This document shows positions 1 through 64,000 of a stretch of DNA of 64,000 nucleotides, in pieces (the stretch's first letter is position 1; each line of letters opens with the position of its first letter). The notes under the pieces are model-generated. The model worked only from the letters and a program-made list of their open reading frames with translations, was not told where the DNA came from and did no database searches. Origin of the DNA: Pseudomonadota bacterium (lineage in GTDB: Bacteria > Bdellovibrionota > UBA1018 > CAIMNF01). The position numbers and the translations under genes are program-made. The stretch lies in assembly GCA_027486675.1 (NCBI GenBank), contig JAIXOQ010000024.1, forward strand, positions 1,332-65,331. The letters are read 5' to 3'.

Positions 1-120
1 TTGGCTGCAAGTCGTCTGGATGGGTTCAGGGAGGTGGCTTTCACGAGCGGTATAGTATATTAAAGTAGTCAAGTTTGCAAGTCCCCCCTCTTTCCCTCAA
101 TGGGGTATCCTTTTTGGCTT

Positions 121-1812
121 ATGGCCAAACCTAAATTCGTCCTCTCCATGGTTGGGGTATCTAAGATCTATCCGCCCAGCAAACAAGTCCTTCGCGACAT
201 CTATCTGTCCTTTTTCTACGGCGCAAAGATTGGAGTCTTAGGCCTAAATGGCTCGGGGAAGTCCACGCTGCTGAAGATCATGGCGCAAGAAGAACTCAAC
301 GTGAATGGCGAGGTGATCCTCACGGACGGTGTAACGGTTGGATTTTTAAAACAAGAACCAGAGCTTGATCCGAAAAAAACTGTCCGTGAAATCGTGATGG
401 AGGGAACGGGTGCGTTGGGGCGGGATCTAGAGCGCTACCAAGTGATTGCCGAAAAATTTGCTGATCCGAACTTAGACCCAGATGAAATGACCAAACTTCT
501 TGAAGAGCAATCTGAGATTCAAGAACGCATCGAAGCCAAAGATGGCTGGGACATCGATCGAAAGCTTGAAGTGTCCATGGACGCGCTGCGGTGTCCTCCA
601 CCGCACACTCTGGTTAGCACGCTTTCAGGAGGGGAGCGTCGCCGTGTCGCCCTCTGTCGCTTACTGATTCAACGGCCCGACGTTCTGTTGTTAGACGAAC
701 CGACGAACCATTTGGATGCGGAATCCGTGGGCTGGCTTGAGCAATATCTGAAGAACTACGAAGGCTCAGTGGTCGCCGTCACCCACGATCGCTACTTCTT
801 AGATAATGTTGCAGGCTGGATTTTGGAATTGGACCGAGGCCACGGCATTCCATGGGAAGGGAACTATAGTTCCTGGCTTGAGCAAAAACGTGCCCGCCTG
901 GAGCAAGAAGAAAAAACAGAAACAAAACGGCAGAAGACACTTGAGCGCGAGCTCGAGTGGATTCGTATGAGTCCACGCGCACGCCAGGCTAAGAGCAAAG
1001 CAAGGGTATCGGCATACGATGCATTGCTGAGTCAGGAGAAGATCAAGCGAGATGAAGAAATGGAAATCTTCATTCCTGCAGGGCCCCGCCTTGGGAATGT
1101 GGTCCTAGAAGCGGAGGGCATCACGAAGAAATTTGGCAATAAGACCTTGTTCGAAAACCTAAGCTTTAAGATTCCTCCTGGAAGTATCGTGGGCATCATC
1201 GGCGGAAACGGTGCCGGTAAAACTACGATGTTTAAGATCTTCACAGGCCAAGAAAAGCCGGACTCTGGAGTGTTGCGCGTAGGCGACACTGTGAAGATGG
1301 CGTACGTGGATCAGTCCCGCGACGATCTCAATCCGAACCTCACGGTGTGGGAAGAAATTTCAGACGGTAAAAACGAGACCATTATGCTGGGTACCAAAGA
1401 GGTGTCTTCGCGGTCTTACTGCGCGCGGTTTAACTTCACTGGCGGTGATCAGCAAAAGAAGGTGGGCGTGCTTTCGGGCGGGGAGCGCAACCGCGTTCAA
1501 CTTGCAAAGATCTTAAAGAGCGGCGCAAACGTTCTTTTGCTCGATGAACCGACCAACGACTTGGATGTGAATACTTTGCGTGCCCTGGAAGAAGCGATCA
1601 CAAACTTCGCGGGCACTGCATTGGTGGTCTCCCACGATCGTTGGTTCTTAGATCGCATTGCGACTCACATCCTTGCATTTGAGGGGGACTCAAAAGTTGT
1701 ATTCTTTGAAGGTAACTTCCAAGACTACGAAGAGGACAAGAAGCGTCGTCTAGGTGCCGATGCGCTGACGCCTAAACGCGTGAGATTCCGCAACATCGAG
1801 GCCATCCAATAA
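121..1812 (+). CDS. ettA: Energy-dependent translational throttle, ABC-F ATPase EttA
   Basis: Two ABC cassettes: Walker A GLNGSGKST and GGNGAGKTT, signatures LSGGERRRV and LSGGERNRV. No TM domain. The N-terminus MAKPKFVLSM..KIYPP matches the EttA/YjjK-type start, so the ORF-track start at 100 is probably 7 codons too long. Confidence 0.9.
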   Translation: MAKPKFVLSMVGVSKIYPPSKQVLRDIYLSFFYGAKIGVLGLNGSGKSTLLKIMAQEELNVNGEVILTDGVTVGFLKQEPELDPKKTVREIVMEGTGALGRDLERYQVIAEKFADPNLDPDEMTKLLEEQSEIQERIEAKDGWDIDRKLEVSMDALRCPPPHTLVSTLSGGERRRVALCRLLIQRPDVLLLDEPTNHLDAESVGWLEQYLKNYEGSVVAVTHDRYFLDNVAGWILELDRGHGIPWEGNYSSWLEQKRARLEQEEKTETKRQKTLERELEWIRMSPRARQAKSKARVSAYDALLSQEKIKRDEEMEIFIPAGPRLGNVVLEAEGITKKFGNKTLFENLSFKIPPGSIVGIIGGNGAGKTTMFKIFTGQEKPDSGVLRVGDTVKMAYVDQSRDDLNPNLTVWEEISDGKNETIMLGTKEVSSRSYCARFNFTGGDQQKKVGVLSGGERNRVQLAKILKSGANVLLLDEPTNDLDVNTLRALEEAITNFAGTALVVSHDRWFLDRIATHILAFEGDSKVVFFEGNFQDYEEDKKRRLGADALTPKRVRFRNIEAIQ

Positions 1813-2603
1813 TGTGGGTGCGTGAAGCTTGGGTAGAAAACTCTGAGTTTCATGAGTTGACGGATCGTGAACTGCTCAATGCGGTGATTTCTGATGTGAA
1901 GCAGGCCATTGCGGCCGAGCGCCGGCCAGTTGTGGTGTTTGATTTAGACTCCACTCTCTTTCATGTTGCCCCACGCACTTTCGCCATTCTTTCGGAATGG
2001 TTAAAGACTGAAGGACCAAATCACGCCGAGTCTGTTCAGAGACTTTCTCAGTTTGCGGTGCAGGATCTTGGATATTCGGTCAAAGATCTATGGCTGAAAG
2101 CGAAACTTGATGACGAAAGTGGACCAGAAGGGGACGCTCTTCGAGCGGCGAAGAAGTATTGGCAGGAGCGCTTCTTTAGTCACAACTACCTCCGTCACGA
2201 TGAACCCATGCCGGGGGCAGTGGAATTCGCAAATGCAGTCTTCGATGCAGGATCCAGCATTTTTTATGTGACGGGACGGGACACGCCCTCGCAAGGATTC
2301 GGAACGCTGGAACAGTTGGCGCATCATGGATTTCCTACTGAAGAGAGACGAACACGCGTGGTTCTAAAACCGCGCCGCCATATGGACGACCGCGAATATA
2401 AGAGCGGAGTTATTCGGACCTCTGTGAAGAACCACGGCGTACTGATCGCAAATTTTGAGAACGAACCTAAGAATCTAGTCGCAATGGCCGAAGCCGAGCC
2501 TAAAGCGAAACACGTTTTTGTTCAGACCGTCAGCAGCGAGAGTGCTGCTCCTTCGGGTTCTGGTTTATATAGAATTTCCGGCTTTCAATCTTTCGTCCGA
2601 TGA
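1812..2603 (+). CDS. HAD-superfamily hydrolase (phosphatase-like), function unknown
   Basis: VVVFDLDSTLF motif I (DxDxT) and a later YVTGR motif. The start overlaps the ettA stop by 1 nt (TAATG). Confidence 0.6.
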   Translation: MWVREAWVENSEFHELTDRELLNAVISDVKQAIAAERRPVVVFDLDSTLFHVAPRTFAILSEWLKTEGPNHAESVQRLSQFAVQDLGYSVKDLWLKAKLDDESGPEGDALRAAKKYWQERFFSHNYLRHDEPMPGAVEFANAVFDAGSSIFYVTGRDTPSQGFGTLEQLAHHGFPTEERRTRVVLKPRRHMDDREYKSGVIRTSVKNHGVLIANFENEPKNLVAMAEAEPKAKHVFVQTVSSESAAPSGSGLYRISGFQSFVR

Positions 2604-4495
2604 CAAAGTCAAAAACGCTTCTCATCACGCCTCCCTTTGTTCAGGTGAACACTCCTTATCCTGGCACCAGTTTCTTAACCGGGTACTTACGGGGTAAGGG
2701 CTTTGATGTTCTTCAAAGGGATGTTGGGCTTGAAGTAGCGTTGAGACTTTTTTCAAAAGCGGGCTTAGAAGAAGTACTTCAGGCCATTCGGGCAAAGTCT
2801 CCCAAGCTTCAGGATCCTTTTGCACTTTTTGTCCTTGAAAACGAACAGGATTATCTTCGATCGGTCGATCCTACGATTCGCTTTCTTCAAGGCAAGGATC
2901 CAACCCTGGCCCATAGAATTGCTTCGCGTACTTTTCTGCCCGAGGGGCCACGGTTTCAAGCCCTTGATCCTGCTGAGCTGGAGTGGGCATTCGGACGTTT
3001 AGGCGTACAGGATCAGGCCAAACACATCGCGTCCCTGTACGTGGACGATCTTGTCGATTTGGTTGGCAAGAATGTAGATTCTAGGTTTGCCCTGTCCAAA
3101 TACGGCGATTCTCTAGCTGCCTCAAATCCTTCTTTTGACGCCCTGAATGAAGCTCTTTTGGCACCGGCTTCTATGATCGATCAATGGATCGCAGAGCGCA
3201 TGCGTGAATTGCACGAAGAGCTTCATTTTAATGTCTTAGGCTTAAGTGTTCCATTCCCAGGTTGTGTGTACGGGGGTCTCAGAGCTGCGCAAGCAGTCAA
3301 GGAGTTAGACCCTAAGATAAAGGTCATTCTAGGGGGTGGATACGTCAACACAGAGCTTCGAGGGCTCAAAGATCCGCGTCTTTTCAGCTGGGTGGATGCA
3401 GTGGTGTTTGACGATGGCGAGCGTCCGCTCGAGTGCGTCTTAGAATGGGCAGAGGGCAGGCGGCCCGAGCATAAGCTCTTTCGCGCGAAGGTACGCGTCG
3501 AGGGTGCCGTGGTAGATGTTTCAACGCTTGAAGAGCACGATGTGCCGCAGTCGCAGTCGGGATATCCCACCACCGACGGTCTTCACATGGATCAGTATCT
3601 CTCACTTGTAGAGATTTTAAATCCCATGCACCGATTCTGGTCTGATCTCCAGTGGAACAAGCTGATGCTTGCGCACGGGTGCTATTGGAAAAAATGTTCA
3701 TTTTGCGACGTCACTTTGGATTATATCGGCCGCTACGATCCATCCCCGATGGCACTCACGATTGAAAGGATGAAGCGACTCACGAAAGAGAATGGAATTT
3801 CTGGATTCCATTTTGTAGATGAAGCGGCTCCGCCGAAGGCGCTTCGGGAGCTTTCTCAACAGATTGTACAAAACAAGCTTTCGTTCACTTGGTGGGGAAA
3901 TGTTCGTTTCGATAAGGTGTTTAACGCTGAACTTACCGAGCTCATGGCTGATGCGGGTTGTGTCGCAGTCAGTGGTGGGCTTGAGGTAGCGAGCGATCGG
4001 TTGCTCAAGAAAATGAACAAAGGCGTCACCATTGAGCAAGTGGCGCGTGTGACCAAGAATTTTCGGAACTCAAAAATCTTAGTTCATGCGTATCTGATGT
4101 ATGGATTTCCAACGCAGACGGAGCAAGAAACCATAGACAGTTTAGAGTATGTGCGTCAGCTCTTTGTAGAGGGTTGCCTGAGTTCAGCATTCTGGCATCG
4201 CTTTTCTGCGACTGAGCATAGCCCTGTGGGAAAGGATCCGGCCGCCTACGGTATTCAGATTACCGAAGACCCACAGTATCTTTTTTCAAGGAATGATCTT
4301 TCTTTCGTAGATCCGACGCCTGTGGATCATGATGCACTGGGGAAGGGCCTGAGGAAGGCTGTCTATAACTACATGCATGGGATCGGCCTAGATCAGGATG
4401 TTCGGGAGTGGTTTTCTGTGAAGACCCCTAAGACAAAAGTACCAAAAACTGCGATTCGCCGTGCGATAATGGAAAACAAAGATGCGCGTGTTTAG
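2600..4495 (+). CDS. B12-binding-domain-type radical SAM protein
   Basis: The N-terminal Rossmann-like region (KVILGGGYVN) is followed by the Cys cluster HGCYWKKCSFCD at 3680-3706 and a radical-SAM-like core (GFHFVDE, VSGGLEV). ATGA start/stop overlap with the HAD gene. Confidence 0.75.
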   Translation: MTKSKTLLITPPFVQVNTPYPGTSFLTGYLRGKGFDVLQRDVGLEVALRLFSKAGLEEVLQAIRAKSPKLQDPFALFVLENEQDYLRSVDPTIRFLQGKDPTLAHRIASRTFLPEGPRFQALDPAELEWAFGRLGVQDQAKHIASLYVDDLVDLVGKNVDSRFALSKYGDSLAASNPSFDALNEALLAPASMIDQWIAERMRELHEELHFNVLGLSVPFPGCVYGGLRAAQAVKELDPKIKVILGGGYVNTELRGLKDPRLFSWVDAVVFDDGERPLECVLEWAEGRRPEHKLFRAKVRVEGAVVDVSTLEEHDVPQSQSGYPTTDGLHMDQYLSLVEILNPMHRFWSDLQWNKLMLAHGCYWKKCSFCDVTLDYIGRYDPSPMALTIERMKRLTKENGISGFHFVDEAAPPKALRELSQQIVQNKLSFTWWGNVRFDKVFNAELTELMADAGCVAVSGGLEVASDRLLKKMNKGVTIEQVARVTKNFRNSKILVHAYLMYGFPTQTEQETIDSLEYVRQLFVEGCLSSAFWHRFSATEHSPVGKDPAAYGIQITEDPQYLFSRNDLSFVDPTPVDHDALGKGLRKAVYNYMHGIGLDQDVREWFSVKTPKTKVPKTAIRRAIMENKDARV

Positions 4496-4844
4496 TTTCG
4501 GAATTCTTTTTCTCCTGTCAGCATGTGCCGTGACGAAGCCCTGTCGAGACGGTGGGGATACCTTAGTAACGGATGACGAGGGCAATGGAAATTCGCGGTG
4601 CCACCAAAAGGAGATTGAAGGTCGCTCTTACAACCATGGGAAGTACACACATTTCTTCCTCGATGGAACTCCGGCGGTAGAGGGGCAGTTCATGGATGGA
4701 AAGAAGGATGGAATTTGGGTTGTGTATAAAAAGTCTCACGAAGTGAAAACGGTGAAGTACTTTGATCGGGGTGTAGAGCGGTCGCCTCCGCTAGAAACGC
4801 AGAAGCTGATTGATGAGATCGTTCGCCAGTCCGGAAGGAAATAG
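4482..4844 (+). CDS. Small lipoprotein with MORN-variant/YwqK-like repeat
   Basis: Lipobox LLSAC. GKYTHFFLDGTPAVEGQFMDGKKDGIWVVY resembles the G-x-w-x-y..nG..eG.y.nGkkdG.w repeat. Confidence 0.5.
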   Translation: MRVFSFGILFLLSACAVTKPCRDGGDTLVTDDEGNGNSRCHQKEIEGRSYNHGKYTHFFLDGTPAVEGQFMDGKKDGIWVVYKKSHEVKTVKYFDRGVERSPPLETQKLIDEIVRQSGRK

Positions 4845-4845
4845 C

Positions 4846-5472
4846 ATGAGAACTCTAGACCGTATCGCGAAGAATTTTTCCTTTTTAGCCATCCAGAGAC
4901 TCGGGTGGGTGCTGATCGCCTTACAGGCCATGGGGTACCTTCTGTCTGTCATGCAACCTGAAGCGGCAAATATGTTGCCGCTGATCCCAAGCATGGTTGC
5001 AGAGGGAGAGTTCTGGCGACTGTTCACGTTTCTGTCTGTCCCTGTTTCACAAAACCCAATTTGGCTTTTCTTCGGTTTATGGTTCATGTTTTTTGTCACC
5101 AACACATTGGAGCAAGAATGGGGCGCAACCAAGCTCACTCTCTATGTTTTAGTTTCCTGGGCGCTCACTGTCGTTTTTGCGATGAGCACGGGCTACCCAG
5201 TACTCAATGCGCGCCACTTTGAGACTTCGCTCTTTTTAGCAGTTGCCTGTTTGTATCCTAACTTTGAGGTGAGCCTGTTCATGGTGCTCCCGATTCAAAT
5301 GCGAATCTTGGGGTACTTGAGCGGAGCCTTGGTTTTGTGGGAATTCTTGGGCGGCAGTAATCTAGACCGGCTCTATTTGATTTGCATCTATTCAGGGTTC
5401 TTGCTGTTCTTTGGACCTAAACTCAAAGAGCGGTTGAGTGACGCCATTCGTAAGCGACGATCAAAGCGATGA
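4846..5472 (+). CDS. Polytopic membrane protein, distantly rhomboid-like
   Basis: About 6 hydrophobic segments. GEFWRLFTFLSVP resembles the rhomboid WRL.T motif, but no clear GxSG/His dyad. ATG at 4846 follows a GGAAGGA RBS and the upstream stop. Confidence 0.4.
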   Translation: MRTLDRIAKNFSFLAIQRLGWVLIALQAMGYLLSVMQPEAANMLPLIPSMVAEGEFWRLFTFLSVPVSQNPIWLFFGLWFMFFVTNTLEQEWGATKLTLYVLVSWALTVVFAMSTGYPVLNARHFETSLFLAVACLYPNFEVSLFMVLPIQMRILGYLSGALVLWEFLGGSNLDRLYLICIYSGFLLFFGPKLKERLSDAIRKRRSKR

Positions 5473-7223
5473 GGGTCTAAGTGGGGAAGTAGATCTCGAT
5501 CCATAGGCAACGGATCCCCCCGGAACTGATCGAGCAAAAAGTAAGCAGCCAAAAGCGCCGTCGTGATCCCCCTGGAACCATGGGCAAGAGAAAGATATGT
5601 ATTTTCTCCCCACAGGCCGATGAGGGGAGTTTTATCTGGCGATGCAAGCCGGTTAGATACTCGTATTCCTGCGACAGAGGTAGAATCCCAGGAAAGAAAA
5701 GCCTCTGAGCGTCGATGGGTGGCTTTCAGTAGGACTTCCTGGTCGAGTTCATTTTGATCAGCCTTTGCCGGCTTAGTTCTGTAGGTTGCACCTGTGAAGT
5801 GATTGCCTGAAGGCAGTACGGGTGTTGTATAACCGTCATCGATTAAGGTGCAGGTCAAAGATTGTGTGTGAATGTTTGGCCAAATGGTGTTGATTTGACC
5901 CGGTAGGATCTGGAGTGGCAGGTCAGAAATAGGGGAGACAGCTGCAAACTCGGCACCTGTGGCGAGGATCACAGGGCAGGTCGGTGTTGCGATAGGAGTC
6001 TCGGCGGATGAAATGACCGTGATCCTCTGATGCTGAAGCGCATGATTCACAAGTAATTTGGGGCTCAGTGTTCCGCATTCTGGCAGGTGAAGTGCAGGGC
6101 TCGCTAACTTCACCCGTGCTACGCACTGAGCCTCCTCCTGATCTAGGATTTTTGCGAAGAATAGCGGCAATTCATGGGAATCCAGCGCTCGTTTCGCTCT
6201 CGTCCTCTCTTCATCTGTGGTCAAAAGCTTTAAGATTCCGCGCTGAATGAGTGACTCTTTCATCCAATCGTTTGTTTCTTGTGAAGCACGACTTAAGAGG
6301 AGTGCATTCAGATGAACGCGGCTGACAGGACTTGGGACAGCACTGATTTGAAGATTATAGAGACCGCATTCATTGCCAGAGGCCTTGCTAGCGGGCTTGT
6401 CTTTCTCATAAACAACAGCATTGATCCCGACTTCTGCGAAGACTCTTGCTGCAAATGCGCCGGCAAGTCCTGCGCCTAAGATCGCGATACTCTTGGGTGG
6501 GGATTCATTCATTGAGGCCTCCCCTGGAAATACCCCAAGAAGACGTTCTCTTTTTCTACCAAAGCCTGGAACCTTCGTGACTTGAAATCCACTCTCTGAA
6601 ATCGCTCTTCGTACCCAGCCTGCGCAGGTGAAGCTCGAACCCGTTGCGCCTTGGTCAGAGAGCCGTGCAACTTCCTGAAAAACTTCTGTAGAGAACGCAT
6701 CTGGATTATTCTTCGGAGAAAATCCGTCCCAGTACCAATGACCGATTTTTCCTTCAAGATGCGTGAGCGCTTTGGGCAGGGTACCCCAGACTAGAAGCAG
6801 CGTGACGCGGTGATCTGAGAGGGAACGCCTATGAAGCCCAGGAATAGGAAATGGGTAGTGCTGCAAAAGCTCTGATGTGAGGTTTCCGTATTCTGGGTAG
6901 CTTTTGTAAAGTGACTTGAGATCATCAAGGTGGACAGGGAACCCTTCAATCGAAGTGTAATGCAGGCGTTGATGAGGCAGACTGTGCTTGAGGAAGTAGT
7001 CCCAAGTCATCAGAAAGTTGATTCCAACTCCAAAGCCGAGTTCACCCACGCGAATGACTGAATCTCCTCGATCAATCGATGCGCGAACCCCTGCGCCTTC
7101 CAAGTAAACTGCTACGGACTCCGCAATACCATCTTCGGGATTAAAGTAAATATCATCATAGCGTTCTGAAACTGGAGTACGATCGTTTCGGAATGAGACT
7201 CTAGTTTCTTCGATGTGAAGCAT
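5388..7223 (-). CDS. mnmC: Bifunctional tRNA (mnm5s2U34) methyltransferase / FAD-dependent cmnm5s2U34 oxidoreductase MnmC
   Basis: The N-terminus has the DDIYFNPEDGIAES motif of the MnmC methyltransferase domain. The C-terminal half has the dinucleotide-binding motif IAILGAGLAGA (DAO-type). Confidence 0.8.
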   Translation of the reverse strand: MLHIEETRVSFRNDRTPVSERYDDIYFNPEDGIAESVAVYLEGAGVRASIDRGDSVIRVGELGFGVGINFLMTWDYFLKHSLPHQRLHYTSIEGFPVHLDDLKSLYKSYPEYGNLTSELLQHYPFPIPGLHRRSLSDHRVTLLLVWGTLPKALTHLEGKIGHWYWDGFSPKNNPDAFSTEVFQEVARLSDQGATGSSFTCAGWVRRAISESGFQVTKVPGFGRKRERLLGVFPGEASMNESPPKSIAILGAGLAGAFAARVFAEVGINAVVYEKDKPASKASGNECGLYNLQISAVPSPVSRVHLNALLLSRASQETNDWMKESLIQRGILKLLTTDEERTRAKRALDSHELPLFFAKILDQEEAQCVARVKLASPALHLPECGTLSPKLLVNHALQHQRITVISSAETPIATPTCPVILATGAEFAAVSPISDLPLQILPGQINTIWPNIHTQSLTCTLIDDGYTTPVLPSGNHFTGATYRTKPAKADQNELDQEVLLKATHRRSEAFLSWDSTSVAGIRVSNRLASPDKTPLIGLWGENTYLSLAHGSRGITTALLAAYFLLDQFRGDPLPMDRDLLPHLDPHRFDRRLRMASLNRSLSLGPKNSKNPE

Positions 7224-7252
7224 TCATCAGCAGCATGCCATTCTTTCTTCGA

Positions 7253-9478
7253 TCAGTAACTCTTGCAATACTCTTTGGTCAGCTTCTGTTGTTCAGGGCT
7301 TTCTGGAGTTCCAAGGAGGCAAACAATATTGAAGATTCCAGTTCGATCCGTGGACAATGAAGAGCTCGGGTAGGTGAGCATCCAAAGTCCGAATGTACTA
7401 AAACTGCCAAAACTAGACGGTATTTGTTTGTACCTGACTAAGTAAGTGTAGACCCCTTTTAGAATGTAGTCATTGTTGAGATCTATTGGAACCATTTGTC
7501 GAAGTTTTCTCTTCAGCACCGGTTTAAAGAGTGGGTAGCCTGCCATGATATTTGGTTTTGTGAGTGGGCGTGTGACATCGTCCGCAAGGCGCGCATAAAG
7601 AGTCTCTGTGTAGTGCAGGACAATGCTTAAGGCCCTGATGTCGTAACTTGCGATGTTGTCCTCGTTGTATCCATTGCGTCTTGCACCGTGTTCGATCCAA
7701 CGTTTTACGTTCTCTTTGGTTTGTGAGTCCATGTTTAAAAAGTGGGAACGCAAAATTGGAAAGTTCTCAAGCCATAGGTCTAAATGATTCCAGAACTCAG
7801 TTCTAAAACATCCAACAGGAAGCCAGGTCCAGCCCAAGAGATCTGTGCCCAAGCCCGCATCGCATTTGGGTGTGATCGTTTCGCGCATCTTCCTAGAGAG
7901 AGTCCCTGATGATACGGTTACGGCACCGAAGTCGGTGAGTTCATCTAAGGATGCGTATTCATCACCATCACTGGAGAACATAAACAGATTCATGTCCTGA
8001 ATTCGTTTTCTTTCAAACTCCACAATGGTTGGATCCACGATCTCAAGCTCAAAGAGGAGCTGTTTAAAGTCCTTCAGCACCACCTCTAGGTCCGCCTGAA
8101 CGATCCTGTTGCCACCATTCGTGTAAACCCGCACCAATTGTTCTATCCCAATTCTAATGAGTGAGAGTTGTACGAGTTGATATCTGGAATAGGTGGCAGA
8201 GGGGTCGTAGAGAATGCTTGGCTTACCGTCATCGAAGAGAGGCCTAAAATCTAAGGCGAGGTGTTTCACCCGGAGGAACGAGTCCTGCTCTGCGGCTGTA
8301 AACTGGCCGGATACCGCGTTGATCGCGTTCACGAGGCGAGTGCGATCGGTGGTCATGGGGTTCATTCCGGAAGCCTCGTAGATTTTATCGATCACGAGGA
8401 GGTCCTGGTGAATCCGTTTCACCAATGTGTAAAGAGTGTCTAGCGATGCTTTGTCGAGTCCGATTGCATCCGTGGACTGAAGCATCTTGCGAATGAATGG
8501 ACGAAGTGCCTGAAGTACCGTTGCTTCGGAAACTCCTAGCTTTGACATACCGACAAAGGACCTAAGAGCACGATCCAGGAGTGGAAAGGGCAGCACTCCT
8601 CCATGCGCTTCGATTGCGCTTTCAATCATGGGACGTGCTTGATCTAGAATGGCTACTACAAACTCTCGGTAACTTCGATCATCCAACAAGTCAGCCTGAG
8701 GCACCTTTTTAAACGCATAGTAGAGGCCGAAGGGTTTCGCAATCACACGAATTGCTTTGGACCAGTCTTTGGCTTCAAAAGCGTCAGGACGCGTATTTGA
8801 CATGAGCCATTTTGCGAGGAAAAGGTCCGCGCTCAAGTCTTCCGGTTCCTCTTTGCCCATCGCGAGGTAGGTCTCTGTTAGAAATAATTTTAATGCCTGA
8901 TCATTCAATGCACTAACGGGGAGGGTGTCTAGTAGGTCAGCAAAAAGTAGGATTGCTTTTGATAGTTTTTCTGCGGTCTCAAGTGCGACTTCACCCGTTG
9001 GTTCTTCGCTGACCTTCTTGAGCACCGGAATGAGGGGAGCCGTGATTTTATGGATTCCCTGAAGCAGCTCCTTCACTCGGTCAATCTCAGTGAATGTGAG
9101 TACGGATCCACGCCCGCCTAATAGTGCGGCTTTGACGTAAAAAGCACCCTGCATGAACTGTTCCCGCACGCTTCTGTTGGTGAAAAGAAACTTGCCCGCG
9201 AAAGTGTTCATGTCAGAAACGCTATAGCCTGCGTCTGTACTTCCCCGAACGTACTGTTTAAAAAAATCAAGAGAGGTACCGACGCAATCAAAAGTCGATT
9301 TCCACTCTGATTCGGATACGTCCCCGGTCTGAAAGCGCCTCATCGTTCCCTTCATGTCGTTTAGACATCCTTGACTGAGGCCTCCGACATCTTTCTTCTT
9401 TTCATCTTCCGAGGGTCCGAGGGCACCACAGCCGGTGAGTACGAGAAGAATACAAGGAAGAATTGGTCTAAAATGCAT
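7253..9478 (-). CDS. Large lipoprotein, unknown function
   Basis: Lipobox LVLTGC after a basic N-terminus. 741 aa, largely helical-looking, no recognisable motif. Confidence 0.6.
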   Translation of the reverse strand: MHFRPILPCILLVLTGCGALGPSEDEKKKDVGGLSQGCLNDMKGTMRRFQTGDVSESEWKSTFDCVGTSLDFFKQYVRGSTDAGYSVSDMNTFAGKFLFTNRSVREQFMQGAFYVKAALLGGRGSVLTFTEIDRVKELLQGIHKITAPLIPVLKKVSEEPTGEVALETAEKLSKAILLFADLLDTLPVSALNDQALKLFLTETYLAMGKEEPEDLSADLFLAKWLMSNTRPDAFEAKDWSKAIRVIAKPFGLYYAFKKVPQADLLDDRSYREFVVAILDQARPMIESAIEAHGGVLPFPLLDRALRSFVGMSKLGVSEATVLQALRPFIRKMLQSTDAIGLDKASLDTLYTLVKRIHQDLLVIDKIYEASGMNPMTTDRTRLVNAINAVSGQFTAAEQDSFLRVKHLALDFRPLFDDGKPSILYDPSATYSRYQLVQLSLIRIGIEQLVRVYTNGGNRIVQADLEVVLKDFKQLLFELEIVDPTIVEFERKRIQDMNLFMFSSDGDEYASLDELTDFGAVTVSSGTLSRKMRETITPKCDAGLGTDLLGWTWLPVGCFRTEFWNHLDLWLENFPILRSHFLNMDSQTKENVKRWIEHGARRNGYNEDNIASYDIRALSIVLHYTETLYARLADDVTRPLTKPNIMAGYPLFKPVLKRKLRQMVPIDLNNDYILKGVYTYLVRYKQIPSSFGSFSTFGLWMLTYPSSSLSTDRTGIFNIVCLLGTPESPEQQKLTKEYCKSY

Positions 9479-10781
9479 ACCGCAACCATCCTCTCAGTCG
9501 ATCATCCGCAAAGTATTGGCCGATGAAATCCTTCGTCGTGTTCACTATCGTGATGTCAACGCCGCCACCAAAGGTGATCGCGCTTTTTGGAACGCGGTGA
9601 GACACATTCAAGGACACGAGATTATTTTTCTGAAGGACGTCTCTCATCCAAGACAATGATCCTTCGGTCCGCCAGGTGGGCGCATATTCAAGCTTGGCTT
9701 GGAAGGCGCGTTTGATTGGAAAACGAGACGGGAGGTCCACGTTGACATTGGGTAGAGCTGAAGATTGAGCAGTAGATCGCTCGTTGACGTAAAGCAAGGC
9801 TCCACTCAGGCGAACGCTGTGAGTGATCAGTGTGTGTATTCCGCCGGAATAGATCTCACTTGGATTTAATACTGGGTTGATCCAGGCCGGGTCATTGGTG
9901 AAGCGAAATGGACGCTCTCTTGATCCTGAGATCCATATGCCCCAAAGGTCTTTATCGTCTTTGTAGCCGACCTCGAATGTCGATAGGTTTCGAAGTGGGA
10001 ACTGCGTGCGAATATTCACCTGCACCTCAGCGCTCGAGTTTAAAAAAGGCTCGGCCGCAAGTTGCGGCATATGCACGGGCAAAACGCCAACCGAGGCGCT
10101 GCCCCAGAATCCAGAATCATCGCGATACTCCATTCTTGCTGCGGCATTGGGCCTGAGCAGAATGTCCTTCAATGCTGGGTTGATGAGCTTGTAGCGCATT
10201 TGGGTCTCTACGCCTAAGACCTCGATTTGTTTAGGGAGTGGCTTAAAGAAGGGTGAGCTACTGACGATAGTTCCGTTTTGTTCAAAGAGGGGAGTCCCTC
10301 TCTCTGGTACTGCTATCGGAGACCCGTAAAGCAGGAACGTGACGTTCTTATCCTCGAATCTGTAAAAAGCGCCTGTGAGTCCAATGCGTTCTGGGTAGAT
10401 GGGATCCCAGTTAAATCGCGGTGTCCAGAGACTCATTTGAGACCAGACTTCGTCGACGTGATTCCAGCGGTAAAGTCTTCTTCCTACTGTGAATTCATGT
10501 TCATCGGTGAGCGCACGTGAGGTTGCCAGGTAGGCCTCATGGGATTCCAGTGTGAAGCTTTGACGATTGGTGGTGAAGCTAAACCCAAGCAAGTCCGCTC
10601 GAGCGTGCAAGGAGTCGTCTTCAAATTCGCCATTTAAGGATGCGGATAGAGCGATCGCAGATGCAGCGCGCTCTTCGGAAGAATAAAGGAAGCTTGAACT
10701 CTCAAGACCAACTGTCCCGAGTGCGTGGACTAATGCGGGGGTCCATCCGAGGACGCCGATCGCTCTCCATAGTTTCGTCAA
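9468..10781 (-). CDS. Predicted outer-membrane beta-barrel protein, unknown function
   Basis: Signal peptide, alternating hydrophobic/aromatic beta-strand pattern, C-terminal ..GWLRYAF (terminal Phe typical of OMPs). Its 3' end overlaps the downstream lipoprotein gene by 11 nt. Confidence 0.5.
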   Translation of the reverse strand: MTKLWRAIGVLGWTPALVHALGTVGLESSSFLYSSEERAASAIALSASLNGEFEDDSLHARADLLGFSFTTNRQSFTLESHEAYLATSRALTDEHEFTVGRRLYRWNHVDEVWSQMSLWTPRFNWDPIYPERIGLTGAFYRFEDKNVTFLLYGSPIAVPERGTPLFEQNGTIVSSSPFFKPLPKQIEVLGVETQMRYKLINPALKDILLRPNAAARMEYRDDSGFWGSASVGVLPVHMPQLAAEPFLNSSAEVQVNIRTQFPLRNLSTFEVGYKDDKDLWGIWISGSRERPFRFTNDPAWINPVLNPSEIYSGGIHTLITHSVRLSGALLYVNERSTAQSSALPNVNVDLPSRFPIKRAFQAKLEYAPTWRTEGSLSWMRDVLQKNNLVSLNVSHRVPKSAITFGGGVDITIVNTTKDFIGQYFADDRLRGWLRYAF

Positions 10782-10816
10782 TGTTCCCCCTCTCCATGGG
10801 TGAAACTTTTCCTAGT

Positions 10817-11530
10817 CTACCGTCGGTTTTTCGACTCCGCAAAGGCTTGGGGGAAAACACCCTGAACATCGGACGCCATTTCCTCTGTATAGACGCATTC
10901 CTCCTTGGTCATGGGATGGAAGAAAGAGAGGGAAGAGGAGTGCAGTGCGGGCCTGTGAAGCAGTCTTTTTGCCGCAGGAGTGCCGTATTTTTGATCTCCC
11001 GCCAAAGGAAAGCCTGAGACTGCACACTGGACCCGGATCTGATGGGAGCGTCCGGTCTCAAGCTCCAGCTCCACAAGCGTCAACGGAATGTCGCCCTGCG
11101 TAAAGTGGACCAGGGGGTGAATCCAAAGTGCGGCCTCTTGAGCACCCTCCTTCGGGCGATCAAATGCGCGGACCTCATTGGTGGATTCGTTCTTGATCAG
11201 GAAATGTTTAAGTCGTCTTTTTTCGGGAAAATTTCCTAAGACGATTGCGTGGTAGTTCCTCCGCAAGGCTCCGTTGATGAGTTGCTCGCTGAGTCGCTCC
11301 GCTGATTTCGAACGTTTCGCAATCACCATGAGTCCTGAGGTGTTCCGGTCTAAGCGATGCACCAGACCGACATAATGTCTGCCAAAGTGGATGCGCATCA
11401 ACGCGACAAGATCTATGTCTCCAGAAATATCCCCTTGGCTGAGCAGTCCAGGAGGCTTCGAGAGAACAACCAGGTGTTGATCTTCAAAAATGATCTTGGG
11501 TTTAAGATCTACCGAATTGGAGTCAGCCAT
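10817..11530 (-). CDS. RluA-family pseudouridine synthase
   Basis: Catalytic motif HRLDRNTSGLMV, plus the downstream ..GRSHQIRVQ.. motif. Confidence 0.8.
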   Translation of the reverse strand: MADSNSVDLKPKIIFEDQHLVVLSKPPGLLSQGDISGDIDLVALMRIHFGRHYVGLVHRLDRNTSGLMVIAKRSKSAERLSEQLINGALRRNYHAIVLGNFPEKRRLKHFLIKNESTNEVRAFDRPKEGAQEAALWIHPLVHFTQGDIPLTLVELELETGRSHQIRVQCAVSGFPLAGDQKYGTPAAKRLLHRPALHSSSLSFFHPMTKEECVYTEEMASDVQGVFPQAFAESKNRR

Positions 11531-12462
11531 TCGCGTGGCGTATCGCTTAGTTCTCCGCGAACAAGACGGCCATACTCCTTGAGTAGAGACAGTGTGAGTG
11601 CTCCAGGTTTTCCTTTGGTCTCACCGCGACCAATCGGGCGCTGGTCAACACTTGCGACAGGAGTGATCTCTGCGGCGGTACCGGTCAAAAATACTTCATC
11701 TGCACACCAGAGTTCATCGCGTGTGAATCGAGCCTCAACGACCTTGATCCCTTTTCTTTCTAAGATCTTGGTTACCGTCTGGCGAGTGATGCCATTGAGG
11801 ATTGAAGTCAGGGGCGTGGTCTTGACTACGCCATCGACCACAATAAAAAGATTCTCGCCCGTGCCTTCTGCCAAAAATCCTTCTGGATCTAAAAGAAGGC
11901 CCTCATCAAAACCAAGACTGAGAGCCTCACGTTTTGCTAAGACTCCGGTCACATACTGACCCGTGATTTTGCCTTTGGTCATCACGCTGTTGGGATGGGG
12001 CCGAATGAAACTTGAAGTCATGAGCTTCACGCCTTCGGTGACGCCTTTGTCCCCTAAGTACTTTCCCCATTCCCACGTGATCACAGCCATATCAATCGGA
12101 GGCGTGGCTCCTGGGTAGACTCCCAGTGGGCCATCACCAATGAAGGTGATTGGACGCACGTAACATTCTTCAAATTTGTTCGCTTTGCAGATTTCGATGG
12201 CAGCAGCGCAAAGTTGTTCAACGTTGTAGGGAGATTCAAAGCCCATGATCTTTAAGCTGTCCGTCAGACGAGTCATGTGTTCAGTGAGGCGAAAAATGGC
12301 TCCGCCACCACTGGTCTGCCTATAGGCGCGAATTCCTTCGAAAGCGCCTGTGCCGTAATGCAGTCCATGAGTGAAAAGGCTAATTTTTGCGTTTTCTGCC
12401 GGTAAAATTTTTCCGTTATACCAAACGTTTGCGCCACGGGACATCGACTGACCGCCTTCCAA
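11509..12462 (-). CDS. ilvE: Branched-chain amino acid aminotransferase (class IV)
   Basis: Full-length similarity pattern to IlvE (GLHYGTGAFEGIRAY, EGTGENLF, LNGITR, FLTGTAAEITPV). The start may be the internal ATG at 12444. Confidence 0.85.
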   Translation of the reverse strand: MEGGQSMSRGANVWYNGKILPAENAKISLFTHGLHYGTGAFEGIRAYRQTSGGGAIFRLTEHMTRLTDSLKIMGFESPYNVEQLCAAAIEICKANKFEECYVRPITFIGDGPLGVYPGATPPIDMAVITWEWGKYLGDKGVTEGVKLMTSSFIRPHPNSVMTKGKITGQYVTGVLAKREALSLGFDEGLLLDPEGFLAEGTGENLFIVVDGVVKTTPLTSILNGITRQTVTKILERKGIKVVEARFTRDELWCADEVFLTGTAAEITPVASVDQRPIGRGETKGKPGALTLSLLKEYGRLVRGELSDTPREWLTPIR

Positions 12463-12486
12463 GACAAGTATCTTAAGATGCTATAA

Positions 12487-13455
12487 TCATACACGGTCAC
12501 GAGCTCGATAGAACGCGATCCCTTTTTGAATCAATGATTCTTCTTGATCAGGAAGTAGGAAGGATTCTAAGGGTTTGAGACCCTTGATCCAGGTCCTTTG
12601 AGCCTTCGATAATTGTCGGTGCGCAAGCCACAACTCTTCCACAAGTTCTTTCTCAGAGTGTACAGGCGGCCTTCCTTGAGGCTGTGTGCCGGACAAATAA
12701 TCTACAACCTGTCGATAACCCACAGCTTGAAGTGCACGGGAGTGAGGGTGAGTCCTGATCAGTTGAGTAACCTCTTCGATGAGGCCACGTCGGAGCATCG
12801 TTTCGATGCGTCCCTTTAGCTGACTTGCGTGAAGTTTCGGATCCTGATCCAAAGACACAAGCTGCAATAGGGGATGGATGGTCTTTGGCATCCGTTGCTC
12901 CCACTGCGTTGGACCAATCCCAGTCAGATGAAGCAGTTCGAGTGCGCGTGTGAGGCGGTAACGATCCGTGCCTCCAATGCGTGCAGCAGCAGAAGGATCC
13001 TTCATGAGCAAATCGTTATGGAGTAGTTTCACATCTCGTTTTTCACACGACTCACGAAACTCTTGATTTGCCCCAGGGGCATCCCAAAGGCCAAAAAGTA
13101 GGCCTTTTAAATAGAACCCAGACCCTCCGACAAATAGGACACGTTTTTTTGACCCCTCAGTGATACTCAGAATTCTATTGGTCTCTCTTAAGAAATCGGC
13201 CGCGGTGAATGAGTCTTCAGGCGCTGCTACATCAATTAAATGGTGTGGGACTTGATTCTGCTCCTCTAAGTTTGGTTTTGCCGATCCAATGTTGAAGTCG
13301 CGGTAAAACGAGACAGAATCCACATTAATCAGTTCAAGGTTAGGGATCGACTGAGCCAGCTTGAGTGCGATGCGTGATTTTCCGACGCCAGTAGGTCCTA
13401 CCAGGACCCATGCCTCAGATTTTAGTTCCGTCAGGGTGCGCGACGCTGAAACCAT
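12487..13455 (-). CDS. miaA: tRNA dimethylallyltransferase
   Basis: P-loop GPTGVGKS at the N-terminus and the VPHHLID motif. Conserved mutL-miaA synteny. Confidence 0.9.
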   Translation of the reverse strand: MVSASRTLTELKSEAWVLVGPTGVGKSRIALKLAQSIPNLELINVDSVSFYRDFNIGSAKPNLEEQNQVPHHLIDVAAPEDSFTAADFLRETNRILSITEGSKKRVLFVGGSGFYLKGLLFGLWDAPGANQEFRESCEKRDVKLLHNDLLMKDPSAAARIGGTDRYRLTRALELLHLTGIGPTQWEQRMPKTIHPLLQLVSLDQDPKLHASQLKGRIETMLRRGLIEEVTQLIRTHPHSRALQAVGYRQVVDYLSGTQPQGRPPVHSEKELVEELWLAHRQLSKAQRTWIKGLKPLESFLLPDQEESLIQKGIAFYRARDRV

Positions 13456-15152
13456 TGTTCAAGCCGCCCTTCGGTAATTTCGTAGGTGGTCGGTCTCCCG
13501 TGAGGACAAGAACCGGGATTTTCGCAGCCTCGGAGTTCCTCAAAAATGAAACTTGCCTCAATCGGTGAAACGGAATCGTGGGCCTTAATGCTTCCGCGGC
13601 AGGATTCCATAGCGACTTTCTCAAAGAGACTTTCGTCCCAGTGAACCTCGCGAGGAGTGTCTGCGCTCCCGAGTTTCTCCATTAAGTTGTGCAGTCGTGT
13701 AGCCATTTGTCTTTCGCCCCAAGCACTTGGGATAGATCTAAAGGCTACTGTCGTCTCGCTGATGGCATCCACTTCAAACCCAAGATCTCTGAGCCACGGA
13801 AGCTTTGAAACGAACGCGTCATCTAAGACACCTTCGGCAAGCCTCACTAAGGTGGGTTCTAAAAGCCTTTGCGACGAGATTGCGGTTCGTGTGAGTGCTC
13901 TTTTTTTTAATTTTTCAAATCGCACTCTTTCGTGAGCTGCGTGTTGATCGACGAGTAAATAGCGCCCCGAGTCTAGGAATAACCAATAAGTATTGAAAAG
14001 AGTCGCTAAGTACCGCCCTTGCTCGGGAAGGATTGCAGCTTCCGTTTGATACTGGATCGGACTGGAAACACCAAATTCAAAGGCGGGAGAATGAGAAAAA
14101 TTTGTAGGAGCAGTCTGTGCCTGGGGCATTGGAGAGGCAATCGGAAGAAGAAGTTCGCTCGCGATGCGATAGAGGATGCTCGGTTCACGAAAACGAATTT
14201 CTGATTTGGTTGGGTGGGCGTTGATATCAATACTGCCGGCAGGAAAATGAAACTTCGCGACCAGAGCCGGGAACTGGCCAGGCAAGAAGCTCTGACGGAG
14301 TGGATTTAATAGCGCTTGTTGAAGCACTCTATCCTTAATCACCCGTCCGTTCACAATTTGAATCAGTTTCCGTGTGTGAGGGACGCTAGCCCCTCTGACC
14401 CAATAAACTTCCGCCTCTATGCCTCCCACTGAAATACTGCGGTGGACGGATGTGAGACCTTCTTCTGCGCCAAGCAGCGCATCAATCCGTGTCTTTTCGT
14501 CAGAGGCCTCATAAGAAAGAATAGCCTTGTTGCCGCTATAAAGTTCAAAACGCACGTGTGGATATGCAAGGGAGAGACGCTCGATAACTTCCCGAACCGC
14601 AGCGACCTCACTCTGCACGCTCTTCATGAATTTGAGTCGAGCAGGAAGATGAGAAAACAGACCTAACACGGTGACTCTCGTACCGTGAACGGATCCACAG
14701 AAAAGTCCAGACTGGGTTGCAATTGGTCGGATTCTTCTTGGGGCTTGGTATGAAGCCTCAATCTGAAGGGCAGGTGCGTCTGTAAGTGAAGTGGCGGCGC
14801 GTGAGACTATGTTGATCTGAGCCACTGAGGCGATGCTGGGCAGGGCCTCACCCCGAAACCCAAGTGTCTTTAAATGGTCTAAATCCTGTATCGAGTTGAT
14901 CTTCGAAGTAGCATGCCTCAGCAAACAGATCTCCAGATCGGACTCGATCATCCCTCGTCCATCGTCGGTGACCTCAATGGTTGCGAGGCCTCCTTCATCC
15001 AGTTGAACTCGAACTGAGTTTGCTTGAGCATCAAGTGAGTTTTCGACCAGTTCTTTCACTACGCTTGCAGGACGTTCGATCACCTCTCCTGCGGCAATTT
15101 GCTCCGCAACGAGTGGTGGAAGAAGATGAATACGAGGTGCTGGTTGGGACAT
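13431..15152 (-). CDS. mutL: DNA mismatch repair protein MutL
   Basis: GHKL ATPase N-terminus (IAAGEVIERPASVVKELVENSLDA, DDGRGM) and a C-terminal dimerisation region (..CPHGRPT). Confidence 0.9.
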   Translation of the reverse strand: MSQPAPRIHLLPPLVAEQIAAGEVIERPASVVKELVENSLDAQANSVRVQLDEGGLATIEVTDDGRGMIESDLEICLLRHATSKINSIQDLDHLKTLGFRGEALPSIASVAQINIVSRAATSLTDAPALQIEASYQAPRRIRPIATQSGLFCGSVHGTRVTVLGLFSHLPARLKFMKSVQSEVAAVREVIERLSLAYPHVRFELYSGNKAILSYEASDEKTRIDALLGAEEGLTSVHRSISVGGIEAEVYWVRGASVPHTRKLIQIVNGRVIKDRVLQQALLNPLRQSFLPGQFPALVAKFHFPAGSIDINAHPTKSEIRFREPSILYRIASELLLPIASPMPQAQTAPTNFSHSPAFEFGVSSPIQYQTEAAILPEQGRYLATLFNTYWLFLDSGRYLLVDQHAAHERVRFEKLKKRALTRTAISSQRLLEPTLVRLAEGVLDDAFVSKLPWLRDLGFEVDAISETTVAFRSIPSAWGERQMATRLHNLMEKLGSADTPREVHWDESLFEKVAMESCRGSIKAHDSVSPIEASFIFEELRGCENPGSCPHGRPTTYEITEGRLEQWFQRRAP

Positions 15153-15155
15153 GGC

Positions 15156-16097
15156 TCAATACGCGATCGTAACGCGATTTCGTCCGGATGTTTTTGACTC
15201 ATAAAGGGCTTTGTCTGCCTCCTTGATCAAAGAACTTGCCCCTTCTGTTTCTGCCTTGAGTTCGGACACACCTAAGCTCGAAGTGACTTGGATCCGTTTT
15301 CCTTCATAAGTGAAAGGATGCAGCTGAATTTTACTGCGCACTAACTCAGCGAGCTTCGCCGCTTCTTCTTTTCCTACAGAGGGCAATAGAAGACAAAACT
15401 CTTCGCCGCCATAACGAGCAAAAACTTCTTTCCCTTGGGTGGGCAGTGTTCGGATTAGGTTTGCAAATTCTTTTAAAACGTAATCACCGCCCTCGTGTCC
15501 GTAGGTGTCATTGACTTTTTTGAAATGATCTAAGTCCATGAAAACAAGGGACAGTTGTGTGTGTAAAGCGCGTGCACGCTTAAACTCGGCGTCGATCGCC
15601 TCGATAAAATATCCTTTGTTGAAAGCGCCGGTAAGAGGGTCGTTGTTGGCCGCTGCGTTCAGATTTCCATAGAAAATGATTTCAAGCTCTCCAGCAGGGA
15701 GGAACTTTACAATCGTATTTCCGAGCTTGATCATGTCTTCTTTTTCTAGGGACACTAAATCGCCGGGGCTCAATCGATTGCCATTCACAACTGTGCCATT
15801 TGCAGATCCAAGGTCTTCCAGTTTGACTGAGCTCTCTTCCAGGCGGAGACGCGCATGTTTTCTGGAGATGGAGGGGTCTGCGATCGAGATCTCAACATTT
15901 GGATCTCTCCCGATCACCATTTGGTCTTGTGTAATGGAGTACCGATGGCCTTGGGGAGCACCACGGATCAAAATCAAGCAAGCGGGCTGCTCTCTTGCTT
16001 TGGTGATTTCTTTGTTTAAGGTTTCCTGGTCTACGCCCAAGACCTCGGTCTTATCGGAAGTGTTCTGTGGTGTCTTTTGGTTTTGATCCGAGGTCAT
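15156..16097 (-). CDS. FHA-domain diguanylate cyclase (FHA-GGDEF)
   Basis: FHA core (IGRDPN..ISRKHARL..DLGSANGT) followed by a GGDEF domain with an intact GGEEF. No RxxD I-site at the usual position (QGKE instead). Confidence 0.85.
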   Translation of the reverse strand: MTSDQNQKTPQNTSDKTEVLGVDQETLNKEITKAREQPACLILIRGAPQGHRYSITQDQMVIGRDPNVEISIADPSISRKHARLRLEESSVKLEDLGSANGTVVNGNRLSPGDLVSLEKEDMIKLGNTIVKFLPAGELEIIFYGNLNAAANNDPLTGAFNKGYFIEAIDAEFKRARALHTQLSLVFMDLDHFKKVNDTYGHEGGDYVLKEFANLIRTLPTQGKEVFARYGGEEFCLLLPSVGKEEAAKLAELVRSKIQLHPFTYEGKRIQVTSSLGVSELKAETEGASSLIKEADKALYESKTSGRNRVTIAY

Positions 16098-17347
16098 GAC
16101 TTTATAAGTTTAGGAGAAACTTGCTCATGTCGCAATCGTAGGTCCCTTAAGCCCTCTTCGATGTAGACCTTCCCTTCTTCTACTCCAGGTTGATCATAAG
16201 GATTCACGCCCAAGAGTTCACCCATAAGGCTGGTCAGCGCACATAGGGTGAACATGACTTCGCCGTAACTCTCCGCGTTATGGCCCTTTAACGTGAGTGC
16301 AAGGTGTGGAATGTTCTGCGTCATACAAACTTTTTTAATGGCCGCGTACTCGATCGCAATGAGGTCCTGAAGTGCAATGCCGCTCATCGTCGGGAAGACG
16401 CCCCCTGACGCGGGGAGGGCCGTTGCACGTTCCCAAGTCACAAACCAAATCATCTTGTCTCTGGGGCCGTCTCTTACGAGTTGGAAGCTTGAGTGTTGGT
16501 CAGTGGCCCCAACAGATGCAACGGCAGTGAAGCCCTTGCGATTCTTCCCCAAGGACTCAGACCAGAGTTGCACCCACCAGTTGGCCAAAAAGCGCCCAAC
16601 AGTCGAGTATGTCATCATCACATGGATGGGCGCATCTTCTGAGTGTCTGAGGAGTGAAGCGGCCCACGTACATAAGGCGGTCGGATCGCGTTCAATCTGT
16701 GTTCTTGCGGTATTTGCGCCCTCTAAGAATTTTTGGCTCGAATGACCTGCAAGCTCGAGCAGAAATAGACCCACAGGCGTGAATACCGAATAACGTCCAC
16801 CAATACTGGGTGCGATTGCGAGGGTGTCGACTTCATATTTCTTCGACCATTCTCTTAAGTCCCCTTTTGTGGGGTCGGTGACCGCAATGACTTGATTCTT
16901 AATGCGGCTTGTACCGAGCCAATTGATCACCTCATTTGAAATAGCCAGCGTTTCAAATGTGCCACCCGACTTGGTGACAATGACCACGAGTGTTGACTCA
17001 GGAATGAGGCGCGCCAGCTTTCGTGCAATGTCGGTGGCGTCAGGGTTTTCTAAGAAAGTGAAGTCCACGGCACGACTGGTACCTAGGGCTTCAATCAGCG
17101 CGATCGGACCAAGACTACTGCCACCAATCCCAATCAAGATGACGTCGGTGAAAGAAAATCGGGCGCGAACTTTTTGCGCAAGTTGAGTACAGGCTCTTTG
17201 CTGGGACAAGGTGTCGTCGATAGGTGCATTGAAGTATCCAGACTCATTTTTAGCTAAGCGTGCTCTGGCGTTTGTCCATGCAGCTGTCGCTTTTTGTAGA
17301 GAAGGTTGCGATTCAAAATAACTCAGGTCTAAATGCAAAGAACTCAT
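16094..17347 (-). CDS. pgi: Glucose-6-phosphate isomerase (short type)
   Basis: IGIGGSSLGP SIS motif, ..GGRYSV.., and C-terminal PGI signature regions. Confidence 0.85.
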   Translation of the reverse strand: MSSLHLDLSYFESQPSLQKATAAWTNARARLAKNESGYFNAPIDDTLSQQRACTQLAQKVRARFSFTDVILIGIGGSSLGPIALIEALGTSRAVDFTFLENPDATDIARKLARLIPESTLVVIVTKSGGTFETLAISNEVINWLGTSRIKNQVIAVTDPTKGDLREWSKKYEVDTLAIAPSIGGRYSVFTPVGLFLLELAGHSSQKFLEGANTARTQIERDPTALCTWAASLLRHSEDAPIHVMMTYSTVGRFLANWWVQLWSESLGKNRKGFTAVASVGATDQHSSFQLVRDGPRDKMIWFVTWERATALPASGGVFPTMSGIALQDLIAIEYAAIKKVCMTQNIPHLALTLKGHNAESYGEVMFTLCALTSLMGELLGVNPYDQPGVEEGKVYIEEGLRDLRLRHEQVSPKLIKS

Positions 17348-18474
17348 TTTCTTTTTAAACTCCGCGATATCACTAATCTTTGGATTTGATTTGTGCCTTC
17401 AACGATTTGAAGGACTTTTGCTTCGCGCATGTATCGCTCGGCGGGGAAGTCTTTGGTGTATCCGGAACCACCTAGGACCTGAACAGCATCTGTCGTGACT
17501 TGCATCGCGGTATCCGTGGCAAAAAGCTTCGCTTGAGCGGCTTCAATAGAATATTGCTTTCCGGCATCCTTCAAAGCCGCAGCTCGCTCCACCAACAATC
17601 GTGAGGCGTCGATTGCGGTCAGCATGTCAGCCAACATAAATCCGACTCCCTGAAAATCAAGAATGGGTTTCCCGAATTGCTCGCGCTCGTTCGCGTGATC
17701 TACCGCCAGCTGAAAAGCGGCGCGGGCCACACCCACACCGGTCGCAGCGATTGTAATCCTGCCGTTATCGAGTGCGTTGAGAGCAATCTTCATTCCAGCT
17801 CCCTCCTCAAGGACGAGCTGAGACGCAGGAATCTTCACGTTCTCCAAGAGAACTTCCATAGTGTGTGAAATATTAAGGCCCATTTTTTTTTCTCGTTTTC
17901 CAAACGAGAGACCGGGAGTTCCTTTTTCAATAATGAAAGTCGAGACCCCGGTTGCACCATTTGCCGATGAAGTGCGGGCCATTAATAGGATGACGTCCGC
18001 TGAATCAGCCTGGGTTGTCCAAAGTTTTGTCCCATTTAAGATATAAAAAGAACCGCTCTTCTCGGCGCGAGTCTTGAGACTTGCTGCATCGGATCCACTC
18101 GATGCTTCCGAGAGTGAGAAGGCGCCAACGGCATGACCCGCAGCTAGGGGTGGGATGTATTTTGATTTTTGTGCCTCATTGCCAAAAGTATTCAGAATAA
18201 CTTGCGGAAGACCGGATACTGCGATGCTGATTGCATAGCTAGCACTCACAGAAGCGATCTCTTCCAGTGCTGCAGCATATTCTAAACTGCCTAGCCCAGT
18301 CCCTCCATAGGACACAGATGTCGCAATTCCCGTGAGTCCAAGGTCACCCAGTTTTCGAATCACATCTTTGCGAAATGTCTCAGATTCCTCATCCGCTTCT
18401 ACGATGGGCGCCAAATATTCTTTCGCTGCATTGCGGGCAAGCGAGCGGATTTCATCTAAAGAAATATCAGCCAT
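17344..18474 (-). CDS. Acyl-CoA dehydrogenase
   Basis: ACAD pattern throughout ([10 protein letters not shown], ..[29 protein letters not shown]). The ATG at 18474 (MADISLDE) removes the 92-nt overlap with glyA that the ORF-track start would give. Confidence 0.85.
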
Positions 18475-19726
18475 ACAATGGGAACCTCTTACAGAGGTCC
18501 TGGACCTCACTCTTGATTTTAAGGAGCTTTGCTGTTTCTCCACGAGAAAGGATGGCATCGCGAATCCAGAGCCCCAGTTGTTTCATCTCAGATGTCCCAA
18601 GTCCACGAGTGGTGATCGCAGGAGTACCAATACGAATTCCACTTGTGATGAAGGGAGAGCGTTTCTCGCCCGGAACCGTGTTCTTATTCACAGTGATCCC
18701 TGCCTGATCCAGCCAAGCTTCCGCTTCTTTTCCTGTGACCTCGCCCAATGCGGATTGGGAAAGGTCGACGAGCATGAGGTGATTGTCGGTACCACCTGTA
18801 ACGAGATTGAAGCCATGCTCCATGAGGATGGAAGCCAAGCTTTTCGCGTTCTCAAGAATCTGTTTTTGATACACCAAAAAGTCAGGTTGTAATGCCTCTC
18901 CAAAAGCTACTGCCTTTGCGGCGATCACGTGCATCAGAGGTCCCCCTTGAATGCCTGGGAAGATTGCGGAGTTCATTGCCTTTAATCTTTCAGTAGAAGA
19001 AAGAATCAGGCCGCCTCGGGGGCCACGGAGAGTTTTATGTGTTGTGGTGGTAGTAAAAGCGGCGTGTGGGATGGGGGATGGATGCAGCTTGGCGGCCACC
19101 AAGCCAGCGATGTGCGCCATGTCCACAAATAGAACGGCTCCCACCTCAGTCGCGATTTCTGCAAATACTTTGAAGTCGATGATTCGCGGGTATGCGCTCG
19201 CTCCCGCTAAGATCATTTTGGGCCGCTCTTTTTTTGCAAGATCTCTCACCTGATCAAAGTCGATTTGGTGGGTTGTTTCGTTTAGGCCATAGTGAACAGC
19301 CTGATAGATTTTTCCGCTGAAATTCACAGGTGACCCGTGAGTGAGGTGTCCCCCTTGTGATAGATCCATCCCTAAGAATTTTTCCCCTGGGTTCATGAGC
19401 GTCATGAATACAGCCAAGTTCGCGTTGCTTCCGCTGTGTGGCTGAACGTTTGCCGCTTCGCATTCAAAAAGCTTGGTCGCTCTTTCGATGGCGAGTGTCT
19501 CGGCACGGTCAACAAAAACGCAGCCGCCGTAATACCTTTTTCCAGGATAGCCTTCCGCATACTTGTTCGTGAGGCTGCTCCCTTGAGCTTCCAGCACTGC
19601 CCGGCTTACATAATTCTCTGATGCAATGAGCTCTAGACCGGTTTCTTCGCGTTGTTCCTCAGCACTGATGGCTTGTGCGATTTCAGGATCCGTTTGTGCA
19701 ATAGACTTTAAGAAATTTGAGTTCAT
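18467..19726 (-). CDS. glyA: Serine hydroxymethyltransferase
   Basis: Canonical SHMT sequence including the PLP-Lys motif [14 protein letters not shown]. Confidence 0.95.
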
Positions 19727-20169
19727 TGTTTTTCTCCGTGTGACGCGAGTAAAGCGACCCGCCTCAGGTGGCGGTCCGATGAATCAGGCACTGCATTTAG
19801 AAACTCAGTTAAAATTGTATCCGCGACGGCAAGAGGAGTAATTCTTGCCCCTAAACAAAGCACGTTAGCATGGTTGTGTTCCCGTCCTAGGCGGGCTTGT
19901 TCCGGAAGTGTTGCAAGGACTGCGCGGACGTGGCTGAACCGATTCGCTGCAATCGAAACTCCGATTCCACTCCCACAGATCAATACGCCTAAAGCTTCTG
20001 GATGACTCTTTAACTCCCGTGCTACCGCAAATGAATATCTAGGATAGTCCACGCTATCGGAGCTATGAGTGCCGAGATCAACCCACTCAATGTCGGGCCG
20101 TTTGTTTTTAAGTTGTTCTTTAAAGTCAACGCCAGCATGGTCGGAGGCAATATACAGCTTCGTTTTCAA
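19723..20169 (-). CDS. rpiB: Ribose-5-phosphate isomerase B
   Basis: RpiB/LacAB pattern ([32 protein letters not shown]). Confidence 0.85.
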
Positions 20170-21482
20170 TTGATGTCACTCCCTCTGGTGAAGAGAAGGG
20201 ATACGTTGGTGCCGCCGAATCCAAAACTATTGGAAAGCACAGCTCGGACTTGCTTCTTTACAGCCTGGTTCGGCGTGAAATTGAGCCCGGTCTCAGCCGC
20301 CTCGGGATCTAGATTTTTGAGATTAATCGTGGGCGGCACAACCGAATCCCTCATGGCTAGAATGGAAAAGGCTGCTTCGATAGCTCCTGCGGCACCGATG
20401 AGATGTCCGGTCATCGACTTTGTAGAACTGACGTGCAGGCTCTTATTGCCAGAGAGGAGTCTTGAGATTGCGCGTGCTTCTTGAATGTCGCCCGCGGGAG
20501 TCGATGTCCCGTGCGCGTTGACATAGTCGATCTGGTCTGCACGAAGTCCGCTTTCGTCGAGAGCAAGCTGCATGGCACGGAATCCTCCCGAACCATCTTC
20601 AAGAGGACTTGTGATGTGATGCGCATCCGAGCTCGGGCCATACCCTTTGATTTCAGCGTAGATCTTTGCTCCACGTTTCTTTGCAAATGAATACTCTTCC
20701 AAGATCAGAGTTGTTGCACCTTCACCCATGATGAAGCCGTCGCGGTCTTTGTCCCATGGACGTGACGCTCCTTCTGGATAGTCATTGCGGGTTGAAAGTG
20801 CCCGCATCGCAGCAAATCCTCCGATTCCAAGTGGGGTTATGACCGATTCAGCCCCGCCGGCAACAAAAACATCCGCTTCGCCACGCTGGATGGCGCGATA
20901 GCTTTCTCCGATGCTGTGCGCGCTTGAAGCACATGCGGAGACGCTTGCGTAGTTTGTGCCTTGGGTGTTTAAGAGAATACTGGTTTGCCCAGCCGCAAGA
21001 TTTGCAATGACCTGAGGAATAAAGAATGGGGAGATACGTCTAAAGCCCTTGGCTTTGTAGTCATCGTAATTAGATTCAATATCGGCAAGGCTTCCCATCC
21101 CGACACCAATGTTGCAGCCGATTCGATGGGCAGGAAGCTTGTCCCGCACACTGTCCAACCCTGAGTCCGCATAGGCCTCGCATGCAGCGCAGAGACTTAA
21201 ACAGATGAATCGACTCGTGCGTTTGAATTCTTTCGGGCTGACGGCTCGTGTGATCTGGGCACCCTGGGGCCCGTGAGGAAAAAGTGGGGTTGGAAGTGGG
21301 AGAGTGGGGTCAAAGTCGCGGATTTCACCGGCGATTTGGGCTGCACATTCTGATGCATCGAAGCCCTGAATCTTCGAGATTCCGCTTCGGCCTTCCTGAA
21401 TCCGGCTCCAGGTGCTTTCACGATTTCTCCCAAGTGGACTCACGATTCCGATTCCGGTAACGACCACACGACGGAGTTGCAT
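20166..21482 (-). CDS. fabF: Beta-ketoacyl-ACP synthase II
   Basis: RRVVVTGIGIVSPLG N-terminus, active-site Cys in SVSACASS, His motifs NAHGTSTPAGD and GHLIGAAG. ATG at 21482 fits homologous starts better than the GTG at 21518. Confidence 0.9.
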   Translation of the reverse strand: MQLRRVVVTGIGIVSPLGRNRESTWSRIQEGRSGISKIQGFDASECAAQIAGEIRDFDPTLPLPTPLFPHGPQGAQITRAVSPKEFKRTSRFICLSLCAACEAYADSGLDSVRDKLPAHRIGCNIGVGMGSLADIESNYDDYKAKGFRRISPFFIPQVIANLAAGQTSILLNTQGTNYASVSACASSAHSIGESYRAIQRGEADVFVAGGAESVITPLGIGGFAAMRALSTRNDYPEGASRPWDKDRDGFIMGEGATTLILEEYSFAKKRGAKIYAEIKGYGPSSDAHHITSPLEDGSGGFRAMQLALDESGLRADQIDYVNAHGTSTPAGDIQEARAISRLLSGNKSLHVSSTKSMTGHLIGAAGAIEAAFSILAMRDSVVPPTINLKNLDPEAAETGLNFTPNQAVKKQVRAVLSNSFGFGGTNVSLLFTRGSDIN

Positions 21483-21561
21483 CTTGAAATTCTGCACAAT
21501 AAAAAACAATGTCGCCACTCACGTTCATTGGGTTGCGACCTGCTTTCTTGAGAAGGTTAAG

Positions 21562-21582
21562 GCGCTCATCGGCTGCGAGCGC
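21562..21582 (-). terminator. Stem-loop in the acpP-fabF intergenic region (possible partial terminator or processing site)
   Basis: GCGCTC-N9-GAGCGC lies 7 nt downstream of the acpP stop on the minus strand. No clear U-run, so at most a leaky terminator. Confidence 0.3.
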
Positions 21583-21588
21583 ATGCAA

Positions 21589-21837
21589 TCAATGGTTCGC
21601 GTTTGACTTTGTCGCGATATAATTCACGACATCGCCCACGGTCTTCATCTTTTCGGCTTCGTCGTCTGGAATATCCATGTCGAACTCTTCTTCCATGGTC
21701 ATCACAAGTTCAACGATATCTAGGCTATCTGCACCAAGATCTTCGATGAAAGATGCAGCCATTTTCACCTTTTCTTGGTCGACTTGAAGCTGATCACAGA
21801 TGATGGTTCGAACTCTTTCCTCAACAGTTACCGACAT
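21589..21837 (-). CDS. acpP: Acyl carrier protein
   Basis: [13 protein letters not shown] phosphopantetheine-attachment motif. 82 aa. Confidence 0.95.
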
Positions 21838-21845
21838 GTTCTCTC

Positions 21846-22604
21846 CTAGATATAAAGTCCACCGTTTACGCCCAGCACTTGGCCAGTCATGTAGCGGCTA
21901 TCAGGTCCTGCTAGAAACGCGACTAAAGAAGCCACGTCCGATGCCAGACCCAAAGTTCCTAATGGAATGTTTTTCACGATTGCCTCTTTCTGTTGAGGCG
22001 TCAAGGCGTCAGTCATTTCCGTTTCGATATATCCTGGGGTCACGCAGTTGACACGAATACTTCGGGACGCGAGTTCCCTTGCAAGGCTTTTAGTCACCCC
22101 GATCAGCCCGGCCTTGGAAGCTGCGTAGGCTGTTTGACCCGCGTTGCCCATTTCGCCAACGACCGAAGACATCTGGATGATGGAACCCTGCCGTTGTTTC
22201 AACATGAGTTTTGCTGCCTCTTTGGAGCAATAGATGGCTCCAAGGAGATTGATCTGGAGGACTTCCATGAGGTCCTTTGGATCCAAGCGCAGCACGAGTT
22301 GGTCTCTAGAGATTCCAGCATTGTTCACGAGAACTCGGAGAGGCTCATCGTTTGCCGCAATTTTTTTAAATGCCTCGGTGACCTGCACGTCATCTCCAAC
22401 ATCAAAGCGGATAACATCTGCAGAGCCGCCTTGAGATTCAATTCGAGTCTTAACCTCCAAGGCTTTTGCCTCATTGGACTGGTAATTGATCAGCACCTTG
22501 AAGCCGGTCTGCGCAAGTTTTTCCGCGATCGCTGCACCGATGCCTCGCGAAGCTCCGGTCACCAATGCTAAGCCCAATGAACTCATGCTGACTTTTCCTT
22601 CCAC
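21846..22604 (-). CDS. fabG: 3-oxoacyl-ACP reductase
   Basis: SDR motifs [12 protein letters not shown] and YAASKAG. Position in the fab cluster. Confidence 0.9.
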
Positions 22605-23578
22605 GCCACTTCAGCAGCCTTCAGAGACTCGAGATCAAAAATAGGACTGACTTCAAAACTGGCACCTGTCTCTTTTGCGATTCGTTTTGCTAATCCCTGC
22701 AGAATCTTTCCGGGGCCGAATTCAAATGCGCGTCGAAACCCATTTTGAAAAAGGGGCTGATGGCTTTTGCTCCATTGAACCGGGTGGTCGATCTGCTCTA
22801 ACAGCAAGGGTAAGACTGAACTTTCTTCTTGTATCCATGCACCTGTTCGATTGGCGATGTAGGGTGTTTTTAGTTCTTTCGTGAAGAGTGACTTTGCGTA
22901 TTCAAAGTACCCTTCCATAGAAATGCGCGCGGGCTTCATGAGTGAAGAGTGGAAAGGTGCGCTGACGTTGAGACGTTTGCAGAAGAGGCCACGTTCCGAT
23001 CGGGATGCAATCAACTTTTCAAGCACCTCAACTGCATCCACAGAACCCGAGACCACGGTCTGTCCTGGCGCATTGTAGTTTGCAGCTTCAACTGTGGCTT
23101 CGGGGTTGGCCTGACGTGCGGTTTGTGTCGCTTCTTTGCACCAAGAAGTGAGGTCGTCTTCTTTTGCGCCAATCACTGCACTCATGGTGCCCACACCGAC
23201 AGGAACCGCATTCTGCATCGCGAGGCCTCGTGCGCGGACGGCTGCTATGGCCGAACCAAAATCCAGCGCCTTGGCCTGGACGAGCGCGCTATATTCGCCC
23301 AAAGAATGGCCAAGTTGCACTCCCGTTGTGATACCTGCGGCCTCAAATGCAACTCGTGCACAAGCAGTGGACACAGCTAAAATTGCAGGCTGCGCATTCT
23401 CCGTGAGGGTGAGTTCCGCTTCGCTGCCTTCAAAGAGTAGCTTCGGTAGGTCTTGTTTCAGCGATTCGCTGGCTTCCGCAAGTGTGTGTCGAAAAATGGA
23501 GAACTCCTTATAGAGCTCTTTACCCATGCCGATTGATTGAGACCCTTGCCCAGGAAAAAGTCCGACCCATGCATTCAT
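22583..23578 (-). CDS. fabD: Malonyl-CoA:ACP transacylase
   Basis: FPGQGSQ N-terminus, active-site GHSLGEYSAL, and the ..VSAPFHS.. motif. Confidence 0.9.
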   Translation of the reverse strand: MNAWVGLFPGQGSQSIGMGKELYKEFSIFRHTLAEASESLKQDLPKLLFEGSEAELTLTENAQPAILAVSTACARVAFEAAGITTGVQLGHSLGEYSALVQAKALDFGSAIAAVRARGLAMQNAVPVGVGTMSAVIGAKEDDLTSWCKEATQTARQANPEATVEAANYNAPGQTVVSGSVDAVEVLEKLIASRSERGLFCKRLNVSAPFHSSLMKPARISMEGYFEYAKSLFTKELKTPYIANRTGAWIQEESSVLPLLLEQIDHPVQWSKSHQPLFQNGFRRAFEFGPGKILQGLAKRIAKETGASFEVSPIFDLESLKAAEVAWKEKSA

Positions 23579-24546
23579 ATTGTTACCTCGAGGAGTACTG
23601 ATCCGTGGCTTAAGCCCGAACCACAGGTGTTGATGAGAACTCTTTCGCCGTATTTAAAGTTTCTGTTTTTTTCTTCCAAAGCCAGAGTGAGGAGCGTGCT
23701 TGCTGAAGAGGTATTCCCGAAGTTTCGAATGGAGCTCAAGGTCTGTTGCTCTGTGTAGCCCATCGACTTTGCAGCTCGGTGCATGATGCGTCCATTTGCT
23801 TGGTGCGGCAGGTACCAGTCCGCATTTTTTTCCGTTACCTTCTTTGCGCTTTTTACAAGTGCCGGAATCGCATAACGAAATAACTCTTTCCCGCGCATAG
23901 AAAAATATCTATCGAGCTTGAGCACTCCGTTGGGATCACCACTGGATTCAAAAGTCGTCTTGAGCACGCGGTAACGCCCGGGAGCATTCTTTTGTAAAAC
24001 ACAGGCGACGGCCGCATCCCCGAAGAGGATGGCTGTATGCGGATCGGACGGTGAAAGGTAAGGGGATAAGACCTCTGGAATCACCAGTAGTACGGGACCT
24101 CCTAGGGCCCAATCCAGTCCCTGGATGAGTTCAAGTGCAAGGGGTACTCCGGTAGAGGCTTGAACCAGGTCAAGGGTCGCCAAAGACTTTGCACTGAGCA
24201 CCGTGATGAGTTTTTGCGAGAGAGAGGGGAGTTCAGCTCGGGAAAAACTTCGTAGCGTCACGATCGCTTTAAGTTCCTGGGCAGAAATTTTTGCGTCACT
24301 CAGAGCTCGCTGTGCTGCTGCACTCGCAAGTTCGATTTCGTCACCTGAAAGGGAAATTGAAGCTGCGTCTCGAGTCGCAGGTCCCCAAGGAGCCACGAGC
24401 TTGCGTTCATATATTCCAGTACGGTCCGAGATCCAAGAGTCAGAGAAACCCTCTGGCCTTGACTCTTCAGGGACCCAATGAATGCAATCACTATTTCTAT
24501 ACGTGTGGTCTGGGTAAGCAGCGCCAAGACCTAATAGAGAGAGCAA
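23575..24546 (-). CDS. fabH: KAS III (FabH)-like protein with Ser in place of the catalytic Cys
   Basis: Collinear with E. coli FabH. It keeps PHQAN (His) and GNTSSAS (Asn), but the AFDVAAACAGF segment reads TLDLVQASTGV (Ser131, codon TCT at 24154-24156). Sits in the canonical rpmF-(plsX)-fabH-fabD position. Confidence 0.75.
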   Translation of the reverse strand: MLSLLGLGAAYPDHTYRNSDCIHWVPEESRPEGFSDSWISDRTGIYERKLVAPWGPATRDAASISLSGDEIELASAAAQRALSDAKISAQELKAIVTLRSFSRAELPSLSQKLITVLSAKSLATLDLVQASTGVPLALELIQGLDWALGGPVLLVIPEVLSPYLSPSDPHTAILFGDAAVACVLQKNAPGRYRVLKTTFESSGDPNGVLKLDRYFSMRGKELFRYAIPALVKSAKKVTEKNADWYLPHQANGRIMHRAAKSMGYTEQQTLSSIRNFGNTSSASTLLTLALEEKNRNFKYGERVLINTCGSGLSHGSVLLEVTI

Positions 24547-24549
24547 AAC

Positions 24550-24759
24550 TTAAGCAGTTTTTGTTGCGGTCGCCTTAGGCTTTTTAAGGCGGGGCTGAAA
24601 AAGACCGTCGCGAATGGTCTTCAGAGAAACAGTGTGCGCACGAACAGGGGCGCTGGACACCGGATCCGTGGACTTGGTCACTGTATCGAGAGCGTAGGCT
24701 GCCGAGAAACGGCGCATGTTACGACGGCTGCGGGAGGATTTCTTCTTAGGTACTGCCAT
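24550..24759 (-). CDS. rpmF: 50S ribosomal protein L32
   Basis: MAVPKKKSSRSRRNMRR N-terminus typical of L32. ATG at 24759; the ORF-track start at 24819 adds 20 unsupported residues. Confidence 0.85.
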   Translation of the reverse strand: MAVPKKKSSRSRRNMRRFSAAYALDTVTKSTDPVSSAPVRAHTVSLKTIRDGLFQPRLKKPKATATKTA

Positions 24760-24906
24760 GACACTTGAGGTCCTTTCAAAAATTTTTAGGCGAAACGAAA
24801 CGATCAGAGACCTTGACACTCAAGTCAATCGGAAAAATCCCAAAGTTTTCGTCTTAAGCCGTGTTAGTGTTCCTAAGCATCAAAATTTTTTTGGAGTTTT
24901 GTTTTC

Positions 24907-25641
24907 ATGGGAAAAAAAGCAACTAAATCAGTAAAAAAGGGCACCGTGGCAGCTAAGACAATGAATGTGAAGAAGGCAGCAACCAAGCCCGACCCGAAAA
25001 AGGGTGCCGTAGCGGCAGTGAAGGCAGTGTCAAATCTGCTCTTCGGTAAAGGGAAGGCAACAGCAAAAGCGCCTGCAAAGGCGGCACCTAAAACGTCCGC
25101 AGGCAAAGCGGCGTCTTCCACAACCCAGGCTCCGTCCAAGGGTGTAGCAGTGAAAACCCCGCCCGCTGGAGTTGCAAAGAAGGCAGCAGTGAAAGCTGAG
25201 CCTGCGGTCGTGGCCGTACTCAAGAAGAGCACACCCAAGACAGCAGCCAAAACGAGCGCAAAGACCGCGGCGTATTACGACGACGGCGGGGAGCGTATGT
25301 GTCGCGAAAGCGGCTGTGAGAATGTTGCTACCACTCAAGGGTATTGCCGATTGGATTACGTGAAGAATTGGAAACGGATCAAACGCAAAGAGATGATTCT
25401 CAAAGAAGGAAAGCTCAATAGTTATATTGATGAATTAGTGAGCAAATACCCAGAGAAGCACATGGACGTGATTCGCCAAGACATCGCGAGTGAAGGTGGC
25501 TTTGCAAAAGTCATCCGAGATCTGGAACTAGACGACGCCGTAGACGATTCTGCATACGATGCCGATTCGATCGACAATCTGATTGGGAGCATCCGCAAGG
25601 ACGCTGAAGGGATTGAGGGCGGCGGAGACGATGAGTTTTAG
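24907..25641 (+). CDS. Lys/Ala-rich histone H1-like protein with C-x4-C-x9-C motif and acidic tail
   Basis: Residues 1-~125 are AKK/PKK/AAK low complexity. Then MCRESGCENVATTQGYCRLDY (25300-25359), a helical region and an acidic C-terminus (DDAVDDSAYDADS..GGGDDEF). Confidence 0.6.
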   Translation: MGKKATKSVKKGTVAAKTMNVKKAATKPDPKKGAVAAVKAVSNLLFGKGKATAKAPAKAAPKTSAGKAASSTTQAPSKGVAVKTPPAGVAKKAAVKAEPAVVAVLKKSTPKTAAKTSAKTAAYYDDGGERMCRESGCENVATTQGYCRLDYVKNWKRIKRKEMILKEGKLNSYIDELVSKYPEKHMDVIRQDIASEGGFAKVIRDLELDDAVDDSAYDADSIDNLIGSIRKDAEGIEGGGDDEF

Positions 25642-25660
25642 AGCCGCCCTTAGGTTCTAG

Positions 25661-26278
25661 CTAGTGGAGTGGGCCACGCGCACGAAGTAGTTCAATTCTT
25701 TCCTCTAAGAATTCCTCACTCTCGGTTTCGGTCTTCAGGCCTACCGGAGTGCCTTCGTGCTTGGTTAGCCATTCGTCTGCGAGATTTTCTAGAACTGGGT
25801 TAATTTTATCAATCTTAATCCATGCTCTAGGGTTAGAGTCGTCTTTTGCCTCGGTCCAATCAAAGGGGCCGTCGCTGATGCCACCTAAGCTAACGTTAAT
25901 GAAACTCTCAAAAATTTCTTCGTCTTCATTCTGTAAGTAATGCTCTAACCAGTCTCCGATTGCATCTATGCAACTTGCTAACCTTGCATCGACCGTTTCG
26001 CTTCCAGTGCTTGGATCAAAGTCGATGCTGGCGTGGATGCTGGTCGCGTTCAGGCTGTCTTTGCCATAAAGAAGGGTACCAGTCAGTCTGATTTCATCGC
26101 CGTAAACAGCGCCGCTTGCGTGAAATCGAGCTTCATTGGTCTTTGAGATCACTCGTTTCAGTCCAGCTTCAAATGTCGAGTGAAGTGCCTCCTCCACGAT
26201 CGAAAGGTAGTCCTTAGGTAGGGGTGTGAAGTTTGCTGCGGATTCTGAAAGTTCTTTACGTTTTTCCATTAAAATCAT
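25661..26278 (-). CDS. Acidic cytoplasmic hypothetical protein
   Basis: Long ORF with no signal peptide and no recognisable motif. Confidence 0.5.
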   Translation of the reverse strand: MILMEKRKELSESAANFTPLPKDYLSIVEEALHSTFEAGLKRVISKTNEARFHASGAVYGDEIRLTGTLLYGKDSLNATSIHASIDFDPSTGSETVDARLASCIDAIGDWLEHYLQNEDEEIFESFINVSLGGISDGPFDWTEAKDDSNPRAWIKIDKINPVLENLADEWLTKHEGTPVGLKTETESEEFLEERIELLRARGPLH

Positions 26279-26314
26279 TCCTTACTATCGAAGGCTATAG
26301 TCTAGCTTATCGCT

Positions 26315-27133
26315 ATGTTTTTGCCTATCAAAACTACTGCCTCTAAAATAGTTGACAATAGCATTTCTAGTGCTTTACATTCTAACATCCTCATGTTGTT
26401 CCTGCTGTTAGTCCCTTTTTTGAACTCGCTTTCTTTTGCTCAGCCAGTAGATGAGGATATTGTTCGCTCCTATCAGTCGAGCTGCATGATGGTTGGGAGC
26501 AAAGACCAGAAGCCTCCGCCAACCAGTCTTGAAAGTTTTTTTCGGTTTTACTTGATCGATGTGGCTCTGAAGAGTGTGACTGACGCCCGGGTTTGCATCG
26601 ACCGAGCCTTGCGGTTAGAAGCGGAGCCGAACTCCAAGATCATTTCTCATCTCGATCGTTTGATGATCGACTTAGATCCACACCTAATCGATGTTGAGCT
26701 CAGAATTGATTACCGGATTATTCTTGCAAGGCAGCTGCCAGAAGGGGAGATCCCACAGCCTGGAGTCACTTGGGTCCCGATATCCGCGGTAGAGGTCTGG
26801 GTGCCAAGAATAGCGAATGTCGGCCGTTGTCCTGCTTCTTTTTCAGAAAATTGGTACCGGCCAGATTGGCCAGCAGCACTAGTGAATCTAAAGCCTACTG
26901 GCGGAAGTGAAAAGGTTCCGGATTGCCTCGAAGCAATTGATGTAGTCAATCAAAACAAAAAGCAAAGACAGACGATTGTAGAGGTTGTGCTTCAGATCGG
27001 TGATATTTTGCGCACTCTCAAACAGCAGCGAATCCTCATTCAAAAGTATGGGATTGATGCCGAAGAAACTTCGAGTTCAAAAAAGAGTTTAGAAGCCTTA
27101 GAGACCAAGCTTAAGCGGTACAAGAAGAGTTGA
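26315..27133 (+). CDS. Secreted hypothetical protein
   Basis: Hydrophobic signal-like segment LMLFLLLVPFLNSLSFAQP, 4 Cys, basic helical C-terminus. The start could be the ATG at 26393. Confidence 0.5.
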   Translation: MFLPIKTTASKIVDNSISSALHSNILMLFLLLVPFLNSLSFAQPVDEDIVRSYQSSCMMVGSKDQKPPPTSLESFFRFYLIDVALKSVTDARVCIDRALRLEAEPNSKIISHLDRLMIDLDPHLIDVELRIDYRIILARQLPEGEIPQPGVTWVPISAVEVWVPRIANVGRCPASFSENWYRPDWPAALVNLKPTGGSEKVPDCLEAIDVVNQNKKQRQTIVEVVLQIGDILRTLKQQRILIQKYGIDAEETSSSKKSLEALETKLKRYKKS

Positions 27134-27141
27134 GGGAGTAT

Positions 27142-27861
27142 ATGAGTTTATTTTTCTTCATTTTGGCGCTGATTCATGGAGACGTTTTTGCTCAGGCTCG
27201 TCCAAAGGATTTTTCCCAAGGACCAACAGCGAAGCAGCAGGCCGACCAGTTCCGTCTTTATTGCGGACGGCAAGGGCTCCTGGATGCCCCCGGCGTGTCC
27301 GAAGAAAAACTGCTCATGGCAGGGTTGATCTATGACCTTTACCCTCAGGAGGGTGAAGCCGTGGGCGCGCACAAGGCTTTTGCAAGGGACGAAGACTCAA
27401 ATAGGATTTGCCTTAAGATCTCAGGAGTGCCAGGAAATACGAGTCGTACGCTCATGATTGATCTCACTCAATTTAAAACTCCTGACGTGAAACTTGAGTT
27501 CAGTGCCATAAGTGCCACTGTTTACAATGCGGTTGTTACGGTGAACATGAAGTTTTCTGGCGAAAAAATTCAGGCGCTTTGCGACGAGATTTGGACCAAT
27601 ATTTCTGTGGAGGGTAAGGCTGTATCCACCGAGCAACGCCCCAATCAGGCGGTGGAGTGCAAAGAGGTCCTAGCGGACTTTCATGCTGATCAAAAGCGCC
27701 TAGAGGCCGTTCAAGACTTTCTGAGGGTCTTAATTGAAACGGCGGATACCTACCGCAAGTCTAAGGGTCAGGCTTCAGAGGTCCGAATTCGAAAGGCTTC
27801 AGAGAAACTGCTCGAGATCAACGCGACTTTAGGTGTTCGTAAAAAGCCCTCTCTTCGCTAA
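27142..27861 (+). CDS. Secreted hypothetical protein
   Basis: Signal peptide MSLFFFILALIHGDVFAQA after a GAGGGAG RBS. 4 Cys. Basic helical C-terminus similar in character to the upstream gene. Confidence 0.5.
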   Translation: MSLFFFILALIHGDVFAQARPKDFSQGPTAKQQADQFRLYCGRQGLLDAPGVSEEKLLMAGLIYDLYPQEGEAVGAHKAFARDEDSNRICLKISGVPGNTSRTLMIDLTQFKTPDVKLEFSAISATVYNAVVTVNMKFSGEKIQALCDEIWTNISVEGKAVSTEQRPNQAVECKEVLADFHADQKRLEAVQDFLRVLIETADTYRKSKGQASEVRIRKASEKLLEINATLGVRKKPSLR

Positions 27862-27873
27862 ACTCTGGAGTCT

Positions 27874-29058
27874 ATGGCAACTCTAGACGTCTACGTCGTT
27901 TCTGCAGCTCGTACTCCTTTGGGTGCCTTTCAAGGATCACTCACTTCACTGAGCGCTCCAGAGCTTGGGGCGATTGCAATTCAGGGAGCGATCAAACGGG
28001 CGGGCATAGAGCAGAACCTGGTTGAGGAAGTGATTTTTGGGAATGTGCTCACCTCAGGTGTTGGTCAGGCTCCTGCTAGACAGGCCTCGATTCGTGCGGG
28101 TCTTCCTCAGTCTATTCCGGCGATCACTATCAATAAAGTCTGCGGTAGTGGGATGAAGGCTGTGATGCTTGCTGCACAGTCCATCGCAAATCAGGAGTCA
28201 GGAGTCGTGGTCGCAGGCGGCCAGGAAAGCATGACCAATGCGCCATTTCTCATGCCGCAGGCGCGCGCTGGATTTCGCATGGGGAATGCAACAGTTGTGG
28301 ATTCGATGATCCACGATGGTTTGTGGGATCCGTACAACAATCAGCACATGGGAAATTGTGGTGAACTTTGCGCAAAAGAATACGGTTTCACCCGTGAGGC
28401 CCAAGATGCTTTTGCGGTTCAAAGTTTTGAGCGCGCCATCGCGGCTCAAAAATCCGGTGCATTTCAGGAAGAGATCGAAGCGGTTGAGATCAAGTCAGCT
28501 AAAGGGGATCTCAGTCGTGTCGATGCGGATGAAGGTCCCTCCAAGGTGAAGTTTGATAAAATTCCGCTTCTCAAGCCAGCGTTTGATCGGGCGGGGACTA
28601 TTACTGCTGCAAACGCATCGACGATCAATGATGGGGCTGCAGCCTTGGTTTTAGCAGGTTCAGCTAGTGTCACCCGCCTTGGCTTCAAACCAATTGCAAA
28701 AATTGTGGCCTCTGCCACTCACGCTCAAGATCCGGTGTGGTTTACGACGGCCCCAGGGCCCGCTATGAAGAAGGCACTCGAGCGTGCAGGTTGGAAGGCC
28801 AGTGATGTTGATCTCTATGAGGTGAATGAAGCATTCGCTGTCGTCGCAATGGCCGCGATGAAGGATGTGGGCATTCCTCGTGAAAAGATCAATGTCAACG
28901 GCGGCGCGATTTCGCTTGGACATCCAATCGGTGCGAGTGGCGCTCGAATTATTGTGACATTGATTCATGCTCTTAGGACCCGTGGGCTTAAGCGAGGCTT
29001 AGCTGGGATTTGCATCGGTGGTGGAGAAGCCACGGCAGTAGCAGTGGAGCTGGTGTGA
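27874..29058 (+). CDS. Acetyl-CoA acetyltransferase (thiolase II)
   Basis: Active-site [12 protein letters not shown]-terminal motifs [17 protein letters not shown] and GICIGGGEA. Confidence 0.9.
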
Positions 29059-29771
29059 GTCAGAGTGGTTTAGATAAACGAGTTGAAGGGGCTGATGCCG
29101 CGGTTGCCGATATTCAGGATGGAGCGATGCTGGCGTTAGGTGGATTTGGTTTGTGCGGCATTCCAGAAAACTCCATCGCGGCTTTGGTGCGTAAAAATGT
29201 TCGAGGTTTGACCTGCGTGTCGAACAACGCGGGTGTGGATGGGTTCGGGATTGGACTCATGCTTGAGAAACGTCAGGTCAAAAAGATGGTCTCAAGCTAC
29301 GTCGGTGAAAACAAACTTTTTGAGACGCTCGTTCTCAGCGGTGAACTTGAGCTTGAGATGACTCCGCAAGGCACGCTCGCAGAGCGCTTACGTGCGGGTG
29401 GTGCAGGGATTCCAGCATTTTTTACACCCACCGGTGCTGGCACGAAGGTGGCAGAGGGCAAAGAGCGCAGGGAGTTTGATGGTCGAAAGTACATTCTTGA
29501 ACGCGCTATCATTGCGGACTTTGGCATTGTAAAAGCTTGGCGCGGAGACGCACAAGGAAACTTAGTTTTCCGAAAGACCTCAAGGAACTTCAATCCTCTT
29601 TGTGCTATGTCGGGACGAATTACGATTGCGGAAGTAGAAGAGCTTGTCCCTGTGGGTGCGCTTTTACCGGATGAGATTCATTTGCCGGGTGTTTACGTGC
29701 ATAGAATTTTCCAAGGAAAAGGGTATGAAAAGCGCATTGAGCGTCGTGTCATTCGGAAAGCGGGGAACTAG
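29055..29771 (+). CDS. scoA: Succinyl-CoA:3-ketoacid CoA-transferase subunit A
   Basis: Family I CoA-transferase A-subunit pattern ([15 protein letters not shown], ..[17 protein letters not shown]). The probable GTG start at 29055 overlaps the thiolase stop (GTGA); the ORF-track ATG at 29010 lies inside the thiolase gene. Confidence 0.85.
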
Positions 29772-29773
29772 CC

Positions 29774-30433
29774 ATGGCACTGGAGCGTGAACAAATTGCC
29801 CGGAGAATTGCACAGGAAGTCAAAGACGGCAGTTATGTGAACCTTGGGATTGGAATTCCAACCCTGGTCGCAAATTATATTCCGAAAGACATCCGTGTTT
29901 GTCTGCAAAGCGAGAACGGTATTTTAGGTCTTGGTCCTTATCCACTGGAGGCCGAAGTGGATCCTGATTTGATCAATGCGGGAAAAGAAACGGTCACTGT
30001 GCACCCAGGAGCTTCCTTTTTTTCGAGTGCAGACTCTTTTGCGATGATTCGTGCCGGCAAGATTGATCTCACGGTCCTAGGTGCAATGGAAGTTTCTGAG
30101 GCTGGGGATCTCGCAAACTGGATGATACCTGGAAAAATGGTGAAGGGTATGGGGGGCGCCATGGACCTGGTTGCCGGAGCTAGACGTGTCGTCGTTGCGA
30201 TGCAGCACATATCGAAGGATGGAAAGAGTAAAATCCTAAAGAGATGCTCACTCCCACTGACGGGCGAAGCTTGTGTAAATCGAATAGTGACGGAGCTTGC
30301 TGTCATCGATGTGACCCGTGAGGGACTGGTGCTTTTAGAGCGTGCTCCAGGTGTAAGCGTCGAAGAAATCGTGCGGGCCACTGAGGCGACGCTTCAGGTT
30401 CCAAACCATGTACCTGAGATGAACCTACAATAA
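29774..30433 (+). CDS. scoB: Succinyl-CoA:3-ketoacid CoA-transferase subunit B
   Basis: Catalytic-Glu motif LQSENGILG, and GMGGAMDLV. Confidence 0.9.
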
Positions 30434-30444
30434 GGCGAGCAGAA

Positions 30445-31671
30445 CTATCCTGGCCCTTCGGCACCCGCATTTAGGAAATTGACAGAGCCAGACTCATCGC
30501 CTTCAATCTTTGCCGTGCCGCGAAGCTCGACCATGTAGCCGGTCGCGTTGTTCAGAAGGGTTGGGTAATCAATGGTCGGCTGATTGCTGAGGTATCCCGC
30601 ATAGTGCCAACAATCGCTTGAGGTTGCATCTTCACATTTCGTGAGTGTCTGGCTGATTCCGCCGGAAACTTTAGTCACAGAGATCGTTGAAGGATTGGGT
30701 TCATTCGGTAGAACCAGGTAGGCCTGACGGTAAGCGACTCGGATGATTTCAAGATTATTGCGAATACCGTTTAACGCCTCAGGAAGACTTTGTTGGCAGA
30801 TATTGTACGAAGCGCCGCCTAAAGCTTGTGAGACATCGTAGTACCGAGTACCTGACCAGGTGTAAAACCCTCGACAAGGTGTGACCTGGTCGTTGTAGGA
30901 CACCATCGAATAATACTTAATTTTAGAGGTATCGTTGCCCACAGTTGCAAGGAGTTGTGAGGCAAGGGTCGCAGTCGGCGTAGGGTTTTGTGGCCATAGA
31001 CTGTTTTGACTACCAGCACCTGTATTTCCATTATTCCATGGAGTCCACGTTGCGCCCGATGTGTCGCGGCCACTGGAAAGAGTGATCACGGCAAGCAAAG
31101 CATCTGGTCGTCTGAAGCGATCGATCGATTGCACGTCGCTTCGATTCAGGAATGTCACTTGAGATTGTAAGCCTGGTTCTCTTCCGGATTCACCCACCAC
31201 AGATGTTGGAAAGAATGCAGCACCGAGCGGCGCAAAAACGGTCGAAAGAAGGGTCACGCCTGGATCCGTAATGTTTGCGCCAGGGTAAGGCGATTCCCAA
31301 AGACCTTGGGCGGCCCAGTTTCCATCGTAAATTGATCCCGCAACTTGGTTCGGGCTGAGCGGCGATTCTGAGAGGGTTCCTGTATCGATGGTCTTGATCG
31401 GTAGAGTAAACAGACGGTAGTTCCAGCCGCTCGATTCCAGGTCTGATGCGAAGGTTTGAAAGGATGGAGAGATGTCCGGGAAAATGCTCGCGATGTTTCC
31501 GACTGTGTCTAAGCTGAAGAGGATGTCGACTTTCGGCGGTAAATTTTTATAGCCCGGAGCTGAGATGAGCTGACTATTCACGCCGGGTACGAATGCTTTT
31601 TTGCCGCAGCCTGAAAGCGCTAGCGCGCCAAGCAGCGTCAAAGAAACAGTGAGTGAGCGAATGCGTGACAT
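30445..31671 (-). CDS. Lipoprotein, unknown function
   Basis: Lipobox ALALSGC, AAGGAG RBS, preceded by a sigma-54-type promoter. Confidence 0.6.
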   Translation of the reverse strand: MSRIRSLTVSLTLLGALALSGCGKKAFVPGVNSQLISAPGYKNLPPKVDILFSLDTVGNIASIFPDISPSFQTFASDLESSGWNYRLFTLPIKTIDTGTLSESPLSPNQVAGSIYDGNWAAQGLWESPYPGANITDPGVTLLSTVFAPLGAAFFPTSVVGESGREPGLQSQVTFLNRSDVQSIDRFRRPDALLAVITLSSGRDTSGATWTPWNNGNTGAGSQNSLWPQNPTPTATLASQLLATVGNDTSKIKYYSMVSYNDQVTPCRGFYTWSGTRYYDVSQALGGASYNICQQSLPEALNGIRNNLEIIRVAYRQAYLVLPNEPNPSTISVTKVSGGISQTLTKCEDATSSDCWHYAGYLSNQPTIDYPTLLNNATGYMVELRGTAKIEGDESGSVNFLNAGAEGPG

Positions 31672-31697
31672 GATAGGGGAGCTCCTTGACCAAGATA

Positions 31698-31716
31698 AAG
31701 CAAGCTCTAGGCCAGT
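31698..31716 (-). promoter_or_regulatory. Sigma-54-type promoter (-24 TGGCCT / -12 TTGCT) upstream of lipoprotein gene 30445-31671
   Basis: The minus strand reads ACTGGCCTAGAGCTTGCTTTATCTTG. The GG-N10-GC spacing is exact. The -12 GC lies 29 nt before the ATG, with an AAGGAG RBS in between. Confidence 0.45.
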
Positions 31717-31866
31717 CCATTTTTCGGAGCCTATCTAAAAAAACATAATGATAACAACAATTTGGACTAATGCCCTTGATGCAGGCTCCGGCGAGCGCAT
31801 GACAGCTGCATAAAAATTAGACATATTAAGCCCGCAGGCAAAACGGACGATAGGAAGAGTGACGGT

Positions 31867-33306
31867 ATGTCTGCAGACCACTTAAGCCGAGACTTGAAAT
31901 CGATCCTCACCTCCTTCATCGACTTGCTGGAGTGTGATGGGGGTTCCATTTTTACGGTGGCAAAGTCTGGCCATGGAGAATCGAAGCTCGTTTTTCGCGC
32001 CATGATTACTCAAAGTGTCGAGATCACTGAGGTCCCCGAAGCACTCAAACACATGGCGTTTGCTATTGATGACACTACACTCGTCGGCCGCACTGGCCTC
32101 AATCGATTCGTCTATGAAGAGTCCTACTTAGAAAGTGAAGCATCCGGTCCAAAGTCGGTGACCGATGACCTGATTCACTATGAAACCAAGAGCATTCTAT
32201 CTGCTCCCTTGGTGACTCCGCGTGGCGATCTAGTGGGAGTCGTGCAGCTTGTAAATAAGGCGCCTGATTCAGAAGGAAAAGAGCGTTCTTTTGGAGATCG
32301 TGATGCGCGGCTTTGTGGAATAGTGAGTCAGCAGGCGGCGTTGTCGATTGAGAATTCCATGCTGCTTCACGAACAAGAAAAAATATTAGATGGATTCGTA
32401 AATGCTTGCGTCACTGCAATTGAAACTCGTGACCCTGTTACCAGCGGACATTCACAGAGGGTATGTGATTTAACCCTAGGATTAGCCGACGCGGTCAATA
32501 AGACCCGAAGTGGTTCTCTGGCTTTTGTATCCTTTAGCGATACACAGATCCGTGAAATTCGATACGCGGCAATGCTTCACGACATTGGAAAAATTTCAGT
32601 GAAGGAACAGATTCTCAATAAAGAAAAGAAGCTTTTTCCTTGGGAGCTTGAGCTGATCGATATGCGGCTTAAGATGATGAAGACTGCTATTCGTGCGGAG
32701 TTTAAGGGAAAAGAAGAGCAAATAGAACTTCATCGGCAGTTGCGTGAGATCGAACGTGCATGGGCCATGATTCAGGCTGCCAATGAGCCGACTGTACTTC
32801 CTCAAGAAGTTTCACAAGGAATCATCGAGCTCACGAAGTTAGAGGTTCACGTTGAAGATCACTCTACCTGTTGTGCGTTGACGCCAGAGGAAAGTGAAAA
32901 ACTACGCATTGCACGTGGTTCGCTCACAAAAGCGGAACGGATTGAAATTGAACGGCATGTCGCGTTTACCTACGAAATATTAAAAATGGTCCCTTGGAGT
33001 CGTGGCCTTGAACACGTGCCCCTCATCGCGCATAGACACCACGAAAAGTTAGATGGAACTGGCTATCCACTCGGAAAGCAGGCGGATCAAATTCCAATGC
33101 AAAGCCGTATGCTGACCATATGCGATATCTATGATGCGTTGACGGCGAAAGATAGGCCCTACAAAGCGTCGGTCCCTGTAGAAAAAGCAATTGCGATCCT
33201 AGAAGACGAAGTACGACAGGGCAAGTTAGATCATGTGTTGTGTCAGCTCTTTGTCGAGGCAAAAGTCTTTATGATCCCGCAGCACAAAGTCAAAAAATCA
33301 GCCTAA
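31867..33306 (+). CDS. GAF-domain HD-GYP phosphodiesterase (c-di-GMP signalling)
   Basis: N-terminal GAF-like region. HD motif AAMLHDIGKI and HHEKLDGTGYP (HD-GYP). Confidence 0.8.
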   Translation: MSADHLSRDLKSILTSFIDLLECDGGSIFTVAKSGHGESKLVFRAMITQSVEITEVPEALKHMAFAIDDTTLVGRTGLNRFVYEESYLESEASGPKSVTDDLIHYETKSILSAPLVTPRGDLVGVVQLVNKAPDSEGKERSFGDRDARLCGIVSQQAALSIENSMLLHEQEKILDGFVNACVTAIETRDPVTSGHSQRVCDLTLGLADAVNKTRSGSLAFVSFSDTQIREIRYAAMLHDIGKISVKEQILNKEKKLFPWELELIDMRLKMMKTAIRAEFKGKEEQIELHRQLREIERAWAMIQAANEPTVLPQEVSQGIIELTKLEVHVEDHSTCCALTPEESEKLRIARGSLTKAERIEIERHVAFTYEILKMVPWSRGLEHVPLIAHRHHEKLDGTGYPLGKQADQIPMQSRMLTICDIYDALTAKDRPYKASVPVEKAIAILEDEVRQGKLDHVLCQLFVEAKVFMIPQHKVKKSA

Positions 33307-33361
33307 AAATTACCCAAAAAGTGTTAATGGCTCACGGAAGAATGACGATACGTGAATAGCA

Positions 33362-34198
33362 ATGGGTCTATTAGACATCAAAGAAAAGACAAAAAAATTC
33401 TTCGCCGGAACTTTCGGTACGCTTCTGATTGCGCTCACTATTCTATCGGGCGTTGCAGCACTCCTTTCCCCATTACTCAAAGACGCCATTCATTCTGAGA
33501 TCGGTGTAAACCTCAAAGAAATGGGATTGACCGAAACCTATCGGTTCTATCTCCATGAAGCGATCATTAGGCTGAACGAGCTTGAGCAGGCGGATCGTGA
33601 GAATGAAGAGCTGAGACGTCGAGTGGATCTCTTAGAGAAAGAACGTGATCAAGACAAGCTTTCAAGCGTCGAAAAGGCCATGCACGTTCAGAAGGACATG
33701 CAGGCAAAAATTCAAAAAGAACAAACGGGTTCAGAAATTGGGCAGAGCTTAATGCAGCTCAAGTACGAGCCCCCAACAAATCTCATGCCACATCAACTCT
33801 ATGCGCTTGCTGTCGGGTATGTACGAAAGAATGAGAATCAACAGGCAGCGGCGATTCTGACTCGACTTGTAGAGCTTAAGGAGGACAAAAGCTATAAACG
33901 GCCTGAAGTCTACTTGCTGGCTGGTGTCGCTTGGTTTCGCCTGGAGAACTGGAAGATGGCAGAGACTTTCTTTGATAAAGCAATGTCAGGCTCCAGTGAC
34001 AGTATGCAGGTTCATAGGCAAGCCAAAGTTTGGCGGGCACTGCTTCTGAAACGGACCGGGCAGGAGCATCTTGCTCAGAAAATCATGATCGATCTCATTG
34101 CAAAGAGCCCTCACTCGAGTGAGGCCAAGTGGATCAATTTCAATGGAACTCGGGAACCGAGTCAGGAGGCGGAACATGTTCCTCATTCTGGGCATTGA
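33362..34198 (+). CDS. Membrane-anchored coiled-coil/TPR-like protein
   Basis: N-terminal TM segment, charged coiled-coil (ENEELRRRVDLLEKERDQDK), TPR-like helices. Confidence 0.45.
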   Translation: MGLLDIKEKTKKFFAGTFGTLLIALTILSGVAALLSPLLKDAIHSEIGVNLKEMGLTETYRFYLHEAIIRLNELEQADRENEELRRRVDLLEKERDQDKLSSVEKAMHVQKDMQAKIQKEQTGSEIGQSLMQLKYEPPTNLMPHQLYALAVGYVRKNENQQAAAILTRLVELKEDKSYKRPEVYLLAGVAWFRLENWKMAETFFDKAMSGSSDSMQVHRQAKVWRALLLKRTGQEHLAQKIMIDLIAKSPHSSEAKWINFNGTREPSQEAEHVPHSGH

Positions 34199-35168
34199 GT
34201 TTGTGCTTCTGTTGCACCCTGTCTCTGCTGCAACCATCGATCAGCTCTGCGCGACCTCCACGACTGCAAATGTGGCAGGTCAAAGTGATGTTCTTTGCGG
34301 TACGACCTATGTTGTTCGAAAAACCCCGTTATTTATGAAACATAGAGACGGCTTTCAGGTTCTGCTATCAGTAGGCTCCATTTTTAATTTGAGCCAGGAT
34401 GGTCATCGCTTTCGAATTACCCGAGGAAACGCACTCGTGCGCGGATCGATGTTAGGGAAGAGTCTAGAAATTGAGACGCCTCTTGCACATGCTGAATTTT
34501 CTGAGGGAGCCACACTTGTGAGTGTTGATCCAAAGACCCGTTCCATCCAGATCGGTTCGGTCTCAGGAACAGTTGTTGTTAAAAACCGATTTTTAGCTCG
34601 CGCTTTGGTTCGGGTTGAGGCGTCGGAAATGACCGCATTGAGTCCACTACAGACTTCTTTACATCCTCATCGACCGGAGTCCATGGATGTCGCAACGGTA
34701 CGGGCAATTGTGAGCTCTGTTGGTATGACCAAGGAAGAGTCTGACGAATTTGCGAGTAATGTAGCGTCGGAAAGAGAGCGCCGGGAGCGCAATTTCGCAG
34801 AAAACTTCGAGTCATGGCGGGGAATGCAGCCCTATCGCGAAGGCAGTCGTACACTTGCAGCGCCCATCACCGTGGATATCGTGAAAAAAAAGACGGGCCG
34901 AAGTATCGCGTCGGTAACGACAGTAGAGGTTCAAGAACAGGCCGTTTTTGAAAAGCAGTGGAGCCGACACTTGCTCGGAGATGCAGTTGATAGTCCTGAA
35001 AAATTATTACGGCCATCCCAAAAGAGGAAGCCAGCAAGTATTGCTAAGAAAGCCGCGAGCGTAGAAGAGGATCCCCTCTTCAAGGAAGAAAAAGCGCGTG
35101 TGCTGGATGTTATTCAAGGAGGAAACCATGAAAGTCTTGATCCTGACCCTCGCCCTGGTCATCGGTAA
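34176..35168 (+). CDS. Secreted protein, possibly FecR-domain-like
   Basis: ATG at 34176 after an AGGAGG RBS gives the signal peptide MFLILGIEFVLLLHPVSAA. The beta-rich segment (FRITRGNALVRG..IETPLAHAEFSEGATLVSV) resembles FecR-type folds. Confidence 0.4.
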   Translation: MFLILGIEFVLLLHPVSAATIDQLCATSTTANVAGQSDVLCGTTYVVRKTPLFMKHRDGFQVLLSVGSIFNLSQDGHRFRITRGNALVRGSMLGKSLEIETPLAHAEFSEGATLVSVDPKTRSIQIGSVSGTVVVKNRFLARALVRVEASEMTALSPLQTSLHPHRPESMDVATVRAIVSSVGMTKEESDEFASNVASERERRERNFAENFESWRGMQPYREGSRTLAAPITVDIVKKKTGRSIASVTTVEVQEQAVFEKQWSRHLLGDAVDSPEKLLRPSQKRKPASIAKKAASVEEDPLFKEEKARVLDVIQGGNHESLDPDPRPGHR

Positions 35169-35682
35169 TGCTGTCTTAAGCTGTTCCGCCAAGGCCGGTA
35201 TGTTTGAATCCGGTGGATCTTTAGGTTACCAGCGAAGTAACTATGGTGGGGAAAGCTTCACCTGGACTCGGAGGTATTCGGCGACCTTTGCATATTACTT
35301 CACCCAAGAAAGCCAAATCGAGTTTATGTACCAGGACTCGACTACTCGCACGTTTGTAAAGGACGTGCAGGATGTGATGTTTCGGGATCGGGTGTACAGC
35401 CTGAATCTTGTGCATCAGTTCTTTAAAAACGAAAGAATTTCGCCTTTCTTTCGCGCCGGCATAGGGCAATTGAACCGAGATGCCACAGGAACCTATCAGG
35501 GTGGGTACAGTCCGCCCCCTCGCGTGGATTCAGTTACAGGGATTTTAGGAGCCGGAATTAAAATCCGAGTTACCCAAGGGTTCTCTCTGAAAGTGGATGC
35601 AACTACATTTTTAGCAGGGGGAGCAATTGGCACATGGCAAGACAACTTCGCGATCTCTTTCGGCGGGTCTTTTTACTTTTAG
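35128..35682 (+). CDS. Small outer-membrane beta-barrel protein (OmpA-beta/OmpW-like class)
   Basis: AAGGAGGA RBS, signal peptide MKVLILTLALVIGNAV, alternating-strand pattern, C-terminal GGSFYF. Confidence 0.6.
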   Translation: MKVLILTLALVIGNAVLSCSAKAGMFESGGSLGYQRSNYGGESFTWTRRYSATFAYYFTQESQIEFMYQDSTTRTFVKDVQDVMFRDRVYSLNLVHQFFKNERISPFFRAGIGQLNRDATGTYQGGYSPPPRVDSVTGILGAGIKIRVTQGFSLKVDATTFLAGGAIGTWQDNFAISFGGSFYF

Positions 35683-36716
35683 CTCTCGCTTCTACGATCT
35701 ACGGCTGCTCAAGTCTCAGCTATTTGCAGCAGGCCGGAGTAGGTCAGCTCCGCGTATTTTCAAGGTCAAAACCGATTTCAAAGGTGCTACTCGACCCAAA
35801 AGTGGATCCCGAGGTGAAAGAACTTTTGGCCCAAGTTTCAATGATTAAATTATTCGCTGAAAAATCGGGTCTCAAAAAGACTCATAATTATGAAGAGTAT
35901 GTCGACTGGGGAAGGCCAGAGTTTATTCATCTCCTCATCGCTTCCCGTCCCGATCGGTTTGAGGCAAAAACTTGGGAATTTCCCCTCGTAGGGAGTTTTA
36001 ATTATTTGGGGTTTTTTCAGAGATCGGATGCAGACGTTTTGCGGGTGCAACTTGAGAGCGAGGGGTATGAAACCGAACTCCGAACTGCAGATGCCTATTC
36101 GTCTTTAGGTTGGTTTCAAGATCCGATTCTTTCGACAATGCTACCTCCAAGCCGGAAAGAGATTGGAGAACTGGTTCATCTGATTCTACATGAGTCGGTG
36201 CATGCAACATTTTTGATCCCGAACCAAACATCCTTCAATGAACAGCTCGCGGAATTTGTGGCAGGGCAGTTGACTCCCAGGTATCTCTCCGGGCTCACCG
36301 AGGGTGAGTCTTTCACGAAAAATTACCAGTCGAGTCGTGCGAGTCAGTCTCAGAGGTTGTCACTCATGCTTGCAGCCTACGAAGAGCTGGACGCTCTTTA
36401 TGCAATTTGGTCTGGTTCCGAACGTGAGAAGCAGAAGCGGGATGAGATTTTTAAGCGGCTGAAGCGTGACCTTAAATCCAAGCGCTCATTCAACAACGCG
36501 ACGCTAATTCATGTGAAGACTTATTCGCCTGCCGAGAGAGAGTTTTTAGCTTTATGGACGGATTGTAATGGGGACCTGGAGGCGTTTTTGAGGGTGATTC
36601 GCCAATTGAAAGAGGAGAGTTTTCCAGGTCCCCAAACTTCTAAAATTGGGGCAGTGATTGAAGGTCTTAGAAACAGTGCTGACCGTCACCCGCAAGGCAC
36701 ATCGTCCCACGAATGA
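35634..36716 (+). CDS. Lipoprotein, predicted zinc aminopeptidase-like (HExxH)
   Basis: Lipobox TIYGC. The LILHESVHATF metalloprotease motif and overall pattern resemble the predicted-aminopeptidase family. Confidence 0.6.
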   Translation: MARQLRDLFRRVFLLLALASTIYGCSSLSYLQQAGVGQLRVFSRSKPISKVLLDPKVDPEVKELLAQVSMIKLFAEKSGLKKTHNYEEYVDWGRPEFIHLLIASRPDRFEAKTWEFPLVGSFNYLGFFQRSDADVLRVQLESEGYETELRTADAYSSLGWFQDPILSTMLPPSRKEIGELVHLILHESVHATFLIPNQTSFNEQLAEFVAGQLTPRYLSGLTEGESFTKNYQSSRASQSQRLSLMLAAYEELDALYAIWSGSEREKQKRDEIFKRLKRDLKSKRSFNNATLIHVKTYSPAEREFLALWTDCNGDLEAFLRVIRQLKEESFPGPQTSKIGAVIEGLRNSADRHPQGTSSHE

Positions 36717-37344
36717 GGTGTGAGCGTGCAGGAATGGCTGTTCCATTGACGGCAGTCGTTGGGCCTGAGGACCAGACCGTAGACATCGTGCAGCCAGCCT
36801 GTGTTAGTCCTTCTTGCCCTTTTTGTCTGCAGTTATCGTATTGCGGAGCACTCATCTCCACGATGACGGGAGTCCCGCCGCCTGTAACGATTCCTGGGAA
36901 GGTCAAGGTTTGACTGGAGGGTTTTCCAGCGCAATTCGTGTTTTCACTGAATTGTGAGGAAACACCGCCGACGCTGATGTAGTCGGTCTCCCGGGGTATC
37001 CCATTCACTTTGATTATGAATTTCACACAGGCGTATTTGGCTGTGTAGGATTGAGACGGATTAAAAATCATATTGCTCGCTGGGAGCGGTGTGATTTTAA
37101 TGGAGAGATTTGAATCCGTGTAAACCTGAGGTGCTTGGAATGTTTGGTACCCATGAGCGCCGATGGTTCCACCGATTAAGAAATCGACTTCTTGCCCTGG
37201 GGGAAGATTGCTTCCGGGGCTTGAACCCGAGTTTGTGCTTCCACCACCACCCATATCGGTACCTGCGCTGCGATTACCCGCACTTCCACAGGCGGTAAGA
37301 ACTGTCGCCACAGTAAGAACGGTCAATAAATTTCTAACTTTCAT
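36667..37344 (-). CDS. Lipoprotein, unknown function
   Basis: Lipobox VLTAC, Gly/Ser-rich linker, Cys-containing beta-rich body. Preceded by a sigma-54-type promoter. Confidence 0.55.
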   Translation of the reverse strand: MKVRNLLTVLTVATVLTACGSAGNRSAGTDMGGGGSTNSGSSPGSNLPPGQEVDFLIGGTIGAHGYQTFQAPQVYTDSNLSIKITPLPASNMIFNPSQSYTAKYACVKFIIKVNGIPRETDYISVGGVSSQFSENTNCAGKPSSQTLTFPGIVTGGGTPVIVEMSAPQYDNCRQKGQEGLTQAGCTMSTVWSSGPTTAVNGTAIPARSHLIRGTMCLAGDGQHCF

Positions 37345-37367
37345 ACGAATACCCTCACCCTGAGATA

Positions 37368-37386
37368 AAGCAAGGTGCGGGCCAAG
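37368..37386 (-). promoter_or_regulatory. Sigma-54-type promoter (-24 TGGCCC / -12 TTGCT) upstream of lipoprotein gene 36667-37344
   Basis: The minus strand reads CTTGGCCCGCACCTTGCTTTATCTCA. The GG-N10-GC spacing is exact. The 12-mer CTTGCTTTATCT is identical to the 31.7 kb site. The -12 GC lies 26 nt before the ATG. Confidence 0.45.
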
Positions 37387-37410
37387 TGGCCTAACAAATA
37401 AGGGGCCACT
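37385..37410. repeat. 7-bp inverted repeat AGTGGCC-N12-GGCCACT abutting the -24 element
   Basis: Perfect 7-bp arms at 37385-37391 and 37404-37410. It could be a weak terminator for the upstream CDF operon or a protein-binding site. No U-tract follows. Confidence 0.3.
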
Positions 37411-37506
37411 ATCTTCCTGAAAGGATTCAGGATTCTACTGAAACCTCCGAGGCTGCGTTCGTCCCGACACATGGAACGCTTAGACAGGTGTCTAAAGAAT
37501 AGTCAG

Positions 37507-38475
37507 CTAAACGAGGCCCCGTTCGGTAATGGTTTCTACTGTGAATGGGATTTTGGACTGGAACAACCCGAGGCGAATTTTGCAGTCATTTACTTCGCAG
37601 CTGGAGCAGTATCGCTGCTCACAGGGATCGGTGTGGGATACAAACTCTGACTGTTCCGACAGCTCTTGAGAGAGCACTGCTGTGATGTGATCTACCTTGT
37701 GGTGGGCCTCACTTACGGTCATGTACTCAGGTACGACGATGTGCCAGTCGATCACCCGTTTCGACCCGACTCTTCGTGTGCGCATTTCATGTACGGCGAT
37801 GATCTCTTTGAAGGTGACTCTGTTTAAGACAGTCACAAGACGAGCACTGAATTCTGGGTCATCTCGATCTAACAGCGCATGTGCACTTTCAAAGAGAAGC
37901 CCTAAACTCGTGCGTACCATCCAAACTGCAACAGCAATTGCGATCGCAGCGTCGAGCCAGTGCCACCCAGTCAACATCACCGCAATCAGTCCAAGGATGA
38001 TGGCAACGGAGGACGCGAGATCCGTCATCAAATGGATCCCATCGGCCTCAATTAACTTGGAATGCAGTTTTTTCCCCTGTTTCCAAAGGTGATACCCTAA
38101 GGTGCCGTTTCCGATGCCAGCGATCGCACTCAGCAAAATCCCGTAGTCGAGCTTTCCAACGATCACTGGGTGTTGTATCCGCTCTGCTGCGGAAACGACG
38201 ATGAAGATCGCAGCCAGAAGGATCAGCGAACCTTCAAATGCACTTGCAAAGAATTCGATACGACCATGTCCATAAGGATGATTTCGGTCGGCTGGGGACT
38301 CAGCAAAACGGATCGCCCAAAGACCAAAGGCTGCTGCAACAATGTTTACGATACCTTCAATCGCATCCGATGCTAAAGCCACCGATCCTGTGATGTAGGC
38401 AGCAGCCCCTTTTATCCCGATCAGTATGAGCCCAAGTACTAGAGAGGTGACCATCAAGCGTACGCGTACACTCAT
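37507..38475 (-). CDS. Cation diffusion facilitator (CDF) transporter with Cys-rich C-terminal tail
   Basis: Six TM segments with a CDF pattern (SDAIEGIVN, HLMTDLASS) and a cytoplasmic domain. Tail motif C-x4-C-x2-C-x4-C at 37582-37623. Confidence 0.85.
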   Translation of the reverse strand: MSVRVRLMVTSLVLGLILIGIKGAAAYITGSVALASDAIEGIVNIVAAAFGLWAIRFAESPADRNHPYGHGRIEFFASAFEGSLILLAAIFIVVSAAERIQHPVIVGKLDYGILLSAIAGIGNGTLGYHLWKQGKKLHSKLIEADGIHLMTDLASSVAIILGLIAVMLTGWHWLDAAIAIAVAVWMVRTSLGLLFESAHALLDRDDPEFSARLVTVLNRVTFKEIIAVHEMRTRRVGSKRVIDWHIVVPEYMTVSEAHHKVDHITAVLSQELSEQSEFVSHTDPCEQRYCSSCEVNDCKIRLGLFQSKIPFTVETITERGLV

Positions 38476-39570
38476 TTAATGTGTGCCCCACTTCAGTGCC
38501 GTCATAATGACTTCATACGAGATCAGAATAACAACTGCGATTTCAAGATAGAGGCTGCGGCTGACGTCGACTTCACCCTGAAGCATCTTGCTGACTTGCG
38601 CTAAAAGATTCAGTTTACGAGTGATGTTTTCTTCCCAATCACGAATTCGGAATTCATCAGTGGAAGAACGAAATATTTTGGCGAGATAGAAATCCCCAAT
38701 CACCTTAAACGAACTATCGACACGCTCCAAAAATTCGGTGAGTTCGATGTACATCGCACTGGATTCTTTTGCGATTTTTGAGAAGCGGCTCGAGAATAAT
38801 TTTCCACGTGTTGCTTCAATCGCATCATAGAGAGTGGTGAGGCGTTGATCGAGGAGCTGATCGTAGTACCGCATTTCCATTAAGTGAGTAAGCGCGAATT
38901 CGATGACTTCAGGTACTTCTTTACGGCCTGAAGGCTCCACTACAAAAGCACTGTTCCAGTCAATGACTGTAAGGTCAGACTTTGAATACTGATTGACGGT
39001 ATAAAGAATGTCTTTGCGCATGGATTCAGCCAGAGTTTCACTGGGTTCGCCGACCAAGAGGCGGGGGACATCGTAGCGCTCAAATACGTCGGAAGGATCT
39101 TTAATGCCCTCCAGCGATTCAAAAAAGTAGATCACATAGTCTTCAAACTCAGCCCACTCATGTGCATCGCGCAGTGCCGGCTTTAAGGCAGAGACAATGT
39201 CTTGGCAGCGCCAGCGCGCAACCGTGTCGATGCTGGTTTCCGCCTCAAGGGCTGCTGAAAGCTGGATGAGCTGTTCCCACGTCATGTCGGTCGGGATCAA
39301 AAGCTGGAAATGAATGGAAAGAACACCATAGTCCCAAATCTTTGCAAAAGTCTCAGCCCGGATCATTTTCCCTTGGAGTGAGATCTCTGATTCACCCATG
39401 GAAAAGGTCACCGGAGCATTTCGCATGACGACTACGTGTCTCGGCCAGCGAGCGAGCTTAAGACGATCACGGCCGCTATCGGTCTTAAGCAACTGCTCGA
39501 CCTGTTTTAAGTCGACCTCTTCGGCGATGTCGAACACACGGTAAACGAGTACCGCGCCACGCCCAATCAT
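38476..39570 (-). CDS. RMD1/DUF155 (YagE)-family protein
   Basis: The overall pattern (VFDIAEEVDL start, single C-terminal TM helix) is typical of DUF155. No gap to the CDF start, and an ATGA overlap with the upstream gene. Confidence 0.5.
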   Translation of the reverse strand: MIGRGAVLVYRVFDIAEEVDLKQVEQLLKTDSGRDRLKLARWPRHVVVMRNAPVTFSMGESEISLQGKMIRAETFAKIWDYGVLSIHFQLLIPTDMTWEQLIQLSAALEAETSIDTVARWRCQDIVSALKPALRDAHEWAEFEDYVIYFFESLEGIKDPSDVFERYDVPRLLVGEPSETLAESMRKDILYTVNQYSKSDLTVIDWNSAFVVEPSGRKEVPEVIEFALTHLMEMRYYDQLLDQRLTTLYDAIEATRGKLFSSRFSKIAKESSAMYIELTEFLERVDSSFKVIGDFYLAKIFRSSTDEFRIRDWEENITRKLNLLAQVSKMLQGEVDVSRSLYLEIAVVILISYEVIMTALKWGTH

Positions 39571-40553
39571 AGGGATACTTTGACTTCACCAACGAGGATG
39601 GTGTTTGCGATTTCTGGTTTGTCGATGAATAGAACAGGGCCTAAGCTGGCGCTGAAATGGCTGATTGGAGCCCAGCCGACTTGAATTTTCAGCTGGTCTT
39701 CTGCAGCTTGGTCAAAGTCGAAGTAACCGGTTCCATATTTACGGTCCGTGAGTAGGGTCAATGCTGTAGATAAAGACCAGACATCGTTGAAGCTATAGGC
39801 TATTGAGGGTTCAGCGATCAGCTGGAAGTCCGTCGTTTGATCTACTCCGCCCTCGTCATTTGGAGTCACATTCTGTAAATACCACCTTGGCGAAACAATG
39901 GTCAGCAAATCAAACGACCACTTGGGAAGATCTAGTTTGAAATTCCAGAAAGTATAAAAGTCGCTCCGCAGGAAAAGGGTGCTTTTTCGGGATCCCTCAG
40001 TTGTTGGAAGTTGAATCCTGACACGACCGCCCATGTTGGCAAAGTCAGTGTCGATCATGTTCGCCCAGTTGACGTAAAAGCGCAGGTCGTTCCAGGAGGT
40101 TTTTGCGGTTTTATTTCCTTGTTTGTCCCGTAACTCAGAATCCAGGTTTGTTTGACTAATTCCCAACTGAAATGCGGCCGACCAATCGGGAGCGAATGCG
40201 AGTCCTGCAGTGAGCACGTGGTTCAATTCCGCTTGGGCCTCGATCAGCTTGCTGTCAAAGGTGCGGCTGAAAGGCTCGCCCCAACGTGGGCCAATGTACT
40301 CAACGCTATAAGAGAGTATCGGCTTCCATTCGAAGGGTTTTTCGTCTTTGAGAGGTTTCACCGATCGGAGTTTCTTCCTTTTGTATTCGAACAGGGGAAG
40401 CACCCGTTCCGAGGGAAGTTTTCCAGGATAAAGGTCTGCCTCGGTCGGTGGAGTATTTGCGACTGCGGAGCCTCCTTGGGCAAAAGCGCCAGGCGCTTCA
40501 AAAACAGTCAAGAATAGAAACGACGCGAGTAGGGGTAGGTGGAGCCTTGCCAT
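39567..40553 (-). CDS. Secreted/outer-membrane hypothetical protein
   Basis: Signal peptide ..FEAPGAFAQG and a beta-strand-rich, aromatic-rich body. Confidence 0.45.
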   Translation of the reverse strand: MARLHLPLLASFLFLTVFEAPGAFAQGGSAVANTPPTEADLYPGKLPSERVLPLFEYKRKKLRSVKPLKDEKPFEWKPILSYSVEYIGPRWGEPFSRTFDSKLIEAQAELNHVLTAGLAFAPDWSAAFQLGISQTNLDSELRDKQGNKTAKTSWNDLRFYVNWANMIDTDFANMGGRVRIQLPTTEGSRKSTLFLRSDFYTFWNFKLDLPKWSFDLLTIVSPRWYLQNVTPNDEGGVDQTTDFQLIAEPSIAYSFNDVWSLSTALTLLTDRKYGTGYFDFDQAAEDQLKIQVGWAPISHFSASLGPVLFIDKPEIANTILVGEVKVSL

Positions 40554-40638
40554 ACATTAGAGGTTAACGACTGGAATCGATGCCTGCAATTTCATCCTCA
40601 TTCAAAATCAGTCTCCGAGGAGATAAGGTAGAGGTTCT

Positions 40639-42135
40639 ATGCAAGACTTAGGATCTATGGTTTCGATCGATTCTGGCAAAATGAACACCGGAGCCACCTT
40701 TATTATGGCCATGTGCGATTTCACTTCGAGGCAGGGGCTCATCGATCTACTGAAGGACCGCCCACAGGCAAAAGAGAAGCTTCAACTCGCGTTAAAAGAC
40801 ATTAAAAAGGACGATCCACGCAGCACAGTAGACCTCTTTATCCCGTTTGAAGGAGAGGGGGGCTTACGCGCACTTTTGGTGCGAAGCAAAGCGAAGCCCT
40901 TCTTGGTACACACGGAGGCACGTAAGCTCTTCACCCCATTTCTTTTGAATGACTCAGACCGTGTGATTCACTGCGTTATGCTGGGACTTCACGAGCTTGA
41001 GGCAGCCCAAGCGTTAGACACGTTGGTGTCGCTCGCGCTATTGGCAAGGCACCGAGGGCCAACCTACGGCAAGAAGAAGAAAGAGGAAAAGGACCTACGT
41101 ACTTTGACTTTGCTAGTGGACCATCCGCTGTCTTCGAAACTATTTGCCCGCACAGTCCAGCGAGCGAAGGTGCTTTCAGAGTCCACTAACCATGTACGTT
41201 TTTTAAGTGATCTACCCGGCAATGAACTCACACCTCGAAAGTATCGAGATCGATTGGAGGAGTTTGCTGCTAATTACGGGCTCGATTTTGATTTTATAGA
41301 CCGCAAAGAGCTTCGCAAGCGGGGAGCCCAGGCCTTTCTGGCTGTGGTGTCTGCGGATCCGGAGACAGATGCGGGAATCGTTATTTTGAAAAATCGCAGC
41401 AATGCAAAACGTAAAGTCAGCATCGTTGGCAAAGGACTTTGTTACGACACAGGTGGATACAGCATTAAAACAAGCACTGGAATGTTTGGAATGCATCAGG
41501 ATATGGCGGGATCCGCCGTAGCGCTTGCTACGCTGATTGCGCTTACGGAACTCGAAGTTGAAGTTCAGGCTGAGGCTTATCTTGCGATTGCAGAGAATCT
41601 CATTTCCCCGACTGCATATAAGCCAAACGATATTGTCGTTGCTGCCAATGGTGTTTCGATCGAGGTGGTCGACACGGATGCAGAAGGAAGAATGGTGTTA
41701 TCGGACACACTTGTGTTTGCGACGGAGCATCGTCCGGACTTGTGCATTGATTTTGCTACCCTGACGGGTGCTGCGGTCCGAGCGATCGATACACGTAGGT
41801 CGGTTGTTTTTAGTAACCAGGATGCGTTAGCCAAGAAAGCCGTCACGAGCGGGGATGATTGCGGCGAGCGTGTTTGGTCTTTTCCTATAGGTGAAGACTA
41901 CGAGGATGCGATCAAATCAGAATTTGCAGACGTGCGTCAGTGTGCAACCACAAATGCGGCTGACCATATTTATGCCGCAACTTTCTTGTCCAAATTTGTA
42001 AAAGAAGGCACACCTTGGCTGCATGTGGATCTAGCATCGGCAGAAAATAAAGGGGGCTTAGGCTTGGTCGGGACCACGACGACAGGATTTGGTGTTCGAT
42101 TGGCGGTAAATTTAGTTGAACAGTGGGAGCAGTGA
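40639..42135 (+). CDS. pepA: Leucyl aminopeptidase (M17)
   Basis: M17 motifs VGKGLCYDTGGYSIK, MHQDMAGSA and DTDAEGRMVLSD. Confidence 0.85.
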   Translation: MQDLGSMVSIDSGKMNTGATFIMAMCDFTSRQGLIDLLKDRPQAKEKLQLALKDIKKDDPRSTVDLFIPFEGEGGLRALLVRSKAKPFLVHTEARKLFTPFLLNDSDRVIHCVMLGLHELEAAQALDTLVSLALLARHRGPTYGKKKKEEKDLRTLTLLVDHPLSSKLFARTVQRAKVLSESTNHVRFLSDLPGNELTPRKYRDRLEEFAANYGLDFDFIDRKELRKRGAQAFLAVVSADPETDAGIVILKNRSNAKRKVSIVGKGLCYDTGGYSIKTSTGMFGMHQDMAGSAVALATLIALTELEVEVQAEAYLAIAENLISPTAYKPNDIVVAANGVSIEVVDTDAEGRMVLSDTLVFATEHRPDLCIDFATLTGAAVRAIDTRRSVVFSNQDALAKKAVTSGDDCGERVWSFPIGEDYEDAIKSEFADVRQCATTNAADHIYAATFLSKFVKEGTPWLHVDLASAENKGGLGLVGTTTTGFGVRLAVNLVEQWEQ

Positions 42136-42157
42136 TTCTTAGATTGAAGGGATTTTT

Positions 42158-42448
42158 ATGATGATCGGTCTTCTGGTTTTGGTTTTAAATTCTTACGCCA
42201 ACGAACAAAAAAGTGAAAAGTCGCGTCCCTGCAAAGAGATCGCAACCGCCTGTGAAGCGGCGGGCTTTAAAAAAGGCGGCCACAAAGAAAAAAAAGGGCT
42301 CTACATCGATTGCATGCGCAAACTTGAGGCGGGTGAATCCGTTGAAGGGGTGAGTGTGAGTTCCGATTTGGTGAAAGACTGTAAGGACCGAAGAGAAGAG
42401 CGGAAGACAAAGAAAGCTGTCAGCAGTAAACCTACTCCTTCTTCGTAG
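42158..42448 (+). CDS. Small secreted Lys-rich 4-Cys protein
   Basis: Hydrophobic N-terminus and four Cys (C-x7-C ... C-x23-C). Loosely PsiF-like. Confidence 0.4.
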   Translation: MMIGLLVLVLNSYANEQKSEKSRPCKEIATACEAAGFKKGGHKEKKGLYIDCMRKLEAGESVEGVSVSSDLVKDCKDRREERKTKKAVSSKPTPSS

Positions 42449-42746
42449 GGCCCGCAGAAGGCATTGCGTCAATTGGAATGCCCGATTCCTCGCGTGCGAC
42501 AAATTCTGTGATCCCGCTATTTTTAGAGACCACTTTCTTCATGGCGTCAGAGAATGACCCCTGTGGAGAAGGAGTGTCCGTGTTTCGCACTAGTTGATTC
42601 ATGTCCTGAGAAGCGCGGTCGATTTGGCTTTGCACGGATTGTTCTGGTTGAATTGAACTAAATCTCGAGTGCATCTTTCCGAGTGTGAGGTAGGTTCCCC
42701 ACACTAAGGCTAATGTCAAAAATGACACGCTCACGAAAGATCGCAT
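42432..42746 (-). CDS. Membrane-anchored hypothetical protein
   Basis: The start at MRSFVSVSFLTLALVW gives a signal-anchor. It shares the VSFLT and G-x-[FL]-SDA-x-[KR]-KV motifs with the 43632-44273 product. Confidence 0.4.
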   Translation of the reverse strand: MRSFVSVSFLTLALVWGTYLTLGKMHSRFSSIQPEQSVQSQIDRASQDMNQLVRNTDTPSPQGSFSDAMKKVVSKNSGITEFVAREESGIPIDAMPSAGPTKKE

Positions 42747-42822
42747 CCCTCCATTATCAGCTAAAACTGTCAAGAATGCGAGGGGCCCCATTTCGCCCTT
42801 CTGTTAAGATATTCTTATCAAG

Positions 42823-43665
42823 ATGGGTGTCGATGATCTCTCTGATATCATTACGTTTTATTCCAAGAATGGGGAGCGCCAAAGGAACGAACGTAACCAG
42901 CTTGAGTTCGCCCTCACATTGGGTGTGTTTGGTGCCCTGATTCCACCCGGGGCCCGGGTTTTAGAATTAGGTGCGGGAGCTGGTTTCTTCACTGCCCACC
43001 TGGCTTTGGCGGGTCATAGCGTCACAGCGGTGGAAATCACTCCTCAGCTGCTGAAGCAGAATCAGAGTTTGATTTCAGAGCTCGAAGAACGATCGAAGAA
43101 GAACCTTCAAGTGAATTTTATAGAAGATGACGCGCGTGTATTGAGTCAGCTGCCCGCCGGGCACTTTGACGTGATCTTAAATATGGGTCCGCTGTATCAC
43201 TTGGTCGAAGATCAAGATCGAATAGCTTCAATGAACGCAATGGCCCAATTCGCCCATGAAAAGACCGTTTTCTTAAGCGCAGTCCTCCATCGGGTCGGTT
43301 ATCTCAGTTACATCTTAAAAAATCAGCCTCAGTTTCTGACATTCCATGAGTCCTGGGTAGAAGAGGTCATGCAGCATGGGCACTACCTCAATCATCCTAA
43401 AGATGGAACGTTTCGGGGGCACTTCTATGATCTGGCAGAAGTGGTGGAGTTGCATGACCGGGCAGGGTTTGAACTGGAGTCCGTGCTGACGCTTGATCCG
43501 AACTTAGGGGCCAGCGATGAGATCTTCAATTCTTTGGATGAAGAAGCAAAGGCCAGATGGGTCCGCTATCTTTTACAAAAGATCTCGGACCCCCAGTTTT
43601 TACATACAGGAAGAACATGGCTTGCTGTAAGTCATCTAAAGTCTGGGTCAGGCAGTAAGGCTTGA
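42823..43665 (+). CDS. Class I SAM-dependent methyltransferase
   Basis: Motif I VLELGAGAGFF, plus motif II/III spacing. Confidence 0.75.
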   Translation: MGVDDLSDIITFYSKNGERQRNERNQLEFALTLGVFGALIPPGARVLELGAGAGFFTAHLALAGHSVTAVEITPQLLKQNQSLISELEERSKKNLQVNFIEDDARVLSQLPAGHFDVILNMGPLYHLVEDQDRIASMNAMAQFAHEKTVFLSAVLHRVGYLSYILKNQPQFLTFHESWVEEVMQHGHYLNHPKDGTFRGHFYDLAEVVELHDRAGFELESVLTLDPNLGASDEIFNSLDEEAKARWVRYLLQKISDPQFLHTGRTWLAVSHLKSGSGSKA

Positions 43666-44273
43666 AGTTTTTCATGCCCCTCGGGGAGTCGATCCGCTAA
43701 CTCTCGGAGTGTCACATGTTCATCCCGGAATTTTGCCTTAGGTAATACCTCTAGGATCTGCGCGATGGTTTGAATGGCTACGGAAGGCTCAGAAATCATT
43801 GAATTGAAGTAATCGGCTTCAAGACGTGCGGCACCTGGAATTTGGTCTGGGTAGCGTTTCATGAGCAAGTAACGCCTAAGTGTCTGCCCCTCTACGGATG
43901 AAGGGAAAGCCCTCTCTATTTCTCTGTCGTCCTCAGTGCGTTGCATCCGATCGATTTCTCTCTCGACCAAGGCTGCTTCATAAGCGCCTGGGTCAAGGTC
44001 TGCATTGTTGCCAGCCCGGAGCTTCGTGGGTTCAGAGTTGTCTGAAGCATAGTTGAGCTGATCTTGACCTAGAACTTTGCGCACAGCGTCAGACAAGGGT
44101 CCGCGACCCAGCCTAAATTCGGGATCAGAGACCATTTGGGTGAGAGATTGTGGGCCCGACTGTGAAGAAGAGTGAACACTGTCTTGGTCAAATAGCGTAT
44201 ATGCGATTAAAACGACGATCACAGTCAGAAATGACACAGGTATCAGGGCTCTCACCTTCTTGATTATCTTCAA
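43632..44273 (-). CDS. Membrane-anchored hypothetical protein
   Basis: TTG start, signal-anchor IPVSFLTVIVVLIAY. N-terminal module paralogous to the 42432-42746 product. Confidence 0.45.
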   Translation of the reverse strand: MKIIKKVRALIPVSFLTVIVVLIAYTLFDQDSVHSSSQSGPQSLTQMVSDPEFRLGRGPLSDAVRKVLGQDQLNYASDNSEPTKLRAGNNADLDPGAYEAALVEREIDRMQRTEDDREIERAFPSSVEGQTLRRYLLMKRYPDQIPGAARLEADYFNSMISEPSVAIQTIAQILEVLPKAKFRDEHVTLRELADRLPEGHEKLQALLPDPDFR

Positions 44274-44291
44274 AGAGTGGGAAATCGAAAA

Positions 44292-45509
44292 ATGAATAAA
44301 AAAAGCAGGGGAATCCTTTTTCTAAGTTTTCTCTTTTTTGCGTTTCAGGCACCGAGTTCTCAGGCGGGACCTTCACGCGATAAGGCGAATACACTTTTTA
44401 ACCGGATCGCGGGTATTCCTCCAAGCGCAGCCCAGCTGGATCAAATGGAAGGCCTCATCAGTGAAGGTAAGTGGCGGGACGCAGCTTATGTCGCAATCGC
44501 GGCACCTAGCTTTTATAATCTCACTTTAAAGATCTTTGCGGCACCCAAGGCGAACGTCGCTAAAGCAATCGACATCACTTTAAATGACTACATAGCGCTT
44601 GTGATTGGGATGGTGCGGGACAACGTACCGTTTAATGAAGTGCTGACAACAGACAGATATTACATTGGCGCTCCTGGACTTACGGGAGTGACAGCATGGG
44701 CAAGGCGCGTCGATGACAATGGAAATTCCAGGTACGACCGGAATGATCACTACGTTTCTTTGGAGCGTAATCGCATCGACCTCAGTAATCCAGCCAACTT
44801 CATCAGCGTATCGCAATCAGCGCCCGAGTATATCGGAGTGCCTTCTGCTGGTGTGATCACAACGCGTGGTTTCGCTGAAGCCTATTATTCTGCAGGAACG
44901 AACCGTCGTCCCTTTGCAGTGGGGTTGATGGATGCATTTTTGTGCACACCTCCTGAAATGTACAAAGATACGATCGTGCCGGACACTTACGTCAGACGAG
45001 ACGTGGATCGTGCTCCGGGGGGTGAATCAGCCGAATACTTAAACAAATGTAAAGGCTGTCATGCACTTCAAGATCCAATGACTAAGGCGTTTGCGTACTT
45101 AGATTTTAACAATGACGCACTTTCCTTTTCGGCAGGACAGGTCAGGGATAAAATGAAACGTAACCAGAACGTTTTTCCTTCCGGTTCGGAAGTACTTGAT
45201 GACCAGTGGGTCAATCTTTTCACGACCGGCAAGAATGCGGCGATCGGGTGGAGAGTTCCTGAGGGATATTCCACTTTCTTAAACGGCACAGGACATAAAT
45301 CCCTCGGAGCGACGCTTGCTGCAACTAAGGCGTTTTCCAGGTGCACCGTGAAGAAGATCTTCCAACAGGTCTGTCTGCGTGCTCCTAGCAGTGAAGACCA
45401 AGCTTTTATTGATCAAGTGGTGGAAGCATTTGAGGCTCCACAAGGCAGTCCTGCAATCAAGTACAACTTAAAGCACGTTTATGCTGAGGTTTCAAAATGC
45501 GTACAGTAA
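44292..45509 (+). CDS. Secreted CxxCH protein, DUF1588/DUF1585-like arrangement
   Basis: Signal peptide MNKKSRGILFLSFLFFAFQAPSSQA. The segment SAGVITTRGF..FLCTPPE..CKGCHALQDP (CxxCH at 45048-45062) recalls planctomycete-type CxxCH-x3-DP proteins. Confidence 0.6.
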   Translation: MNKKSRGILFLSFLFFAFQAPSSQAGPSRDKANTLFNRIAGIPPSAAQLDQMEGLISEGKWRDAAYVAIAAPSFYNLTLKIFAAPKANVAKAIDITLNDYIALVIGMVRDNVPFNEVLTTDRYYIGAPGLTGVTAWARRVDDNGNSRYDRNDHYVSLERNRIDLSNPANFISVSQSAPEYIGVPSAGVITTRGFAEAYYSAGTNRRPFAVGLMDAFLCTPPEMYKDTIVPDTYVRRDVDRAPGGESAEYLNKCKGCHALQDPMTKAFAYLDFNNDALSFSAGQVRDKMKRNQNVFPSGSEVLDDQWVNLFTTGKNAAIGWRVPEGYSTFLNGTGHKSLGATLAATKAFSRCTVKKIFQQVCLRAPSSEDQAFIDQVVEAFEAPQGSPAIKYNLKHVYAEVSKCVQ

Positions 45510-46132
45510 TACGGATCAGTTTGCTTTCCATCCTTGTGGCCAATACTTACGGCTGTTCCGAAAGAAAGATCTTTCAGCAGAGCTCTTCGGGAAGTGAATC
45601 TTCCTCTTTAGAAGCGAATCTGGAAAGTTCTCAAGGCATGAAAACCTCAGAACAACTCCTGATCAGCTTCGCAGCCCTGACCGGTATACCCGCGTCAAAT
45701 AATGCGGTGAATACAACCTACGTCAGCGTGAAGTCGCAGCTGCCGTACGAAAATGCAATGAGTAGCTTTCAAGCTTCCAGCCAGATGGCCGTGTTCAAAT
45801 TGGCCTCTGAGTTTTGTTTGGAGCTAGCAAAGGATGCTATGAAGCGTGGCGCATTTGCCCCTGGACTGAACTTCGCTTTGGCTCCGGCCGCAGCCTACAC
45901 TCCGGCCGTGCGTTCAGCGATGATCAACGCATTCATGAGTAAATTTTGGGGAGAAGGACTCTCCAATAGTCCAGATCGTTCCGAGGCCTTAAGCACCTAC
46001 CAGGACCTACTCAGCTCACTCATGCCGGGTGCGCCAGAGTCAACGACTCCAGCGAGCGCGACTGGTACAGCTTCCATCTTTTCGGGTGTCTGTGCTGGCG
46101 TCTTGGCAAGTTCAACACCTTCGTTTCAATAA
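45497..46132 (+). CDS. Lipoprotein, unknown function
   Basis: Lipobox NTYGC. Helical Ala-rich body. 13-nt overlap with the upstream gene. Confidence 0.5.
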   Translation: MRTVIRISLLSILVANTYGCSERKIFQQSSSGSESSSLEANLESSQGMKTSEQLLISFAALTGIPASNNAVNTTYVSVKSQLPYENAMSSFQASSQMAVFKLASEFCLELAKDAMKRGAFAPGLNFALAPAAAYTPAVRSAMINAFMSKFWGEGLSNSPDRSEALSTYQDLLSSLMPGAPESTTPASATGTASIFSGVCAGVLASSTPSFQ

Positions 46133-46161
46133 CAAAAAAGAATTTTAAGAGGGATAAGAAG

Positions 46162-47658
46162 ATGAGCATCAAAATTAAAGTAAGTCAGACGAAAGACAAC
46201 GATCCAAACAAAGGGCACGGCGCACCTACAAACCGTAGGGAATTTATTTCCCGTACCGCAGGGTTTGGGATGCTGACCATGGTGGCACCAACGATCCTCA
46301 CTCAATTCGCCAAAGGTGCGATTGCGCAGGGAGTCACTTCTTGCCCTGCTCCAAACCGGCCCAATACTTTACCCCTCTACGTCGTTGACGTTGCCGGAGG
46401 CTATAGTGTTGCAACAAACTTCATTCCTAAAAATCAGGCGGGAGAATTATTAGCAAGCTACAGGATTCATGGTATTGCACCTGAAAATCATCCATCCCTA
46501 CCCGGAAAAGCTGCAGATGCCTCCATTGGTATTGATATGCACAAGTCGAGTGGCTTTCTTGCAGGATTAACCGAGGCTACTTCTGACTCTGTTCGGCAGA
46601 GGATCGATGGTGGTTTTTTCGCGATCAATAGCGCGGACGATACTTCGAGCAACCAATTTAGCGTGAACTACATCGCTGCTGCAGCTGGAGCCGTAGGAAC
46701 CCTGATTCCATCCATGGGATCATCAGGAACTATTTCTGGTGGACGCCAAGCGGCAAACCCAGCCTACTATCGCTCACAACATAGGCCGGTTGTTATCGGC
46801 AGTGTGAATGATGCCCTTGCACTTGCGAATTACGGAAAACTTGCAACGAACTTAGGGTTAAAGGGTGCTGAACGGGTATCGCGTGCGGTTGCAAGCATGT
46901 CCTCAAGCGCACTCAATCGTTTTAGCGATCAAGTCGTTTCGAAGCAGCTGAAGGATCTGGTTTCGTGTGCGTACAGCGATCAGGCAAAACTTCCTCTTGA
47001 AAATACGGCCGCAAATATTGACCCCCGTCTCAACACCTCAATTACTTCAGCTTTTCCAAATATTGCAGGTAGTCAAAACCAGGCTAAGTTTGCGACAGCA
47101 GTGAGTCTGGTATCGAGTGGTCTTGCGGGCCAAGCAGTGCTCACCATTGGTGGCGGCGATTATCATGGCGACACACGCACGGATCAAGACTTGAAGGATA
47201 AAGAAATTGGTGACCTCGTGGGTAGGATCTTTGCCGCTCATGCAAATCTTGGAATTCCTGCCGTAGTGATTGTGGTCACTGATGGTTCAACGTCTTCTGG
47301 TGGTGGAATTCAACCCGACGCAACAACCGGAAACTTCCAGCAAACTAGTGATAACGGGAACCAAGGTGCAGCTGTGATGCTTGCGTTTAATCCTTTAGCC
47401 ACCCGAGCTCAAAAAGCGATCACCCGTAAACGTCAGGCAGGGTGGTTTAGAAATAACTCCCTCACTAATACCAACACGGGTGTAGATACCCGCTCGAGTG
47501 CGATTGCAAACGACGTCCCTAGGGCAGCGGTCGCCTTTGTAGCAAACTATCTAGCTTTGATGGGACGCGAAGGGGAATTAGCCTCCATTTTGGGTGGATC
47601 AAGCCCACTGAGCAATTCTCAGTTAGATGAAATTTTGCTCTTTAACAAGATCACATAA
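46162..47658 (+). CDS. Twin-arginine-signal-like protein, distantly DUF1501-like
   Basis: NRREFISRTAGFGMLTMVAP (46231-46251) resembles a Tat signal. GGGDYH at 47149-47166 resembles the GGWDTH motif of DUF1501 (alkaline-phosphatase-superfamily) proteins. Confidence 0.55.
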   Translation: MSIKIKVSQTKDNDPNKGHGAPTNRREFISRTAGFGMLTMVAPTILTQFAKGAIAQGVTSCPAPNRPNTLPLYVVDVAGGYSVATNFIPKNQAGELLASYRIHGIAPENHPSLPGKAADASIGIDMHKSSGFLAGLTEATSDSVRQRIDGGFFAINSADDTSSNQFSVNYIAAAAGAVGTLIPSMGSSGTISGGRQAANPAYYRSQHRPVVIGSVNDALALANYGKLATNLGLKGAERVSRAVASMSSSALNRFSDQVVSKQLKDLVSCAYSDQAKLPLENTAANIDPRLNTSITSAFPNIAGSQNQAKFATAVSLVSSGLAGQAVLTIGGGDYHGDTRTDQDLKDKEIGDLVGRIFAAHANLGIPAVVIVVTDGSTSSGGGIQPDATTGNFQQTSDNGNQGAAVMLAFNPLATRAQKAITRKRQAGWFRNNSLTNTNTGVDTRSSAIANDVPRAAVAFVANYLALMGREGELASILGGSSPLSNSQLDEILLFNKIT

Positions 47659-47672
47659 GGAAAAGTGTAATC

Positions 47673-48815
47673 ATGATGCGAATCACGAAGGCCGCATTCA
47701 CTTTGGCTGTCTGGGGGATTCTGACTGGATGTCAGGATCCGACGTTGACCTTTCAGTCTGAGTCGGAGCAGTCTGCACTCAACTCCCAGGGCGGATCCGA
47801 CAACTCAAGTCTTGCCTTCCAGCAAACCGTCTACCCATTGCTTAGGCAAAACTGTGCCGGATGCCATGGGGCAAACCAATCCCCACTCTTTGCATCCGCT
47901 AATGTGAATACTGCCTATTCTGAGGTCATCTCGACAGGCAAAGTCAATTTCGATGCTCCGTCGACTTCGCGCCTCGTTCAACGCTTGTCGGGGGATCTCC
48001 ACAACTGTTGGGGAAATTGCGACACTAACGCAAGTTTGATGCTTACCAAGATTCAGGACTGGATCAGCCAGGGCGGTGGAGGTGGGGTTTCAAATCGGGT
48101 GTTTTCCGCTGAGGTCGTAGTGCCCGCAAACTTAAGCACGACTGCGCAAGACATGAGCTTCCCGATCGCAAGCGTCTTTAATCCGCAGATTGCGGGTGCT
48201 CGAGTTTTAGTATCGGTCGTAGATACTGCGGGCGGCGCCTATCGCTTAAGTAATCCTAGGTTGATTAAGGATGCTGCAGGCGGAGTTGTTCCAATTGCAC
48301 TTCAAAGCATTCGTGTACTCAATAACAGTCTGTTTGATCCGACGACAACGACGTGGGATCTCGTATCCAAGATCCTAAATATCACTACCACTGCTGCAAA
48401 CAATCAGGTGACAGCCAGTAGCTTGTTGATTTTAAAGAGTGCCGGTCCTGGAGTGGATCGTCTAAAGATGAGTTTCGCAATTCTTGACTATGCCAATAGT
48501 CCAGGTCTTGCCGCGAGCCGCTTCGCCGCAGTGAAGCAGCTGGTTCAGGGACGATGCACCTCGTGTCACAACTCTGGAAACGCACGTGGTGGCGTGGAAT
48601 TAGATGGTCTTCTGACTGAAGCTGACTTTCTAAATGCCACGATCAAAGGTCGCGACTGGGTAGTACCTGGACCCTGTGCGGCCGGCGGCTGTAATAATTC
48701 TTACTTCTGGGATGTGATAGCGGGTCCAGGGGGCACTATGCCTACTAACCCGCAAGGTGCAGAGCGTGCGGTTCTTGGCGCTCAGATCCGGACTTGGATT
48801 GAAGGAATCCAGTAG
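47673..48815 (+). CDS. Lipoprotein with two planctomycete-type cytochrome-c-like (PSCyt-like) CxxCH motifs
   Basis: Lipobox ILTGC. LLRQNCAGCHG (47853-47867) and GRCTSCHNSGNARGGVELD (48555-48569) match the C-x2-C-H...GG-[LV]-x-L pattern. Confidence 0.6.
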   Translation: MMRITKAAFTLAVWGILTGCQDPTLTFQSESEQSALNSQGGSDNSSLAFQQTVYPLLRQNCAGCHGANQSPLFASANVNTAYSEVISTGKVNFDAPSTSRLVQRLSGDLHNCWGNCDTNASLMLTKIQDWISQGGGGGVSNRVFSAEVVVPANLSTTAQDMSFPIASVFNPQIAGARVLVSVVDTAGGAYRLSNPRLIKDAAGGVVPIALQSIRVLNNSLFDPTTTTWDLVSKILNITTTAANNQVTASSLLILKSAGPGVDRLKMSFAILDYANSPGLAASRFAAVKQLVQGRCTSCHNSGNARGGVELDGLLTEADFLNATIKGRDWVVPGPCAAGGCNNSYFWDVIAGPGGTMPTNPQGAERAVLGAQIRTWIEGIQ

Positions 48816-48828
48816 TTAGAATAAAGAC

Positions 48829-49371
48829 ATGGGTCTTCATTTCCTATCTTTCCTTGTGATGATCTTCGGTACTGACATACATGCGGCCGAAAAAAAGGGC
48901 GTTGAGTTTACTGTTTCTCTAAGCCCAGCTGGGTCATTCACGGCCCGATCAGACGCGCTCAGTGGTCAAGCCTTGGTCCGAAAGTCTGGACTCATCGTTG
49001 TTAAAAACGCAGAAATTCCAGTGAAAAGCCTTAAAACGGGTATCACCCTTCGGGATGATCACATGAATGACAAATACTTTGAGGCTGCAAAGTTTCCAAA
49101 AGTTGCGCTGATTCTTGGTTTAGGACAAAAGGGAAAATTTAAAGGGAAGCTGAACTGCCATGGAAAAGTAGGAGTCGTTGAGGGCACCTACGGATTTAAA
49201 GGGCCACTCCTCATTGCAAAGTTCAAGACAACCCTCAGTGCGTACGGGATCCAAGAAGTGAGCTGGAAAGGGATCGGCGTCGACGATGAAATCGAAGTTG
49301 AAGTCGCGTTGCCGTGGGTCAGGAAAGAGGCCGCACCGAATGAAAAGGATGTAGACCCTGAGTTGGTCTAA
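48829..49371 (+). CDS. YceI-like periplasmic protein
   Basis: Signal peptide. LKTGITLRDDHMNDKYFEAAKFPKVAL matches the YceI t-g-x3-RD-x-H-x5-F-x4-[KF]P motif. Confidence 0.6.
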   Translation: MGLHFLSFLVMIFGTDIHAAEKKGVEFTVSLSPAGSFTARSDALSGQALVRKSGLIVVKNAEIPVKSLKTGITLRDDHMNDKYFEAAKFPKVALILGLGQKGKFKGKLNCHGKVGVVEGTYGFKGPLLIAKFKTTLSAYGIQEVSWKGIGVDDEIEVEVALPWVRKEAAPNEKDVDPELV

Positions 49372-49390
49372 GCGCGGTCACGGTGCGTTT

Positions 49391-49738
49391 TTGATTTGTC
49401 TACTCGGGACCGCGTCTGCGTGTGGCCCGCAGCTTGAAAACTTTGTTACTGGGGATGAGGCTCGTTACGGGGTCACCGCTGAGGGGACCGCAGAATTTCA
49501 GGCGGCCTTAACGGTGCTCAATAACAACTGTGTCGCCTGTCATTCTGATTATGGTTCACTTTCTGAGGCCGAATGGATCGCTTCTGGAAAGGTGGTAGCA
49601 GGTAACCCTTCAGCATCCACGCTTTATCAGAATATTCGGGGCTCCGGGGTTGGGGCGCAGAACATGCCGCCTTCATCCACGATTGGACCAAGTGAACTCA
49701 GTGCAATATCTACTTGGATTACGAACGCTTCCCCTTAG
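49391..49738 (+). CDS. Small lipoprotein with a single CxxCH motif
   Basis: TTG start, lipobox TASAC. LNNNCVACHS at 49529-49543, followed by a downstream ..NMPP.. segment (a possible Met ligand). Confidence 0.5.
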   Translation: MICLLGTASACGPQLENFVTGDEARYGVTAEGTAEFQAALTVLNNNCVACHSDYGSLSEAEWIASGKVVAGNPSASTLYQNIRGSGVGAQNMPPSSTIGPSELSAISTWITNASP

Positions 49739-50676
49739 AGCCTGTAACTAAGACTCAAGCTCCAGCTCAAGTTTTCAGTCGTGCTGATGAATCCCATCCT
49801 GGGCGAGATTCCAAAACGATCTTTCTCAAAATAAGCTTCGATCTCAGCCCCAAAACGAAACCCGGACGCGTCTTTAAACTCGAACCCAGTTGGATTCGGC
49901 CAATTGGGCATGACGTAGAGGAGTGGAACAGTGAGGCCGACGCCACTCTTTTGTGACGGAAATAGGTAGCGCAGTGTCGGGGTGGTTCGAAGTGCAATCG
50001 TTTGAAGGCCAGAGGAATCAGGAACAGAGGACCCACTCGGGTCGGTGCTACTTGCTGAAACCTGGTTCGACGCGATCAATAGGCACCCGCCTAGGTCTAC
50101 GACTAAGCCCTTCTTTGAGATCGGCATTGTGTAGCCGCCGCCCGGGCAAAATCCGTTTTGAGCGGCTCGAAGATTAAATTGATTCGTCGTATTCGTCGAT
50201 TTCAGCGTCACATTCTGCTGCCAAGAAACCCAAGCGAGGGAAACATAGTAGGCACTCTTGACCGGGGTACGTGCAGCCTGTGCCTTGTACTCACTTGCTG
50301 CACTCCCTGTAGAGGTCGTGTCTGCCGTAGCCAAAGCAGCTGCGGTTTGATCGGCTGAAGGGGGAGGACTGAAGCGTTCCTGCTTCTTGTCTGCACTGAC
50401 CAAACAGCGGGTTTCCACTGCGTAGTTACTGCCTGAAAATGAAAGATAAGCGAAGGTTTCTTTTCCGGGCCAGAGGCGCCCACGCACGCGGTCACCTGTG
50501 ATCCAAGGTGGATTCACTCGCTTCCATTTTTGACTGACAAACTGCTGTACGGGACAGTCTGTGCTCTTTACGGTGAAAAAAGTGCTATCTATTGCAACTC
50601 CGGATGCGAATGTAGCACTCGCTTTCAGAATGATGAGCGCACTAAAGCCAAACGTGAATCTGTGTAAAAAGCGCAT
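49735..50676 (-). CDS. Predicted outer-membrane beta-barrel protein with N-terminal globular domain
   Basis: The internal ATG at 50676 gives the signal peptide MRFLHRFTFGFSALIILKASATFASG. A Ser/Thr/Ala linker is followed by an alternating beta-strand C-terminal half. The ORF-track start at 50880 would overlap the upstream gene by 239 nt. Confidence 0.45.
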   Translation of the reverse strand: MRFLHRFTFGFSALIILKASATFASGVAIDSTFFTVKSTDCPVQQFVSQKWKRVNPPWITGDRVRGRLWPGKETFAYLSFSGSNYAVETRCLVSADKKQERFSPPPSADQTAAALATADTTSTGSAASEYKAQAARTPVKSAYYVSLAWVSWQQNVTLKSTNTTNQFNLRAAQNGFCPGGGYTMPISKKGLVVDLGGCLLIASNQVSASSTDPSGSSVPDSSGLQTIALRTTPTLRYLFPSQKSGVGLTVPLLYVMPNWPNPTGFEFKDASGFRFGAEIEAYFEKDRFGISPRMGFISTTENLSWSLSLSYRL

Positions 50677-51805
50677 AATTGTCCTGCTCCAGCGAGTTTC
50701 CGCCAATAGTTCTTGTGCCTTGGAGATCTGTTCGAAGTTCCAAGCGTTGCATAGGAAAGTACTGTATCGACGGCCCTGCACGGTAGGAGCGTGATGCGAC
50801 TTCTCCAACGGCCCGGGTGTAGTATTCCAGCGTGAAGAGGAAATTGAGTCCTCGAATGATTTGTGTGGTCGACTGCGCAAAGTAATAAAGTCCAGTCTGT
50901 GCGGTCTGGGTGATTGGGTCTTCGCGTACAGTTCCGATCTGAGTTAAGAATGAATCCCCATCTCCGAAACCAAGTCGGGCATGGATAGCATTCATCTGCC
51001 GTGTCCTGAATTTTCCAGTCGTATAAAGGACCGAAGCTCCTGCACGGAGGTCCTTTGCAACATCATATTCCCCCATGACTGAAACACCCTCTTGCCTGAG
51101 GGCCGAGTCTTGAAAGAAGTTCCCCGCCAAGAGATGCACTGAGGCATCAAATTTCTTTTCGGCCCAGTGCACTAAAACTCCGTGAGACTGATCGTTCTGA
51201 TTGAGGCCCGTTTTGGCCCTCATGAAGGAGTTGTGATCAGGAAGACGCAAGCCAAAAGCGACATCGGTCATGCCGCCGTAGATGAAGAATTTCTTCCCTA
51301 AACGCCGTGCGATATAGTGTTCTCTAGAAATCCACGTTGAGATTTCTGAGGCTCGTGACGAAGTCTGAAGGGCTGCAGGGACCGGAATGTAGCCAGCAGT
51401 CAGCGAAGCCCACATTTTGTCGTCCTCTGTCTTAAGGACAACATTCGCTTCCGCTTGCATATGGATGAATCGATCGATGGAGTTTGCCTGTCCAACACCC
51501 GTGCGGTAGTCCATCCCGCGGTAATTCAAACTCGGTCTGATCCAGTAGGGGAGTTCCGCCTTTCCTAAAAAACCAGAGGATGCAGATAGTTCTTCGTCTG
51601 TTGCGTTAGGTAGGAAGAATGGTTTTGCCGCATAGACGGTGGCCGAAACCGCTCGCCCGTAATCTGTGAGTGGACCATTGCCCCAAGAGTTGTAGTGGCA
51701 AGTTAAGCAGGAGGTATAACCGTGAGATATTGCGTTTGGATAGGCCATGGCATCTTGCACAAAGACAAAGTACGCCAAAACCATGAGGGGAAGCAGAATG
51801 CGCAT
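50642..51805 (-). CDS. Predicted outer-membrane beta-barrel protein carrying an N-terminal CxxCH motif
   Basis: The ATG at 51805 gives the signal peptide MRILLPLMVLAYFVFVQDAMA. The mature N-terminus is YPNAISHGYTSCLTCHYNSWGNGPLTDYGR (CLTCH at 51695-51709). The remainder is beta-strand-rich, with an aromatic-rich C-terminus. Confidence 0.55.
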   Translation of the reverse strand: MRILLPLMVLAYFVFVQDAMAYPNAISHGYTSCLTCHYNSWGNGPLTDYGRAVSATVYAAKPFFLPNATDEELSASSGFLGKAELPYWIRPSLNYRGMDYRTGVGQANSIDRFIHMQAEANVVLKTEDDKMWASLTAGYIPVPAALQTSSRASEISTWISREHYIARRLGKKFFIYGGMTDVAFGLRLPDHNSFMRAKTGLNQNDQSHGVLVHWAEKKFDASVHLLAGNFFQDSALRQEGVSVMGEYDVAKDLRAGASVLYTTGKFRTRQMNAIHARLGFGDGDSFLTQIGTVREDPITQTAQTGLYYFAQSTTQIIRGLNFLFTLEYYTRAVGEVASRSYRAGPSIQYFPMQRLELRTDLQGTRTIGGNSLEQDNYALFTQIHVWL

Positions 51806-51931
51806 GTCTGTACCACTTAGTATGCGTGGAGTGGATCGTATTGTGGAGTGACGCTCTTGTGACGGCGGGAAACTGACGGCATTCACAAAACAGAAGAATT
51901 CTCCGAAAGGACAAAAGAAGGAGAGTGTCTT

Positions 51932-52864
51932 TTGATTTCAAAACGAATTCTAATCCCCCTGATCTTGTGCTTAAGCCTCTCAGGTTGCTTAGAAGGGAAT
52001 ACCGAAAACTCTGTGACGACTCCGGGCGATGACCCATGGTATTCATTTGCCGGTGGAGTGAAGGCGGTAAAAATTATTTTTGGAACAGGGGCTTCAGCGA
52101 GTTTTGACGCAGTCAGTGGCATTCCTACTAATGATTTGAGTGCAGTGCCTCCGGGTTACCCAGGCTATGACGCTGTCACTCTCCCCCAGTACCGAGCCGG
52201 CTACTCTTCGACACGTTTTTTTTCTGCCGATTCCGTAAGTACTGAAATTACGAAACCGAACTGGATCAAGGATTTTCAAATTTCTTTGTCGCCTACGACA
52301 ACAACCCCGTGCACGCAGTTGACCTCAGGCTACTACGAAGTCACTGAGCCCAACTGTGCCACGACCGGATCCATGAGCGGCACGGGATCCAGTTCTGACG
52401 AAGCGTTTTTCCGGCTTATTTTAGATCGAAATAGCGCAAAGATTGGGCTCAGGGAAAATCTCAATATTCAGTTTGATTATTCCGTCGCTGGATTAAGGAA
52501 CTATGCCTATGTCAGTCCTGGGCAGGCGATTACGACGCCCGATGATGCGTTAGACCAGGTCTGGAAGTCATTTTGGTCGCCAGGGCTCGCATCTTCGACG
52601 GTTGCAAGTCCACTGGGATATTTTGTGCCACCGATTTTAAGCGCCTGCGCAACCGGTTCTGCGGATTGTTCCATCGCGCGTCGGGGGAAAAGTATTTTTG
52701 TGCCGCTTGCAGCCCTTCCTACAGCAAAGGTCCTTCAGTTCTCAAGAACCGGAGGGAGAAGTACGGCTGGCTTCATCAGTGAGTGCGACAGCTCAACGCC
52801 CGCAAAAACAGGGTCCGATTGTGTGGGGATTAAAATTTACTCCATCACCTTGATGAGGCTCTAA
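51932..52864 (+). CDS. Lipoprotein, unknown function (paralog of 52868-53929)
   Basis: TTG start after an AAGGAG RBS, lipobox LSLSGC. Shares the blocks KPNWIKDFQISL, LDRNSAKIGLRENL, VPLAALPTAK and a terminal I-x-L-x-R-L with the next gene. Confidence 0.55.
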   Translation: MISKRILIPLILCLSLSGCLEGNTENSVTTPGDDPWYSFAGGVKAVKIIFGTGASASFDAVSGIPTNDLSAVPPGYPGYDAVTLPQYRAGYSSTRFFSADSVSTEITKPNWIKDFQISLSPTTTTPCTQLTSGYYEVTEPNCATTGSMSGTGSSSDEAFFRLILDRNSAKIGLRENLNIQFDYSVAGLRNYAYVSPGQAITTPDDALDQVWKSFWSPGLASSTVASPLGYFVPPILSACATGSADCSIARRGKSIFVPLAALPTAKVLQFSRTGGRSTAGFISECDSSTPAKTGSDCVGIKIYSITLMRL

Positions 52865-52867
52865 GGA

Positions 52868-53929
52868 ATGCTCAAACACTTAAGCCCATTCTGGCTCACG
52901 GTATTGATGGGATGCTCTGGGGCAACGCTCGAGAGCCTGACTTCTGCTGATCTGGGACAGGAGTTTACCGATGATCAGGCCGTACGCTTGGTGCTCAATC
53001 AGGAATCATTTAACAGCATCAGGAATTTTCCAACGGGTCAGACCGAGACGCTCTCTTGTTTAGGCGACGCAAGACTTTTCTACTCCGCCTCAGGTCCTGC
53101 GTTTGATGGAGAATATCTGCCGCTTAAAACTTTTGTGGATTCCGGAAGTTTAAGCAGAACGGCTCGGCCCGTGTGGCTTAAGAATGTTTCTCTCGATATG
53201 ACCTTCACCCATTTTGACGATGCTGAGGACGGTCAATTAGAAAGCGATGCTTGTTCGGATCGAGCCTACGTCACGCGAAAGCCCAGTGCTTGCGCTGAAT
53301 TCGATAACCCAAGCGGGATCACGAACAACCTTCCGACACTTCTGCCTGTTTCCAGTCCTACGCCCGCTCCATCACCGACTCCGGCGGCTTATGCCGCGTT
53401 TTCGCCGTCTGCGACCGGGTTCTATAGGACCAAGGATGGATATTGCGAAGGACAAGGACCGATTGAAAGCACAGGGATCCCGACAACAAAGACCTATGTA
53501 GGTGGGATCGATATTGATTTAGATCGCTCCCGCATTGGATCAAATGAGAATTTCTACTTTGCTTTGACCTACCATGCGATGGGGCCTGAGTATGGTGCTG
53601 CGGGGGCTGTTACTCCGTGGCCGGATACAGATTTATCGGTGGATGATGAGGCCATGATCAGAATTCGGCTGCTTTCTACAGGCCTGTCCGATTCCCTTTT
53701 GACCCGAGTTCTACAGCCCAGGTCCTTATTTAATTTCAATACTTCAAACACGACCGTGGTTTTTGAGGATCTCCACACCTTTCAGGATGAATTTAGAGGA
53801 GTGCGCACCGAAGGGTATTTGGTACCCCTTTCAGCATTTCCCACCGCTGACCGCATTCGTGTCGAACGAATAAGAGGCACGAGCTATCTCTATCAGCTGG
53901 ATCTCTATCGTTTGGGCGCACGCGAGTAG
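52868..53929 (+). CDS. Lipoprotein, unknown function (paralog of 51932-52864)
   Basis: Lipobox VLMGC. Has a Pro/Ser/Thr/Ala linker. Shares sequence blocks with the upstream gene (RPVWLKNVSLDM, LDRSRIGSNENF, VPLSAFPTAD, LDLYRL). Confidence 0.55.
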   Translation: MLKHLSPFWLTVLMGCSGATLESLTSADLGQEFTDDQAVRLVLNQESFNSIRNFPTGQTETLSCLGDARLFYSASGPAFDGEYLPLKTFVDSGSLSRTARPVWLKNVSLDMTFTHFDDAEDGQLESDACSDRAYVTRKPSACAEFDNPSGITNNLPTLLPVSSPTPAPSPTPAAYAAFSPSATGFYRTKDGYCEGQGPIESTGIPTTKTYVGGIDIDLDRSRIGSNENFYFALTYHAMGPEYGAAGAVTPWPDTDLSVDDEAMIRIRLLSTGLSDSLLTRVLQPRSLFNFNTSNTTVVFEDLHTFQDEFRGVRTEGYLVPLSAFPTADRIRVERIRGTSYLYQLDLYRLGARE

Positions 53930-53996
53930 AGCCGACCAAGCGTCAAGTCTTTGACGTCCTTGAGATCATCTTCAGTCTCCTTCCAAAACAGCCGAA

Positions 53997-55781
53997 ATGA
54001 AGCATGAGGAGATTCATCTTCTGAGGCGCATTTTGGCTACTATTCGAAAACTGAATTTGACTGCGACGAAAGTGTCCTTCCACTTGGGTCTGTTGATTCT
54101 TGTTTTTGCTATTGGCTGCAATAACTTTAAGGACTCACTCTCGAAACTTTCTGTTCCAAGATCGGATCTTACGAATGCGAGTTCAGATACATCTCAGTTT
54201 GTATTGGTTCAGGTGATTCCATCCCCGAGCGGTGTGAGCAGCTTAGATTTAATCGGACAAAATCAACAGTTTGAGACCTACTGCGCGTCCTCTTCTTGTT
54301 CCTGCAAGTTTCAATACACACAAACCAACGTTGGTCAGGTTGTCGTAGAAAGTCCGATCACCTACCAAGAGGCGGATCTGATCCGTTGCAGCAATCCTGT
54401 GCCTGCGGGCCTGGCTTCATTTCAAGTTCGGATCAGGAACTCTGACGACAGCGCAAAGTCCAACTGGATCACAGTCAGCATGAATAGCGGCACCTTTGGT
54501 GGGACGCAGCAGTTTTTAGACCTCACCTCAGTCGAAAGCTTTTCGCAGATCGAACGTTATCAGTGCCGTATCCGGCATGTCATCGGCCGATTTTTCAACT
54601 CAACACCCAATTTAGCTGCCTCAAGCGACGTGTACGATCCGATTCAATCTGAAGACCCGAATCTGATCTACCCGTTCAACTTTTTTACCGACAATACAGC
54701 TGATTCCATAATGCGCATTCAAAAGGGTGCGGACCCCAAGTGGGATTGTTCGATCACTGGAAATCTAAACGGCAATGCCTATCCCGTTTGGGCAAATCCT
54801 ATGGTTTTCTCAAACGCCACATGCACTGGATATAATTCGACCTGCACCAGCGAAGGTTGGCTGATGTATCCCACAGCCCAGCTCAGCTCCGGAACTTTGC
54901 AAAGTAGTGCAACTCTGACCACAGCTACAACGCGGGCTTCTTTTCAACTCGCTAAATCTTCCTATAGTGTTTTTGATCGTCCAGTTTATGGGATGAAGTA
55001 TCCGGTCACAGAGCTGGGTACTGGGGATCCCGCCACATCTCAATCGCCCACTCTTCGTTTAGGTTATGCCGCAGGGACCGTAGCCAGCGGAAATAGTTCT
55101 AGTTGCCCGACCAATATCACCCTGCCCGCAAATACCAGATGGGCGAAGTTATGGATGTATCGCGCAAGTTTTGCTCCTCCGCAATATGTAAAAAGTGTGC
55201 CGAGCGGGCAGAGTCAGGCGATCTGTTTTACGGGTGGAGCGAGCTACTATCCGGGGTGTGTGGTCGATGACGATAGATTAGACTTATTAACGGCTTTTGG
55301 GTCTACGCTTTCTCGTCGCGTGGTACTTGGCTCGGGCGGGGTTACCGCAAATGCGTGCTATAGCACTGGGATTGTAGCGCCAGACGTTTGGACTCGTAGC
55401 AGTGAGAACTTCGGTAACGCTGGCGCAAGTCTTCCCTGGAATATCGGACCCGGGGCAACAGTGTCTCCCGCAGACTCCTCCGTTGAAGTCAGTGCCGTGA
55501 ATGGAACTACGGATAACCCACAGGGGACCGACTACACCGACTATCTTTTTGTCGTGACACCCGAAAGCGTGAATGACAACGACATGCGAAACGGAAACAT
55601 TCCTGAGTACCGTCCGCAGACGTTCCGGAAACGGAGTGACTGTTCAGGCAATGATCCAAGTGATGCAAGTTGCACCGCTTTCTTTCAAAACTCAATCCAA
55701 TGGAACATTGATACCAGCGGGATCGGGGATACGGTGCCCAATCAATTTCCAGTGTGCGTGATTCAACGGGTGAATCCATGA
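53997..55781 (+). CDS. Large Cys-rich lipoprotein (paralog of 55778-58234)
   Basis: Lipobox FAIGC. The mature N-terminus CNNFKDSLSKLSVPRSD and the ETYCASSSCSCKFQY block parallel the next gene. Confidence 0.55.
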   Translation: MKHEEIHLLRRILATIRKLNLTATKVSFHLGLLILVFAIGCNNFKDSLSKLSVPRSDLTNASSDTSQFVLVQVIPSPSGVSSLDLIGQNQQFETYCASSSCSCKFQYTQTNVGQVVVESPITYQEADLIRCSNPVPAGLASFQVRIRNSDDSAKSNWITVSMNSGTFGGTQQFLDLTSVESFSQIERYQCRIRHVIGRFFNSTPNLAASSDVYDPIQSEDPNLIYPFNFFTDNTADSIMRIQKGADPKWDCSITGNLNGNAYPVWANPMVFSNATCTGYNSTCTSEGWLMYPTAQLSSGTLQSSATLTTATTRASFQLAKSSYSVFDRPVYGMKYPVTELGTGDPATSQSPTLRLGYAAGTVASGNSSSCPTNITLPANTRWAKLWMYRASFAPPQYVKSVPSGQSQAICFTGGASYYPGCVVDDDRLDLLTAFGSTLSRRVVLGSGGVTANACYSTGIVAPDVWTRSSENFGNAGASLPWNIGPGATVSPADSSVEVSAVNGTTDNPQGTDYTDYLFVVTPESVNDNDMRNGNIPEYRPQTFRKRSDCSGNDPSDASCTAFFQNSIQWNIDTSGIGDTVPNQFPVCVIQRVNP

Positions 55782-58234
55782 AGAAGATGCAAACTTTCAC
55801 ACTGTTGCTTCTGTTCGCTCTCAACTCCTGCTCCAACTTTAAGTCCGGCGTGGAGTCTTTAAGTGTACCTTCAGACGGTTCCTTAGATGGATCGCTATCC
55901 ACTTCAAACACTACGCACCAAATGGTGCAGGTCACTGTGGGAACAAGCACCACCGGAACTGCAGGGCTCAACTTAAGTTTAGCGGTTGCTGCAGGTGCCC
56001 CGACGCTTCAGAATTATTGTGCGATTGGCGGAACGAAGCCCTGTGCCTGTGAATTAAAATGGGTTCAGACCACGACTGTCGGAAGCACCACCACAACAGT
56101 CACAAGAACCAAACGCTTAAGCGCAACCACTGTTCAGACTGCAATTGTGGATTGTGCGATGGAGACCTCATTTTGGGATGAGATCGCAACTGGCACGATC
56201 ATCACGACAAAAATTGTTCCACTTTCTGGAAATGAAACCGGCTTCAATGTTCGCGCAATTGGCTATAAAAAAGGATCGAGTGTGTCCGCAACTGGGGATT
56301 TTTTAGATAGTTCCCTCACTCCGTTCAGAAACATCGTGCGTTACGCCTGTTACAGCAAAAGAAAAGTCTGGGATAAGCTCAGGAATGACACTGTTTCTAC
56401 AATCAATGGTACTGATTCTACGAATTCTCCTTTTTCGACCAGTTTTTGTTTAGATGGAGTGAGTGGCATTGGCGGTCAGTGCCCAGGTGGAAGTACGATC
56501 TATTCCGCACAAAGTTATTATAGAAATCTATACATTCAGTCCGACAGGGTAGGGCAGATCAATTCTAAGAACAGTGCTTTTGAGTGTCCGATGGTGGAAG
56601 AATCCCTGAAGTATTCTTCACCGGCCTCTGCGGTACCCACCGCGGAACGTGGTAAGCCCTATCCGCTCGATTCCCAGTTTTCATTGGCGCAACTCAAAGG
56701 GGGCGACTGGACTGTACCCGTTTCCTCTTCCTCCGTTTTATACAAAGCAAGTTCAAGTAATTCTGACCCAGATTCATCGGACGCCCCTTGTGCCGATGAT
56801 CCGAGTGTTGAAGCCGACAATGCGATTGCATCCTCTGTTCCGATCGCACGCAAATGTCTAGGATATGCCAAGAAGCCGCTGCCATCTGGAGCGTGTGGCT
56901 CTTTTACAGATAGCAGTGGTGTCATCAGACCCATGACCCGGCTCAGACGCTTTCGGACTCTCTACCCTCAGTTCTTTAAGCCGAATGGCAATGTGGAATC
57001 TGGAAACGCATTTGCTAAGCGCTGGATGGATGAAGTGTTGATTGCCGATCGTTTAGAAGTGAACACTCAAGGGCAGCTCACTGGAAATGCAATTTTTGGC
57101 CCAAAACCTTGCCCATTCGCGTGGTTTGATCACTCGGGCACGACCACAGGGGCTGCATCTGATCTTGGCACGGATTCATTTCTGACCGACTATCCGATTC
57201 GGTCTGCAGGCGGACCCCGTTACGGCATTCCTTCCTACCGAGCCACTTCCGCTTATCAGCGCGACAGCTTTAAAGTGAATCCGGATGGATATCACTTTCC
57301 AAATTATGATCTCTTCAACCTAGCGACCACTGCAGGGACGCCTGGCCGCCCTCATTCTTGTTCCGCGACCTTAAGTGTGGTCGAACGTGTCGATGGTGCA
57401 CCTGTGAGTGTTCGTCTCGTCACTTCCCTCTACAGCAGGGGTGATGTTTGGGATTTCAACGGCTCGACTACTTCGATTCCACTTTCGGATGTGCAAATTC
57501 GCCCGATTGAACCTTTCATGCCTCAGTACTTTGAAGATACGACCTTTCAGGCCTGTGTTCCCGCTTCGAGCGAGTACTTAGATCCGCCCCTTTATCTCTA
57601 TCGCAACGGGGCAACCCAGTACGCTTGGTGTTCAAAACCTTATCCAACCGCCAATCCTTATTGGCGTTCTTTGAATGCAAAAAAGAGAGTCTTAGGTACC
57701 CAAGCCAACACTCTATCTGCAGACGCACTGGTCGGGTGGAGCAGTGGAGCAGCCTCTGTCGATTATTTCACATCGACCAACAATGATGTTGCAGGAAACT
57801 TACTTTTTGGTCTGAACACTTGCGCAAAGACCACAGGCATTTGTAGTTTGCTGCCGGTTGCAGGAGACCAAACGATTTGCGCTACGTACATCGGCGACGG
57901 TACGCCAGGACCCCGATGTGATCGCACGGTGCGACTGGATGGTCAGACGGATTACCGCACGTTTCCGCTTCAGGCAAAAGATACTGAAATCAAGACGGCG
58001 CTCGACACGGATATGGATCTTGGGAAAAAAACTTACGGATGCACGTATTCAGTTCATCCCAACCGAAATTATCTTGGAACACGTTCGCCGACGACAGGCT
58101 GCTGTGGAGTAAGAAATGGATCGCCCGTCGTCTCAGGATTAGCAGCCGATGGAGATGGTGGCCACTTAGAGCCGATGAACCCGGGCAATCTTTCCTATCC
58201 GAACCGCCGATACTGCGGTGATCCGATTCAATAG
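55778..58234 (+). CDS. Large Cys-rich, Thr/Ser-rich lipoprotein (paralog of 53997-55781)
   Basis: The ATG at 55778 (ATGA overlap with the upstream stop) gives MKKMQTFTLLLLFALNSC. The mature N-terminus is CSNFKSGVESLSVPSD, with the block QNYCAIGGTKPCACELKW. Confidence 0.6.
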   Translation: MKKMQTFTLLLLFALNSCSNFKSGVESLSVPSDGSLDGSLSTSNTTHQMVQVTVGTSTTGTAGLNLSLAVAAGAPTLQNYCAIGGTKPCACELKWVQTTTVGSTTTTVTRTKRLSATTVQTAIVDCAMETSFWDEIATGTIITTKIVPLSGNETGFNVRAIGYKKGSSVSATGDFLDSSLTPFRNIVRYACYSKRKVWDKLRNDTVSTINGTDSTNSPFSTSFCLDGVSGIGGQCPGGSTIYSAQSYYRNLYIQSDRVGQINSKNSAFECPMVEESLKYSSPASAVPTAERGKPYPLDSQFSLAQLKGGDWTVPVSSSSVLYKASSSNSDPDSSDAPCADDPSVEADNAIASSVPIARKCLGYAKKPLPSGACGSFTDSSGVIRPMTRLRRFRTLYPQFFKPNGNVESGNAFAKRWMDEVLIADRLEVNTQGQLTGNAIFGPKPCPFAWFDHSGTTTGAASDLGTDSFLTDYPIRSAGGPRYGIPSYRATSAYQRDSFKVNPDGYHFPNYDLFNLATTAGTPGRPHSCSATLSVVERVDGAPVSVRLVTSLYSRGDVWDFNGSTTSIPLSDVQIRPIEPFMPQYFEDTTFQACVPASSEYLDPPLYLYRNGATQYAWCSKPYPTANPYWRSLNAKKRVLGTQANTLSADALVGWSSGAASVDYFTSTNNDVAGNLLFGLNTCAKTTGICSLLPVAGDQTICATYIGDGTPGPRCDRTVRLDGQTDYRTFPLQAKDTEIKTALDTDMDLGKKTYGCTYSVHPNRNYLGTRSPTTGCCGVRNGSPVVSGLAADGDGGHLEPMNPGNLSYPNRRYCGDPIQ

Positions 58235-59724
58235 AGCCAACTCTCTGGGCGAGCCTGAAAAGCTTCAGTCACGTGCGAAATTTCGATACCACTCTGGTCG
58301 TCTAAAGCTGCAAGAGTGGCTGCGACCCGAACGACTTTGTGGCGGGATCTTAGGCTTAAATTCGGCAAATCTGACAGGGTCTGCTCTAGGTGAGTATTTT
58401 TAGAAATGAGTTTTTCACAAGTTTGGGCGGACCAAAGACCGGGCGGGCTTTCGTAGTGGGACTCGATTTTCATTCGTGCGTTCAGAAGAGATTTCAGGAA
58501 GGCTTCCGGACTCTGTGATCCTTTGTGACTTGCGCTGATCCAGGTCACAAGATCTAAGCGATCTAACACCGGCCCGCTTAAGCGTTCCAGATAGCGCTGA
58601 GCTGCTGCATCTGAACATCGGCATCGTCCACTTTTAGGATCTGGCGGGAGTCGCGCGGGTGTTCCGCCACAGGGACAAAGATTTCCGGTCCCCATCCACT
58701 GAAAGTGGCATTTGAGGTCGATGATTCCGTCACGCCGGGTGAGGCGCACTCGCTTTTCTTCCAAGGGTTCACGCAAAGTTTCTTTGGTATCCCGCGGCCA
58801 TTCTGGAAATTCATCTGCAAATAAAATCCCACCGTGCGCTCGGATGAGATCTCCTGGGATGTAACATCCGCGCGAAAAACTTCCTAAGAGATGAGTGGGT
58901 TTGGCGCTGGAGTGGACCCTCCTCACTGGGCGGGTTTCAAGGGCATTCCAGCTCTCTAAGTGGCGCATTCTGAGCCAAGTGTCTTCGGCTTTTGCAGGTC
59001 CTGAAAAGCTTTCAGCCCATCGCAGCGCCGTGCTTTTTCCGACACCTTTCGCGCCGAGCATCAGCCAGTGGTGTTCGCCTGAGAGAGCTGTGATGAGCCA
59101 TCGTGCGAGAGATGGACTTAAAGGCGGAAGATCCTGGCCTGTGTCTTTGGAGGGCAAAGGGGCGGGTCCTTCTTCGTGAGTGATGAGAGGTGTGACCTCT
59201 TTCAAGGACTGAAAGACTTTCTTAAGATGGGTGCAGGAGGCGATAGAACTTCCTTTCGGAATAGTCAGTCTGTTCCTGACTCTCCAAGAAAAAATTTGAC
59301 CGAGCTCTCTTAAGTCCTCTGGATGCGCGATCAGCGTCCCGGGTGTTTGGATTAGGAGTTCGCACCACTGCGCCATATATCCTTTTTGTTTGACCTCACC
59401 TGTGGGTGAAAGCTCGCCCCAGGCGTAGAGCGGGTCGGGCAGGTCTTTTTGATCCTGAAGCAGAATAGAAATCGCAATCGCGAGATCATTGCAGCTTCCC
59501 GTCTTCGGGGTTTCAGGTGGCCCTAAGTAGGTCACGACTTTGCGACGAGGAAATTCAAAGCCGGACGCATCAAAACTCGCGATCACGCGCTCTTTTGATT
59601 CCTGAATCACTTGCGACGCGAGCCCTAAGATCATGAATGCAGGGATTTGAGTGCGGATCTGAGATTCAACACTGACTCTGAGGGGTTCGTCGGGCATCGG
59701 CTGCATGGAGAAAATCGGATTCAT
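58228..59724 (-). CDS. comM: YifB/ComM-family Mg-chelatase-like AAA+ ATPase
   Basis: Lon-protease-like N-domain (ILGLASQVIQESKERV), P-loop LGAKGVGKST, Cys motif CPCGG...CRCS, and SGPVLDRLDL. Confidence 0.85.
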   Translation of the reverse strand: MNPIFSMQPMPDEPLRVSVESQIRTQIPAFMILGLASQVIQESKERVIASFDASGFEFPRRKVVTYLGPPETPKTGSCNDLAIAISILLQDQKDLPDPLYAWGELSPTGEVKQKGYMAQWCELLIQTPGTLIAHPEDLRELGQIFSWRVRNRLTIPKGSSIASCTHLKKVFQSLKEVTPLITHEEGPAPLPSKDTGQDLPPLSPSLARWLITALSGEHHWLMLGAKGVGKSTALRWAESFSGPAKAEDTWLRMRHLESWNALETRPVRRVHSSAKPTHLLGSFSRGCYIPGDLIRAHGGILFADEFPEWPRDTKETLREPLEEKRVRLTRRDGIIDLKCHFQWMGTGNLCPCGGTPARLPPDPKSGRCRCSDAAAQRYLERLSGPVLDRLDLVTWISASHKGSQSPEAFLKSLLNARMKIESHYESPPGLWSAQTCEKLISKNTHLEQTLSDLPNLSLRSRHKVVRVAATLAALDDQSGIEISHVTEAFQARPESWLY

Positions 59725-59753
59725 AAGAACCAGAAGTTATGCAACGCACATGC

Positions 59754-60161
59754 CTACTTCTGTCGAAGACGGGAGAGCATCTCGTCCCGAGCAACGCCAA
59801 GACGAATCATCGCATTTTTTCGGTTCTTTTGTTCAATGGGATCCCCTTGCGGGCCTAGATCGGGGTGAACTTTTTTTGCTGCCTTCCGGTAGGCAGCTAA
59901 GATCTGTTCTTCGGTCGCATCGATCTGAATTCCAAGCACCTGGTGGGGTCCTAGGGAAGAAGCATCCGTTAATCGAAGATTCTCTTTCGATGGATCCTTA
60001 CGAAAGAGGGGTTCCTTTGTTTCTTCGAAATCTTCCTTAAAGAGCCGCTCTTTGCCACTGTTTTTGAGCTGAAATACGATCAAAAGACCGGCGCCGAGTA
60101 AGACCGCCCACTGAGTTTCAATAAAGTGTGTGATCAGCCAATCTTTCACGCTGATTCCCAT
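59754..60161 (-). CDS. Membrane-anchored J-domain (DnaJ-like) protein
   Basis: C-terminal J domain with HPD (AYRKAAKKVHPD) and an N-terminal TM helix. ATG at 60161 is preferred over the TTG at 60230, which would overlap comEC. Confidence 0.65.
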   Translation of the reverse strand: MGISVKDWLITHFIETQWAVLLGAGLLIVFQLKNSGKERLFKEDFEETKEPLFRKDPSKENLRLTDASSLGPHQVLGIQIDATEEQILAAYRKAAKKVHPDLGPQGDPIEQKNRKNAMIRLGVARDEMLSRLRQK

Positions 60162-61967
60162 CTTACCTTGGTGCGCCACTTGCTGGAACCCTCCCTTAGC
60201 GTGCTCGCTCAGATTTTCCAAACTCTTCAACTCGATCTTCTCACTGCACTCGATGGAGTTGATCCCTATGCCATTGTTCAGAGGCTACTTCTCAATGAAA
60301 GACCAAAGGATTCGCCGGAAGATATTTTTAGGATTCTAGGTTTTGTCCATCTCTACACGGCAAGCGGGATTCATATCTATGCGTTCTTAGATGCACTCGA
60401 TGGTTTTGGCAAAAGACTTAGTCCAAAAACGGCTACAAAAATTTTATTGTTTCAAAAAGTGATCCGGTGCGCAGGGATTTTTTTGATCTTCTTCGCCTGG
60501 GGGCTACAGCAATTTCGGCTTGGGTTTCTCAGGCCAATTTTAGTCTTTCTCATGAAACGTCTCTTTGAGTCCTTGGGCTTTCGTTTCCGGACCCTCTCGC
60601 CATTATTCATTTTACTTGGGATTGAGCTGCTCTTTGGTGCTTTGGCGGGTCCTGAAACGGAGCGTCGTTTGTCTTTTGGCCGTGCGCACTACTTTTTGGC
60701 TGTTGGGGGTGGACTACTGGGTTATGGGTGGGCCAAAACGAAGGGGCTATCCGGGATACTGGCTCATGCGGCGATGTCGCTTTCGTCTTGGCTCTGCACG
60801 GCGGTTCTAGATTTATTTTCGTTGGGACAGATCGCGTATTTGACTCCTCTGATTAGTCTGCTGACTATTCCGATTCTCGCTCAGGCCACCTATCCCGGTC
60901 TGCTGCTTCTATCCCTGACCTCTACCTCAGGCTTGCGCGGGCTTTCTTCTGCGATGAATTCTGCCGCTGGATTTGCCGTAGAACTGGTCGATCGTATCGG
61001 GGGAGTTTTTGTCGTTTCCCCTCATGTACCGATGCTTATGATTCCTGTGACCGCAATCTGTGTTTCACTTGTGCTTACAAAACGAAAGAAACAGGCCTTC
61101 TTTTTTGGTGTCTTAGCAATCGTGGGGCTCAGGATTCTGCTTCCGCAATTCGAGCGGAGCGAACTGACACTGCTCAATGTGGGGCAGGGGGACTCGCTTC
61201 TCAGTATCGGCAAGAAGAGAACAGAGCTGATCGATACAGGAATGTCTGGAGCGGTTCGGGATCGCGATTGGATCGATACATTCACCAAACGCGGGAAAAC
61301 GCAGATTGACGCAGTACTACTGTCTCATTGGGATGAAGACCACGTGGGCGCTTTGCGGCAGTTGGTCCGGATCATCCCGATCGGGTGCATTCAGATTCAC
61401 AGTGAGGCTTGGAATGAGGAACGGGGGGAGCGTTGGAGGAAGTGGTTCTCGCTGCACAAAGAGCTCAATGTTTCGGACAAACACTGCATTCAAACCGGGG
61501 AGGTAGCCGAGTGGGCACTCCCGGGAAATAAAAAGAAGGCTGGGAACGATCGTATGCTCAGTTTCTTTCGGAAGCTCTCCCCGTCTCTTCAGTTTGTGAG
61601 TTTTGGGGATGCGCCAAGAGTCATGGAGGATCGGCTCGTTTCAACGTTACCGAAAAACACTCCAACCATTTGGAAGGTCAATCACCATGGGTCCCACACC
61701 TCAACCCCCCTGTTACTTGGGAGCCAGATCAAGATCCAAGAATTTTGGATCTCTGCTGGAAGAAGAAACCGTTACGGCCATCCTCACAAGAGCGTTTTAG
61801 ACCTCCTTGGGTCTTGGCATGCGCCGGTTCGTAAGACCACCGACCCTACGGCGCCTCATTACTATAAATGGCAGTGGCTAGAGTGGATGGGTCCGTTAGA
61901 CTTATGGAATGAGATTCGTCTGGGTTTGGGGATTAGTAGCGTTCTTAATCCGACTTCTAAATCTTGA
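60126..61967 (+). CDS. comEC: ComEC/Rec2-family DNA internalisation protein (competence domain plus metallo-beta-lactamase domain), short N-terminus
   Basis: LGFVHLYTASGIHIYAF competence-domain motif, multiple TM helices, and an MBL domain (LTLLNVGQGDSLL, LLSHWDEDHVG, NHHGSH). The start is uncertain: GTG at 60126, 60171 or 60201. Confidence 0.7.
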   Translation: MCDQPIFHADSHLTLVRHLLEPSLSVLAQIFQTLQLDLLTALDGVDPYAIVQRLLLNERPKDSPEDIFRILGFVHLYTASGIHIYAFLDALDGFGKRLSPKTATKILLFQKVIRCAGIFLIFFAWGLQQFRLGFLRPILVFLMKRLFESLGFRFRTLSPLFILLGIELLFGALAGPETERRLSFGRAHYFLAVGGGLLGYGWAKTKGLSGILAHAAMSLSSWLCTAVLDLFSLGQIAYLTPLISLLTIPILAQATYPGLLLLSLTSTSGLRGLSSAMNSAAGFAVELVDRIGGVFVVSPHVPMLMIPVTAICVSLVLTKRKKQAFFFGVLAIVGLRILLPQFERSELTLLNVGQGDSLLSIGKKRTELIDTGMSGAVRDRDWIDTFTKRGKTQIDAVLLSHWDEDHVGALRQLVRIIPIGCIQIHSEAWNEERGERWRKWFSLHKELNVSDKHCIQTGEVAEWALPGNKKKAGNDRMLSFFRKLSPSLQFVSFGDAPRVMEDRLVSTLPKNTPTIWKVNHHGSHTSTPLLLGSQIKIQEFWISAGRRNRYGHPHKSVLDLLGSWHAPVRKTTDPTAPHYYKWQWLEWMGPLDLWNEIRLGLGISSVLNPTSKS

Positions 61968-63294
61968 AGTGCGTGCAGCGCATCACGATGAAGCGTGTAA
62001 CAGCTGGTTTGTAGATCGTATTTTTGAGAATGGATACTTTAGTTATGATCCAGGAAACTTCCATGGCCCCCTTTATTTCTACCTCTTGGCCGCCGCGCGC
62101 TTCTTGTTTTCAGATACTCTTTTCTCTCTAAGGATTGTTTCGGTTCTTGCAGGGACACTGCTGGCACTCTCGCCCCTTTTGTTTCGACGTTTTCTTTCAA
62201 ATCAGGCCATTCTCATTGCGGTACCGATGCTTGCGTTGTCGCCAGGGCTAGTCGTCTATTCTAGGGACGCCATTCATGAAATCCTGTTTGCGCTGTTATC
62301 TGTTTGTGCCGTTTGGCGGTTTTGGGTTTTTCGTGAAAGCCCCAACCGAAAGACTGCGCTTTGGCTTGGATTGGTCGCAGGTCTTTGGATGTCGACCAAA
62401 GAGACTTTTGTTGTTCTTGGTTTAGCGTTGCTCTTGGCCGAATTGTTGCTTCATAAGGGACGAACTCTGAGGCCCCTGCTAAAAAATCTACACTGGGTCC
62501 TGCTGGCAGCCTTTGTGCCCATGTTAATCCTTTTCACGGGTGGGTTTCATGAACCGCTGGGGCTACTCAAGTTCTTTCAGGCGTTTGTCATTTGGGGAAA
62601 ACGCTCCATGGTTCCAGAGGGAAACGGAAAACCTATTTTCTACTTCTTAAGAACTCTACTTCAAGCGGAAACGATTGTTTTTCTATTCTTACTCGTCGCA
62701 TGGCGAAAGAAAGAGGGCGCAAAAGCTTACTCAAGAGAACTCTGGTTCCTAGGCGCGATGAGTCTCCTGATCTATTCCATGATGAACTACAAAATGCCTT
62801 GGTGCGTGGTCGCGTTCATTCCTTTCCTGATCCTCGCAGGGTCGTCCAGCATTGCGATTTGGCTTGAGCGTAAGTCGCGTGGGCTTTTAGTTGCTTGTGT
62901 AGCATCGCTGGGAGTGTTCTCTTTCATCCAGGCTCTTGCTCCAGCATTCACGCATGTCGATGACGATACCCATCCCTATGTCTATGCGCAGACTTACTCA
63001 GAGTTTGCAGCAGAGGTAAAAAATGTAGTCGCGCTGCCGATAGAGACCCCCATGTATGTCGCAAGTACGACAACCTGGCCTCTCCCGTATTATCTGCGCC
63101 GGTTTCAGCAGGTGAGCTATGTCGCCCCCTCAAATACGCCCCAAACCCTGCCGGAAACAGCAACGGTTTTGATGATAGACGAGCCCCTCATGAAGAATAT
63201 GATATTTAAGCGCACTCCTATCCGACAGGTGAGTGTCAAAGTTCGTCCCTGGGCTCCGCGTATGGTATTTACATACTTCCAAGGAAGTCCCTAA
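61909..63294 (+). CDS. GT-C fold (ArnT/PMT-like) membrane glycosyltransferase-family protein
   Basis: More than 10 TM segments. The first-loop motif AAHHDEA and overall topology are typical of the dolichyl-phosphate/undecaprenyl-phosphate sugar transferase class. Confidence 0.55.
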   Translation: MRFVWVWGLVAFLIRLLNLEVRAAHHDEACNSWFVDRIFENGYFSYDPGNFHGPLYFYLLAAARFLFSDTLFSLRIVSVLAGTLLALSPLLFRRFLSNQAILIAVPMLALSPGLVVYSRDAIHEILFALLSVCAVWRFWVFRESPNRKTALWLGLVAGLWMSTKETFVVLGLALLLAELLLHKGRTLRPLLKNLHWVLLAAFVPMLILFTGGFHEPLGLLKFFQAFVIWGKRSMVPEGNGKPIFYFLRTLLQAETIVFLFLLVAWRKKEGAKAYSRELWFLGAMSLLIYSMMNYKMPWCVVAFIPFLILAGSSSIAIWLERKSRGLLVACVASLGVFSFIQALAPAFTHVDDDTHPYVYAQTYSEFAAEVKNVVALPIETPMYVASTTTWPLPYYLRRFQQVSYVAPSNTPQTLPETATVLMIDEPLMKNMIFKRTPIRQVSVKVRPWAPRMVFTYFQGSP

Positions 63295-63299
63295 ACACC

Positions 63300-64000
63300 A
63301 TGACTCATGCCGTAACCCCTCTCTCATTTTCTGATTACTTTGAAAAAATTTACGGCGAGCGTTGGCCGTCTTTGCTTGCCTCCCTGACTGCACAGCACAC
63401 ACGCACTCCTTGGATTCCATTTCCAGGAAATGAACCCTACTTCATCGATGAAGCAAGCCTGTTTGTTGTCGATGCGCTGAAGATCGCACCTGATGATTCG
63501 GTGCTGGATCTTTGTGCAGCACCGGGCGGTAAGACGCTGAGTATCCTAGGAAAGATTTCTGGTCGCGGTACTTTGGTTGCGAACGAATATTCCTCACCTC
63601 GTCGATTGCGGCTCCAGAATGTGATCGAAGCCAATGTGCCAGAAGTGATCCGTCGCCGCGTCCGGGTGATTGGTGGGGATGGACGGAAGATTGGAATGAC
63701 CCATCCTGAAACCTTTGACCGCGTGCTTGCAGATGTTCCTTGCTCCAGCGAACGCCACCTCATCGAGCAAAATGAACAGAGTGTTTGGTCAGAACATCGT
63801 TCCAAATTCATTGCAAAAAAACAGTACGCCTTGCTTTGTTCGGCAGGCCTTGCGGTGAAGAAGGGTGGGGTCGTGGTGTATTCCACCTGCTCGATTTCGC
63901 CTTATGAAAACGATGAAGTGATCCGTCGGTTTTTAGATCGTAAAGAAGGATTTGAGCTCGAACGTATAGAAGGCACACCCACGGGTGCGGAGATCACAGC
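63300..64000 (+). CDS. NOL1/NOP2/Sun-family RNA (cytosine-C5) methyltransferase, 3'-truncated by the window end
   Basis: My own translation from the ATG at 63300 gives MTHAVTPLSHFSDYFEKIYGERW...DLCAAPGGKT...DVPCSSERH...YSTCS, which are the SAM-binding and two catalytic-Cys motifs. It is not in the ORF track because it has no stop in the window. Confidence 0.8.
   Translation, partial: MTHAVTPLSFSDYFEKIYGERWPSLLASLTAQHTRTPWIPFPGNEPYFIDEASLFVVDALKIAPDDSVLDLCAAPGGKTLSILGKISGRGTLVANEYSSPRRLRLQNVIEANVPEVIRRRVRVIGGDGRKIGMTHPETFDRVLADVPCSSERHLIEQNEQSVWSEHRSKFIAKKQYALLCSAGLAVKKGGVVVYSTCSISPYENDEVIRRFLDRKEGFELERIEGTPTGAEIT

Follow-up and report, generated by a model that had tools for sequence, protein, structure and literature searches.

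Twelve contiguous genes, P1-P12 (44292-58234), in a stretch of 64,000 nucleotides (the window) encode exported proteins with several c-type heme motifs, which raises the question of whether they form one system and what such a system would do. The preliminary description took all twelve to form a periplasm-to-surface complex, possibly dependent on redox reactions or heme. Comparative analysis supports a conserved, predicted heme-dependent system reaching from the periplasm to the outer membrane for P1-P8, and places the lipoproteins P9-P12 outside it.

Gene content of the block

The gene coordinates first reported agree with the list of open reading frames:

P1, 44292-45509, + strand: 405 aa, Sec-exported, predicted monoheme protein related to PSCyt3/PSD2 (DUF1588/DUF1585)
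P2, 45497-46132, + strand: 211 aa, helical lipoprotein containing two conserved Cys; its domain partners that of P4
P3, 46162-47658, + strand: 498 aa, Tat-exported candidate metallo-enzyme, possibly with a divergent alkaline-phosphatase-superfamily core
P4, 47673-48815, + strand: 380 aa, lipoprotein with N-terminal and C-terminal c-type heme motifs
P5, 48829-49371, + strand: Sec-exported YceI-family lipocalin (isoprenoid-quinone or lipid binding, by family)
P6, 49391-49738, + strand: 115 aa, predicted monoheme class I cytochrome c lipoprotein
P7, 49735-50676, - strand: ~313 aa, putative outer-membrane partner of P8, in which a variable N-terminal domain precedes a presumed small C-terminal beta-barrel
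P8, 50642-51805, - strand: 387 aa, fused, predicted monoheme cytochrome-porin of Cyc2-like architecture
P9, 51932-52864, + strand: 310 aa, Cys-rich lipoprotein
P10, 52868-53929, + strand: 353 aa, Cys-rich lipoprotein
P11, 53997-55781, + strand: 594 aa, Cys-rich lipoprotein
P12, 55778-58234, + strand: 818 aa, Cys-rich lipoprotein

Export signals were read by eye from the translations. The seven lipoboxes (P2 TYGC, P4 LTGC, P6 ASAC, P9 LSGC, P10 LMGC, P11 AIGC, and P12 LNSC), four Sec-type signal peptides (P1, P5, P7, and P8), and one Tat motif (NRREFIS in P3) bear out the claim that all twelve proteins are exported. The five CxxCH motifs expected in the block are also present (P1 CKGCH253, P4 CAGCH61 and CTSCH295, P6 CVACH47, P8 CLTCH34); they fall within its 4,563 aa, against none in the 15,841 aa of the window's other open reading frames of at least 200 aa. 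The motifs of P1, P6, and P8 and the first motif of P4 are kept in homologs, whereas the second motif of P4 is found in only 11 of 28. As proposed, no ATPase, transporter, or regulator was detected among the block proteins using Pfam and NCBIfam.

Conservation of the P1-P8 module in Bdellovibrionota

The first eight genes (44292-51805) form an envelope module that is conserved across Bdellovibrionota. In a sample of 80 species-level loci, P7 comes immediately after P8 in 77, a small c-type cytochrome of the P6 type is found near P8 in 74, and P5 adjoins P8 in 52, with a P6-type cytochrome immediately after P5 in 50 loci. P1, P2, and P3 are each present in 29 of the 80 loci, P1 being always accompanied by the other two, and P3 is directly followed by P4 in 29 loci (median gap 9 bp). 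Where the flanks extend for at least 9 kb in each direction (39 loci), 23 loci contain P1-P3 and 16 have P8 without them. The usual arrangement is P1-P2-P3-P4-P8-P7 on one strand and P6-P5 on the other, with tight gaps within units. No recurrent inner-membrane redox partner, oxidase, or quinol dehydrogenase was found in the module neighbourhood. In other phyla P1-P3 occur without P8 (Gammaproteobacteria-type loci included), and the trio there adjoins envelope redox genes, namely DsbD, redoxin, ApbE, and the DUF3570 family. Since each is found without the other, the P1-P3 and P8 halves can work apart.

P9-P12 are genuine genes, with counterparts of 73-82% identity in locus L006, and have no matches in Pfam, NCBIfam, or PDB. 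Searches with tblastn and jackhmmer did not find them in any of the 80 related Bdellovibrionota loci, and they are known only from one 87%-identical relative, so that the surface-type lipoprotein part of the complex proposed earlier is left without comparative support. They are lineage-specific lipoproteins, divergent from P8, which neighbour the conserved module and are not part of it; what the Bdellovibrionota loci keep is the eight-gene set P1-P8 and not all twelve genes. The suggested division of these lipoproteins into two paralogous pairs is supported in N-terminal parts only: P11 and P12 are 27.6% identical over their first ~200 aa (E = 2e-7), and the similarity of P9 to P10 is marginal (23% identity along 159 aa, E = 5e-4 with four sequences in the database).

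The cytochrome-porin P8 and its partner P7

The P8 family comprises 460 homologs, and all members with a named source are from Bdellovibrionota. Residues C33, C36, H37, and M116 are invariant, exactly one CxxCH is present in 84 of 85 homologs, and the AYPxF motif is located 12 residues before the first Cys; the short heme motif is partly common to other cytochromes. In the AlphaFold model (pLDDT 88.8, pTM 0.83) a helical domain at the N-terminus precedes 16 strands, and the Foldseek matches of the model are 16-strand general porins, including OprP (2o4v) and OprO (4rjw), with a chitoporin-like resemblance as well. P8 is confidently modelled as an outer-membrane 16-strand porin with a predicted heme (CxxCH) domain at the mature N-terminus.

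P7 overlaps or abuts P8 (median gap -37 bp between the longest open reading frames), and the two genes are co-transcribed. No match to P7 was found in Pfam or PDB. The C-terminus of its family is Y-x-F (F in 45 of 82), a signal that suggests a small C-terminal beta-barrel. Of the two outer-membrane barrels predicted previously, one is thus represented by the 16-strand model of P8 and the other by this signal in P7.

The fusion of a heme domain to a porin is the architecture of Cyc2, which oxidises Fe(II) at the outer membrane of Acidithiobacillus, Zetaproteobacteria, and Gallionellaceae (Keffer et al. 2021, PMC8406198). Both proteins have a signal peptide, a single CxxCH no more than ~15 residues from the mature N-terminus, a 16-strand porin, and a c-type cytochrome gene nearby, and the closest solved folds of both include OprP and OprO, as reported for Cyc2 (PMC8406198). 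P8 and the Cyc2-motif proteins also share the A-x-P-x-F-(7)-C spacing and the P-L-[TN]-x-[FY]-G element that follows the heme motif, and they are aligned by hhalign with 91-95% probability (91-93% for alignments confined to the heme motif). In contrast, P8 has IGYG in place of the FAR[QK][TY] part of the Cyc2-defining motif and is four residues longer between CxxCH and the P-L element, and no sequence homology of the barrels was detected (hhalign probability 0.8%), so that the link between P8 and Cyc2 rests on the architecture and the short heme motif. Furthermore, P8 is accompanied by an obligatory downstream P7, by YceI, and by the P1-P4 operon, none of which was found beside Cyc2-motif proteins, and it occurs in predatory Bdellovibrionota, which are not known to oxidise iron. 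The combination of an outer-membrane barrel with c-type heme also resembles MtrAB/MtoAB/PioAB, which move electrons across the outer membrane (PMC8406198); however, in those systems a 26-strand barrel sheathes a separate decaheme protein, whereas P8 is one polypeptide with one heme motif and 16 strands.

The YceI protein P5 and the cytochrome P6

P5 matches the YceI family of Pfam (E = 1.7e-10, 41.9 bits against a cutoff of 23.7), in agreement with the first assignment, and among solved structures it is closest to 3hpe, a YceI homolog from H. pylori (E = 2e-4). In the P6 family (n = 73), conservation is 97% for the lipobox Cys and 100% for both CxxCH and Met92-Pro93. Cytochrome c-552 (1a56, E = 0.006) is the closest solved structure to P6, and the Pfam matches of this protein to cytochrome c and PSCyt1, like those of P4, are sub-threshold. 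The P6 profile matches cytochromes neighbouring metagenomic Cyc2-motif proteins (36 hits).

YceI domains bind ubiquinone-8, and in Cbp2D, a Cellvibrio protein of extracellular electron transfer, they accompany c-type cytochromes and a domain of the PSD type (PMC8981238). Compared by description, Cbp2D/Cbp2E of Cellvibrio japonicus, which carry YceI-like ubiquinone-binding, small c-type cytochrome, and PSD (DUF1587) domains and act in extracytoplasmic redox reactions (PMC8981238), resemble the module in its YceI protein P5, small cytochromes c P6 and P4, and PSD2/PSCyt3-like P1. Cbp2D, however, is one secreted fused protein with CBM2, whereas the module consists of separate polypeptides linked to an outer-membrane cytochrome-porin, with no CBM in the window. 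Similarly, BcnA/LcoA pair a YceI lipocalin with an adjacently encoded cytochrome b561 in a proposed quinone-based envelope redox system (PMC9113575), but the cytochrome of the module is a c-type lipoprotein and not a membrane b561, and the pair is linked to a cytochrome-porin. The system, originally regarded as uncharacterised, therefore has partial precedents in the Cyc2 architecture of P8 and in the association of YceI, cytochrome c, and PSD in Cbp2D.

The P1-P4 operon

The family of P1 includes more than 2,200 homologs, some of them from Gammaproteobacteria. In 35 homologs the CxGCH motif and four more Cys are invariant, and 20 of these 35 match PSD2/DUF1585, five PSCyt3, and five PSCyt2, supporting the planctomycete-type character of the components; P1 of the window itself falls under the Pfam cutoff (16.2 against 25.8 bits). 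P2, which has no match in Pfam, NCBIfam, or PDB, retains the lipobox Cys in 97% of homologs, with C107 and C199 invariant. P4 keeps its lipobox Cys in 96% of homologs and its first CxxCH in 96% as well, and its Pfam matches to cytochrome c and PSCyt1 are at or below the cutoff. P2 and P4 sequences are joined in an 840-aa protein of loci L004 and L207, where the match to P4 is N-terminal and the P2 domain C-terminal, and fusions of P1 with a cytochrome c also occur. These fusions, together with the envelope redox genes beside the trio elsewhere, suggest that P1-P4 act as one unit.

P3 represents a family of 1,293 clusters at 50% identity, with invariant RR, D76, D160, N164, D333-x-H335, and D374, and the RRx[FLIV] motif in 32 of 35 homologs. 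This Tat protein with a GGGDYH motif had been considered DUF1501-like, but none of 40 family members matches the DUF1501 or DUF1552 model, so that this assignment is not supported, nor does any of them match another Pfam family. The AlphaFold model (pLDDT 79.6, pTM 0.81) has no Foldseek match at E <= 0.001, and its top 50 PDB matches all belong to the alkaline-phosphatase superfamily, albeit weakly (best E = 0.011, TM ~0.2). Tentatively, P3 may be a divergent member of this fold and a candidate metallo-enzyme.

The location of P1 beside a Tat-exported protein of ~450-500 aa, as well as LamG-type domains in the middle protein of other lineages, recalls the planctomycete PSCyt/PSD and DUF1501/DUF1552 pairs; PSCyt2 and PSCyt3 genes are reported to adjoin two families of unknown genes (PMC5615132). 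The operon differs from such pairs in that P3 and its 39 relatives show no match to either DUF family, P1 is about half the typical PSCyt3/PSD size and scores below the Pfam threshold, and there is an extra lipoprotein, P2.

Function of the module

At the core of the module a heme domain is joined to an outer-membrane pore, as in Cyc2, and the module thus probably moves electrons across the envelope; we estimate the probability that P1-P8 form a trans-envelope electron-transfer module of the cytochrome-porin kind at about 0.5. Alternatively, the P8 porin could admit a compound from the prey or the environment, to be transformed in the periplasm by P1-P4, with the hemes serving catalysis or sensing and not the flow of electrons across the membrane. 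The fold matches of P3 to hydrolases and transferases with its conserved Asp and His as candidate metal ligands, the PSD2/PSCyt3-like P1 in a planctomycete-like operon, the Laminin_G_3 carbohydrate-binding-type domain on the P4/P2 protein of other lineages, the proximity of PSCyt genes to sulfatases and CBM domains in Verrucomicrobia (PMC5615132), and the resemblance of the P8 barrel to substrate-selective porins (OprP, chitoporin) are all consistent with import. This explanation is nevertheless unlikely: the tightest-linked partners of P8 are cytochrome c and YceI rather than P1-P4, a family-wide invariant heme motif is hard to explain for a passive pore, and the neighbourhood encodes neither a periplasmic binding protein nor an importer of the inner membrane.

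It is rather improbable that P5-P6, with P8 and P7, control oxidative damage in the envelope (outer membrane and periplasm) by quenching lipid-derived or quinone radicals with no external substrate. Such a role has been proposed for the conserved YceI lipocalin-cytochrome pairing of BcnA/LcoA (PMC9113575), and the adjacency of P5 and P6 in 50 loci and the redoxin, DsbD, and ApbE genes near P1-P3 in other phyla would fit it. However, the partner here is not an inner-membrane b561, intramembrane quenching needs no open 16-strand porin with heme at its mouth, and YceI is missing from 28 of the 80 loci.

Chance juxtaposition of independent exported-protein operons (P1-P4, P5-P6, P8-P7, and P9-P12) would account for the loci in which P1-P3 and P8 occur separately, for the demonstrably unrelated P9-P12, and for the gap between P4 and P8 (median 374 bp), which exceeds those within units. 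Yet Bdellovibrio, Halobacteriovorax, Bacteriovoracaceae, and Oligoflexia share the order P1-P2-P3-P4-P8-P7/P6-P5, with proteins 36-52% identical, although the flanking genes are not conserved between these loci, and in 19 loci a lipoprotein-signal-peptidase-like gene lies inside the array between P4 and P8, making the absence of any joint system very unlikely. Finally, capture or redox conversion of iron or heme for uptake, as opposed to energy gain or disposal of electrons, is the least probable function, despite the action of Cyc2-type proteins on Fe(II) (PMC8406198) and the envelope location of all components, several predicted to bind heme, as CxxCH implies covalent heme, i.e. a cofactor and not cargo, and the module and its surroundings contain no TonB-dependent receptor, no ABC importer, no FeoB, and no permease of the EfeU type.

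In the preferred electron-transfer scheme, a redox substrate, either soluble or on a surface, would exchange electrons with the heme of P8 at the porin, P6 and P4 would ferry them through the periplasm, and P5 may link the chain to isoprenoid quinone. P1-P3 could combine heme and metalloenzyme in a periplasmic unit that feeds the P8 chain or draws on it. By analogy with Cyc2, Fe(II) oxidation would be the first candidate reaction of P8; lithotrophy on Fe(II) would be unexpected in Bdellovibrionota, whose known members live as organotrophic predators. As the module encodes no inner-membrane partner, the electron chain would have to plug into the general respiratory chain of these bacteria.

Gene content and surroundings of the block

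The ORF list places twelve genes within 44292-58234, arranged in three strand blocks:

44292-49738, + strand: P1-P6, a PSCyt3/PSD2-like putative heme protein (P1), a lipoprotein (P2), a Tat-exported protein (P3), a putative heme lipoprotein (P4), a YceI protein (P5) and a predicted lipoprotein cytochrome c (P6)
49735-51805, - strand: P7 and P8, a putative small outer-membrane barrel and a predicted cytochrome-porin
51932-58234, + strand: P9-P12, four lipoproteins

Reading the translations by eye revealed a lipobox in seven products (P2, P4, P6 and P9-P12), a Sec-type signal peptide in four (P1, P5, P7 and P8) and the twin-arginine motif NRREFIS in P3. This reading is supported by conservation of the lipobox cysteine in 96-97% of the P2, P4 and P6 families and of an RRx[FLIV] motif in 32 of 35 P3 homologs. 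The block holds five CxxCH motifs in 4,563 residues, compared with none in the 15,841 residues of the window's other ORFs of at least 200 aa. The preliminary description had reported twelve contiguous exported products with five CxxCH motifs, which the ORF list, translations and motif count confirm, and a block free of ATPase, transporter and regulator genes, which the Pfam and NCBIfam scans bear out. Around the block lie unremarkable genes for an M17 peptidase, a SAM methyltransferase, YifB/ComM, ComEC and a CDF transporter, and base composition across the region shows no anomaly.

Scans of all twelve proteins against Pfam and NCBIfam gave a single match above cutoff, that of P5 to YceI; below threshold, P4 and P6 matched cytochrome c and PSCyt1, and P1 matched PSD2 (DUF1585), with no matches for the other eight proteins. 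PDB sequence searches (profiles of P1, P3, P7 and P8, as well as P4, P12, P5 and P6) returned nothing significant, the weak exceptions being a YceI homolog and a cytochrome c-552. Candidate promoter and terminator sites in 43500-58600 were no more numerous than in shuffled sequence, and inspection of two upstream regions yielded nothing interpretable.

Several genes overlap, namely P1/P2 by 13 bp (45497-45509), P11/P12 by 4 bp (ATGA, 55778-55781) and P8/P7 by about 35 bp (50642-50676) if the ATG at 50676 is the P7 start, and the convergent P6 and P7 stop codons overlap by 4 bp (49735-49738). Such short overlaps point to coupled translation inside the units. Between the methyltransferase and P1, the regions 43632-44273 and 42432-42791 (both - strand) encode small proteins, each with an N-terminal transmembrane helix; they are apparent paralogs of each other, judging by cross-matches in the related locus L006, and are kept in the closest relatives only (L005/L007 and L006).

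Conservation across Bdellovibrionota

The P8 family comprises 460 homologs, and all those bearing a source name belong to Bdellovibrionota; scanning a single genome for each species detected P8 relatives in at least 192 species-level genomes. The profile of each window protein was searched iteratively against the ORFs of the best 80 of these 192 loci, all of which come from Bdellovibrio, Halobacteriovorax, Bacteriovorax, Pseudobdellovibrionaceae and Oligoflexia.

Occurrence of the block proteins among the best 80 of 192 P8 loci (iterative profile search)
P8: 80/80 loci
P7: 77/80 loci
P4/P6-type cytochrome c: 74/80 loci
P5: 52/80 loci
P1, P2 and P3: 29/80 loci each, always together
P9-P12: 0/80 loci

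Among loci with at least 9 kb on either side of P8, P1-P3 are present in 23 of 39. The commonest order places P1, P2, P3, P4, P8 and P7 on one strand and then P6 and P5 on the opposite strand. Median gaps within P1-P2-P3-P4 are 1-14 bp and that from P4 to P8 is 374 bp; P7 overlaps or abuts P8, and P6 abuts P5. The block had been proposed as one twelve-gene system. The eight genes P1-P8 recur across Bdellovibrionota and P9-P12 do not, and the conserved unit is therefore smaller, consisting of eight genes.

Among the fetched loci, the sole close relative possessing P9-P12 is L006, where counterparts with 73-82% identity show them to be real genes; in L005, a 52%-identical relative, unrelated small genes occupy the corresponding place. 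The suggestion that the four lipoproteins form two paralogous pairs stands for P11/P12, over the first ~200 residues only (E = 2e-7), with a marginal match for P9/P10.

The flanking genes (methyltransferase, small transmembrane proteins, comM/YifB and M17 peptidase) were considered as further members and rejected, since they do not travel with the module across loci. For this reason the methyltransferase was also left out, despite CARME-type methyltransferases in the comparison loci L002 and L004. In three unrelated loci (L002, 797-2149; L004, 14746-16119; the window, 42823-43665), a CARME-type or generic SAM methyltransferase gene is close to the P1-P3 operon, a proximity that we take as coincidence because relatives of the window methyltransferase occur in only three of the fetched loci.

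Two sets of P8-P7-P6-P5, of which one alone is joined to P1-P4, were observed in Halobacteriovorax sp. SP2999 (L029/L055) and in an Oligoflexia MAG (L016/L078), suggesting that this four-gene core duplicates independently. In 19 of the 80 loci, a gene for an LspA-motif protein of ~280 aa with a C-terminal two-helix extension lies between P4 and P8 (L033, 9064-9900; L021, 9127-9954; L019, 8924-9790; and 16 more loci); it is not in the window block. A Peptidase_A8 gene (6171-7022) is also found 3' of a P4-like gene in the unrelated locus L208. Possibly the LspA-like protein is a signal peptidase dedicated to the module's lipoproteins.

P8 and its comparison with Cyc2

The P8 protein (387 aa) has a signal peptide, MRILLPLMVLAYFVFVQDAMA, as read from the sequence, followed by CLTCH at residues 33-37. 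Exactly one CxxCH is present in 84 of 85 homologs, and an alignment of 42 family members shows C33, C36, H37 and M116 to be invariant and gives the mature N-terminal consensus AYPxFIGYGYxSCxTCHYNPxGNGPLTDYGR. The AlphaFold model (pLDDT 88.8, pTM 0.83) predicts a helical N-terminal segment of ~85 residues and then 16 beta strands. Foldseek matched this model to 255 PDB entries at E <= 0.001; the top 50 are all outer-membrane porins or channels, among them 16-strand general porins such as OprP (2o4v) and OprO (4rjw).

The same architecture has been described for Cyc2, with a signal peptide, one CXXCH, a 16-strand porin and structural matches to OprO/OprP; its motif AXPXFAR[Q/K][T/Y] before the heme site is said to be unique to Cyc2, and PXL follows the site (PMC8406198). 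P8 resembles Cyc2 in having a signal peptide with a single CXXCH near the N-terminus and, according to AlphaFold and Foldseek, an OprO/OprP-like 16-strand porin, but departs from it in the upstream motif, where the family consensus AYPxFIGYG lacks A-R-[QK]-[TY] and the window protein itself reads AYPNAISHG. A-x-P-x-F and its distance to the first cysteine are the same in the P8 family and in proteins carrying the Cyc2 motif. A P-L-T is present in P8 and nearly invariant, located 7 residues after the histidine, compared with 3-4 for PXL in Cyc2. A subset of the Cyc2-motif proteins (e.g., those on contigs L103 and L133) has a spacer extended similarly to that of P8.

For comparison, metagenome contigs were scanned for the published motif, which yielded 73 complete single-heme proteins of 390-530 aa, reading IPAFARKYGLxCSACH..P.LN.FG. 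Aligned by hhalign with these 73 proteins, which are motif carriers rather than reference Cyc2, P8 obtained probabilities of 90.8% in local mode (50 N-terminal columns) and 95.2% in global mode. In profile-profile comparisons the probability was 92.9% for the subset with the longer spacer and 92% for the heme region alone, and the comparison limited to the barrel was negative (0.8%). Given the model, the Foldseek matches, the single CxxCH and the motif spacing, P8 is predicted to be a fused cytochrome-porin, like Cyc2 in architecture; the sequence link is confined to the heme motif, and membership of a Cyc2 clade cannot be demonstrated by sequence. P8 differs from an MtrAB-type complex, in which a multiheme periplasmic cytochrome sits in a ~26-strand barrel, in having one heme motif and 16 predicted strands, and no protein of the block has more than two CxxCH motifs.

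Single-heme proteins of 400-520 aa that carry the complete Cyc2 motif are encoded on at least 120 contigs from soil and sediment (L087-L206). Among the ORFs neighboring Cyc2-motif proteins, 36 match the P6 cytochrome c profile; relatives of P5, P7 or P1-P3 were not found around them.

P7, P6 and P5

The N-terminal part of the P7 family is variable, being TPR-like, proline-rich or, as in the window, a Cys-pair domain. The family is conserved over its C-terminal ~170 residues, which terminate in Y-x-F, an ending typical of small outer-membrane barrels. Family members matched no barrel family in Pfam, and the P7 profile matched neither PDB sequences nor the SH3 plus OMP-barrel and OMP-barrel proteins encoded beside P1-P3 homologs in gammaproteobacteria. 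We infer that P7 is a putative small outer-membrane barrel.

In P6, the CxxCH and Met92-Pro93 are 100% conserved (73 sequences), residues 44-111 match cytochrome c-552 (1a56, E = 0.006), and Pfam matches fall below cutoff. P6 is a predicted class I c-type cytochrome, a type marked by CxxCH and a distal Met ligand in a domain of ~80-100 aa. P5 belongs to YceI (PF04264; 41.9 bits, cutoff 23.7; E = 1.7e-10; alignment over profile positions 10-147 of 150) and matches the YceI homolog 3hpe (E = 2e-4). YceI proteins bind ubiquinone-8 and other polyisoprenoids, and Cellvibrio Cbp2D joins a YceI domain to c-type cytochromes and a DUF1587 (PSD) domain, its cytochrome domain being able to reduce LPMOs (PMC8981238).

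The P1-P4 operon

The P1 family, with more than 2,200 proteins, reaches into Gammaproteobacteria. Its heme motif CxGCHxxxDP is invariant among 35 homologs, as are four further cysteines. The test for PSCyt3 and PSD2 used PF07627 and PF07624 (DUF1588/DUF1585); the window protein scores 16.2 bits against PSD2, below the cutoff of 25.8, and at E <= 0.01 PSD2 is matched by 20 of the 35 homologs (best E = 1.5e-10), PSCyt3 by five and PSCyt2 by five.

For P3, a word-indexed search retrieved 6 proteins only and a full HMMER search the rest, giving a family of 1,293 clusters at 50% identity; an exact-sequence look-up found no contig. P3 had been called DUF1501-like, an assignment that is not upheld, as the DUF1501 and DUF1552 models matched neither P3 at E <= 0.1 nor any of 40 family members at E <= 0.05, and there was no NCBIfam match. 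No relevant Pfam model, including DUF1501 (PF07394) and DUF1552 (PF07586), matched the 40 sampled proteins, and the DUF1501 literature gives no function. Searching PDB with the AlphaFold model (pLDDT 79.6, pTM 0.81), Foldseek returned a top 50 made up entirely of the alkaline-phosphatase superfamily (iPGM, AP, choline sulfatase, MCR-1, LtaS and ENPP1), with weak scores (best E = 0.011, TM ~0.2). The invariant D76, D333-x-H335 and D374 follow the predicted strands 72-77, 324-329 and 367-373. A divergent alkaline-phosphatase-superfamily fold is probable but unproven.

In an 840-aa Laminin_G_3 protein (L004, 10361-12907; L207, 3173-5683), P4-like cytochrome domains precede a P2-like C-terminal domain, and in L208 (998-2584) an extra N-terminal cytochrome c is attached to a P1 homolog; these predicted domain fusions tie the P1-P4 operon together. 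Outside Bdellovibrionota, P1, P2 (or a P4-P2-like protein) and P3 were found without P8 in five fetched loci. In three of these (L004, L209 and L210) they stand beside envelope redox genes and outer-membrane barrel candidates, including DsbD, redoxin, DUF4266, DUF3570, ApbE, an HZS_alpha-like protein, and SH3 plus OMP_b-brl proteins. The redox cluster divergently adjoins the trio (L004, 2705-8629; L210, 3545-9469; L209, 4076-9568) and consists of redoxin, DUF4266 and DUF3570 with either DsbD/ApbE or a set comprising an 885-aa HZS_alpha-like protein, an SH3 plus OMP_b-brl protein and an OMP_b-brl protein.

Possible function of the module

The conserved set contains exported heme proteins, a predicted outer-membrane porin with a heme motif, a lipocalin of quinone-binding type and a Tat-exported candidate metalloenzyme. 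We propose at roughly even odds (about 50%) that it is a trans-envelope electron-transfer module. The P8 heme at the porin would link a substrate outside the cell or at its surface with the periplasm, where P6 (and P4) would relay electrons to or from either a P5-bound quinone or the general respiratory chain, P1-P3 forming an attached periplasmic redox-enzyme unit; by analogy with Cyc2, Fe(II) oxidation would be the first candidate substrate reaction. Counted against electron transfer are the separate occurrence of the two halves of the module, the absence of an inner-membrane partner encoded nearby and the restriction of the P8-Cyc2 link to the heme motif. The known Bdellovibrionota hosts are organotrophic predators, and this way of life is another weak point.

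Import and processing of a substrate, for which the porin-type barrel predicted for P8 and the candidate metalloenzyme P3 would be suited, is an unlikely alternative. A quinone-based system for quenching radicals has been proposed in which YceI proteins are paired with cytochrome b561 (PMC9113575); for the module as a whole, with its predicted cytochrome-porin, envelope radical quenching seems rather improbable. That the genes form no joint system, their two halves occurring apart in some loci, we consider improbable for a unit recurrent across Bdellovibrionota. Acquisition of iron or heme, by heme-motif proteins encoded in a block with no transporter, has very little probability. Under the electron-transfer reading, a stronger version, which we put forward as tentative and rather doubtful, is a phylum-wide, previously undescribed trans-outer-membrane conduit in predatory Bdellovibrionota, in which a Cyc2-like cytochrome-porin and its obligate partner, a small barrel, would connect by way of a lipoprotein cytochrome c to a YceI protein carrying a quinone and to the PSCyt/PSD heme protein with its Tat-exported metalloenzyme. 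Such a conduit would for the first time give the large PSCyt/PSD families, whose function is unknown, a functional setting and imply extracellular redox activity in obligate predators, e.g., oxidation of Fe(II) or transfer of electrons to or from prey or surfaces.

Our literature search found no report linking Bdellovibrio or Bdellovibrionota with Cyc2-type proteins or describing the P8 family. P8 belongs to a known kind, the fused cytochrome-porins, but represents a distinct family with a new set of partners, and all the P8 loci examined come from Bdellovibrionota. Fused cytochrome-porins serve as marker genes for microbial iron oxidation. The predicted architecture of the P8 family therefore suggests that this kind of protein is broader than lithotrophy, and marker-based surveys of iron oxidation may miss or misread P8-type genes. 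The linkage of P8 to YceI, small cytochromes c and the PSCyt/PSD-like heme protein with its Tat partner offers a compact genetic context, and its presence in cultured Bdellovibrio strains, among them Bdellovibrio sp. HCB185ZH, HCB274, HCB288 and HCB290, makes it tractable for testing what these widespread families of unknown function do. It also prompts a question on predator biology, namely whether electrons pass between these bacteria and substrates outside the cell.
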